Source of the DNA: Stegostoma tigrinum
Lineage: Eukaryota
Direction of reading: 5' to 3'
NCBI RefSeq assembly: GCF_030684315.1
Contig: NW_026728203.1
Span: 124,001 to 188,000, forward strand
Length of the DNA stretch: 64,000 bases
In this document: piece after piece, positions 1 to 64,000 of the stretch
Position numbering within the stretch: position 1 is the stretch's first letter
Layout: each line of letters opens with the position of its first letter
Translations under genes and position numbers: made by a program
Notes under the pieces: generated by a model
What the model was told of the DNA's origin: nothing
What the model saw: the letters and a program-made list of their open reading frames with translations, nothing else
Databases searched by the model: none

Positions 1-281
1 AAATTGACCAAGACCAGATCATCCCTCCAGAGTTAGATGAAAAATCACCAAGGGTTACATTGTCCAGAGACAGCAAGCTGGGCATCCACATCCAGGAGCC
101 AGTTGGACATGAAGACAATGTTCAAAACTTGACCAGAGAGTCAGTGTTAAGACCTGCACTAGATTGCAACAGGGGAAGGGCCACAGAAAATAATACATGT
201 TACAGCTAATTCATTAACTCAGCATAAAAACCAAACAGGTCAACACTATCATAGCACAGGCTTCAATTCCACAAAGCTCAC

Positions 282-383
282 CATGGAGAGGTAAACATAG
301 GAGGAATAGAGCTCCAGGTTGATCTGCTTGTTAACAGCATCCTCACAGTCCTTGTGGTAGTTCTGACACACTCGGGAAACCAT
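282..383 (-). CDS. Ferritin copy 0, exon 1 only (rest of gene lies left of the window)
   Basis: Reads [34 protein letters not shown] then a GTGAG donor (ctcac at 277-281). TATA at 453-460. Confidence 0.9.
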
Positions 384-421
384 CTTCACTATTCCTGCTC
401 ACAAGCACCAAGAAAACTCTA

Positions 422-645
422 GAACTAAGTCTCTCTCTCCCACAGGCTCTTGTATTTATAGTCCTGGGACCATCCTGCAGTCACACAGAGAGAGGCAGAA
501 CTGATGATGACTGACAGTTGCTGCTGGCCAATCAGGAACCACCCATGCATACAGGCACCAATGAGAGAGAGGGGGAGGGTGTGTTAAGCAGAGCTGATCA
601 GAGGTGGAGATGAGAGCCAGGTCTGGATGGTTATTCTGTGATTGG
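422..645 (-). promoter_or_regulatory. Ferritin core promoter: Inr-like TTAGTTC (422-428), TATAAATA (453-460), CCAAT boxes (528-532, 558-562, and one near 641-645)
   Basis: Motifs read directly from the sequence; the same layout recurs upstream of most copies. GCCAATCAG fits the NF-Y consensus. Confidence 0.7.
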
Positions 646-899
646 AACAGCAGGAGGCCATTCGGCATCTCAAACCTTCTGCACCACTCAATCAGGTCAT
701 GGGTCATTTGGTTCTTTTCTAAAAGAAGTCAATTTGGTTTCAAAAAAGTTACACATTTTTTAAAAATTAAGGTGGTTGTGAGCAACTGCACGAGGGATTC
801 AATGAGGAAGAGGGGCATCAGTTTCTCAGCTTGTTGTGCTGGGATTTGGGAAAGAAGGGTGGGAAATTGTCTCTGGGTCATAGAAAAATTATAACAGTG

Positions 900-1230
900 T
901 CTGTGGAAAAGACAGGAAGGATGTTCCTGATTATGGGGGAGGCCAGGACCAGGGTTTGCAATCTAAGGATACGTTTAGGACTGAGGGGAGGAGAAATCTC
1001 TTCACCTCGGGGGGCGGGGTGGTGGAACCTGTGGAATTCTCTGCCACAGAAAAGGATTGAAGCCAAAACAGGAATTGGGGAGAGCTTTGAGGGCTGGATC
1101 AAAAGGGATTGCAGAGAGGGTGAGAATATGGTGCTGAGTTCTGGAATCAGCCACAATCACATGGAATGGCAGAGCAGGCTGGAAGGGATGAATGGCCGAC
1201 TCAACATTTCTTTTCTATGATCCTATGTTT
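900..1230 (+). mobile_element. Old CR1 LINE 3'-end fragment (paralogues near 7710-8060, 21945-22270, 36490-36830, 49625-49940, 62570-62897)
   Basis: Degenerate CR1 ORF2 C-terminus (…RRNLFT…WNSLP…), then the gaatggccgactc 3' UTR motif and a ttctatgat(t/c)ctatg tail. Boundaries approximate. Confidence 0.7.
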
Positions 1231-1249
1231 CTGCAACCAGCGCAGCTAG

Positions 1250-1360
1250 GGTCTTGTGGTTTAGGGGTAATGTCCCGAGCTGTGGACCAGGAGGCCTTGG
1301 TACAAGTTCCTACCAGATCCAGAGCTCTTAAATCATCTCTACAGGCAGATTTAGAAAACA
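1250..1360 (+). mobile_element. Degenerate tRNA-derived SINE (paralogues near 8080-8190, 22295-22400, 36855-36962, 49965-50073, 62920-63030)
   Basis: A-box-like gtggtttaggggta and B-box-like ggtacaagttcc at tRNA-like spacing, ending in an AT-rich gatttagaaaac. Family not assigned. Confidence 0.5.
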
Positions 1361-1874
1361 ACCAGAACAGGTACAGGCACAAAGAACCGAATGGCCTCCT
1401 GCTGTGCCATAACAATTCTCCGATTCTGTGGCGGGTCTGTACCTGAGCAGAATCTCCCTGCCTCCAGCTCCTGCCTGTGGATTGTCACCTCGCAGTGATG
1501 GAGAGCCTCGAGTGTTCTGTTGGTTCTGAGAGTGATACCTGAAGAGGATTTCACCTCCTGGCAGGGCCACCCTGGACGGTACGATCGAGGGGAGGCTCCT
1601 GATAAGGTGCAATGCAAAACCAGTCCCCAGCGGCCATCCAGGTGGAAGATAGGTGTGTGCGATCGTTGGCTGTGACAGTGGGTGTTGGCCAGCAGTGGGG
1701 GGATCCCCAGTCAACATTTCTTTGCCAGTGGAACTGGGTCTACCTTGTGTAAAGGACCATGTCTCTGCTGATGTGTAACAGCTTTCCCACATTAAAGGTT
1801 CCTTATACAGGTGGAATTCAAACCCCGTCCCCAAACTCTCAGAATTTCCTGGGTGGAAATTCAGAGCGTTCTTC

Positions 1875-2450
1875 ACAACAGGAGGCCGTTCAGCCCACCG
1901 TTCCTGTATTAGCTTCTGAAAGAGCTACCTGATTAGTCCCACTTTCCAGCCCTATCTCTGTCCCTCTCTAAATTCGTCACTTCCAAGGACATATCCAACT
2001 CTTGTTTTGAAACCACCCATGGAATCGACCTCCGTCACTCTTCCAGGCAGCACATTCCAAATCCGAACAACTTTCTGAGCAAAGAGGTTTCTTCCCATTT
2101 CACTCTGATCTCCCCTACTGACAAACTGTGACCCCTCGTCACTGACAAGTCAACTGCTGAAATCAGAATATCCTTTTTACTCTATCAAAATTGTTCATAG
2201 TTTTGATCACGTCAACAAGGTCACCTGTAAGGAGATTTAGCCCATTTTCCTTCATCTTTCGGTGTATCTAAAATTCCTCATTCCTGGGGTCATTCTAATA
2301 AATCTCCTTTGAACTCTTTTGAGGTTTTTCATGTCGTGCCTTGAATGCCATGCCCAGAACTGAGTACATAATGGAAATGTGGTCTAACCAATGATTTGTA
2401 CAGGTGCAATATCAATTCATTGCTTTTATTCTCGATGCCTCAATTTGAAA
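1875..2450 (-). mobile_element. Old CR1 LINE 3' fragment; a homologue is present in nearly every spacer
   Basis: Starts with the CR1 3'-end motif ggaggccgttcagccc. Contains the reverse complement of the degenerate VRPHLEYCVQFWA region (gcccagaactg…aatgtggtctaacc). Boundaries approximate. Confidence 0.65.
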
Positions 2451-3529
2451 ACACAAGGTTCACATAGGTGGCTCAATCTCCATTAATAACAGCTTCATCC
2501 TGCCTGACCACTTTCAGATAATCGCATACTTGAAACCGAAAGCCTCTGAGCTCCTGTACTCACATCAGATTTGTAACATCGAGCCTGTTTTGTCTTTCTG
2601 TGTTTCTTGGACAAAAATGCATTACTCACTTTTTTTTTTATGTCTTGAAATTGGAAAGTGATTGGCAACATCAAGCCTTGTGCAGTAAATATCTGTGCGT
2701 GCAAATGTTGTCCTTTCCACAAAGTAACTGTTTTTGACATGATCCTGGATGATGTAGTTCTCATGTGAAGATTGTCATCCCATTCTACGCACAGTCCGAG
2801 ATGATCATTGAGAAGAAATGGGTTCTTTCCTCTCTACCCTGTCAAATCCGTTAGTCCTCTGAACAATATCAGTTACAGCCATCCCTTAACCTTCTACACA
2901 GAGGGACTGGACAAGCCATTATGATGAATTAACCATCTCTCTGTCCAGGTTACTTCCAGAAATTCTGTGCATGACCATTGTCGGGGTCGTACCTGCCAGA
3001 ACTGTGCACTCCGGCTGTGGTTGAACAGGAACTTGACAATTTCACCAATACCTCTCCATCCAGAGGTATTTGAACCCCTCAGAGATCAGGGCTAACATTA
3101 GTTTCGAGAACGTGGTGACTTTCCTTCTTGCGTTACTGTTGCCCATTTGGTGTAGGCAAAGCCATACTGCTGTTAGGGAGGGAATGTGGGGCTATGTTTC
3201 CAACGCCAGATGAGCAGTGGCTTAGTGTAGAACGTGGAGAGGCATGGTGTTCCCACATTTCTGCGGCCCTTGTCCGATGGAAAGTAGTTATGGTTTTAAG
3301 AAGTTGTCTGAGGAGCTTTGGTGGATTCCTACAGCATTTGGTAGATGGTATATATTGCAGTCTCTGCGTATGTCAGTGGTGGAAGGATTGACTAAAGTGG
3401 CTGCTCGTTTGCTGGAGGCTGTCAACATTCTGTAGTGTTAGACTGCTACCTGTTTTCCTGATTCTGTCTGACATCACTGAATTTCCTGCACATCATTCTC
3501 ATTCCAGAAGTGATGGTGCAAACAAGCCT

Positions 3530-3705
3530 CTTCTAGTTCACTAATGTCCTTGTTTGTAAGAAACTGCCATCCTTACCTGCTCTGGCTTATGTGTAACCCC
3601 ACGGCCACAGCAAAGGGGTTTAATTTGAATTACTCATGGGCTGGGTGGGTAATCAGAGATGGATAATAAATGCTGCCCGTCAGTGATAGCCTGATCCTGT
3701 TAAAG
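3530..3705 (+). mobile_element. Degenerate SacSINE1/Deu-SINE-like fragment (paralogues near 10965-11135, 24555-24725, 38990-39165, 53480-53650; weaker near 17950, 32350, 45645, 58655)
   Basis: gttcactaatgtcctt…ctgccatccttacctg…tctggc…ccacagca…ataaatgctg resembles my recollection of the shark SINE consensus; not checked by search. Confidence 0.5.
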
Positions 3706-4724
3706 CACTTACACAAACCAGTCACATTGTAATTCAGGGCTGATTGATAGTGATGAGGCCCTCAGCGTGCACTGTGTGGAGTCACAGATCAGCCAGTCGA
3801 CAGCAGGCGATCTGATCTGCTTGAAAATTGAAACTGCTGATTTCTGCACATGCTCGTTGCATTTTAGCTTGCTTTTGCACCAAGCATCCTCAGTATTTGT
3901 CACCTCTTCGTTGCAGGGTAATAATAGAAATTATCACACAGGCAACAAGGGGGGCACTGCTTCATTCCCAACGCAGTTCCTCATCATCTTGAGCATTGTA
4001 AGACAAGGTAGATGTTTGCTTTCTCTTACATGTAAGAAGGAGATACTGAAGAAACTAATTCCCTAGCTCAGGGATGAGTGCAATAAGCAATTGCTTATGT
4101 CAAAGAAAAAAACTGCGGAAAAGCATTCTATCTTACTCTTTGGGAGGAGGAATTTTACGATTTACAAAAATGAGTAACACCTAGGCATTAGAACAAATTG
4201 CTGGAAAACACCTCACTGTCAGGCAACAAAATCAAACAAGAGATGATCACGTGTCTCATGGCCAGGTTCTGTTCAACCCTTCTCCCTCCCAATGCTGCCA
4301 AACCTGAGATTTCCCAGCAGGTTTTGATCCTGGTTTCCAGAATCTGCTTATTTAAAAAGAGACCCAAACACATGACCAAGGGCAGTGCATTAGATCAGTG
4401 CCTACCCTTTAGGCAAAGGACTGATTTCAGTCAGTGCATTGATTGGAAGCTGGTCCTGCAAACTTGTCCCTGCGAGTAGATGTCAGTAATGCTGACTTAT
4501 CTGTCAACAACCTTACCAGTTATGGAATTTCCAATAAAAGGATTGCCCACTCAATCCCCAGACACAGCAGAATCAAACACTGAGCAAGTTACTGGGGCAG
4601 GCATTGAATCAAAGGATGTCACAAAGAACAAAGGATTGATGATCAGACATGACAGCACAAAAAGCTCCAAGAACCAGAACCTATGGAAATTACACACTGT
4701 ACTCAATTCCATGGTGAATACTAT

Positions 4725-4730
4725 TTTAAT
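4725..4730 (-). terminator. Polyadenylation signal ATTAAA of ferritin copy A
   Basis: About 75 nt downstream of the stop codon. The homologous position reads AATAAA in copy H (54686-54691) and ATTAAA in most other copies. Confidence 0.6.
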
Positions 4731-4802
4731 TTGCTCAGAGCACAACTAGTCATTTAGTAGAATGAGGTCACCATGTACAACAGATATAGATATTGACCCC
4801 AT

Positions 4803-7193
<2,391 letters not shown>

Positions 7194-9308
7194 CTTCACT
7201 ATTCCTGCTCACAATCACAAGGACAACTCTGGAACAAAGGCCTCAATCCCCAAAGCTGTTGTGTTTCTACTCCTGAGACAACCGGCACTCACCCAGAGGG
7301 AGACCGAACTGATGATGACTGACAGTTGCTGCTAGCCAATCAGGAGCCACCCCTGCATACAGGCACCAATGAGAGAGAGGGGGAGGGTGTGTTAAGCAGA
7401 GCTGATCAGAGGTGGAGATGAGAGTCAGGTCTGGATGGTTATTCTGTGATTGGAACAGCAGGAGGCCATTCGGCATCTCAAACCTTCTGCACCACTCAAT
7501 CAGGTCATGGGTCATTTGGTTCTTTTCTGAAAGAAGTAAATATGGTTTGAGAAAAGATTGCTCGTTTTGTTTTTAAATTATGGTGGTTGTGATCAACTGC
7601 ACAAGGGACTCATTGAGGAAGGGGAGTGTCAGTTTCTCAGCCTGTTGTGCTGGGATTTGGGAAAGAAAGGTGGGAAATTGGCTCGGGGTCATCGAAAATT
7701 GTCATAGTGTCAGCTGTGGAAAAGACAGGAAGGATGTTCCTGATGATGGAAAAGTTTAGGATCAGGGGTCACAGCCTAAGGACACATTTAGGACTGAAAT
7801 GAGGAGAAATCTCTTCACCGAGAGAGTGGGGGTCCTGTGGAATTCTGTGCCACAGAAAACATTTGAGGCCAAAACTTTGAATGTTTTCCAGGAGCAGTTG
7901 GGTGTAGCTTTGAGGGCTGCAGGGATCAAAGAGTATGGAGAGAGAGTGGGAAGATGGGACTGAGTTATGGAATCAGCCACAATCACATGGAATGGCAGAG
8001 CAGTCTGGAGGGGGCTGAATGGCCGAATCCAACAATTTTTTTTCGATGATTCTAAGTTTGTACAACCAGTGCAGCCAGGGTATTGTGATGCAGGGGTAAT
8101 GTCCCTAGCTGTGGACCAGGAAGCCTTGGTCCAAGTCCATACCAGATCCAGAGATTTTGTAACATCTTTACAGGCAGAATTAGAAAACAACCAGAACAGG
8201 TGCAGGCACAAAGGACCGAATGGCCGCCTGCTGTGCCACAACAATTCTCCGATTCTGTGATGGGTCTGTACCTGAGCAGCATCTCCCTGCCTCCAGCTCC
8301 TGCCTGTGGATTGTCACCTCGCAGTGATGGAGAGCCTCGAGTGTTCTGTTGGTTCTGAGAGTGATACCTGAAGAGGATTTCACCTCCTGGCAGGGCCACC
8401 CAGGACGGTACGATCGAGGGGAGGGTCCTGGTAAAGTGCAATGCAAAACAAGTTCCCAACGGCCATCCAGGTGGAAGATAGGCGTGTGCTATCGTTGGCT
8501 GTGACGGTGGGTGAAGGTCAGCAGTGGGGGGATCCCCAGTCAACATTTCTTTGCCAGTGGAACTGGGTCTACCTTGTGTAAAGGACCATGTCTCTGCTGA
8601 TGTGTAACAGCTTTCCCACATTAAAGGTGCCTTGTACAGGTGCCCACTGAGAGGAGTACAAAGGCCCTCTCCAAACTCTGAGAATTTCCTGGGGGAACAT
8701 GCAGAGGATTTTTAATGATAGGAGGCCATTTGGCCCATCGTGCCTGATTCAGTTTCTGAAAGCATTCCACACCCAGCCCCACTCTCCAGCCCTATGTCTG
8801 TATCCCTCTAAATTTGCCACTTCCATATATGTATACAGCTGCTTTTCTAAAGCCACCTACGGAATCTGCGTCCATCACTCCTGTCAGCTACGCATACCAA
8901 ACCCTACCAACTTTCTGAGTGAAGAGGTTTCTCCTCCTCTCACTGTGAGCTCCCTCACTGACAAATTGTGACCCCTCGTCACTAACGTATCCACTGGTGA
9001 AAACAGAATATCCCCCTTTACCCTGACAGAATTGGTGATAATTTTGATCACTTCAACAAGTGCTCCTTGCTCCAAGGAGAATAAGCGCTATTTCTTTAAT
9101 CTTTCCGTGTGTCTGAAATTCCCCATTCCAGGTGTCATTATTATAAATCACCTTTGAACTCTGTCCAGGGCTTGCATGCCCTTCCTTAAAAGCCACGCCC
9201 AGAACTGAGCACATCACTGCAAATGTGGTCTAACCAATGAGTTGTAGAGGGGTATCATCAATTCCTTGCTTTTATACTCGATGCCTCAATTTGAAAACAC
9301 AAGGTTCA

Positions 9309-10498
9309 TAGAACAATACAGCGCAGAACGGGCCCTTCGGCCCTCGATGTTGCGCCGACCTGTGAGCTAATCCAAGCCCCACCTCCTACACCATCCCGTC
9401 ATCATCCATATGCTTATCCAAGAAATGTTTAAATGCCCCTAACGTGGCTGAGTTAACTACATTGGCAGGCAGGGCTTTCCACGCCCTTACCACTCTCTGA
9501 GCAAAGAACCTGCCTCTGACAAATGTCTTAAATGTATCACCCCGCAATTTGTAGCTATGCCCCCTTGTACAAGTTGAAGTCATCATCCTCGGAAAAAGAC
9601 TCTCACTGTCCACCCTATCTAATCCTCTGATCATCTTGTATGTCTCTATTAAATCCCCTCTTAGCCTACTTCTCTCCAATGAGAACAGATCCAAGTCCCT
9701 CAGCGTTTCTTCATAGGGCCTGCGCTCCAGACCAGGCAACATCCTGGTAAATCTCCTCTGCACCTTTCCCAATGCTTCCACATCCTTCCTGTAATGGGGT
9801 GACCAGAACTGCACGCAATATTCCAAATGAGGCCGCACTAGCGTTTTGTACAGTTGCAGCATGACATCACGGCTCCGGAACTCAATCCCTCTACCAATAA
9901 AACCTAACACACGGTAAGCCTTCTTATCAGCATTATCAATCTGGGTGACAACTTTCAAGGATCTATGTACATGGACACCAAGATCCATCTGCACATCCGC
10001 ACTGCCAAGAATCTTTCCATTGACCTAGTATTCTGCCTTCCTGTTATTCCCCCAAAATTGAATCAACTCACATTTATCTGCATTGAACTCCATTTGCCAC
10101 CTTTCAGCCCAATTCTGCAGTTTATCCAAGTCTCCCTGCAACGTGCAACATTCTTCCACACCGTCCACCACTCCACCGACTTTAGTGTCATCTGCAAACT
10201 TACTAACCCATCCACCTATGCCTGCGTCCAAGTCATTTATAAAAATGACAAACAGCAGTGGTCCTAAAGTAGATCCTTGAGGCACACTACGAGTGACCTG
10301 ACTCCAGGCTGGATATTTTCCATCAACCACCACTCGTTGCCTTCTTACAGAAAGCCAGTTTCTAATCCAAACTGCTAAATCTCCCTCAATTCTCTGCCTC
10401 TGTATTTTCTCCAATAGCCTACCATGTGAAACCTTATCAATGGCTTTACTGAAGTCCAATTACACCACGTCAACTGCCCTTCCCTCATCCACATGCTT
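9309..10498 (-). mobile_element. 5'-truncated CR1 LINE (reverse transcriptase C-terminal part), insertion a; ORF interrupted
   Basis: ORFs 10025-10459 and 9386-9994 contain MDFSKA, VPQGS, KFADDTK and LVRPHLEYCVQFWSP. Flanked by ggttca (9303-9308 and 10499-10504). An empty site is visible near 2457. Confidence 0.93.
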
Positions 10499-12264
10499 GG
10501 TTCACCACAGCCTTCTCAATAACAGCATCATCTTGGCTGGTCACTTTCAGATAATCACATACTTGAAACCCAAAGTCTCTCTGCTCCTGTACTCACATCA
10601 GATTTGGAACATTGAGCCTGTTTTGTCTTTCTATGTTTCTCAAACAAAATGTGTTATTCACATATTTTTAGTGTTGAAATTAGAAAGTGATTGTCAAAGT
10701 CAAGCCTTACACAATAAATATCTAACAGCACGTGTGTTGTCTAAGGAGCTTTGGTGGATTTCTACAACATTTGGTGATAGTACACATTGCAGTCCCTGTG
10801 TGTCAGTGGTGGAAGGAGTGAATCTCGTGGCTGCTCTGAGCTGGCAACTGTTAAGCTTCTGGAGTGTGGGACTGAGGCCCATTGTCCTGATTCTGTCTGA
10901 AAAACTCTCTTTGGGCATTATGAACCTAAAAATGAGCATGCAATTCCTAGTCTGAATAAAATATCCTTTTCACTGAAGTCATTTAGGGAAGGGAACTGCC
11001 AAACTGCCATCCTTACCTGGTCTGGCCAGTATATGACACCAAGCCTAAAGCACTGTGGTTGACTAATTGTCCCATGGGCAGTTCAGAGAGAGGATAAATG
11101 CTGCCTGGTCAGTGACATCCTTATCCTGTCAAGGAATTGTCAGTGGTCACCCATTAGAAACCAGTGACTGATTGTGATTGACAGCAATGAGCTAGACCCA
11201 ATGCAGCGTGTGTGGAGCCACATGGAGGCCAGATTACATCAGAAAGCTGATTTTCTTCACAATTAAATGTAAAGGAAATTGGAACTACTGACTTCTGCAA
11301 GTGGTATTTTGTTTTTAGCTTTATTGTCATCAGGTGTCCTCAGCATTTGTCACCTTTGCATTGCAGAGCAAGGACAGGAGTTACAGCAGATGCTTTAGAA
11401 GGTGGGCACTGCTTCATTGCCTAATAGAGGCCATAGTCATTAGCATTGTCAGGGAGAAAGCAGAGCTTTCATTCTACTGAATGGAAAGGACATACTAGAG
11501 AAACAATTCTCTAGCGCAGGAAACATGTAAATGGTAAGCAATTGCAGAAAAGCAGGTGTACCTTGCACGATTGGTCAACTTTATATTCTTGTAATGAGGA
11601 ATTTTGTGACCTATTAAAGTCAGTAGGATTTAAGCAAGAGAACAAGTAGGTGGAAAACACCTCATGGCCTGGCAACAAAATCAGTCAAGAGATAAACACG
11701 TGTCTCATGTCCCGGTTCTGTTCAACACTTCTCACTACCAAACCTGAGATTTCCCAGCAGCTTTTGTTCCAGGTTTCCAGTGTCAGCTTGGTTTTTCCAA
11801 AAATGCTGAAGATTGAATGAATGGACGGGCCTTGGCAATGCCTAATGTTTAGGCACAGGACAGATTTCAGTCATGGTTTTGAGCCGAAGCTGGTCCTGAA
11901 AAATTGTCCTGGGAAAGCTGAGGACAGATTTTGTTCTGGCATTGTCTGCAATGCAGATATTTGCCAGTTGTGGCATTTCCAAGGACAAGATTGCCCACTC
12001 AATCCCTACAGACAGACGCTCAGCAGAAGCAAACACCGAGCAAATTACTGGGGCAGGCATTGAATCAAAGGTTGCAAGAAAGAACAGAAAATGGATTTGA
12101 TTACCAGATGTTAAAACACAAAAAACCTCCAAGAACCAGAAGCTATGAAAATTACACACTGTACTCAGTTCCATGGTGAACACTCTTTTAATTTGCTCAG
12201 AGAACAACTAGTCATTTAGTAGAATGAGGTCACCATGTACAACAGATATAGATATTGACCCCAT

Positions 12265-14674
12265 TCAATGGAGTGGCAGCCTGTCAAACATGTAGTCTCC
12301 AATGCCATCGTCAGGGGCTCCCAGTCTCTTCAGGTTGGTGGTGTGATCTCCCAGCTTCTTGATCATCTTCACTTACTTATCCAAGTAGTGCCTCTCCATG
12401 AAATCATAGCTGGAAGACAAAATTAATCCAACAAGGATCAAAAAATGTCAGTGACCTCCCATGACAGAAGTGACCATCACCTCCCTATGGGGGAGGGGCA
12501 TGCAAGTGATGCCTTCACAAGGTTTTGTTTAAACATCCTGCAGGAGGCAGGTAGAAAAATAATTGGATTCCCCACCCTGGAAGTACACAAACAGATCACT
12601 TTCTACCAGGAAAGGGATAAAACCTCACATGAGGGTCTATGTGGTCAGAGGCAAGTTTGTGCAGATCCAGCAGACTCTGGTTCACATCCTTCTCCATCTG
12701 CAGAGCTCTCTGCATCACCTCCAGACCATTGCCGCACTCATCCTGCTCTGGCTTCTGAAGGGAGGGAAGCAGGAACAGAAAGCACAGCTCAGCAGGCAGT
12801 TCTATCATTAGTCTACATCTGATCAGTTAGTTATCCCTCATCATTTCCAGGGGTTACATTCAGACAAAAAATTTTACTTGGATACAAAAACCCTCTAGAT
12901 TTTATGCTGGCCTGAGAATAAAGAAATGTTAACATATCTCACTGTTACTGTGAATTCTGAAAGAAGTCGTATCTAGAATCAGTCGCAATGGAAGTAATCC
13001 CTTGCTTTACTGTTTGATGTAGTGACCAGAATGGTCCCAAGGCATTACAAACCTCTTCTAGATGTAGTGAGGTTGGATGCTGCTGCTTTTTGTAGCTGCA
13101 AGTTCTCAGCCTTACCTTTTGTTACCTCACCTTGTCCATATAGAGTCACATACAGGGACATGTGCTCACCATCCAGTAGCCTGGATCATCTGAATTGCCT
13201 TCTGCTATTGAGTCACAAATGCAAAGTATTTCCCTTTTCCCTAAACAAATCCTGTTTCGGGGAACAACTTGCCCTTGACATAGTATTTGATCAATCCTGA
13301 AGCTAAATAGATGGAGATACCATTCGATTGTAGCTGCTCAAAAAGCTGCAAACAGACAGACATTCTCAGAATCCAACCTTGATGTCCTGCAGGAGGACTC
13401 AGCCTCCACGTTTATTCTGGAATGCCATCAGTTTCTCAGCGTGTTCCCGCTCCTCATGGGACTGCTCCTTGAAGAACTCAGCAAAGTGATGGAGGGCAAC
13501 ATCATCCCGGTCAAAGAGAGAGAACTGCAAACAGACAAAATGGGAAGTAAATTTCACTCAATTCAGCTTGGTTTTGCTCACGAAATGGAAGTTAGATGGA
13601 CAGTAAGAAGACAGGTATTTACATTTATGGTCATCCATAAACTAAACTAGACAGATATTTGTTCAAACATCTAGAAATAAAGATTAAGTAGCACCCGCTA
13701 CAACCGCTGGTAGGTGACTTGGTGAGACAGTGCACGGTGACGGTCACAGCTGGCAACAGGCATTAGACATCCCTGCACTGCAGGTCAGAAACACTATTAC
13801 CCAGTGCTGGAAGCCAATCAGGGCATTGTCCAACTGAATGAAGGGACATGTGCATGTTGACCAAGAGAAGCTGAAATCTGAGCTCCTCACATTACCAACA
13901 TCACTCATCTGATTTAGCCCCACTGTCCTAACACCTCATCTGCACAAGAGACAGTGACTGATTTTTGTTCCAGATAATCCATCTTGGGAGTGGAAAAAGT
14001 CTGCTCCTCATAAGTAGCAACTAAAAACCATGAAGGAAAGGTCACCGGACCAAAAACAGGAACTGATTTCTCACCACAGATCCTACCAGACCCACTAAGC
14101 TTTTCCAGCAGCTCATTTCAGTCTTTTATTTCCAGTAGTTAATCACAGTTAGGATGTTTATTAAAAAAAAGGCTTCATTAAAAGGACAAGATATAAAAAG
14201 TTAGATTTGGACTGATGCAAGCTTCCACAAGGATGTAAATGATTTCAAATATAAATGGGCCATTGATATCAACATGGAAGGAGGAGTTGAATTAAGAAGC
14301 AGAACCAGGCCATCCCTCAGCACCAAAAATGTGCTCTGCCCAGAATTACAACATACTGGGGACTCCTAGACAAGAGCCAGCTCCAACACAAGACAAGCTT
14401 AAAATTGCTACAGAATTAGCATTAAGAGCACTCACAGGATTCATTCCAGGAAGGACAACAGACAAGATATATGGTAGTACTAAATCATTGAGCAAGAAGC
14501 CACTTAAAGGCTCAGTACAATCATATCACAGCCCTAACACTGAAATAGACCATTCAAGATCACAAGCCTCACCATGGAGAGGTAAACATAGGAGGAATAA
14601 AGCTCCAGGTTGATCTGCTTGTTAACAGCATCCTCACAGTCCTTGTGGTAGTTCTGACACGCTTGGGAGGCCAT
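12265..14674 (-). pseudogene. Ferritin pseudogene, copy B. Exons 14674-14573, 13524-13378, 12754-12629, 12409-12265
   Basis: Premature TGA in exon 2 (13399-13401, RGG*), 2-bp deletion at the start of exon 4 (145 nt), TAA replacing the ferroxidase Gln codon (12373-12375), and a promoter deletion. Confidence 0.92.
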
Positions 14675-15881
14675 CATCACTAGCCTTGTTCATTAAAACC
14701 AAGACCACCCTAGAACTGAGTTGCTCCCCGACAAGCTCTGTATTTATACTCCTGGGGGCCATCCCGCACTGACACAGAGAAGGGCAGAACTGATGATGAC
14801 TGGCAATTGAAAAAAGCTTTAACATTTTGTTTCTAAATTAAGGCGGTTGTGACAAACTGCACGAGGAAGTCAATGAAGAAGAGGTGTCAGTTTCTCAGCC
14901 TGTTGTGCTGGGATATGAGACAGAAAGGTGGCAAATTGGCTCTGGGTCATAGAAAACTGTGACAGGATCAGACGGGGCAAGGACAGGAAGGATGTTCCCA
15001 ATGATGGGGGAGTCCAGGATCAGGGTATCCTGATGTAAGAGGACTGGGTTGGACATTTAAGACTGAGAGGAATACAAACCCAAAATTTACAAAAGTTCCT
15101 GGGTGGACATTCAGAGGATTTTTAACGACAGAGGCCATTCAGCCCATCATGTCCGTATCGGCTTCCGAAAGAGCTACCCACCTAGTCCCCCTCTCCAGCC
15201 CTATACCCTCTATATTCGTCACTCCCAAGTATATATCCAGCTCTTGTTTTGAAGCCACCTATGGGATCTACCTCCGCCACTCTCCCAGGCATCAGATTCC
15301 AAATCCTAACAACCTTCTGAATAGAGAGGTTTGTCCTCATCTCAGAGCTCCCTTACTGACAAATTGTGACCCCTCACCACTGCCGTATCAACTGGTGAAA
15401 ACAGGATATCCTCCTTTACCCTGCCAGAATGTTCATTATTTTTGTCACTTCAACGGGGACACCTCTTAATCAACTATGCTTCAAGGAGATTTATCCCAAT
15501 TTCCTTCATCTTTCCTTGTATCTAAAATCCCTCATTCCTGGTGTCATTCTCGTAAATGCCCTTTGAACTCTGTCGAGGGCTTTAATGTCCTTCCTTAAAT
15601 ACCATGCCCAGAACTGAACACAGTACTGCAAATGTGGTCTAACCCATGATTTGTGGAGGTGTAACATCTATTCCTCGCTTTTATACTCTCCGCATCTATT
15701 TGAAAACACACATTTCACAAAAGCCTTCTTCATAGCAGGTTAGTCCCGCTCGGCCACTTTCAGATAATCACATACTTGAAACCCAAAGTCCCTCTGCTCC
15801 CGTACTCACCTCAGATTTGTAACATCGAGCCTGTTTTGTCTTTCTATGTTTCTCAACCAAAATGCATTAATCTTTTATGTT

Positions 15882-17043
15882 ATAGAACATAGAACATTAC
15901 AGCACAGTACAGGCCCTTCGGCCCTGGCGTTGTGCCGACCTGTCATACCGATCTGAAGCTCATCTAACCAACACTATTCCACGTACGTCCATATGCTTGT
16001 CCAATGACGACTTAAATGTACTTAAAGTTGGTGAATCTACGACCGTTGTAGGCAAAGCGTTCCATACCCTTACTATTCTCTGAGTAAAGTAACTACCTCT
16101 GACATCTGTCCTATATCTTTCACCCCTCAATTTAAAGCTATGGCCCCTCGTGCTCGCCGTTTCCGTCCTAGGGAAAAGGCTCTCCCTATCCAACCTGTCT
16201 AACCCTTTGATTATCTTATATGTCTCAATTAAGTCACCTCTCAACCTTCTTCTCTCTAACGAGAACAGCCTCAAGTCCCTCAGACTTTCCTCGTAAGACT
16301 TTCCCTCCATACAAGGCAACATCCTAGTAAACCTCCTCTGCACCCTTTCCAAAACTTCCACATCCTTCTTATAACGCGGTGACCAGAACCGTACGCAATG
16401 CTCCAAGTGCGGCCGCACCAGAGTTTTGTACAGCTGCAGCATAACCTCTTGGTTCCGGAACATGATCCCTGGATTCATAAAAGCTAAAACACTGTATGCC
16501 TTCTTAACAACCCTGTCAACCTGGGTGGCAACTTTCAAGGATCTGTGTACATGGTCACCGAGATCTCTCTGCTCATCTACACTACCAAGAATCTTACAGT
16601 ACTTTGCCTTCCGGTTCCTCCTACCAAAGTACAACACCTCACACTTGTCCGCATTAACCTCCGTTTGCCACCTCTCAGCCCAGCTCTGCAACTTATCTAC
16701 GTCTCTCTGTAACCTACAACATTCTTCGTCACTATCCACATCTCCACCGACCTTCGTGTCGTCTGCAAATTTACTAACCCATCCTTCTACGTTTATAAAA
16801 ATGACAAACAGCAGTGGACCCAGCACCGACCCTTGCGGTACACCGCGAGTAACCGGTCTCCAGGATGAACATTTCCCATCAACCACCACGCTGTCTTCTT
16901 TCAGCAAGCCAATTTCTGATCCAAACTGCTATATCTCCCACAATCCCATTCCTCCGTATTTTGTACAATAGCCTAATCGAAAGCCTTGCCGAAATCCATA
17001 TACACCACATCAACCGGTTTTCTCTCATCTACCTGTTTGGTCA
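15882..17043 (-). mobile_element. 5'-truncated CR1 LINE, insertion b
   Basis: ORF 15960-16907 has GVPQGSVLGPLLF and KFADDTK. Tandem tagaaca tail. Flanked by tatgtt (15876-15881 and 17044-17049). An empty site is visible near 31450. Confidence 0.93.
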
Positions 17044-19129
17044 TATGTTGCAATGGGAAAGTGATTGGCAACATCAATATCTTACCGAATAAATATCTAA
17101 CTGCTCATTCACATATTATCCTTTCCAAAAAGCAGCTGTTTTTTGCTTTATCATGGATGATTTACTTCTACTACTAGGAATGTAATCATATTCCCCACTC
17201 TCGGTCCTGGAATGGAATTGAAAAGAAGCAGGATCTCTCTATCTACCCTATCAAATCCATGAATCCACTTGTAAATTTCAAGCACAGACATCCCTTCCAC
17301 TTCTACACCGAGAGACTTGGGAAAACTATTATCATCGTAGCCAATTAACTTTCTGCCCAGGTTCATTCCAGAAATTCTGTGCATAAGCATCTTTGGATTG
17401 AACCTACTGGAACAGTGCACTCCAGATGGGGTTGAACTAGGACTTGACAATTTCACAAAAGAAGGCCCATCCTGAGGTATTGGACCCGGTCTGAGATCAG
17501 GCTCACCATGAGAGAATGTGGGGGCTTTCCTTCTTGAATTGCTGTTGCCTATTTGCTGTCGTCAGATCCATAATGTTCTGAGTGAGGGAATTCCAGGATT
17601 CTGATCCACCGACCCTGGAGCATGGCGGGTCACGTTTCCAACTCAGGATGGCATGTCGCTTGGTGGAGTAGTTAGAGCGGGTGGTGTTCCCCTGTATCAG
17701 ATGCCTTTCTCCCATGGCACGTAATTAGGGCTATGGAAAGTATTGTCTCAGGAGCGATGGTGGATTTCTGCAGCTTTTGGGAGGCAGTACACAGTGTACT
17801 CTGTGTGTGTCAGTGGTGCAAAGAATGAATCTCGTGGCTGGTGGGAGCGGGAGGCCATCACATTTCTGGAGTGGTGGACTGATCTTCTAATTCTGTGCAA
17901 CAACTCTCTGGAGTTCTAGAATTAAGAAACTGATGAGTAGCATTAAATTCAGTGTCAAAAATGCATCCTTACTTAGTCTGGCCTGCAAATGACACTGCAA
18001 CCACAGCAAAGCGTGACACTCTGACCTGGGTTTGGCGGGGGGGCAATCGGAAATGGATAAATAAATGGTGTCAGCTCAGAGACATCCTCATCCTTTTCAT
18101 AAAGGAATCTGTCACCCCTGAGCATCAGTAATTAGGCAGCCAGAGTGCTCTGCAGGTGTAGGTACATTCCAGTCAGTCAATCTACATCAGGAGAGCTTAT
18201 TTCCTTGCTAAGAATAGGAACTGCTGCTTTCTGCCAGTGGCATTTGGGTTCGAGCTTTAGTTGCTCCTGGTGTCATGAGCATTTGGCGTCCTTAGACTGC
18301 AGAGAAGTGATAGAAGTTCTACCACAGGGGCTCGAAGGTGGGGACTGCTTCATTACCTAATCAGGATCATTGTCTAGAAGCAGAGAGACTGATACACAAG
18401 AAAACAAACTTTGCCATTCTCCTACAAACAGCCACTGCCCTCACTCCTTCCACCACCGCAGCAAAAGAGAGAAACCAATTTCCCAGATCTGGACACAATT
18501 GCTTATCTAAATGCTAAAGATCAGTGCATCTGAAATGCTGGATGTTCTGCTATATATATATATATTCCTGTTCCAAAAAGAGTGAATGTATGCTCAAATC
18601 ATTAGATTTGAAGTGCGACAACAAAATTGCTGGAAAGCTTGGGTCCTGGGACTGAACAGTTTTCTCTCCACAGACGCTCCCCAAACCTGCTATTTCCTGC
18701 CCCTGCTTATTTACAAAAGAGACCTAAACATTTGCAAGGGCAGTGTCTAACATTGAGACAGGGGGCTGGTTTCACTGAAAATATTGACCAGAAGCTGGTT
18801 TGGAATAAAGAAGTCAATACAACACTGCTTACTAGCCAAAAAACCCAAACTGAACACTTGTGGAATTTCCACTGCGAGGATTGCCCACCTAATTCCTACA
18901 AACAAGAGAAAAGGAGCAAACCAGTGGGGCAGGCATTGAATCAAAGGTTAATCAGAACAGAAAAACACTTCATGATCAGGTGTCAAACAGCAATACCAAG
19001 AGCCAGAAGCAGCTGTGAAATTATGCAAAGTACTCAGTTGCATGGTGAACACTATTTTAATTTGCTCAGAGCACAACCAAGTTACTAGCATTATGTCACC
19101 ATGTACAACATACACATTATTGACCCCAT

Positions 19130-21422
19130 TCAGCTGAGTGTGAGCCTGTCAAACAGGTACTCTCCCGTGCCATTGTCAGGGGCTCCCAGTCTCTTCAGGT
19201 TGGTGATGTGATCTCCCAGCTTCTTGATCATCTTCACTTGCTCATCCAAGTATTGCCTCTCCAGGAAGTCAAACAGCTGGAAGAGAAAATTAATCCAGAG
19301 GATCAAAAGTGTCTGAAAGTGACCCCCATGACAGATGTGACCATCACAACCAGGTGGAGGTCCACTGAGGTGATGCATTTGTAAGTTTGTTTTAACAGCC
19401 TGCAGGAGGCTGCGAGAAGGTAATTGGATTTTTACCCAGAGAGTGCACAAACACACCACTTTCTTCCAAGAAGAAAGTTTACAAACTCACATGAGGGTCA
19501 GTGTGGCCAGAGGCGAGTTTGTGCAGATCCAGCAGACTCTGGTTCACATCCTTCTCCATCCGCAGAGCTCTCTGCATTGCCTCCAGACCACTGCCCCACT
19601 CATCCTGCTCTGGCTTCTGGAGGGAGGGAAGCAGGAACAGAAAGCACAGTTCAGCAGGCAGTTGTATCATTAGTCTACATCTGATCAGTTAGTTATCCCT
19701 CATCATTGTAGGGGAGGTACTGCAAACCAACTTGAATTTGAAGACAACAACTAGATTTTGTACTGAGGGAATAACAAATTTTCTAAACACATTCTACTGT
19801 TAATGTAGATTCTCAGAATTCACATGTAGAGAATAGGTACCAATGGAAGTAATTCCTGGCTTCACTATTGTGGTGTTAGAAACATCTTCCAGATTCAGAA
19901 AGGCTGGACACTGCTACTTTCCACAGTGCAACAATTTCCTGTCTTAGCTTTTGTTACCTCATTCTGTCTGAAGGAGAGTCATTCACATTGATGTCTACTC
20001 ACTATTCTGGTTCCTCTCAATTGCCCTCATAAGTGCAGAGTATTTCCTTTCACCTAAAGGAATCCTATTTTGGTGAACACCCTCCCCTTCACAGTATTTG
20101 TTCAAGGCTAAAGCTAAATAGATGGAGATACTAGTCGATTGTAGCTGCTCACAAAAAGCTGCAAACAGAAGGCTTCAGAATCTAACCTTGATGTCCTGCA
20201 GGATGACTCGACCTCCACGTTTATTCTGGAATGCCATCAGTTTCTCAGCGTGTTCCCGTTCCTCATGGGACTGCTCCTTGAAGAACTCAGCAAAGTGATG
20301 CAGGGCAACATCATCCCGGTCAAAGTAAGAGAACTGTGGGGAGAGAGAGGCTAAAAGGAAACTGTCTGAAATTCATGAATGACACTCCTCACTCTGGAAC
20401 TAACCTGGGCACCATCTTGATTCCACATTTAAGTGGTTAAAAAAAAAACACAGACAAAGCAGCAAGTCACCTTCCATGGATGATGAAGGGGAGAGCTGTC
20501 TATAGCCATTAGACATCCCTGCTCTGCAGGTTAGAAACACTATTGTTCAGGAGGTGGAGACCAGTTCGGCCCCTGTCCAACTGAATGAAGGGACATGTGT
20601 TCATTAACACAACCAGAAAGCTCAGTCAGCAGTCTCATTATCACTATCACCCACCTGAATAACCGCAGTGCCCTCCCACCCACTCCACAGAATTTTAACT
20701 GCTTTGTTAGAGAGAAAGAAAAAAAAAACACATACATAGTCTGAAAGTGTGCCCCTTTCCTCACATTGCATAGCTCAAAGCCACTTCTGAGAAAGGGTCA
20801 ATGGACCCAGAGCTTGGATTTCTTCCAGCTCTGTAGAGCTTTTCTAGCTATTTTTGTTAGTGTTTAATGTCTAGCAGCAGCTGTTCTTTGAGTTCAGGGA
20901 ACTTTACATCTTGAGCACAAGACAGTCCGGTGAATAGGGCGAGGTTTTAAAAAAGGAGTATATTTGTGTCAGGAAAAGTTTCCACCAGGGAAGGCTTTTG
21001 TTGAGAAAAGGAATACAACCAAAGTTTTACAAAAATTAATTATTGACCAAGACCAGATCATCCCTCCAGAGTTAGATGAAAAATCACCAAGGGTTACATT
21101 GTCCAGAGACAGCAAGCTGGGCGTCCACATCCAGGAGCCAGTTGGACCTGAAGACAATGTTCAAAACTTGACCAGAGAGTCAGTGTTAAGACCTGCACTA
21201 GATTGCAACAGGGGAAGGGCCACAGAAAATAATACATGTTACAGCTAATTCATTAACCCAGCGTAAAAACCAAACAGGTCAACACTATCATAGCACAAGC
21301 TTCAATTCCACAAAGCTCACCATGGAGAGGTAAACATAGGAGGAATAGAGCTCCAGGTTGATCTGCTTGTTAACAGCATCCTCACAGTCCTTGTGGTAGT
21401 TCTGACACACTTGGGAAACCAT
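19130..21422 (-). CDS. Ferritin heavy/middle-type subunit, copy C, intact ORF of 173 aa. Exons 21422-21321, 20333-20187, 19616-19491, 19276-19130
   Basis: Canonical exon lengths, GT-AG sites and no stops. TATAAATG at 21492-21499. Exon 4 begins [10 protein letters not shown], where other copies read [10 protein letters not shown]. Confidence 0.92.
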
Positions 21423-24400
21423 CTTCACTATTCCTGCTCACAAGCACCAAGAAAACTCTAGAACTAAGTCTCTCTCTCCCACAGGCTCTTGCATTTATAG
21501 TCCTGGGACCATCCTGCAGTCACACAGAGAGAGGCAGAACTGATGATGACTGACAGTTGCTGCTAGCCAATCAGGAACCACCCCTGCATACAGGCACCAA
21601 TGAGAGAGAGGGGGAGGGTGTGTTAAGCAGAGCTGATCAGAGGTGGAGATGAGAGCCAGGTCTGGATGGTTATTCTGTGATTGGAACAGCAGGAGGCCAT
21701 TCGGCATCTCAAACCTTCTGTACCACTCAATCAGGTCATAGGTCATTTGGTTCTTTTCTAAAAGAAGTCAATTTGGTTTCAAAAAAGTTTTCACATTTTT
21801 TAAAAATTAAGGTGGTTGTGAGCAACTGCACGAGGGATTCAGTGAGGAAGAGGGGCATCAGTTTCTCAGCTTGTTGTGCTGGGATTTGGGAAAGAAGGGT
21901 GGGAAATTGTCTCTGGGTCATAGAAAATTGTAACAGTGTCAGCTGTGGAAAAGACAGGAAGGATGTTCCTGATTATGGGGGAGGCCAGGACCAGGGTTTG
22001 CAGTCTAAGGATACGTTCAGGACTGAGGTGAGGAGAAATCTCTTCACCTCGGGGGGCGGGGTGGTGGAACCTGTGGAATTCTCTGCCACAGAAAAGGATT
22101 GAAGCCAAAACAGGAATTGGGGAGAGCTTTGAGGGCTGGATCAAAAGGGAATGCAGAGAGGGTGAGAATATGGTGCCGAGTTATGGAATCAGCCACAATC
22201 ACATGGAATGGCAGAGCAGGCTGGAAGGTATGAATGGCCGACTCAACATTTATTTTCTATGATTCTATGTTTGTGCAACCAGCGCAGCTAGGGTCTTGTG
22301 GTTTAGGGGTAATGTCCCTAGCTTTGGACCAAGAGGCCTTGGTACAAGTTCCTACCAGATCCAGAGATCTTAAATCATCTCTACAGGCAGATTTAGAAAA
22401 CAACCAGAACAGGTACAGGCACAAAGGACCGAATGGCCTCCTGCTGTGCCATAACAATTCTCCGATTCTGTGGTGGGTCTGTACCTGAGCAGGATCTCCC
22501 TGCCTCCAGCTCCTGCCTGTGGATTGTCACCTCGCAGTGATGGAGAGCCTCGAGTGTTCTGTTGGTTCTCAGAGTGATAAGTGAAGAGGATTTCACCTCC
22601 TGGCAGGGCCACCCTGGACGGTACGATCGAGGGGAGGGTCCTGATAAGGTGCAATGCAAAACCAGTTCCCAGCGGCCATCCAGGTGGAAGATAGGTGTGT
22701 GCGATCGTTGGCTGTGACAGTGGGTGTTGGTCAGCAGTGGGGGGATCCCCAGTCAACATTTCTTAACCTGTGGAACTGGGTCTACCTTGTGTAAAGGAGC
22801 ATGTCTCTGCTGGCGTGTAACAGCTTTCCCACATTAAAGGTGCCTTCTACAGGTGGAATTCAAACCCCGTCCCCAAACTCTCAGAATTTCCTGGGTGGAA
22901 ATTCAGAGCGTTCTTCACAACAGGAGGCCGTTCAGCCCACCGTTCCTGTATTAGCTTCTGAAAGAGCTACCTGATTAGTCCCACTTTCCAGCCCTATCTC
23001 TGTCCCTCTCTAAATTCGTCACTTCCAAGGACATATCCAACTCTTGTTTTGAAACCTCCCATGGAATCCACCTCCGTCACTCTCCCAGGCAGCGCATTCC
23101 AAATCCGAACAACTTTGAGCAAAGAGGTTTCTTCCCATTTCACTCTGATCTCCCCTACTGACAAACTGTGACTTCTCGTCACTGACAAGTCAACTGCTGA
23201 AATCAGAATATCCTGTTTACTCTATCAAAATTGTTCATAGTTTTGATCACGTCAACAAGGTCACCTCTCAATAAGGTCCACTGCAAGGAGATTTACCCCA
23301 TTTTCCTTCATCTTTCCGTGTATCTAAAATTCCTCACTCCTGGGGTCATTCTAATAAATCTCCTTTGAACTCTTTTGAGGTTTTTCACATCCTTCCTTGA
23401 ATGCCACGCCCAGAACTGAGTACATAATGGAAATGTGGTCTAACCAATGATTTGTAGAGGTGTAACATCAATTCGTTGCTTTTATACTCGATGCCTCAAT
23501 TTGAAAACACAAGGTTCACATAAGTGGCTAAATCTCCATTAATAACAGTTTCATCCTGCCTGATCACTTTCATATAATCACACACTTGAAACCGAAAGTC
23601 TCTGAGCTCCTGTACTCACATCAGATTTGTAACATCGAGCCTGTTTTGTCTTTCTGTGTTTCTTCTACGAAAATGCATTACTCACTTTTTTTATGTCTTG
23701 AAATTGGAAAGTGATTGGCAACATCAAACCTTGTGCAGTAAATATCTGTGCGTGCAGATATTGTCCTTTCCACAAAGTAACTGTTTTTGACATGGTCCTG
23801 GATGATGTAGTTCTCATGTGAAGATTGTCATCCCATTCTACGCACAGTCCGAGATGATCATTGAGAAGAAATGGGTTCTTTCCTCTCTACCCTGTCAAAT
23901 CCATTAATCCTCCGAAAAATATCAATTACAGCCATCCTTTAACCTTCTACACAGAGGGACTGGACAAGCCGTTATCATGAATTAACCATCACTCTGTCCA
24001 GGTTACTTCCAGAAATTCCGTGCATAACCATCTTTGGGTCGAACCTGCCAGAACTGTGCACTCCGGCTGTGGTTGAACAGGAACTTGACCATTTCACCAA
24101 AACCTCTCCATCCAGAGGTATTTGAACCCCTCAGAGATCTGGGCCAACATTAGTTTCGAGAATGTGGTGATTTGCCTTCCTGCATTACTGTAGCCCATTT
24201 GGTGTAGGCAAATCGATACTGCTGTTAGGGAGGGAACGTGGAGTTGTGATTCCAACGCCGGGTGATCGGTGTAGAATGTGGAGATGCGTGGTGTTCCTAC
24301 ATATCTGCAGCCCTTGTCCGATGGAAAGTAGTTATGGTTTCAAGAAGTTGTCTAAGGAGCTTTGGTAGATGGTATATATTGCAGTCTCTGCGTATGTCAG

Positions 24401-27134
24401 TGGTGGAAGGATTGACGAGAGTGGCTACTCGTTTGATGGAGGCTGTCAACATTCTGGAGTGTTAGACTGCTACCTGTTATCCTGAGTCTGTCTGACATCA
24501 CTGAATTTCACGGACATCATTCTCATTCCAGAAGACAGGGTCCAAACAAGCCTCTTCTGGTTCACTAATGTCCTTGTTTGTAATAAACTGCCATCCTTAC
24601 CTGATCTGGCCTATGTGTAACCCCACAGCAAAGGGTTTTAATTTGAATCACTCATGGGCTGGCTGGGTAATCAGAGATGGATAATAAATGCTGCCTGTCA
24701 GTGATATCCTGATCCTGTTAAAGCACTTACACAAACCCGTCACATTGTAATTCAGGGCTGATTGATAGTGATTAGGCCCCCACAGTGCTCTGTGTGGAGT
24801 CACAGGTCAGCCAGTCGACAGCAGGAGAGCTGATCTGCTTGAAAATTGAACACAAAGGTAAAAATTGGAACTGCCAATTTCTGCACGTGGTATTTGCATT
24901 TTAGCTTGATTTTCCACCAGGCATCTGCAGTATTTGTCACCTCTTTGCAAGGTCGTAATAGAAATTATCACACAGGGAACAAGGTGGGCACTGCTTCATT
25001 CCCAAGGCACTTCCTAGTCATTAGCATTCTAAGACAAGGTAGATTTTTCTTTCTCCTACATCTAAGAAGGAAATACCGAAGAAACTAATTCAACAGCTCG
25101 AGGAACAGTGACATAAGCAATTGCTTATCAAAAGGGTAAAACCTGCAGCAAAGCAGTGTATATTACTCTTTAAAAGGAGGAATTGTACAATCTACTAAAG
25201 TCAGTAACATCTAGGCCTTATAACAAGTTGCTGGAAAACACCTCACTGTCAGTCAACACAAAAACAAAATCAAATGAAGAGATGATCACGTGTCTCATGT
25301 CCAGGTTCTGTTCAACCCGTCTCCCTCCCAATGCTGCCAAACCTGAGATTTCCCAGCAGGTTTTGATCCTGGTTTCTAGAAACTGCTTATTTTAAAAGAG
25401 ACCCAAACACATGGCCAAGGGCAGTGCATTAGATCAGTGCCTAACCTTTAGGCAAAGGAATGATTTCAGTGTGTGTATTGATTAGAAGCTGGTCCTGCAA
25501 ACTTGTCCCTGTGAGTACATGTCAGTAATGCTGATTTATCTGTCAACAACCTTACCAGTTATGGAATTTCCAATCAAAGGACTACCCACTGAATCCCCAG
25601 ACACAGCAGAATCAAACACTGATCAAGTTACTGGGGCAGGCATTGAATCCAAGGTTGTCACAAAGAACAAAGGATTGATGATCAGACGTTAAAACACAAA
25701 GCTCCAAGAACCAGAAGCTATGAAAATACAACACTGTACTCAGTTCCATGGTGAACATGATTTTAATTTGCTCAGAGCACAACTAGTCATTGAGAAGAAT
25801 TAAGTCACCATGTACAACAGATATAGATATTGACCCCACTCAGCTGAGTGAGAGCCTGTCAAACAGGTACTCTCCCATGCCATTGGCAGTGGCTCCCAGT
25901 CTCTTCAGGTTGGTGGTGTGATCTCCCAGCTTCTTGATCATCTTCACTTGCTCATCCAAGTAGTGCCTCTCCAGGAAGTCACACAGCTGGAAAGCAAAGA
26001 GGAGAACTGGTTAAATCTGACCAAATGCAGCTTGGGAGACCGAACAGTGAAGTGATGTCATGGAGATTGCCAAATACACGCAAGAAAGTGCTCAGTTTTA
26101 GAAACAGGAGGATCTTGGTATAACCCAAGAAAACCCTCCACAATGTCAAGTGAGATCTTGTGGCTAACAAAAAGGACCAAGTGTCTGATCCCTGGTTTTA
26201 GACAAAATCCCAGATTTAAATACACCACACTCACATGAGGGTCCGTGTGGCCAGAGGCCAGTTTGTGCAGATCCAGCAGACTCTGGTTCACATCCTTCTC
26301 CATCTGCAGAGCTCTCTGCATTACCTCCAGACCATTGCCCCACTCATCCTGCTCTGGCTTCTGGAGGGAGGGAAGCAGGAACAGAAAGCACAGCTCAGCA
26401 GGCAGTTGTATCATTAGTCTACATCTGATCAGTTAGTCATCCCTCATCATTGTAGGGGAGGTACTACAGGCCAACTTGACCTTGGTAAAACACATGCTGT
26501 ATTTGGTACTGTTCTTGAAGGGGGACATTTCTAAATAAATCCTGCTATGCTGTGATCAGAATGATCTCAAGGCATCAGAAACATCCTCGAAGTATAAAGG
26601 CTTCATACTGATGCTTTCCACACCTGAAAGATTTCTGTTTTCCCTTTTGACACCTCATCTTGTCCAAAGCAACGGTAGACACCGATATGTGCTCACCATC
26701 CAGAATAAAGGATGATCACAATTGCCAACTGTTGTTCAATCACAAGTGCAAAAGTGTTTCCTTTTAGTGAAGGGAATCATATTGTGCTGAGCAACCTCCC
26801 ATTCATACAGTATTTGTCTAATCCTGAACCTGATCATATTGAGATATCAGTCCATTGTATTGAGCTGAAAAAATTGAATCCAACCTTGATGTCCTGCAGA
26901 AGGACACGACCTCCACGTTTATTCTGGAATATGATCAGCTTCTCAGCATGTTCTCGCTCCTCATGGGACTGCTCCTTGAAGAACTCAGCAAAGTGACGCA
27001 GGGCAACATCATCCCGGTCAAAGTAAGAGAACTGTGGGGAAAGAAACAGGCAGGAAAGGGAAATGTATCTGAAATTCAATGGCACTCCTCAATCAGAAAC
27101 TAACCCAGTCACCATCTTGATTCCACATTTAATG

Positions 27135-27785
27135 ACAAAAGAGCTGTAGCACAGGAGCAGGCTTTGACCCTCCAACACTGCACCGAGCGACATCTGGTCT
27201 CAAATCGGTCATCTATTTTCAAAGGGGCTGTATCCCTTTGCTCCCTGCCCATCCATGTACCTGTCCAGATAGATCTTAAGACACTAGTGTGACTGCGTCT
27301 ACCACCTCCACAGGCAGTGTGTGCCAGGCACCCTCCAACCTGTGTAAAGAGCTTTCCAAACATATCCACATGATAAATTGCCTGTAGCATTCAGTGGTAT
27401 GGGGGTTATAGGGGAAATGGGTCTGGGTGGGATGCTTCAAGGGCCAGTGTGCACTGAGCTAAAGGGCCTGTTTCCACACTGAAAGGAATCTCACCCAATC
27501 TTCCCTGCTCTTACTTTGAGCTCATGACCCCTAGTAATTGAGTTCCCCACTCAAGGAAAAAGCTTCTTGCTATCCACCTTGTCTACACCCCTCATGAATT
27601 TGAGGAGCTCAATCAGGACCCCACCCCCAAATCTGCCACCTTCTCATGAAAATAATGCTCATCTACTCAACCTTTCTTCGTAGCTCACACCCTCCATACC
27701 AGGCAACATCCTGGTGAACCTCCTCTGCACCCCCTTCCAAAGCATTCACATCCTTTTGTTAGTATGGCAACCAGAACTGGACATT
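27135..27785 (-). mobile_element. CR1 3' fragment in intron 1 with a nested, oppositely oriented SINE fragment (paralogues near 41590-42250 and 56055-56575)
   Basis: ccataccaggcaacatcctggtgaacctcctctgcacc is the reverse complement of CR1 VQRRFTRMLPGM. The 3'-end motif acaggagcaggc is near 27150. Confidence 0.75.
27368..27497 (+). mobile_element. 5'-truncated HE1/V-SINE-like fragment nested in the CR1 relic (paralogues near 41827-41955 and 56290-56410)
   Basis: taaattgcc…ggggaatgggtctgggtggg…aagggcctgtttccacactg…aatct resembles the 3' half of the shark HE1 SINE, from memory. Confidence 0.55.
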
Positions 27786-28781
27786 TAATTACTGGAACAT
27801 GATAGACAGGCAGAAGGTCTTCTCCCATGGATTATAGAAGAAAGAGAGGACACACAACCAGCCGATCAAGGACGCAGCACTGAATGAAAGAGCACGTGGA
27901 TGGACAGAGCCATGAATCATGGTGAACGCCAGCATTACAAACATCACCCACCTGAATAACCCCACTCTGTCCTACCATCAACTCAGCACTGAGTTCTAAC
28001 TGGTTTCTTTTTCTGTAATTCAGATTTGGAGTATGAAAACATGCCACACTTGTCTTTCCTCCTACTGAATAGGTAGAGGACTTTTGGGGAAGAGTCACTG
28101 GACCCAAAACATGAACTGATTTCTCTAAATCCTGCCAGATCTGTAAAGCTATTCCAGCTATTTTTGTTGCTGTTTCTAATTTCCAGCAGTTGCTTTTCTT
28201 TTAGAAGAGAACTATTTCAGACCAGAGCAGCCTGGTGAATGGGGCAAAGTTTTAAGAGTGCAAGTACATTTTGCATAGAAATATTCACCAGGGAAATCTT
28301 CTCTTTAAAAGAAAATTGTAACCAAATTTAAGGAAAATATAGGTTTATCAGCAACATCAGCTCATCCCTTCAGAGGAAGGAGAAAAGTCACTAAGGAGTA
28401 CATTGTCCAGAGATAACAAAGTGGCCATTGTCACCCAGGAGTCAGTTGCAATACAAGACAAACTTCAAGTTTCCAACAGAGTCAGTGTGAACCATTTCAC
28501 TGGGATTCAGTCAGGGAAGGGCCACAGACCAAAACACATGCTACAACTAAATCATGAAACTAGGCAAGAAAATAAACCTAAGAGAGTCAATGCAAATATA
28601 TCACAGGCTTCAATTTGAGGTCAGGTCTTCAATGTCAGAAGGCTCACCATGGAGAGGTAAACATAAGAGGAAGGGAGCTCCAGGTTGATCTGATTGTTAA
28701 CAGCATCTTCACAGTCCTTGTTAATAAAATGTGAGGCTGGATGAACACAGCAGGCCAAGCAGCATCTCAGGAGCACAAAAG

Positions 28782-28811
28782 CTGACGTTTCGGGCCTAGA
28801 CCCTTCATCAG
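28782..28811 (-). ncRNA. Minimal hammerhead ribozyme motif in the Penelope-like 3' terminal repeat
   Basis: Minus strand reads CTGATGA-AGGGTCTAGGCCC-GAAAC-GTC-AG: both catalytic boxes, a GGG/CCC stem II and a GUC cleavage triplet, as described for Penelope-like elements. Confidence 0.75.
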
Positions 28812-29825
28812 AGAGGGGGATGGGGGGAGGGAACTGGAATAAATAGGGAGAGAGGGGGAGGCAGACCGAAGATGGAGAGTAAAGAAGATAGGTGGAGAGG
28901 GTGTAGGTGGGGAGGTAGGGAGGGGATAGGTCAGTCCAGGGAAGACGGACAGGTCAAGGAGGTGGGATGAGGTTAGTAGGTAGTGGGGGGTGCGGCTTGG
29001 GGTGGGAGGAAGGGATGGGTGAGAGGAAGAACCGGTTAGGGAGGCAGAGACAGGTTGGACTGGTTTTGGGATGCAGTGGGTGGGGGGGAAGAGCTGGGCT
29101 GGTTGTGTGGTGCAGTGGGGGGAGGGGATGAACTGGGCTGGTTTAGGGATGCAGTAGGGGAAGGGGAGATTTTGAAACTGGTGAAGTCCACATTGATACC
29201 ATATGGCTGCAGGGTTCCCAGGCGGAATATGAGTTGCTGTTCCTGCAACCTTCGGGTGGCATCATTGTGGCAGTGCAGGAGGCCCATGATGGACATGTCA
29301 TCAAGAGAATGGGAGGGGGAGTGGAAATGGTTTGCGACTGGGAGGTGCAGTTGTTTGTTGCGAACTGAGCAGAGGTGTTCTGCAAAGCGGTCCCCAAGCC
29401 TCCGCTTGGTTTCCCCAATGTAGAGGAAGCCGCACCGGGTACAGTGGATGCAGTATACCACATTGGCAGATGTGCAGGTGAACCTCTGCTTAATGTAGAA
29501 TGTCATCTTGGGGCCTGGGATGGGGGTGAGGGAAGGAGGTGTGGGGACAAGTGTAGCATTTCCTGCGGTTGCAGGGGAAGGTGCCGGGTGTGGTGGGGTT
29601 GGAGGGCAGTGTGGAGCGAACAAGGGAGTCACGGAGAGAGTGGTCTCTCCGGAAAGCAGACAGGGGAGGGGATGGAAAAATGTCTTGGGTGGTGGGGTCG
29701 GATTGTAAATGGCGGAAGTGTCGGAGGATAATGCGTTGTATCCAGAGGTTGGTAGGGTGGTGTGTGAGAACGAGGGGGATCCTCTTGGGGGCGGTTGTGG
29801 TGGGGGCAGGGTGTGAGGGATGTGT

Positions 29826-29858
29826 CTAACCCTAACCCTAACCCTAACCCTAACCCTA
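29826..29858 (-). repeat. Interstitial telomeric repeat, 5.5 x TTAGGG (33 nt, perfect)
   Basis: Plus strand ctaaccctaaccctaaccctaaccctaacccta lies between the truncated element end and the TSD. Confidence 0.95.
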
Positions 29859-29944
29859 TCGCTCTTCACAGTCCTTGTGGTAGTTCTGACACACTTGGGA
29901 GACCATCTTCACTATTCCCACTCACTAAAACCAAGACCACTCAA

Positions 29945-30085
29945 GAAGTGAGTTGCTCTTCCACAAGCTCTGTATTTATAGTCCTGGGACCATCCTGCAC
30001 TCACCCATGGAGAGGCAGAACTGATGATGACTGACAATTGCTGTTAGCCAATCAGGAACCACCCATGCATACAGGCACCAATGAG
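29945..30085 (-). promoter_or_regulatory. Core promoter of copy D: Inr TCACTTC (A at 29949), TATAAATA (29973-29980) and CCAAT boxes
   Basis: TATA-to-Inr spacing is 31 nt. Copy B shows the same spacing (TATA 14741-14748, Inr TCAGTTC with A at 14717); copy F has TATA at 43301-43308. Confidence 0.7.
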
Positions 30086-30237
30086 AGAGAGGGGGAGGGT
30101 GTGTTAAGCAGAGCTGATCACAGGTGGAGATGATAATCAGGTCTGGATGGTTATTCCGTGATTGGAACAGCAGGAGGCCATTCAGCATCTCAAACCTGTT
30201 GCTCCACTCAATCAGGTCATGGGTCATGGGTCATTTG

Positions 30238-30329
30238 TACAACAAGGTGTTGAGCTGGATGAACACAGCAGGTCAGGCAGCATCAGAGGAACAGAAAAGC
30301 TGATGTTTCAGGTCTGGACGCTTCTTCAT
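30238..30329 (-). mobile_element. Solo ~90-bp Penelope-like 3'-terminal fragment upstream of the promoter (paralogue 43559-43650)
   Basis: gctggatgaacacagcagg…gcagcatc…aaagctga(c/t)gtttc is clearly similar to 28736-28810 and is absent from the other promoter types. Confidence 0.75.
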
Positions 30330-33300
30330 AACTTATATGGCTCTTTTTAAAAAAGAACTGCATTTGGTTTGAAAAAAGCTTTAACATTTTGTTTCTAAAT
30401 TAAGGTGGTTGTGACAAACTGCACGAGGAAGTCAATGAAGAAGAGGTGTCAGTTTCTCAGCCTGTTGTGCTGGGATATGAGACAAAAAGGTGGGAAATTG
30501 ACTCTGGGTCATAGAAAACTGTGACAGGATCAGACGGGGCAAGGACAGGAAGGATGTTCCCAATGAGGGTGGGGGGGTGAAGTCTAGGATCAGAGTATCC
30601 TGATGTAAGAGGACTGGGTTGGACATTTAAGACTGAGAGGAATACAAACCCAAAATTTACAAAAGTTCCTGGGTGGACATTCAGAGGATTTTTAATGACA
30701 GAGGCCATTCATCCCATCATGTCCGTATCGGCTTCCGAAAGAGCTACCCACCTAGTCCCCCTCTCCAGCCCTACACCCTCTATATTCGTCACTCCCAAGT
30801 ATATATCCAGCTCTTGTTTTGAAGCCACCTATGGGATCTACCTCCGCCACTCTCCCAGGCATCACATTCCAAATCCTAACAACCTTCTGAATAGAGAGGT
30901 TTGTTCTCATCTCGGAGCTCCATTACTGACAAACTGTGACCCCCTCATTACTGCCATAATCAACTGGTGAAAACAGAATATCCTCCTTTACCCTGACAGA
31001 ATTGTTCATTATTTTGATCACTTCCACAGAGTCACCTCTTAAACATTTATGCTCCAAGGAGATTTACCCCAATTTCTTCCATCTTTCCTTGTATCTGAAA
31101 TCCCTCATTCCTGGTGTCATTCTTGTAAGTGGGCTTTGAACTCTGTCCAGGGCTTCAATGTCCTTCCTTAAATACCATGCCCAGAACTGAACACAACACT
31201 GCACATGTGGTCTAACCCATGATTTGTACAGGTGTAACATCTATTCTTCGCTTTTATACTCTCTGCGTCCATTTGAAGACACACATTTCACAAAAGCCTT
31301 CTCATAGCAGCTTTGTCCTGCTCGGCGTCTTTCCAGTAATCACATACTTGAAACTGAATGTCCCTCTGCTCCTGTACCCGCCTCAGAATTGTAACATCGA
31401 GCCTGTTTTGTCTTTCTACGTTTGTTCAAGCAAAATGCATTCATCTTTTATGTTCAAATTGGAAAGCAATTGGCAACATCAAATCTGACCAAATAAAAAT
31501 GTATCTGCTGATTCACATATTATCCTTTCCAAAACGAAGCTGTTTTTGGCTTTATCATAGATGATTTACTTCTAATGCGAGGATTGTAATCGTATTCCCC
31601 ACTCTTAGTCCTAGATGAGGATTGAAAAGAAGCAGGATCTCTCTATGTACCCTGTCAAATGCATTAATCCACTTTTGAAACTTGAAGCACAGACGTCCTT
31701 TACACTTCTACACAGAAGGACTTGGGCAAAGTATTATCATCGTAACCAATTAACTTTCTGTCCGGGGGTATTTCAGAAATTCTGTGCATAGCCATCTTTG
31801 GGTCCAACCTGCTAGAACTGTGCACTCCAGATATGTTTGAACTAGAACAAAAGAACCTCCACGCTGAGATATTTGAACAGGTCCAAGATCAGGCCTAACA
31901 TTAGATTAGCGAATGTGGTGGCTTGCCTTCTTGAACTGTTGTTGATTTAGTGGAGGCAGATCCCCAATGCTCCTGGTGAGGCAATTGCAGCATTTTGATT
32001 CACCAACACTGGATGAATGGGGGCTTTGGAAGGTGTTGTCTAAGAAGATTTGGTGGATTTCTACAGCATTTGTTAGACGGCACATATTGTAGTCCCTGTG
32101 TGTCAGTGGCGGAAAGAATGAATCTCGCGGCTGCTCTGAGCTGGAGGCTCTTAAGCTCCTGGCGTGTTGGACCGATACCCGTTGACCTGATTCTGTCTGA
32201 ACAACTCTCTTCTGGCATGAAGAACCTAATAATGAGCTTGACAGTCATTGCTTGGAGCTGGAGGCCATCAAGTTTCTGGAGTGTTGGCCTGATCTCCTGA
32301 TTCTATCTGACACCGCTCTGGAATTAAGAAGGTAATGAGGAGCATTCAATTCAGTGTCAAAAACCCATCCTTACCGAGCCTGGCCTGCATATGACCCTGC
32401 AAGCACAGCGATGTGTGCACCTCTGACCTGGCCTTGTGGCAATTTGAAATGGATAATAAATGCTGTCAGCTCAGAGACATCCACATCCTTATAATAGAGG
32501 AGACTGTCACCCCTGAACATCAGGAACAAGGCAGGCACAGAGCAGTGCATGTGCTGGCACATGCAGGTCAGTTGAGAGCAGGAGAGCTGATTTCATTGAA
32601 AATAAAGAGCTAAAGATTGGAACTGCTGATTTCTCCTCGTGGTATTTGGGTTCTAACTTTACTTTCACCTGGTGTTCTTAGCCTATGTAATCTTTACGTT
32701 GCAGAGCACTGATAGAAGTTGTGCCACACCCGCTCCAAGGTGGGCACTGCTGCCTTTAATAACAGGTCATTCTCTCTGGCGAGTGCACGCGTGAGAGCCT
32801 GAGACAAGTGAAAACAAGTTTTCTCATTCTCTTACAGGCAGCCATGAGACTCACTCCTTCCACCAGTGATAAAGGAGCAAAGGAAATGGGAGCAAAACCA
32901 CTTGTATCCTTTGTAGATAAGCAATTGCTAAAGAGATCAGTGCATCTTCCAGGCTAAATTTTTTTTCCTTTTTATATTCTTGTTTGAAAAGTGAATGTAT
33001 GCTCAAATCATTGGACTCCAAGTGCTAGAAAAAGTCACAGGTGTGGCAACATCTGTCAGGAGATGATAATGTGTCTCAGGTCTTGGGACTGAACAGTTCT
33101 TCCCCCAGGTGCAGCCAAACCTGAGATTTCCTGCAGCTGCTTATTCCAATGAGACCTAAGCATTGCACAGGGCAGGGCTCCAGTTCAGTTCCCAACACTT
33201 AGGCAGGGGACTGGTCTCAGTCAAGCTATTGACTAGAAGCTGGTCCTGAAAAGTTGTTTGGCTAGTAAACAGTGTTGTACTGACAAAAAAAAACCCGAAC

Positions 33301-33574
33301 ACTTGTGGGATTTCCACTACATTGATTGCCGACTGAATTCGTACCGACAAAAGAGGAGCAAACTACTGGGGCAGGCATTGAATTAAAGGTTAATCAGAAG
33401 TAACAGAAAAGGATTTAATGATCAGATGTGAAAACAGCAATACCAAGAGCCAGAAGCAGCTGTGAAATTGTGCCAAGTACTCAGTTCCATGGTGAACACT
33501 ATTTTGATTTGCTCAGCACAACCGAGTTACAAGCATTATGTCACCATGTACAACATACACATTATTGACCCCAT

Positions 33575-35967
<2,393 letters not shown>

Positions 35968-38900
35968 CTTCACTATTCCTGCTCACAATCACAAGGACAA
36001 CTCTGGAACAAAGGCCTCAATCCCCAAAGCTGTTGTGTTTCTACTCCTGAGACAACCGGCACTCACCCAGAGGGAGACCGAACTGATGATGACTGACAGT
36101 TGCTGCTAGCCAATCAGGAACCACCCATGCATACAGGCACCAATTAGAGAGAGGGGGAGGGTGTGTTAAGCAGAGCTGATCAGAGGTGGAGATGAGAGCC
36201 AGGTCTGGATGGTTATTCTGTGATTGGAACAGCAGGAGGCCATTCGGCATCTCAAACCTTCTGCACCACTCACTCAGGTCATAGGTCATTTGGTTCTTTT
36301 TTAAAAGAAGTAAATATGGTTTGAGAAAAGATTGCTCGTTTTGTTTTTAAATTATGGTGGTTGTGATCAACTGCACAAGGGACTCATTGAGGAAGGGGAG
36401 TGTCAGTTTCTCAGCTTGTTGTGCTGGGATTTGGGAAAGAAAGGTGGGAAATTGGCTCGGGGTCATCGAAAATTGTCATAGTGTCAACTGTGGAAAAGAC
36501 AGGAAGGATGTTCCTGATGATGGAAAAGTTTAGGACCAGGGGTCACAGCCTAAGTACACATTTAGGCCTGAGATGAGGAGAAATCTCTTCCCCAACAGAG
36601 TGGGGGGCCTGTGGAATTCTGTGCCACAGAAAACATTTGAGGCCAAAACTTTGAATGTTTTCCAGGAGCAGTTGGGTGTAGCTTTGAGGGCTGCAGGGAT
36701 CAAAGAGTATGGAGAGAGAGAGTGAAGATGGGACTGAGTTAGGGGATCAGCCACAATCACATGGAATGGCAGAGCAGTCTGGAGGGGGCTGAATGGCCGA
36801 ATCCAACAATTTTTTTTCGATGATTCTAAGTTTGTACAACCAGTGCAGCCAGGGTATTGTGATGCAGGGGTAATGTCCCTAGCTGTGGACCAGGAAGCCT
36901 TGGTCCAAGTCCATACCAGATCCAGAGATTTTGTAACATCTTTACAGGCAGAATTAGAAAACAACCAGAACAGGTGCAGGCACAAAGGACCGAATGGCCG
37001 CCTGCTGTGCCACAACAATTCTCCGATTCTGTGATGGGTCTGTACCTGAGCAGCATCTCCCTGCCTCCAGCTCCTGCCTGTGGATTGTCACCTCGCAGTG
37101 ATGGAGAGCCTTGAGTGTTCTGTTGGTTCTGAGAGTGATACCTGAAGAGGATTTCACCTCCTGGCAGGGCCACCCAGGACGGTACGATCGAGGGGAGGGT
37201 CCTGGTAAAGTGCAATGCAAAACAAGTTCCCAACGGCCATCCAGGTGGAAGATAGGCGTGTGCTATCGTTGGCTGTGACAGTGGGTGAAGGTCAGCAGTG
37301 GGGGGATCCCCAGTCAACATTTCTTTGCCAGTGGAATTGGGCCTACCTTGTGTAAAGGACCATGTCTCTGCTGATGTGTAACAGCTTTCCCACATTAAAG
37401 GTGCCTTGTACAGGTGGAATTCAAACCCTGTCCCCAAACTCTCAGAATTTCCTGGGTGGAAATTCAGAGTGTTTTTCACAACAGGATGCCATTCAGCCCA
37501 CCGTCCTGTAATAGCTTCTGAACGAGCTACCTGATTAGTCCCACTTTCCAGCCCTATTGCTGTCACTCTCTAAATTCGTCACTTCCAAGGACATATCCAA
37601 CTCTTGTTTTGAAACCACCCATGGAATCGACCTCCGTCACTCTCCCAGGCAGCACATTCCAAATCCGAACAACTTTCTGAGCAAAGAGGTTTCTTCCCAT
37701 TTCACTCTGATCTCCCCTACTGACAAACTATGACCCCTCGTGACTGACAAGTCAACTGCTGAAATCAGAATATCGTGTTTACTCTATTAAAATTGTTCAT
37801 AGTTTTGATCACGTCAACAAGGTCGCCTCTCAATAAGGTCACCTGCCAGGAGATTTACCCCATTTTCCTGAATCTTTCCGTGTATCTAAAATTCCTCATT
37901 CCTGGGGTCATTCTAATAAATCTCCTTAAGTGGCTCAATCTCCATTAATAACAGCTTCATCCTGCCTGACCACTTTCAGATAACCACATACTTGAAACCG
38001 AAAGTCTCTGAGCTCCTGTACTCACATCAGATTTGTAACATTGAGCCTGTTTTGTCTTTCTGTGTTTCTTCGACGAAAATGCATTACTCACTTTTTTTTT
38101 TATGTCTTGAAATTGGAAAGTGATTGGCAACATCAAACCTTGTGCAGTAAATATCTGTGCGTGCAGATATTGTCCTTTCCACAAAGTAACTGTTTTTGAC
38201 ATGATCCTGGATGATGTAGTTCTCACGTGAAGATTGTCATCCCATTCTACGCACAGTCCAAGATGATCATTGAGAAGAAATGGGTTCTTTCCTCTCTACC
38301 CTGTCAAATCCGTTAGTCCTCTGAACAATATCAGTTACAGCCATCCCTTAACCTTCTACACAGAGGGACTGGACAAGCCATTATGATGAATTAACCATCT
38401 CTCTGTCCAGGTTACTTCCAGAAATTCTGTGCATAACCATTTTTGGGGTCATACCTGGCAGAACCGTGCACTCCGGCTGTGGTTGAACTGGAACTTGACA
38501 ATTTCACCAAAACCTCTCCATTTGTTATTTGAACCCCTCAGAGATCAGGGCTAACATTAGTTTCGAGAATGTGGTAACTTGCCTTCTTGCATTACTGTTG
38601 TCCATTTGGTGTAGGCAAATCCATACTGCTGTTAGGGAGGGAATGTGGGGCTATGTTTCCAACGCCAGAGGAGCGGTGGCTTAGTGTAGCACGTGGAGAG
38701 GCATGGTGTTCCCACATATCCGCGGCCCTTGTCTGATGGAAAGTAGTTATGGTTTTAAGAAGTTGTCTGAGGAGCTTTGGTGGATTCCTACAGCATTTGG
38801 TAGATGGTATATAGTGCAGTCTCTGCATATGTCAGTGGTGGAAGGATTGACTAAAGTGGCTGCTCGTTTGCTGGAGGCTGTCAACATTCTGGAGTGTTAG

Positions 38901-40268
38901 ACTGCTACCTGTTTTCCTGATTCTGTCTGACATCACTGAATTTCCTGCACATCATTCTCATTCCAGAAGAGATGGTCCAAACAAGCCTCTTCTGGTTCAC
39001 TACTATCCTTGTTTGTAAGAAACTGCCATCCTTACCTGCTCTGGCTTATGTGTAACCCTACGGCCACAGCAAAGGGGTTTAATTTGAATTACTCATGGGC
39101 TGGGTGGGTAATCAGGGATGGATAATAAATGCTGCCTGTCAGTGATAGCCTGATCCTGTTAAAAGCCCTTGCACAAAGCAGTCACAATGTAATTCAGGGC
39201 TGATTGATAGTGATTAGGCCCCCAGCGTGCACTGTGTGGAGTCACAGATCAGCCAGTTGACAGCAGGAGATCTGATCTGCTTGAAAATTGAAACTGCTGA
39301 TTTCTGCATTTGCTCTTTGCATTTTTGCTTGATTTTGCACCAGGCATCCTCTGTATTTGTCACCTCTTTGTGGCAGGGTAATAATAGAAATTGTCACACA
39401 GGGAACAAGGTGGGCACTGCTTCATTCCCAAAGCATTCCTCATCTTTCGCATTGTAAGACAAGGTAGATGTTTCCTTTCTCTTACATGTATAAAAAGGAG
39501 ATACTGAAGAAACTAATTCCCTAGCTCAGGGAAGAGTGCAATAACCAATTGCTTCAGTCAAAAGAAAAAAAACTGTCGAACAGCATTGTATCTTACTCTT
39601 TGGGAGGAGGAATTTTACGATCTACAAAAATGATTAACACCTAGGCATTAGAACAAATTGCTGGAAAACACCTCACTGTCAGGCAACAAAATCAAACAAG
39701 AGATGATCACGTGTCTCATGGCCAGGTTCTGTTCAACCCTTCTCCCTCCCAATGCTGCCAAACCTGAGATTTCCCAGCAGGTTGTGTTCCTGGTTTCCAG
39801 AATCTCCTTATTTAAAAAAAGAGACCCAAACACATGGCCAAGGGCAGTGCATTGGATCAGTGCCAACCCTTTAGGCAAAGGACTGATTTCAGTCAGTGTA
39901 TTGATTAGAAGCTGGTCCTGCAAACTTGTCCCTGTGAGTAGAGGTCAGTAATGCTGATTTATCTGTCAACAACCTTACCAGTTATGGAATTTCCAATAAA
40001 AGGATTGCCCACTCAATCCCCAGACACAGCAGAAAAATCAAACACTGAGCAAGTTACTGGGGCAGGCATTGAATCAAAGGATGTCACAAAAGAACAAAGG
40101 ATTGATGATCAGACATGAAAACACAAAAAGCTCCAAGAACCAGAAGCTATGGAAATTACACACTGTACTCAGTTCCATGGTGAACACTATTTTAATTTGC
40201 TCAGAGCACAACTAGTCATTTAGTAGAATGAGGTCACCTTGTACAACAGATATAGATATTGACCCCTT

Positions 40269-43234
40269 TCAGCTGAGTGAGAGCCCGTCAAACAGGTACT
40301 CTCCCATGCCATTGTCAGGGGCTCCCAATCTCTTCAGGTTGGTGATGTGATCTCCCAACTTCTTGATCATCTTCACTTGCTCATTCAAGTCGTGCCTCTC
40401 CAGGAAGTCACACAGCTGGAAAGCAAAGAGGGGAACTGGTTAAATCTGACCAAATACAGCTTGGGAGACCTAACAGTGAAGTGATGTCATGGAGATTGCC
40501 AAATACACGTGAGCAAGTGCTCAGTTTTAGAAACTGGAGGATCTTGGTATAACCCAAGAAAACCCTCCACAATGTCAAATGAGATCTTGTGGCTAACGAA
40601 AAGGTCCAAGTGTCTGATTCCTGGTTTTATACAAAATCCCCGATTTAAATACACCACACTCACATGAGGGTCTGTGTGGCCAGAGGCCAGTTTGTGCAGA
40701 TCCAGCAGACTCTGGTTCACAACCTTCTCCATCTGCAGAGCTCTGCATTGCCTCCAGACCATTGCCCCACTCATCCTGCTCTGGCTTCTGGAGGGAGGGA
40801 AGCAGGAACAGAAAGCACAGCTCAGCAGGCAGTTGTATCATTAGTCTACATCTGATCAGTTAGTTACCCCTCATCATTGTAGGGGAGGTACTACAGGCCA
40901 ACTTGACCTTGGCAAAACACCTGCTGTATTTGGTACTGTTCTTGAAGGGGACATTTCTAAACAGATCCTGCTATGCTGTGATCAGAATGATCTCAAGGCA
41001 TCAGAAACATCTTTAGATGTATAAAGGCTTCATACTGATGGTTTCAGCACCTGAAAGATTTCTGTTTTCCCTTTTGACACCTCATCTTGTCCAAAGCAAC
41101 GGTGGACACTGATATTTGCTCACCATCCAGAATACTGGATGATCTCAATTGTCAACTGTTGTTCAATCACAAGTGCAAAAGTATTTCCTTTTAGTGAAGG
41201 GAATCTTATTGTGTGATCAACCCCCCATTCATACAGCATTTGTTCAGTCCTGAAGCTAAACTGATTGAGCTAGCCACAATTGAGTGGTATTTCACAAAAA
41301 GCAGAAAAAGAAAGCTTTGGAATCCAACCTTGATGTCCTGCAGGAGGATTCGGCCTCCACGTTTATTCTGGAAAGCCATCAGTTTCTCAGTGTGTTCCTG
41401 CTCCTCATGGGACTGCTCCTTGAAGAACTCAGCAAAGTGACGCAGGGCAACATCATCCTGGTCAAAGTAAGAGAACTGTGGGGAGAGAGAGAGAGAAAGG
41501 CAGGAAAGGGAAACATATCTGAAGTCAATCAGTGGCACTCCTCAAACAGAAACTAACCTGGTCACCATCTTGTTTCCACATTTAAGAACAAAGAAAATCA
41601 CAGCACAGGAACAGGCCCTTTGGCCCTCCAAGCCTGCACCGATTGAGATCCTGTTTACGTCTGTCATCTCTTTTCTGCAGTCAGTATCCCTTTGCTCCCT
41701 GCCCATCCATGTACCTGTCCAGCTGGATCTTAACACACTAGCGTGACTTCGTCTACCACCTCCACAGGTTATGTGTGCCAGGCTCCCTCCAACCTCTGCG
41801 TAAAGAGCTTTCCAAGCATATCCACATGCTAAATTGCCCATAGCATTCAGAAGTATGGGGGATATAGGGGAATGTGTCTGGGTGGGATGCTTCAAGGGCC
41901 AGTGTGGACTTGGAGCTAACGGGCCTGTTTCCATACTGAAAGGAATCTAACCCAATCTCCCCTAAAAACATTGCTGCTCTTACTTTGAGCTCATGACCCC
42001 TGTAATTGAGTCCCCCACTCTAGGAAAAAGCTTCTTGCTATCCACCTTGTCTACACCCCTCATGAATTTGAGGGGATCAATCAGGACCACACCCCCAAAT
42101 CTCCCACCTTCTCGTGAAAATAAGCCTCATCTACTCAACCTTGCTTTCTAGCTCACACCCTCCATACCAGACAACATCCTGGTGAACCTCCTCTGTACCC
42201 CTTCCAAAGCATTCACATCCTTTTGTTAGTGTGGCAACCAGAACTGGACATTTAATTACTGGAACATGATAGACAGGCAGAAACAAGAGGTCTTCTCCCA
42301 TGGATTATAGCCAAAAGAGAGGACATAGAACCAGCCAATCAGGAACACTGCAGTGAATGAAGGGACACATGGATGAACAGAACCATGAATCGCAGTGAGC
42401 TCCAGCATTATCAACATCACCCACCTGAATAACCCCACTCTGTCCTACCTTCTCCCCAGCACTAAGTTCTAACTTGTTTCTTCAGTATTTCACATGTGGA
42501 GTGTGAGAACATACCACACTTGTCTTTCCTCCTGCTGAATAGCTAGGAGGATGTCTTCTGAGGAAGGGTCACTGGACCCAAAACATGAACTGATTTCTCT
42601 ATAAGTCCTGCCAGATCTGTAAAGCTATTCCAGCTCTTTATGCTGTTCCTAATTTCCAGGAGTTGCTGTTCTTTTAGAACAGAAAAACTCATTTAGGGCC
42701 AGAGCAGAGGACAGCCTGGCAAATGGAGCAACATTTTAATAGTGCAAGTACATTTTGCACAGAAACATTCACACTAGGGAAAAGTGTTTCTTTCAAAAAT
42801 TGCAACCAAATTTAAAGGAAAATATAGGTTTATCAGCAACACCAGCTCATCCCTTCAGAGCAAGGAGAAAAATCACAAAAGGGGTACATTGTCCAGAGAT
42901 AACAAAGTGGCCATGGTCACCCAGGAGTCAGTTGCAATACAAGACAAACATGAAGTTTCCAACAGAGTCAGTGTGAACCATTTGACTGGATTCAGTCAGG
43001 GAAGGGCCACAGACCAAAACATATGCTACAACTAAATCATTAAACTAAGCAAGAAAATAAACCTAAGAGAGTCAATGCAAGTCTATCACAGGCTTCAATT
43101 TGAGGTCAGGTCCTCAATGTGACAAAGCTCACCATGGAGAGGTAAACATAGGAGGAATAGAGCTCCAGGTTGATCTGCTTGTTAACAGCATCCTCACAGT
43201 CCTTGTGGTAATTCTGACACACTTGGGTGACCAT
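40269..43234 (-). pseudogene. Ferritin copy F, probable pseudogene. Exons 43234-43133, 41475-41329, 40787-40664, 40415-40269
   Basis: Exon 3 is 124 nt (agagctctgc versus agagctctctgc near 40740), giving a frameshift. The conserved Tyr of RHYL is changed to Asp in exon 4. Confidence 0.8.
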
Positions 43235-46200
43235 CTTGACTATCCCCACTGACTAAAACCAAAACCACTCAAGAAGTGAGTTGCTCTTCCACAAGCTCTG
43301 TATTTATACTCCTGGGGCCATCCTGCACTCACCCATGGAGGGGTAGAACTGATGATGACTGACAGTTGCTGCTAGCCAATCAGGAACCACCCATGCATAC
43401 AGGCACCAATTAGAGAGAGGGGGTGGGTGTGTTAAGCAGAGCTGATCAGAGGTGGAGATGATAATCAGGTCTGGATGGTTATTCTGTGATTGGAATAGCA
43501 GGAGGCCATTCAGCATTTCAAACCTGCTGTCCCACTCAATCAGTTCATGGGTCATTTGTAGAACAAGGTGTTGAGCTGGATGAACACAGCAGGTCAAGCA
43601 GCATCAGAGGAACAGGAAAGCTGACGTTTCAGGTCTGGACACTTCTTCATAAATTATTTGGCTCTTTTTTAAAAAGAACTGCATTTGGTTTGAAAAAAGC
43701 TTGAACATTTTGTTTCTGAATTAAGGTGGTTGTGACAACTGCATGAGGAAGTCAATGAAGAAGAGGTGTCAGTTTCTCAGCCTGTTGTGCTGGGATATGA
43801 GACAGAAAGGTGGGAAATTGGCTCTGGGTCGTAGCAAACTGTGACAGGATCAGACGGGGCAAGGACAGGAAGGATGTTCCCAATGATGGGGGGAGTCCAG
43901 GATCAGGGTATCCTGATGTAAGAGGACTGGCTTGGACATTTAAGACAGAGAGGAATACAAACCCAAAATTTACAAAAGTTCCTGGGTGGACATTCAGAGG
44001 ATTTTTAATGACAGAGACCATTGAGCCCATCATGTCCGTATCGGCTTCCGAAAGAGCTACCCACCTAGTCCCCATCTCCAGCCCTATGCCCTCTTTATTC
44101 ATCACATCCAAGTATATATCCAGCTCTTGTTTTGAAGCCACCTATGGGATCTACCTCCGCCACTCTCCCAGGCATCACATTTCAAATCCTAACAATCTTC
44201 TGAATAGAGACCTTTGTCCTCATCTCAGAGCTCCATTACTGACAAATGGTGACCCCTCATTACTGCCATAATCAACTGGTGAAAACAGAATATCCTTCTT
44301 TACCCTGACAGAATTGTTCATTATTTTGATCACTTCAACAGAGTCACCTCTTAAACATTTATGCTCCAAGGAGATTTACCCCAATTTGTTTCATCTTTCC
44401 TTGTATCTAAAATCCCTCATTTCTGGTGTCATTCTTGTAAGTGGGCTTTGAACTCTGTCCAGGGCTTTAATGTCCTTCCTTAAATACCACACCCAGAACT
44501 GAACACAACACTGCAAATGTGGTCGAACCAATGATTTGTAGAGGTGTAACATCTATTCCTCACTTTTATTCTGTCTGCGTCTGTTTGAAAACACATTTCA
44601 CAAAATCCTTCTTCATAGCAGCTTAGTCCCGCTCGGTCACTTTCCAATAATCATACACTTGAACCCAAAGTCCCTCTGCTCCTGCACTCACCTCAGATTT
44701 GTAACCTCAAGCCTGTTATGTCTTTCCATGTTTCTTCAACCAAAACGCATTCATCTTTTATTTTGAAATTTGAAAGCGATTGGCAACATCAAATCTTACT
44801 GAATAAAAAAATCTAACTGCTCATTCACATATTATCCTTTCCAAAGCAAAGCTGTTTTTGGCTTCATCATGGATGATTTACAGCTAATGCTCGGAATGTA
44901 ATCATATTCCCCACTCGCAATCCTAGATGAGGATTGAAAAGAAGCAGGATCTCTGTCTATCCTCTCAAATTCACTTGGAAACTTCAAGCACAGACATCCT
45001 TTACACTTCCACACAGGGTGGGGGGGGGGGTGCGCTTGGGCAAACATTATCGTAATCAATTAAGCAGCTCTCTGCCCAGGTTCATTCTCGAAGTTTTGTG
45101 CATAACCAGCTTTGGGTCAAAACTGCTAGACCTGTGGAGTCCCCATGTAATTGAACTTGACAATTTCACCAAAGAACTTCCGTCCAGAGGTATGTGAACC
45201 ACTCTGAGGTCAGGCTTAACATTAGATTAGAGAACATGGTGGCTTGCCTTCTTGAATTGCTGTTGCCCGTGTGGCGCAGGCAGATCCACAATGTTGCCTT
45301 TGAGGGAATTCCAGGATTCTGATCTACCAATGCTGGAGGAATGGGGTTATGTTTCCAACTCAGCACAACAAGTAGCTTGGTGTAGAAATTACAGAGCGTG
45401 ATGTTCCCATGTATCAGATATCCTTCTCCCATGGCAAGTAATAGGGGCTTTAGAATGCTTTGGTGGATTTGTATAGGAATTGGGAGATGATACCCATTGC
45501 AGTCCCCACACATCAGTGTTGGAAAGAGGCAATCCAGTGGCTGCTTGGAGATGAAGCCAATCAAGTTTCTGGAGTGTTGGACTGTTCTCCTGATTCTGTC
45601 TGACAACACTCTGGAATTAACTTAATGCTAATCATTAGCTTAAGTGTCAAAAACCCATCCTTAACTGGTCTGCGTATGACCCTACAACTACACTAATTGT
45701 TTGACTCTGGCCTGGCCTTGGGACAACCAGACATGGATAATAAACACTATCCTTTTAATAAAAGGAGACCATCACAAATTAGGCAGCCATAGTGCAGCAC
45801 ATGTGCAGTCAGCTGCAGGAGCACTGATTTCATTGTAAATAAGGTAAAAATCTGAACTGCTGTTTTCTGCCAGTGGTAGTTTGGTTCCAGCTTTATTTTC
45901 ACCATGTGCCCTTGGCATTTGTTATCTCTGCATTGCAGAGCAATGCTAGAAGTTCTACCACATGGGCTCCAAGGTGCGCACTGCTGCATTTCCAAATACA
46001 GGTCATTCTAAATGAAGAGAGAGACTGATACAAGGGAAAGCTGATTTTGCCATTCTCCGAGATGCGGCCACTGGACAAAGTCCTTCCACCACTGATAAGG
46101 CAGAAAGGGGAAAACGAGAGAGAAACCGATTCCCTACCTGTGGAAGCAATTGCTTATCAATAAAATCTGAAAAAAGCAGTGCATCTTTGATGCTAAATGT

Positions 46201-46824
46201 ATTACTTGGTATTCCTGTTTGAAAGAGTGAATGTATGCACAAATATTAAATTCCAAGTGCAAGAACAAATTGCTGGAAAAACCTCACAGGTCTAGCAACA
46301 CTTGTCAAAAGATGATGTGTCTCAGGTCCTGGGACCGAGAACAGTTTCCCCTGCGCAGAAGCTGCCAAACTGGAGATTTCCAGTAGCTGATTATCTCAAC
46401 AAGACCTAAACATTGCACAGGGAAGGGCTGTAGCTCAGAGCCAAACATTTAGACAGGGGGCTGCTCAATCAGGGTATTGACTAGAAGCTGGTCCTGAAAA
46501 ATTGATTCAGTACAACACTGCTTACTAGCCAAACCCAAAAACACCACAGGCTCAACACTGAATTTCCACTACAAGGATTGACCACTTAATTCCTATAGAC
46601 AAGAGAAAAAAAGAGCAAACTACTGGGGCAGGCATTGAATCAAAGGTTAATCAGAAATAACAGGAGGATTTAATGATCAGGTGTCAAACAGCAATACCAA
46701 GAGCCAGAAGCAGCTGTGAAATTATGCAAAGTACTCAGTTCCATGGTGAACACTATAATTTGCACAGAGCACAACCAAATTATTTGGATTATGTCACCAT
46801 AAACAAAGATATTATTGACCCCAC

Positions 46825-49110
<2,286 letters not shown>

Positions 49111-51194
49111 CTTCACTATTCCTGCTCACAAGCACCAAGAAAACTCTAGAACTAAGTCTCTCTCTCCCACAGGCTCTTGTATTTATAGTCCTGGGACCAT
49201 CCTGCAGTCACACAGAGAGGCAGAACTGATGATGACTGACAGTTGCTGCTAGCCAATCAGGAACCACCCCTGCATACAGGCACCAATGAGAGAGAGGGGG
49301 AGGGTGTGTTAAGCAGAGCTGATCAGAGGTGGAGATGAGAGCCAGGTCTGGATGGTTATTCTGTGATTGGAACAGCAGGAGGCCATTCGGCATCTCAAAC
49401 CTTCTGTACCACTCACTCATGTCAGAGGTCATTTGGTTCTTTTTTAAAAGAAGGTGATTTGGTTTGAGAAAAGTTTTCACATTTTTTTATATTAAGGTGG
49501 TTGTGAGCAACTGCATGAGGGATTCAATGAGGAAGAGGGGCATCAGTTTCTCAGCTTGTTGTGCTGGGATTTGGGAAAGAAAGTTGGGAAATTGTCTCTG
49601 GGTCATCGAAAATTATAAGTGTCAGCTGTGGAAAAGACAGGAAGGATGTTCCTGATTATGGGGGAGTTCAGGACCAGGGTTTGCAGTCTAAGAATACATT
49701 TAGGACTGAGGTGAGGAGAAATCTCTTCACCTCGGGGGGGGGCGAAGCGGTGGAACCTGTGGAATTCTCTGCCACAGAAAAGGATTGAAGCCAAAACAGG
49801 AATTGGGGAGAGCTTTGAGGGCTGGATCAAAAGGGTGAGAATATGGTGCTGAGTAATGGAATCAGCCACAATCACATGAATGGCAGAGCAGGCTGCAAGG
49901 GATGAATGGCCGACTCAACATTTATTTTCTATGATTCTATGTTTGTGCAACCAGCGCAGCCAGGGTCTTGTGGTTTAGGGGTAATGTCCCTAGCTTTGGA
50001 CCAGGAGGCCTTGGTACAAGTTCCTACCAGATCCAGAGATCTTAAATCATCTCTACAGGCAGATTTAGAAAACAACCAGAACAGGTACAGGCACAAAGGA
50101 CCGAATGGCCTCCTGCTGTGCCATAACAATTCTCCGATTCTGTGGTGGGTCTGTACCTGAGCAGAATCTCCCTGCCTCCAGCTCCTGCCTGTGGATTGTC
50201 ACCTCGCAGTGATGGAGAGCCTCGAGTGTTCTGTTGGTTCTCAGAGTGATACCTGAAGAGGATTTCACCTCGTGGCAGGGCCACCCTGGACGGTACGATC
50301 GAGGGGAGGGTCCTGACAAAGTGCAATGCAAAACCAGTCCCCAGCGGCCATCCAGGTAGAAGATTAGGTGTGTGCGATCGTTGGCTGTGACAGTGGGTGA
50401 AGGCCAGCAGTGGGGGGATCCCCAGTCAACATTTCTTTGCCAGTGGAACTGGGTCTACCTTATGTAAAGGACCATGTCTCTGCTGATGTGTAACAGCTTT
50501 CCCACATTAAAGGTGCCTTCTACAGGTGGAATTCAAACCCTGTCCCCAAACTCTCAGAATTTCCTGGGTGGAAATTCAGAGCGTTCTTCACAACAGGAGG
50601 CAGTTCAGCCCACCGTTCCTGTATTAGCTTCTGAAAGAGCTACCTGATTAGTCCCACTTTCCAGCCCTATCTCTGTCACTCTCTAAATTCGTCACTTCTA
50701 ACGACATATCCAACTCTTGTTTTGAAACCACCCATGGAATCCATCTCTGTCACTCTCCCAGGCAGCACATTCCAAATCCGAACAACTTTCTGAGCAAAGA
50801 GGTTTCTTCCCATTTCACTCTGATCTCCCCTACTGACAAACTGTGAACTCTCGTCACTGACAAGTCAACTGCTGAAATCAGAATATCCTGTTTACTCTAT
50901 CAAAATTGTTCATAGTTTTGATCACGTCAACAAGGTCACCTCTCAATAAGGTCACCTGCAAGGAGATTTACCCCATTTTCCTTAATCTTTCCGTGTCTCT
51001 AAAATTCCTCATTCCTGGGCTCATTCTGATAAATCTCCTTTGAACTCTTTTGCAGGTTCTTCTTGTCCTTCCTTGAATGCCACGCCCAGAACTGAGTACA
51101 TAATTGAAATGTGGTCTAACCAATGATTTGTAGAGGTGTAACATCAATTCATTGCTTTTATACTCGATGCCTCAATTTGAAAACACAAGGTTCA

Positions 51195-52384
51195 TAGAAC
51201 AATACAGCGCAGAACGGGCCCTTCGGCCCTCGATGTTGCGCCGACCTGTGAGCTAATCCAAGCCCCACCTCCTACACCATCCCGTCATCATCCATATGCT
51301 TATCCAAGGACTGTTTAAATGCCCCTAACGTGGCTGAGTTAACTACATTGGCAGGCAGGGCTTTCCACGCCCTTACCACTCTCTGAGTAAAGAACCTGCC
51401 TCTGACAAATGTCTTAAATGTACCACCCCGCAATTTGTAGCTATGCCCCCTTGTACAAGTTGAAGTCATCATCCTCGGAAAAAGACTCTCACTGTCCACC
51501 CTATCTAATCCTCTGATCATCTTGTATGTCTCTATTAAATCCCCTCTTAGCCTACTTCTCTCCAATGAGAACAGATCCAAGTCCCTCAGCGTTTCTTCAT
51601 AGGCCCTGCGCTCCAGACCAGGCAACATCCTGGTAAATCTCCTCTGCACCTTTCCCAATGCTTCCACATCCTTCCTGTAATGGGGTGACCAGAACTGCAC
51701 GCAATATTCCAAATGAGGCCGCACTAGCGTTTTGTACAGTTGCAGCATGACATCACGGCTCCGGAACTCAATCCCTCTACTAATAAAACCTAACACACGG
51801 TAAGCCTTCTTATCAGCATCATCAACCTCGGTGACAACTTTCAGGGATCTATGTACATGGACACCAAGAGCCATCTGCACATCCACACTGCCAAGAATCT
51901 TTCCATTGACCCGGTATTCTGCCTTCCTGCTATTCCCCCAAAAGTGAATCAACTCACATTTATCTGCATTGAACTCCATTTGCCACCTTTCAGCCCAATT
52001 CTGCAGTTTATCCAAGTCTCCCTGCAACGTGCAACATTCTTCCACACCGTCCACCACTCCACCGACTTTAGTGTCATCTGCAAACTTACTAACCCATCCA
52101 CCTATGCCTGCGTCCAAGTCATTTATAAAAATGACAAACAGCAGTGGTCCTAAAGCAGATCCTTGAGGCACACCACGAGTGACCTGACTCCAGGCTGGAT
52201 ATTTTCCATCAACCACCACTCGTTGCCTTCTCACAGAACGCCAGTTTCTAATACAAACTGCTAAATCTCCCTCAATCCTGTGCCTCTGTATTTTCTCCAA
52301 TAGCCTACCATGTGTAGCCTTATCAAAGGCTTTACTGAAGTCCATGTACACCATGTCAACTGCCCTTCCCTCATCCACATGCTT
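51195..52384 (-). mobile_element. 5'-truncated CR1 LINE, duplicate of insertion a, with an uninterrupted 368-aa RT fragment
   Basis: ORF 51272-52378 (MDFSKAFD, GVPQGS, FADDTK). Same ggttca flanks and breakpoints as 9309-10498. Confidence 0.95.
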
Positions 52385-54761
52385 GGTTCACCTCAGCCTT
52401 CTCAATAACAGCTTCATCTTGGCTGGTCACTTTCAGATAATCACATACTTGAAACCCAAAGTCTCTCTGCTCCTGTACTCACATCAGATTTGTAACATCG
52501 AGCCTGTTTTGTCTTTCTATGTTTCTCAAACAAAATGTGTTATTCACATATTTTTAGTGTTGAAATTAGAAAGTGATTGTCAAAGTCAAGCCTTACCCAA
52601 TAAATATCTAACAGCACGTGCACATATTATCTTCTCCACAAAGAAGCTGTTTTTGACATTATCCTGGATGATTCAGTTGGAATGTGAAAACTATAATCCT
52701 ATTTTGCACACAGTCCTCAATGACCATAGACAAGAAATAGATTCTGTCTGTTCACTCTGTCAAATCCATTAATCCTCTGAAATTTCAAACACGGCCATCC
52801 CTTAACCTTCTACACAGAGGGACTGGGACAAGCCGTTGTCATCAATGAACCAGCTCTCTGTCCAAGTTCATTGCAGAAATTCTGTGCATAACCATCTTTG
52901 GGTCGAAGCTGCTAGAACTGAGCACTCCAGCAGTGGTTGAGCTAGAACTTGACAATTTCACAAAAGAACCATCAGCCAGAGGTAGTTGAAACCCTCGGAG
53001 ATCAGGCCTAACATTAGATGAGAGAATGTGGTGGCTTATGTTCTTGAATTGCTGTTGCCCATTTGGTGTAGGCAGATCCCCAATGCTGTTAGGGAGGGAA
53101 TTCCAGGATTCTGATCCAGCAACCTAGGGGAATGGGACCATGTTTCCAACTCAGGATGGTGAATGGTTTGGTGTAGAATTTAGAGGCGGTTGTGTTCCAT
53201 GTATTTGCTGCCCTTGTCCCATGGCAAGTAATGGGGGCTTTGGAAGGTGTTGTCTAAGGAGCTTTGGTGGATTTCTACAACATTTGGTGATAGTACACAT
53301 TGCAGTCCCTGTGTGTCAGTGGTGGAAGGAGTGAATCTCGTGGCTGCTCTGAGCTGGCAACTCTTAAGCTTCTGGAGTGTTGGACTGATGCCCATTGTCC
53401 TGATTCTGTCTGAACAACTCTCTACGGGCATTAAGAACCTAAAAATGAGCATGCAATTCCTCGTCTGAATAAAATATCCTTTTCACTGAAGTCATTCAGG
53501 GAAGGGAACTGCCAAACTGCCATCCTTACCTGGTCTGGCCAGTATATGACACCAAGCCTAAAGCACTGTGGTTGACTAATTGTCCCATGGGCAGTTCAGA
53601 GAGAGGATAAATGCTGCCTGGTCAGTGACATCCTTATCCTGTCAAGGAATTGTCAGTGGTCACCCATTAGAAACCAGTGACTGATTGTGATTGACAGCAA
53701 TGAGCTAGACCCAATGCAGCGTGTGTGGAGCCACATGGAGGCCAGATTACATCAGAAAGCTGATTTTCTTCACAATTAAATGTAAAGGAAATTGGAACTA
53801 CTGACTTCTGCAAGTGGTATTTTGTTTTTAGCTTGATTTTCACCAGGTGTCCTCAGCATTTGTCACCTTTGCATTGCAGAGCAAGGACAGGAGTTACAGC
53901 AGATGCTTTAGAAGGTGGGCACTGCTTCATTGCCTAATAGAGGCCATAGTCATTAGCATTGTCAGGGAGAAAGCAGAGCTTTCATTCTACTGAATGGAAA
54001 GGACATACTAGAGAAACCAATTCTCTAGCTCAGGAAACATGTAAATGGTAAACAGTTGCAGAAAAGCAGGTGTACCTTGCACGATTGGTCAACTTTATAT
54101 TCTTCTAATGAGGAATTTTGTGACCTATTAAAGTCAGTAGAATTGAAGCAAGAGAACAAGTAGGTGGAAAACACCTCATGGCCTGCCAACAAAATCAGTC
54201 AAGAGATAAACACGTGTCTCGTGTCCCGGTTCTGTTCAACACTTCTCACTACCAAACCTGAGATTTCCCAGCAGCTTTTGTTCCTGGTTTCCAGTGTCAG
54301 CTTGGTTTTTCCAAAAATGCTGAAGAGTGAGTGAATGGACAGGCCTTGGCAATGCCAATTGTTTAGGCACAGGACAGATTTCAGTCATGGTTTTGACCAG
54401 AAGCTGGTCCTGAAAAATTGTCCTGGGGAAGCGGAGGACAGATTTTGTTGTGGCATTGTCTGCAATGCAGATGTTTGCCAGTTGTGGCATTTCCAAGGTC
54501 AAGATTGCCCACTCAATCCCTACAGACAGACGCTCAGCAGAAGCAAACACCGAGCCAATAACTGGGGTAGGCAGTGAATCAAAAGGTTGTCAAAGAACAA
54601 AATCCATTTTGTGATCACTTGTTAAAACAGCAACCAGAAGCAGCTATGAAGTGACACAGTACTCAGTTCCATGGTGAACACTACTTTTATTTGCTCAGAG
54701 CACAACCAAAGCCATTCACGAGAATGAGGTCACCATGTACAACAGATATTATTGACCCCAC

Positions 54762-55948
<1,187 letters not shown>

Positions 55949-56600
55949 CCGTGGGGAAGAGAAAGGCAGGAAAGGGAAACATATCTGATGTTAATCAATG
56001 GCACTCCTCAATCAGAAACTAACCTGGTCACCATCTTGATTGCACACTTAAGAACAAAGAAAATCACAGCACAGGAGCAGGCCCTTTGGCCCTCCAAGCC
56101 TGCACCGATCGAGATCCTGTGTAAGTCTGTCATCTCTTTTCTAGGGTCAGTATCCCTTTGCTCCCTGCCCATCCATGTACCTGTCCAGATACATCTTAAA
56201 AGGACACTTGCGTGACTTCGTCTCCCACCTCCACATGCAACGTGTGCCAGGCACCCTTCAACCTCTGCGTAAAGAGCTTGCCACACATCCACATGATAAA
56301 TTGCCCGTAGGGTTCAGAAGTGTGGGGGGTTTTGGTGGGATGCTTTAAGGGCCAGTGTGGACATTTTTGGCTAAAAGGGCCTGTTTCCACACTGTAGGCA
56401 ATCTAACCAAATCCCCTCGAAACTTTGCTCTTATTTTGAACTCATGACGCCGAGTCATTGAATCCCCGACTCTGGGAAAAAGCTTCTTGCTATTCACCTT
56501 GTCTATAGTTCTCATGATTTTGTTGACCTCAGTCAGGTTCCCCCCCGACCCCATCACCCTTCTAATGAAAATAATCTTAAATGCATTCATCTTTTATGTT

Positions 56601-57762
56601 ATAGAACAGAGAACATGACAGCACAGTACAGGCCCTTCGGCCCTTGACGTTGTGCCGACCTGTCATACCGATCTGAAGCTCATCTAACCTACACTATTCC
56701 ATGTACGTCCATATGCTTGTCCAATGACAACTTAAATGTACTTAAAGTTGGTGAATTTACTACCGTTGCAGGCAAAACGTTCCACACCCTTGCTATTCTC
56801 TGAGTAAAGAAACTACCTCTGACATCTGTCGTATATCTTTCACCCCTCAATTTAAAGCTATGCCCCTCGTGCTCGCCGTCTCCGTCTTAGGAAAAAGGCT
56901 CTCCCTTTCCAACCTGTCTAACTCTTTGATTATCTTATATGCCTCAATTAAGTCACCTCTCAACCTTCTTTTCTCTAACGAAAACAGCCTCAAGTCCCTC
57001 AGCCTTTCCTCGTAAGACTTTCCCTCCATACCAGGCAACATCCCAGTAAACCTCCTCTGCACCCTTTCCAAAACTTCCACATCCTTCTTATAATGCGGTG
57101 ACCAGAACTGTACACAATGCTACAAGTGCGGCCGCACAAGAGTTTTGTACAGCTGCAGCATAACCTCTTGGTTCCGGAACATGATCCCTGTGTTCATAAA
57201 AGCTAAAACACTGTATGCCTTCTTAACAACCCTGTCAACCTGGGTGGCAACTTTCAAGGATCTGTGTACATGGTCACCGAGATCTCTCTGCTCATCTACA
57301 CGACCAAGAATCTTACAGTACTTTGCCTTCCGGTTCCTCCTACCAAAGTACATCACCTCACACTTGTCCGCATTAACCTCCGTTTGCCACCTCTCAGCCC
57401 AGCTCTGCAACTTATCTACGTCTCTCTGTAACCTACAACATTCTTCGTCACTATCCACATCTCCACCGACCTTAGTGTCGTCTGCAAATTTACTAACCCA
57501 TCCTTCTACGTTTATAAAAATGACAAACAGCAGTGGACCCAACACGGACCCTTGCGGTACACCGCGAGTAACCGGTCTCCAGGATGAACATTTCCCATCA
57601 ACCACCACCCTGTCTTCTTTCAGCAAGCCAATTTCTGATCCAAACTGCTATATCTCCCACAGTCTCATTCCTCCACATTTTGTACAATAGCCTAATCGAA
57701 CGCCTTGCCGAAATGCATATACACCACATCAACCGGTTTTCTCTCATCTACCTGTTTGGTCA
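56601..57762 (-). mobile_element. 5'-truncated CR1 LINE, duplicate of insertion b
   Basis: ORFs 57120-57626 and 56847-57080. Same tatgtt flanks (56595-56600 and 57763-57768) as 15882-17043. Confidence 0.93.
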
Positions 57763-59837
57763 TATGTTCTAATGGGAAAGTGATTGGCAACATCAATATC
57801 TTACCGAATAAATATCTAACTGCTCATTCACATATTATCCTTTCCAAAAAGCAGCTGTTTTTTGCTTTATCATGGATGATTTACTTCTACTACTAGGAAT
57901 GTAATCATATTCCCCCCTCTCAGTCCTGGATGCGAATTGAAAAGAAGCAGGATCTCTCTATCTACCCTATCAAATCCATGAATCCACTTGTAAATTTCAA
58001 GCACAGACATCCCGTCCACTTCTACATCGAGGGACTTGGGAAAACGATTATCATCGGAGCCAATTAACTTTCTGCCCAGGTTCATTCCAGAAATTCTGTG
58101 CGTAAGCATCTTTGGATTGAACCTACTAGAACCGTGCACTCGAGATGGAGTTGAGCTAGAACTTGACAATTTCACAAAAGAAGAAGGCCCAGCCAGAGGT
58201 ATTTGACCCGCTCTGAGATCATGCCCACCACAAGAGAATGGGGTGGCTTTCCTTCTTTAATTGCTGTTGCCTATTTGCTGTAGTCAGATCCACAATGTTC
58301 TTAGTGAGGGAATTCCAGGATTCTGATCCACCGACACTGGAGTGTTATGTTTCCAACTCAGGATGGCAGGTAGCGCGATGGAGAACTTAGAGGGGGTCGT
58401 TTTCCCCCGTGTCAGATGCCTTTCTCCCATGGCAACTAATTAGGGCTTTGGAAAGTCTTGTCTCAGGAGCTTTGGTGGATTTCTACAGCTTTTGGGAGGT
58501 GGTACACAGTGTACTCCGTGTGTGTCAGTGGTGCAAAGAATGAATCTAGTGGCTGCTGGAGGCCATCAAGTTTCTGGAGTGGTGGACTGATCTCCTAATT
58601 CTGTGCGACAACTCTCTGGAGTTCTAGAATTAAGAAGCTGATGAGGAGCATTATATTCAGTGTCAAAAACCCATCCTTACCTAGTCTGGCCTGCATATGA
58701 CGCTGCAACCACAGCCATGTGTGTGACTCTGACCTGGCCTTGGGAACATTGGATAAATAAATGTCAGCTCAGAGACATCCTCATCCTTTAAATAAAGGAA
58801 ACTGTCACCCCTGCGCATCAGTAATTAGGCAGCCATAGTGCATTGCAGGTGGAGGTACATGCCGGTCAGTGTACATCAGGAGAGCTTATTTCCTTGCTAC
58901 GCACACAAACTGCTGCTTTCTGCTAGTGGCATTTGCATTCTAGCTTTATTTTTACTGAGCCTTTGGCATCTCTACATTGCAGATCAATGATAGAAGTTCT
59001 ACCACAGGGGCTCCAAGGTGGGCACTGCTGCATTACGTAATGAGGATCATTTTCTGCTTCTAGACAGACTGATACACGAGAAAACAAATTTTGCCATTCT
59101 CCTACAATCAGGCAGTGCCCTTACTCCTTCCCCCACTGCAGCAAAAGAGAGTAAACAATTTCCCAGCTCTGGACACAATTGCTTATCTAAAATGCTAAAG
59201 ATCAGTGCATCTTAGATGCTGGATGTTCCACTATATATTCCTGTTCAAAAGAGTGAAAGTATGCTCAAATCACTAGATTTGAAGTGCGACAAAAAAATTG
59301 CTGGAAAGCCTCACAGGTCTGGCAACATCTGTCACAAGATATGACTGTAGCTTGGGTCCTGGGACTGAGAACAGTTCTCTGCACAGATGCTCCCCAAACC
59401 TGCTATTTCCTGCCCCTACTTATTTACAAAAGAGACTTGAACATTGCCAAGGGCAGTGTCCAACAGTGAGACAGGGGGCTGGTTTCACTGAAGATATTGA
59501 CTAGAAGCTGGTTTGGAATAAAAAGTCAATACAACACTGCTTACTAGCCAAAAAACCCAAATTGAACACTTGTGGAATTTCCACTGCGAGGATTGCCCAC
59601 TTAATTCCTACAGACAAGAGAAAGGAGCAGACCACTGGGGCAGGCATTGAATCAAAGGTTAATCAGAACAGAAAAGGAATTAATGATCAGGTGTCAAACA
59701 GCAATACCAAGAGCCAGAAGCAGCTGTGAAATTATGCAAAGTACTCAGTTCCATGGTGAACACTACTTTAATTTGCTCAGAGCACAACCAAGTAACTAGC
59801 ATTATGTCACCATGTACAACATACACATTGACCCCAT

Positions 59838-62049
<2,212 letters not shown>

Positions 62050-64000
62050 CTTCACTATTCCTGCTCACAAGCACCAAGAAAACTCTAGAACTAAGTCTCT
62101 CTCTCCCACAGGCTCTTGTATTTATAGTCCTGGGACCATCCTGCAGTCACACAGAGAGAGGCAGAACTGATGATGACTGACAGTTGCTGCCGGCCAATCA
62201 GGAACCACCCATGCATACAGGCACCAATGAGAGAGAGGGGGAGGGTGTGTTAAGCAGAGCTGATCAGAGGTGGAGATGAGAGCCAGGTCTGGATGGTTAT
62301 TCTGTGATTGGAACAGCAGGAGGCCATTCGGCATCTCAAACCTTCTGCACCACTCAATCAGGTCATGGGTCATTTGGTTCTTTTCTAAAAGAAGTCAATT
62401 TGGTTTCAAAAAAGTTACACATTTTTTAAAAATTAAGGTGGTTGTGACCAACTGCATGAAGGATTCAGTGAGGAAGAGGGGCATCCATTTCTCAGCTTGT
62501 TGTGCTGGGATTTGGGAAAGAAGGGTGGGAAATTGTCTCTGGGTCATAGAAAATTATAACAGTGTCAGCTGTGGAAAAGACAGGAAGGATGTTCCTGATT
62601 ATGGGGGAGGCCAGGACCCGGGTTTGCAATCTAAGGATACGTTTAGGACTGAGGGGAGGAGAAATCTCTTCACCTCGGGGGGCGGGGTGGTGGAACCTGT
62701 GGAATTCTCTGCCACAGAAAAGGATTGAAGCTAAAACAGGAATTGGGGAGAGCTTTGAGGGCTGGATCAAAAGGGATTGCAGAGAGGGTGAGAATATGGT
62801 GCTGAGTTATGGAATCAGCCACAATCACATGGAATGGCAGAGCAGGCTGGAAGGGATGAATGGCCGACTCAACATTTCTTTTCTATGATTCTATGTTTGT
62901 GCAACCAGCGCAGCCAGGGTCTTGTGGTTTAGGGGTAATGTCCCTAGCTTTGGACCAAGAGGCCTTGGTACAAGTTCCTACCAGATCCAGAGCTCTTAAA
63001 TCAGCTCTACAGGCAGATTTAGAAAACAACCAGAACAGGTACAGGCACAAAGGACCGAATGGCCTCCTGCTGTGCCATAACAATTCTCCGATTCTGTGGT
63101 GGGTCTGTACCTGAGCAGGATCTCCCTGCCTCCAGCTCCTGCCTGTGGATTGTCACCTCGCAGTGATGGAGAGCCTCGAGTGTTCTGTTGGTTCTCAGAG
63201 TGATAAGTGAAGAGGATTTCACCTCCTGGCAGGGCCACCCTGGACGGTATGATCGAGGGGAGGGTCCTGATAAGGTGCAATGCAAAACCAGTTCCCAGCG
63301 GCCATCCAGGTGGAAGATAGGTGTGTGCGATCGTTGGCTGTGACAGTGGGTGTTGGTCAGCAGTGGGGGGATCCCCAGTCAACATTTCTTAACCTGTGGA
63401 ACTGGGTCTACCTTGTGTAAAGGAGCATGTCTCTGCTGGCGTGTAACAGCTTTCCCACATTAAAGGTGCCTTCTACAGGTGGAATTCAAACCCCGTCCCC
63501 AAACTCTCAGAATTTCCTGGGTGGAAATTCAGAGCGTTCTTCACAACAGGAGGCCGTTCAGCCCACCGTTCCTGTATTAGCTTCTGAAAGAGCTACCTGA
63601 TTAGTCCCACTTTCCAGCCCTATCTCTGTCCCTCTCTAAATTCGTCACTTCCAAGGACATATCCAACTCTTGTTTTGAAACCACCCATGGAATCGACCTC
63701 CGTCACTCTCCCAGGCAGCACATTCCAAATCCGAACAACTTTCTGAGCAAAGAGGTTTCTTCCCATTTCACTCTGATCTCCCCTACTGACAAACTGTGAC
63801 CCCTCGTCACTGACAAGTCAACTGCTGAAATCAGAATATCGTGTTTACTCTATCAAAATTGTTCATAGTTTTGATCACGTCAACAAGGTCACCTCTCAAT
63901 AAGGTCACCTGCAAGGAGATTTACCCCATTTTCCTTCATCTTTCCGTGTATCTAAAATTCCTCACTCCTGGGGTCATTCTAATAAATCTCCTTTGAACTC

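Follow-up and report, generated by a model that had tools for sequence, protein, structure and literature searches.

The tandem ferritin array of Stegostoma tigrinum is very probably devoid of iron-responsive elements

We find that the copies of a tandem ferritin array in Stegostoma tigrinum very probably carry no iron-responsive element (IRE). Vertebrate H, L and M ferritin mRNAs normally carry one at their 5′ end, where it is bound by IRP1/IRP2 and serves as the textbook example of a translational switch operated by iron. Our favoured reading, which we hold to be fairly probable, is that the array belongs to an IRP-independent, ovarian, shark-specific tandem ferritin family whose ancestor already lacked the IRE. 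The window, as the whole stretch of DNA under analysis is called here, is 64 000 nucleotides (64 kb) long; all positions refer to it.

The ferritin array and its copies

Self-comparison and six-frame searches of the 64-kb window revealed ten four-exon ferritin copies, arranged head-to-tail in tandem, all on the minus strand and 6–8 kb apart. Promoter and exon 1 are present in nine of the ten, the exception being an orphan copy (54762..55948) for which neither was found. The copy with its ATG at 383-381 is cut by the window edge, and its remaining body lies to the left of the window. Among the nine copies seen in full, three (ATG at 7193, 21422 and 49110) retain an intact 173-aa frame together with their splice sites, and six are broken by stops, frameshifts, lost splice sites, an insertion or the loss of exon 1. 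The copies, with the promoter types (A to C) described further below, are as follows.

282..383, minus strand: coding part of exon 1 (34 codons) of the copy with its ATG at 383
4803..7269, minus strand: g7193, type B, intact reading frame, decayed TATA and Inr
12271..14748, minus strand: g14674, type C, broken, stops in exons 2 and 4
19130..21499, minus strand: g21422, type A, 173-aa frame intact, spliced contig in agreement with the exon structure
25840..29980, minus strand: g29906, type C, broken, insertion of ~1.1 kb within exon 1
33575..36043, minus strand: g35967, type B, broken, decayed TATA and Inr, exon 3 one base over length
40269..43308, minus strand: g43234, type C, frameshift in exon 3, stemless CAGTGG at -17
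46825..49187, minus strand: g49110, type A, intact 173-aa frame
54762..55948, minus strand: orphan copy, exons 2-4 only, exon 2 acceptor lost
59838..62126, minus strand: g62049, type A, broken, exon 2 donor lost, frameshift in exon 3

Between the two intact type A copies pN/pS was 1.19 on 11 changes, which is no purifying signal, and between these copies and g7193 it was 0.47–0.57; selection among the intact window copies appears weak, as judged from few changes. The array would turn over by birth and death, so that its functional dose would lie well below the copy count. The original prediction that the family is controlled by copy number is weaker than it implied, with six of nine copies broken and one of the three intact ones (g7193) lacking both TATA and Inr.

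Several other features of the window concern single copies or the spacers. Upstream ATGs have been gained at -19 and -3 in the broken copy 14674 (window 14675-14693). The insertion in copy 29906 (28721-29868) has 5.5 TTAGGG repeats at one end, is flanked by a 16-nt target-site duplication and contains a GIY-YIG-like frame (29036-29506) that scored 22.4 bits, just below the cut-off of 22.6; we take it to resemble a truncated Penelope-like element. LINE-type reverse transcriptase fragments lie in the spacers at 51272-52354, 9386-9988 and 15960-16478, and RVT_1 was confirmed for the first of these. Minus-strand ORFs of 129–189 aa occur upstream of type A and B copies, and the one that was tested gave no Pfam match. 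A bacterial promoter scan of the window, irrelevant for shark DNA, returned nothing.

IRE searches and predicted leaders

No IRE, the canonical 5′ form of which has been described (PMC13026281; 10.1101/2020.05.01.071498), was found by Rfam, a custom covariance model or rule-based scans in the UTR, coding exons, 3′ flank or spacers across the 64 kb. The controls were 80 ferritin loci from metagenome assemblies. At gathering scores Rfam had no match in the whole 64-kb window, and at E up to 10 it gave six weak matches in positions 1-8000, none of them to an IRE family. Among the 20 control loci scanned, Rfam IRE_I found just two (53.3 and 46.2 bits), so that Rfam alone is a narrow test. The rule scan (CAGWGN loop, C at -6, five pairs) matched 25 of the 80 control loci, with the loop at least 82 nt before the coding match in 23 of the 25. 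Near the nine promoters it found no IRE, even with relaxed loops, and with such loops the three predicted intact mRNAs and nine promoters contained no C bulge with at least four of five stem pairs. The custom model was trained on 16 control IREs from the rule-scan matches; at E up to 1 it detected 35 of the 64 control loci outside the training set, and 33 of these scored at least 16.9 bits. In the window its best score, with filters off, was 15.2 bits, and of the 24 matches at E up to 10 not one was a sense-strand match in the 1.7 kb preceding an ATG.

Three candidates were rejected. The minus strand of the window holds 245 CAGWGN sites, four of which have a C bulge and at least four of five pairs; the sole site with a C bulge and all five pairs, CAGTGT at 31201, has four G-U pairs and a LINE-like context and lies 1.3 kb before a broken copy. 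The CAGTGG at -17 in copy 43234 has no C bulge and two of five upper-stem pairs. Finally, the seven best sense-strand matches of the custom model are a stem in intron 2 (20093-20121, and at the equivalent place in six further ferritin copies: 5775, 34567, 41235, 47799, 55707 and 60605; 10.8–15.2 bits), which has IRE-like arms, is loop-less and is skipped by the spliced contig described below. The likeness of these arms is probably due to chance, the stem having no CAGUGN loop and being spliced out.

The absence of any CAGTGN between TATA and ATG, as first proposed, holds for eight of the nine copies and fails for 43234. As a random 43-nt stretch taken from the window contains CAGTG in only 5.4% of cases, a missing loop is in itself unremarkable, and the test must be against ferritin controls. 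At the other end of the mRNAs, CPE-like 3′ motifs were seen in three of eight scanned copies; both intact type A copies lack them, a point against the reading we favour. Since the whole upstream spacer of eight copies lies within the window and is IRE-free, the absence is independent of the start site: neither an upstream start nor a non-coding exon within the spacer could supply an IRE to these eight. The proposed escape from IRP repression is thus well supported on sequence grounds, and better than in the original prediction, no IRE having been found in the whole window. Taken together with established IRE/IRP biology (PMC11719527), this would mean no IRP block on translation: IRP1/2 would find no binding site on the array mRNAs, and translation would not wait for iron.

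The promoter region of the copy with its ATG at 383 contains the following elements.

384..426, minus strand: predicted 43-nt 5′ UTR, no IRE and no notable structure (z = 0.37 for 381-430)
422..428, minus strand: Inr-like TTAGTTC, predicted +1 at the A at 426
453..460, minus strand: TATA box TATAAATA, at the same place in seven of nine promoters
486..710, minus strand: conserved proximal promoter block with three CCAAT/ATTGG boxes (-149, -179 and -262 from the ATG)

On the minus strand TATAAATA begins 77 nt before the ATG (383-381) and is separated from it by 69 nt, in agreement with the distance of about 70 nt given in the original prediction. It is present in six of nine copies, and copy 21422 carries TATAAATG in its place. 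The promoters fall into three types, A (ATG 383, 21422, 49110 and 62049), B (7193 and 35967) and C (14674, 29906 and 43234). In copy 383 the Inr A lies 34 nt after the TATA start, which gives a predicted UTR of 43 nt; the same length is predicted for seven of nine promoters, namely the four of type A (Inr A at +34) and the three of type C (+31). The two type B copies have TAGAAACA at the TATA place and no Inr match, so that no start site is predictable there. An Inr 31–34 nt from the TATA start and a predicted UTR of ~43 nt, as originally proposed, thus hold for seven promoters and not for the two of type B. Because the window copies are non-independent, their agreement on 43 nt amounts to one or two observations, not seven. 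Transcription probably starts near -43, to judge from TATA and Inr.

Six UTR stretches were folded and were no more stable than shuffles (z -0.42 to 0.72), although the test is a weak one, with two real IREs scoring only z -0.85 and -1.44. The CCAAT block is better conserved than the UTR: identity between types is 80–100% per 25-nt bin in the block, and only 60–80% from -77 to -28. Gene conversion could be another cause of this conservation. Within the block, at 524-535, lies a Y-box-like 12-mer found at the same place in seven copies; the Y-box has been linked to oocyte promoters. Control by transcription, another part of the original prediction, fits the conserved TATA and three-CCAAT block, the control itself being something we infer; transcription would proceed from the TATA/Inr promoter ~43 nt before the ATG and be driven by this block.

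Expression in a related organism is indicated by a spliced 697-nt contig aligning to each of the four exons of copy 21422 (21 differences in 531 nt, 96% identical). The contig comes from X1, one of four runs compared out of five, which we guess to be RNA and which stems from another organism than the DNA-like runs. Stretches of 987, 570 and 214 nt are missing from it at predicted GT-AG introns, giving three joints, and it extends 19 nt into the UTR; as merely three unaligned letters precede the UTR match, it holds no upstream exon. Its 5′ end was rejected as a start site. Because contigs show no start, level or tissue, this one supports splicing and expression in a relative and not the 43-nt figure. 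A second X1 contig, at 20235-20325, is more divergent (11 differences in 91 nt) and reveals a further ferritin type in the related organism. The DNA-like runs X2, X4 and X5 (window 19276-20333) also contain exon-exon joints, at low depth and with sides as short as 24–40 nt, and these possibly represent processed ferritin pseudogenes elsewhere in that genome.

A trace of the promoter was found in other sharks. Three shark database models carry N-terminal extensions before the usual start, and those of P0044 (basking shark) and P0057 (horn shark) read through the promoter: the TATA 15-mer of the window fits their back-translation with no mismatches (0 of 300 shuffles as good), 69 nt before the last Met in basking shark and 79 nt in horn shark. 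Both proteins resemble the window protein more closely than they do FTH1 (84 vs 75% and 76 vs 61%). Provided that the extensions are unspliced, as this reading assumes, fitting a vertebrate IRE core to them would take at least six mismatches in 19, and with codons chosen freely five stem pairs are reached nowhere, whereas three of three control frames reach them. The extension of P0067 was rejected as promoter read-through, with three mismatches and an equally good fit in 68 of 300 shuffles, leaving two of the three extensions informative. At the level of sequence, these data suggest a short IRE-less leader common to at least three shark orders.

Phylogenetic position and comparison with other ferritins

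Pfam Ferritin matches exon 2 (43.6 bits), whose best solved relatives are middle-subunit ferritins; the closest named proteins are those of carpet sharks (91–95% identity). The ferroxidase residues E27, Y34, E61, E62, H65, E107 and Q141, in the usual numbering of the centre, are all present in the three intact copies (7/7 in each), and an M-like E57 in two of them. No mitochondrial targeting peptide was found, as the 173-aa frame begins at the usual ferritin N-terminus with in-frame stops upstream; judged from the same reading frame, there is no signal-peptide extension at the N-terminus either. In the QVRQNY motif Cys replaces Arg in all nine window copies that have exon 1 (e.g. 366-368), and also in many, not all, shark array proteins.

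The tree comprised 75 proteins, 72 of them hand-chosen from 202 matches and mostly full-length, plus three window copies; it was built without L chains and without Greenland shark sequences. The window copies fall within a shark-only clade (support 97/99; 25 rows, all sharks or window copies), which they share with great white shark models and which covers both galeomorph and squalomorph sharks. The FTH1 clade (99/97) consists of skate, chimaera, bony fish and tetrapod proteins and excludes the window copies, and a third elasmobranch ferritin group stands apart from both clades. AU tests on whether the array is sister to H, to M or to the other elasmobranch clade, again with no L chains, rejected none of three groupings (p values of 0.21, 0.29 and 0.18). 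The original prediction treated H, L and M as orthologs of the window copies, which form a separate shark clade. Cartilaginous fishes also possess FTH1-clade proteins, and ordinary iron-responsive storage would be left to such separate FTH1-type genes.

Like vertebrate H and M ferritins (FTH1; frog and teleost M), the array has three introns and a complete ferroxidase centre, and its proteins are 72–75% identical to the H and M proteins. It differs from them in lacking the 5′ IRE, in its predicted 43-nt UTR and in its place outside the FTH1 clade. Among sharks, the Greenland and great white shark clusters are tandem and multi-copy, as is the window array (10.1101/2024.09.09.611499). NCBI labels the ferritins of shark clusters heavy chain A/B-like, oocyte isoform-like or higher subunit-like. 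The Greenland shark preprint labels its copies FTH1 and FTL, whereas the window copies lie outside the FTH1 clade, and reports more than 85% full-length copies, as against three of nine in the window; its main text does not discuss IREs and uses the word 'iron' 0 times (10.1101/2024.09.09.611499).

The array is not alone in lacking the IRE. FTMT is likewise an H-like ferritin whose mRNA has no IRE (PMC3925988). FTMT, however, has no introns and bears a targeting peptide of ~60 aa, whereas the array genes have introns, no N-terminal extension and a tandem arrangement. FTHL17, a further H-like ferritin of mammals, is not known to carry an IRE either. IRE-less ferritins are common in invertebrates, where an IRE was reported for two of ten chiton ferritins (10.64898/2026.10.23.761458) and for 47% of non-insect invertebrate ferritins (PMC8395497). 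Among invertebrate ferritins of this kind (snail, schistosome, chiton, sponge), an IRE-less paralog occurs next to one with an IRE. Schistosome ferritins reportedly lack the IRE, and snail yolk ferritin is not known to have one. Yolk ferritins supply oocytes, and the gastropod form is made in the midgut gland and secreted; since the array has no N-terminal extension and belongs to the vertebrate family, its likeness to yolk ferritin would be convergent.

An ovarian programme and its alternatives

The largest ferritin cluster of the Greenland shark is expressed specifically in ovary (10.1101/2024.09.09.611499), and ferritin mRNA is abundant in vertebrate ovaries (PMC1488847). Both observations point to an ovarian role of the array, and we infer that it is the counterpart of the ovary-expressed Greenland shark cluster. 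The ancestor of the family would have lost its 5′ IRE before tandem amplification in sharks, and a developmental programme in ovary or oocyte, rather than iron, may switch the family on, a view to which we give somewhat better than even chances. Array ferritin made there would pre-build iron-storage shells for the egg. A fuller version of this reading is possible but tentative: a ferritin dedicated to the ovary or oocyte may have arisen in sharks from the vertebrate H/M family. Encoded by a very large tandem array and transcribed from a multi-CCAAT germ-line promoter, it would have shed its IRE prior to the split of the galeomorph orders. Such a ferritin would correspond, in a vertebrate, to the yolk ferritin of invertebrates and would load the very large eggs with iron free of IRP control; it is through loss of the IRE that amplification would have become useful.

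Alternatively, loss of the IRE may be real and yet an incidental passenger of the founder duplicate, the array being mostly neutral birth-and-death debris that yields little protein and has no adaptive meaning. The many broken copies, the loss of TATA and Inr in two of nine promoters and the weak purifying signal among intact copies agree with this, and conservation of the promoter block could reflect gene conversion. We nevertheless regard such debris as rather unlikely, given that the array clade covers galeomorph and squalomorph sharks, ferroxidase residues are intact, a spliced transcript exists in a relative, TATA spacing is kept across three shark orders and the Greenland shark has over 85% full-length copies with tissue-specific expression (10.1101/2024.09.09.611499).

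Translation of the array mRNAs could also still be regulated by iron or stage, through a non-canonical IRP site or another element such as 3′ UTR maternal masking. Oocyte mRNAs are often under translational control, and an element of a novel kind would escape sequence scans; but relaxed-loop scans of the three intact mRNAs and nine promoters were empty and, in what is a weak test, the six folded UTR stretches were no more stable than shuffles, and we consider this improbable. Least credible of all is a start further upstream with a non-coding, IRE-bearing first exon spliced onto the array genes: the start site is a predicted one, and three of four type A copies have at -91 a sequence weakly resembling an acceptor (12 of 16 pyrimidines followed by CAG), but this site is absent from type B and two type C copies, the 31201 stem is mostly G-U, LINE-like and before a broken copy, and with the full spacer to the next gene IRE-free for eight copies only an exon outside the array, common to all copies, would remain.

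IRE-less ferritins and the expansion of shark ferritins are each known, separately. We found no literature describing a shark array without IRE, in a search that was thin on subscription journals; neither ferritin nor iron is mentioned in the main text of 10.1101/2025.02.19.638963 or of PMC8455134. Loss of the IRE from human L-ferritin leads to unregulated overproduction (PMC11719527). For the ovarian, IRP-independent family that we favour, the consequences would reach beyond the window. Shark ferritin clusters comprise hundreds of reported copies, so far with no explanation; if the family is IRE-less, they would represent a separate iron-independent programme and not an extra dose of FTH1/FTL, which brings the reason for the expansion within reach of direct tests on ovary and eggs. 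An IRE-less family would also caution against reading copy count as general protection from iron or ferroptosis.

What the first reader, a model, noticed from the sequence alone, without database searches (positions are those of the whole stretch)
29821..29878. Telomeric repeats captured at the 5' junction of a Penelope-like insertion, inside the TSD
Seen: on the minus strand the order is target DNA (TSD), 4 filler bases GCGA, 33 nt of perfect TTAGGG repeat, then the element starting abruptly in mid-ORF. The empty site in all other exon 1 copies has no telomeric sequence. Inference: the repeats arrived with the insertion. The G-rich strand runs 5'-to-3' from the upstream target 3' end, the polarity expected if telomerase extended the free 3' OH before joining. 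Alternatively the element's RT switched template to a UUAGGG-containing RNA such as TERRA. Known: PLE reverse transcriptases are the closest retroelement relatives of TERT, but telomere association is described mainly for endonuclease-deficient PLEs, whereas this one encodes GIY-YIG.
Basis: partly seen in the sequence, partly recalled or inferred. Interest (0 to 1): 0.8.

Follow-up and report, generated by a model that had tools for sequence, protein, structure and literature searches.

The report
Telomere repeats inside a retrotransposon insertion
A jumping gene that broke one shark ferritin gene copy brought along five and a half telomere repeats at its front end, most likely a rare repair accident in which telomere DNA was patched into the break, and it matters only if it turns out to happen repeatedly.

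Summary
On the minus strand a 16-bp target-site duplication (16/16, both copies with a variant private to this paralog) encloses 4 filler bases, 33 nt of perfect TTAGGG and a 1,104-bp 5'-truncated Penelope-like element (Neptune/Nematis-type linker, GIY-YIG, minimal hammerhead) in ferritin exon 1; 8 of 8 other exon-1 copies are empty. A zebra-shark family member shows ordinary ORF sequence upstream of the join, so the tract is not family sequence and most likely arrived in the same event. New detail: the tract ends at GGTTAG with no microhomology to the element, the register where a telomerase product ends (1 in 6 by chance). Against simple telomerase priming, the filler sits on the primer side out of register and does not match the catshark telomerase RNA template flank. 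Polarity is opposite to the caps on endonuclease-deficient PLEs. Best reading: a short interstitial telomeric sequence captured in a retrotransposition intermediate, by telomerase (0.40) or by an RT template jump (0.28). One locus only; recurrence, the deciding question, could not be tested because no eukaryotic DNA collection was open. No evidence ties it to PLE-TERT kinship.

The parts
29863..29878 (-). 5' copy of the 16-bp target-site duplication (ferritin exon 1 codons ~10-15)
   Evidence: identical to 28706-28721 including a synonymous G>A private to this paralog
29859..29862 (-). 4-nt filler GCGA, origin unknown; 2 of 4 bases match the in-register telomeric continuation
   Evidence: no local template of 5 nt or more on the same strand within 28.6-30.1 kb
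29826..29858 (-). 33-nt perfect (TTAGGG)5.5 tract, G-rich on the element's sense strand, ending GGTTAG at the element join
   Evidence: last G replaces the A expected from the family's Asn codon (inferred from protein)
29534..29825 (-). 5'-truncated PLE: end of thumb/linker with CX4CxxC motif; one frameshift near 29790 and one near 29535
   Evidence: 74 of 82 residues identical to zebra-shark P0206
29133..29533 (-). GIY-YIG endonuclease domain with CCHH motif
   Evidence: 127 of 133 residues identical to P0206
28722..29132 (-). 3' region of the PLE: 39-bp tandem unit (29056-29167), C-rich UTR, 3' end
   Evidence: read-through frame 100 of 110 residues identical to P0206
28784..28811 (-). minimal hammerhead ribozyme motif of the pseudo-LTR
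   Evidence: motif scan and 4-bp stem II, fits the min-HHR description; not found by Rfam; no global fold signal, z 0.03
28706..28721 (-). 3' copy of the target-site duplication
25840..29906 (-). disrupted ferritin gene copy (ATG 29906; exons 2-4 at 26885-27031, 26235-26360, 25843-25986), one unit of a tandem array
   Evidence: reading frame otherwise open, 14 private nt of 519

Best explanation
A one-off capture of a short interstitial telomeric sequence during one retrotransposition event, made by telomerase. The PLE endonuclease nicked both strands 16 nt apart; the RT copied 1.1 kb from the bottom nick and stopped in the linker; the upstream target end was left as a 16-nt 3' overhang. Four bases were added (or miscopied in the first round), telomerase added 5.5 repeats and stopped at its template boundary (GGTTAG-3'), and this end was joined to the cDNA 3' end by an RT jump or by end-joining and filled in. 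Shown: anatomy, duplication from this allele, tract absent from family and paralogs (co-insertion about 0.93). Inferred: the overhang, the enzyme, the order of steps.
For: One TSD encloses everything and 8 of 8 paralogous sites are empty, including the sister unit (87.6% identical). Tract ends GGTTAG with zero microhomology to the family sequence; 12 of 13 vertebrate TERC 5' ends seen, catshark included, have template CTAACCCTAA, whose product ends so; chance 1 in 6. Tract is perfect and 33 nt, like young short ITSs; ITSs come with random additions (18%) or duplications (4.5%) in horse and TERC-ITS loci occur in a shark. Telomerase acts on short 3' overhangs at breaks and end-joining is expected to leave its product interstitial. 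Last TSD base plus filler is nearly in register (post hoc p 0.039).
Against: The filler lies on the primer side and breaks register, whereas about 75-78% of informative ITSs are in register at the break 3' end. Filler does not match the catshark TERC template 3' flank, and the bases after the tract do not match its 5' flank (different species). Filler position is where RT non-templated bases normally fall (14.6% of 5'-truncated L1). No TERC-derived sequence is demonstrable. n = 1.
Confidence: 0.4

Rival explanations
1. RT template jump: at the end of the truncated RNA the PLE RT jumped onto the 3' end of a free G-rich telomeric acceptor (TERRA fragment or telomeric ssDNA), copied 33 nt, added 4 non-templated bases and then joined the target.
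For: Gives the same polarity. Puts the filler at the final cDNA 3' end, as seen. R2 RT jumps end-to-end using +1/+2 non-templated bases that pair with the acceptor end, leaving a seamless join. Reverse-transcribed telomeric RNA is named as an alternative ITS source.
Against: Template jumping not reported for a PLE RT in what I read (0 occurrences of the term in PMC11167929). An RNA fragment would end in any register (GGTTAG 1 in 6), unless the acceptor was a natural telomere end (recalled: these favour TAG-3').
Confidence: 0.28
2. 5' transduction: a truncated source copy already sat downstream of a telomeric array or ITS, was read through and remobilised in trans; this copy truncated 33 nt into the inherited repeats.
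For: Explains the seamless tract/element join, filler at the target side and possibly inherited frameshifts. PLEs with this linker show microsatellite insertion bias and can mobilise flanking DNA in trans.
Against: 0 of 221 relatives carry a telomere-coded peptide (1 flagged, an RT motif); a search with the junction peptide found none among 405 candidates at E<=10. Both are weak, since gene predictions rarely include such joins.
Confidence: 0.14
3. End-joining captured a pre-existing telomeric DNA fragment between cDNA and target, with neither telomerase nor RT acting on it.
For: Fragment capture is the standing alternative for ITS origin; filler is typical of NHEJ.
Against: Either polarity would be equally likely and the end register random; both observed states favour the other models slightly. 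ITS authors argue against it from register data.
Confidence: 0.1
4. Two separate events (ITS inserted later at or near the 5' join, with deletion), or an assembly artefact.
For: ITS insertion often deletes flanking DNA (30-50%); reads not checked.
Against: Short ITSs are rare (229 human, 142 horse); one would have to land within 4 nt of the TSD and leave it whole. No telomeric sequence at the 3' join. Flanks are collinear with paralogs.
Confidence: 0.05

Closest known systems
Short interstitial telomeric sequences / TERC-ITS (Nergadze 2007 PMC2246262; Santagostino 2020 PMC7215372; Sola 2021 PMC8537989)
   Same: Short perfect TTAGGG array appearing in one step at an empty site, with random addition and flanking duplication; reported in a shark.
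   Different: Here it is co-inserted with a retroelement cDNA inside that element's TSD; not in register at the primer side; no TERC fragment shown. Sola et al. saw ITSs inside or near TEs but concluded TEs were not involved.
5' extra nucleotides and template-switch chimeras of non-LTR elements (Kojima 2010 PMC2912911; R2 jumping PMC8857657)
   Same: Foreign bases between TSD and a 5'-truncated element.
   Different: The extra sequence is telomeric; 0 mentions of telomere in Kojima 2010.
Endonuclease-deficient PLEs (Athena, Coprina, Terminons)
   Same: PLE 5'-truncated at a telomeric repeat stretch; hammerhead near the 3' end.
   Different: They lack EN, sit at chromosome ends and carry C-rich repeats after the 3' HHR. 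Capping of a cDNA 3' end gives C-rich repeats on the sense strand (inferred), the opposite of this case. This copy has EN, a TSD and an internal site.
Neptune/Nematis-type EN+ Penelope-like elements of sharks (P0206 Stegostoma, P0003 Rhincodon)
   Same: Collinear at about 90-95% amino-acid identity from linker to 3' end.
   Different: Truncated, two frameshifts, telomeric tract at the 5' join.

Membership tests
EN+ Penelope-like element | C-terminal GIY-YIG endonuclease with CCHH motif | tested here: met
   (CxxC between VVY and YIG, two His); Pfam score just under cut-off, relative P0003 above it
EN+ Penelope-like element | TERT-like RT upstream in the same ORF | tested here: inconclusive
   RT lost by truncation; present in close relative P0003 (RVT_1 E 9e-5)
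EN+ Penelope-like element | Hammerhead motif in the pseudo-LTR | tested here: met
   core motif and stem II at 28811-28784; Rfam negative; cleavage untested
EN+ Penelope-like element | Target-site duplication | tested here: met
   16 of 16
Neptune/Nematis clades | CX2-5CxxC linker motif (absent in Penelope/Poseidon) | tested here: met
   CX4CxxC; definition
Neptune versus Nematis | RT phylogeny with reference clades | not tested
EN- telomeric PLE (Athena/Coprina) | No endonuclease | tested here: not met
EN- telomeric PLE (Athena/Coprina) | Reverse-complement telomeric repeats after the 3' HHR; terminal location | tested here: not met
   no telomeric run over 8 nt outside the tract; internal gene array
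Short ITS | At least four TTAGGG units, under one mismatch per unit, absent from empty homologous sites | tested here: met
   criterion
Short ITS (telomerase-made) | Target bases in register at the break 3' end | tested here: inconclusive
   filler intervenes; near-register only
TERC-ITS | 25-98 bp TERC-derived fragment next to the repeats | tested here: not met
   only 4 nt of filler; size range
Recurrent PLE-telomerase pathway | Enrichment at many 5' junctions with variable truncation points | not testable with these tools
   no eukaryotic DNA collection; protein proxy negative but weak

The most novel reading that the evidence does not exclude
Insertion intermediates of endonuclease-bearing shark PLEs are regularly extended with telomeric repeats on the second-nick 3' end, so many 5' junctions of the family carry G-rich tracts ending GGTTAG at varied truncation points, more than CR1 junctions do. 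In the boldest form the PLE RT itself, which extends both nicked strands in vitro, iterates on the telomerase RNA template, a repeat-addition activity thought unique to TERT.
Probability: 0.1. Interest if true: 0.85.

Novelty: new variant of a known kind. Interest (0 to 1): 0.4.

Why it matters
As one locus it is a clean fossil of telomeric DNA entering a retrotransposition break, with matched empty sites beside it, and it suggests that some short interstitial telomeres begin at retroelement nicks. If recurrent, thousands of dated junctions with known cut geometry would let one test the old question whether ITSs are made by telomerase or by capture, and whether PLE and TERT share substrates. 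Without recurrence it is a rare repair accident.

Tried and rejected
Tract as fixed family sequence: rejected; 25 of 30 selected relatives show the linker motif and none has telomere-coded residues before it; 0 of 62 among the first 203 relatives. Athena-style capping: rejected on polarity, EN and TSD. Filler as TERC template flank: not matched in catshark. Filler copied from nearby DNA: no same-strand match of 5 nt or more within 28.6-30.1 kb, one opposite-strand 5-mer inside the element, chance level. Later mutation of a longer perfect tract: both changes in the first 4 of 37 nt, p 0.009. Other copies of the family in the window: only two old 75-bp 3' remnants and a 28-bp weak match. Rfam on 28.5-30.5 kb: 4 matches, all far below gathering score. 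Junction-peptide search: none of 405 candidates. One search extracted exons wrongly for 4 of 8 copies (c2, c6, c7, c10); one search replaces its counts. Literature: no report of telomeric repeats at the 5' join of an EN+ PLE or LINE inside a TSD in searches (0 hits; 0; 0); one search was for shark TERC. The library lacks most subscription papers; PMC5850863 and Onozawa 2015 were not held; one search fetched an unrelated paper. My recollection that Chlamys insertions carry 5' telomeric repeats was not borne out. Bacterial, phage and plasmid collections were not searched as irrelevant; metagenome and viral contigs stayed unchecked.

Full report
Setting. The window is a tandem array of ferritin genes on the minus strand (Pfam Ferritin) with nine exon-1 copies and one unit lacking exon 1. 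The closest named relatives of the inserted element are from zebra shark and whale shark, so the host is probably a carpet shark; the species was not determined.

Observation. Reading the minus strand: TSD 29878-29863, filler GCGA 29862-29859, 33 nt of perfect TTAGGG 29858-29826, element 29825-28722, TSD 28721-28706. It is the only run of two or more hexamers in the window; about 1e-15 such runs are expected and the next longest in-phase run is 8 nt. All 8 other exon-1 copies are empty, and both TSD copies carry an A where all 8 have G, so the duplication was made from this paralog's allele after that mutation. The sister unit (87.6% identical) is empty. Apart from the insertion the gene's frame is open, with 14 private bases in 519 (7 synonymous, 5 non-synonymous codons).

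The element. It is a 1,104-bp 5'-truncated Penelope-like element: linker with CX4CxxC, GIY-YIG with CCHH, and a minimal hammerhead at 28811-28784. By the definitions in Craig et al. (PMC8557442, passages) this is Neptune/Nematis type; the hammerhead fits Cervera and de la Pena (PMC4209133, passages), though Rfam missed it and the region folds no better than shuffles. It has two frameshifts. Zebra-shark protein P0206 matches at 74/82, 127/133 and 100/110 residues in three segments and continues upstream of the join as ordinary ORF. None of 221 relatives has a telomere-coded peptide (one flagged, an RT motif). The tract is therefore not family sequence. P0206 has Asn where the window reads Asp across the join, so the last G belongs to the tract: it ends GGTTAG with no microhomology (inferred from protein; family DNA not seen).

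What the junction says. For telomerase: in the supplement of Sola et al. (PMC8537989, part 2 of 3) 12 of 13 visible TERC templates, catshark included, read CTAACCCTAA, whose product ends GGTTAG; chance is 1 in 6. A 16-nt stagger leaves a 3' overhang of the kind telomerase uses, and Kinzig et al. (10.1101/2022.10.31.514589, passages; supplements not available) expect end-joining to leave such products interstitial. Against: the filler lies on the primer side and breaks register, while about 75-78% of informative ITSs are in register (PMC2246262, passages and section 14; PMC7215372, passages). The filler does not match the catshark template's 3' flank, nor the following bases its 5' flank (by eye). 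The last TSD base plus filler is nearly in register (post hoc p 0.039; later mutation unlikely, p 0.009). By eye, the last two TSD bases plus filler also match six bases just before the P3 A-run of catshark TERC in sense orientation, the geometry of type-A TERC-ITS (main text parts 1-4 of 7); about 0.13 such matches are expected by chance in 540 nt and the species differs, so it is only a lead.

Rivals. An RT jump onto TERRA or telomeric ssDNA gives the same polarity and explains the filler side: R2 RT jumps via non-templated bases (PMC8857657, passages) and 14.6% of 5'-truncated L1 carry extra bases there (PMC2912911, passages). A source copy lying beside a telomeric array would do the same and predicts sibling copies with this join; the peptide search found none among 405 candidates, weak evidence. 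Capture of a DNA fragment and two separate events are less likely. The Anolis PLE protein cleaves and extends both strands (PMC11167929, parts 1-2 of 4), which leaves open that the PLE RT made the G-rich strand itself on a C-rich template. My weights are 0.40 telomerase, 0.28 jump, 0.14 source element, 0.10 capture, 0.05 two-step or artefact, the rest other; these are judgements. Co-insertion itself is about 0.93.

Comparison. Endonuclease-deficient PLEs are also 5'-truncated at telomeric repeats (PMC3846280, PMC6431247, passages), but there telomerase caps the cDNA end at a chromosome tip, which by geometry gives C-rich repeats on the sense strand, the opposite of this case; the membership tests fail. 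The tract meets the short-ITS criterion, and ITSs with random additions or duplications are known, including TERC-ITS loci in catshark. What I did not find in print is an ITS co-inserted with a retroelement inside its TSD (searches; PMC9977147 and PMC4003774 passages negative). The library is partial; Morrish 2007, Gladyshev 2007, Arkhipova 2017 and Onozawa 2015 were not seen, so the absence is weak.

Limits and verdict. No eukaryotic DNA collection was available, so recurrence, reads and the species' own TERC are untested. The in-window control is small: two independent CR1-like insertions (each duplicated) and an old PLE remnant have no such repeats. Nothing here shows that PLE-TERT kinship matters. 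Verdict: real, well-formed, a new variant of known ITS and 5'-filler phenomena, single instance; interest 0.4, rising to about 0.85 if family-wide enrichment is found (probability about 0.1).

Noticed in passing
window 9307-10501 (copy 51193-52387) and 15888-17041 (copy 56607-57760), minus strand: Two independent CR1-like LINE insertions (RVT_1; CR1 label recalled from the 3' tail), 74.5% alike and at different target sites, begin at the same element position within a few bases. Coincidence or a preferred truncation point / shared short derivative.
   Followed up: partly
window 54760-57000: Ferritin unit with exons 2-4 but no exon 1; at about 56,575 it switches from one paralog type to another inside a LINE 3' end region, a likely unequal-crossover product.
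   Followed up: partly
window 12271-14685: Ferritin copy with in-frame stops and 26 private differences, a pseudogene (exon 4 boundary approximate).
   Followed up: no
window 30254-30328 and 43575-43649: Old 75-bp remnants of a related PLE 3' end with a decayed hammerhead region upstream of exon 1 in two sister units.
   Followed up: partly
window, upstream of all exon-1 copies: No iron-responsive-element-like motif found by a simple pattern on the minus strand; crude scan.
   Followed up: no
window 29826-29845 region, plus strand 29811-29825: The cDNA strand's 3' end at the truncation point is itself G/T-rich; no telomeric repeats were added in that polarity.
   Followed up: no
PMC8537989 supplement, Table S1: The hagfish and Arctic lamprey TERC entries show the same sequence, and the hagfish coordinates equal the sea lamprey's; probably a table error.
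   Followed up: no
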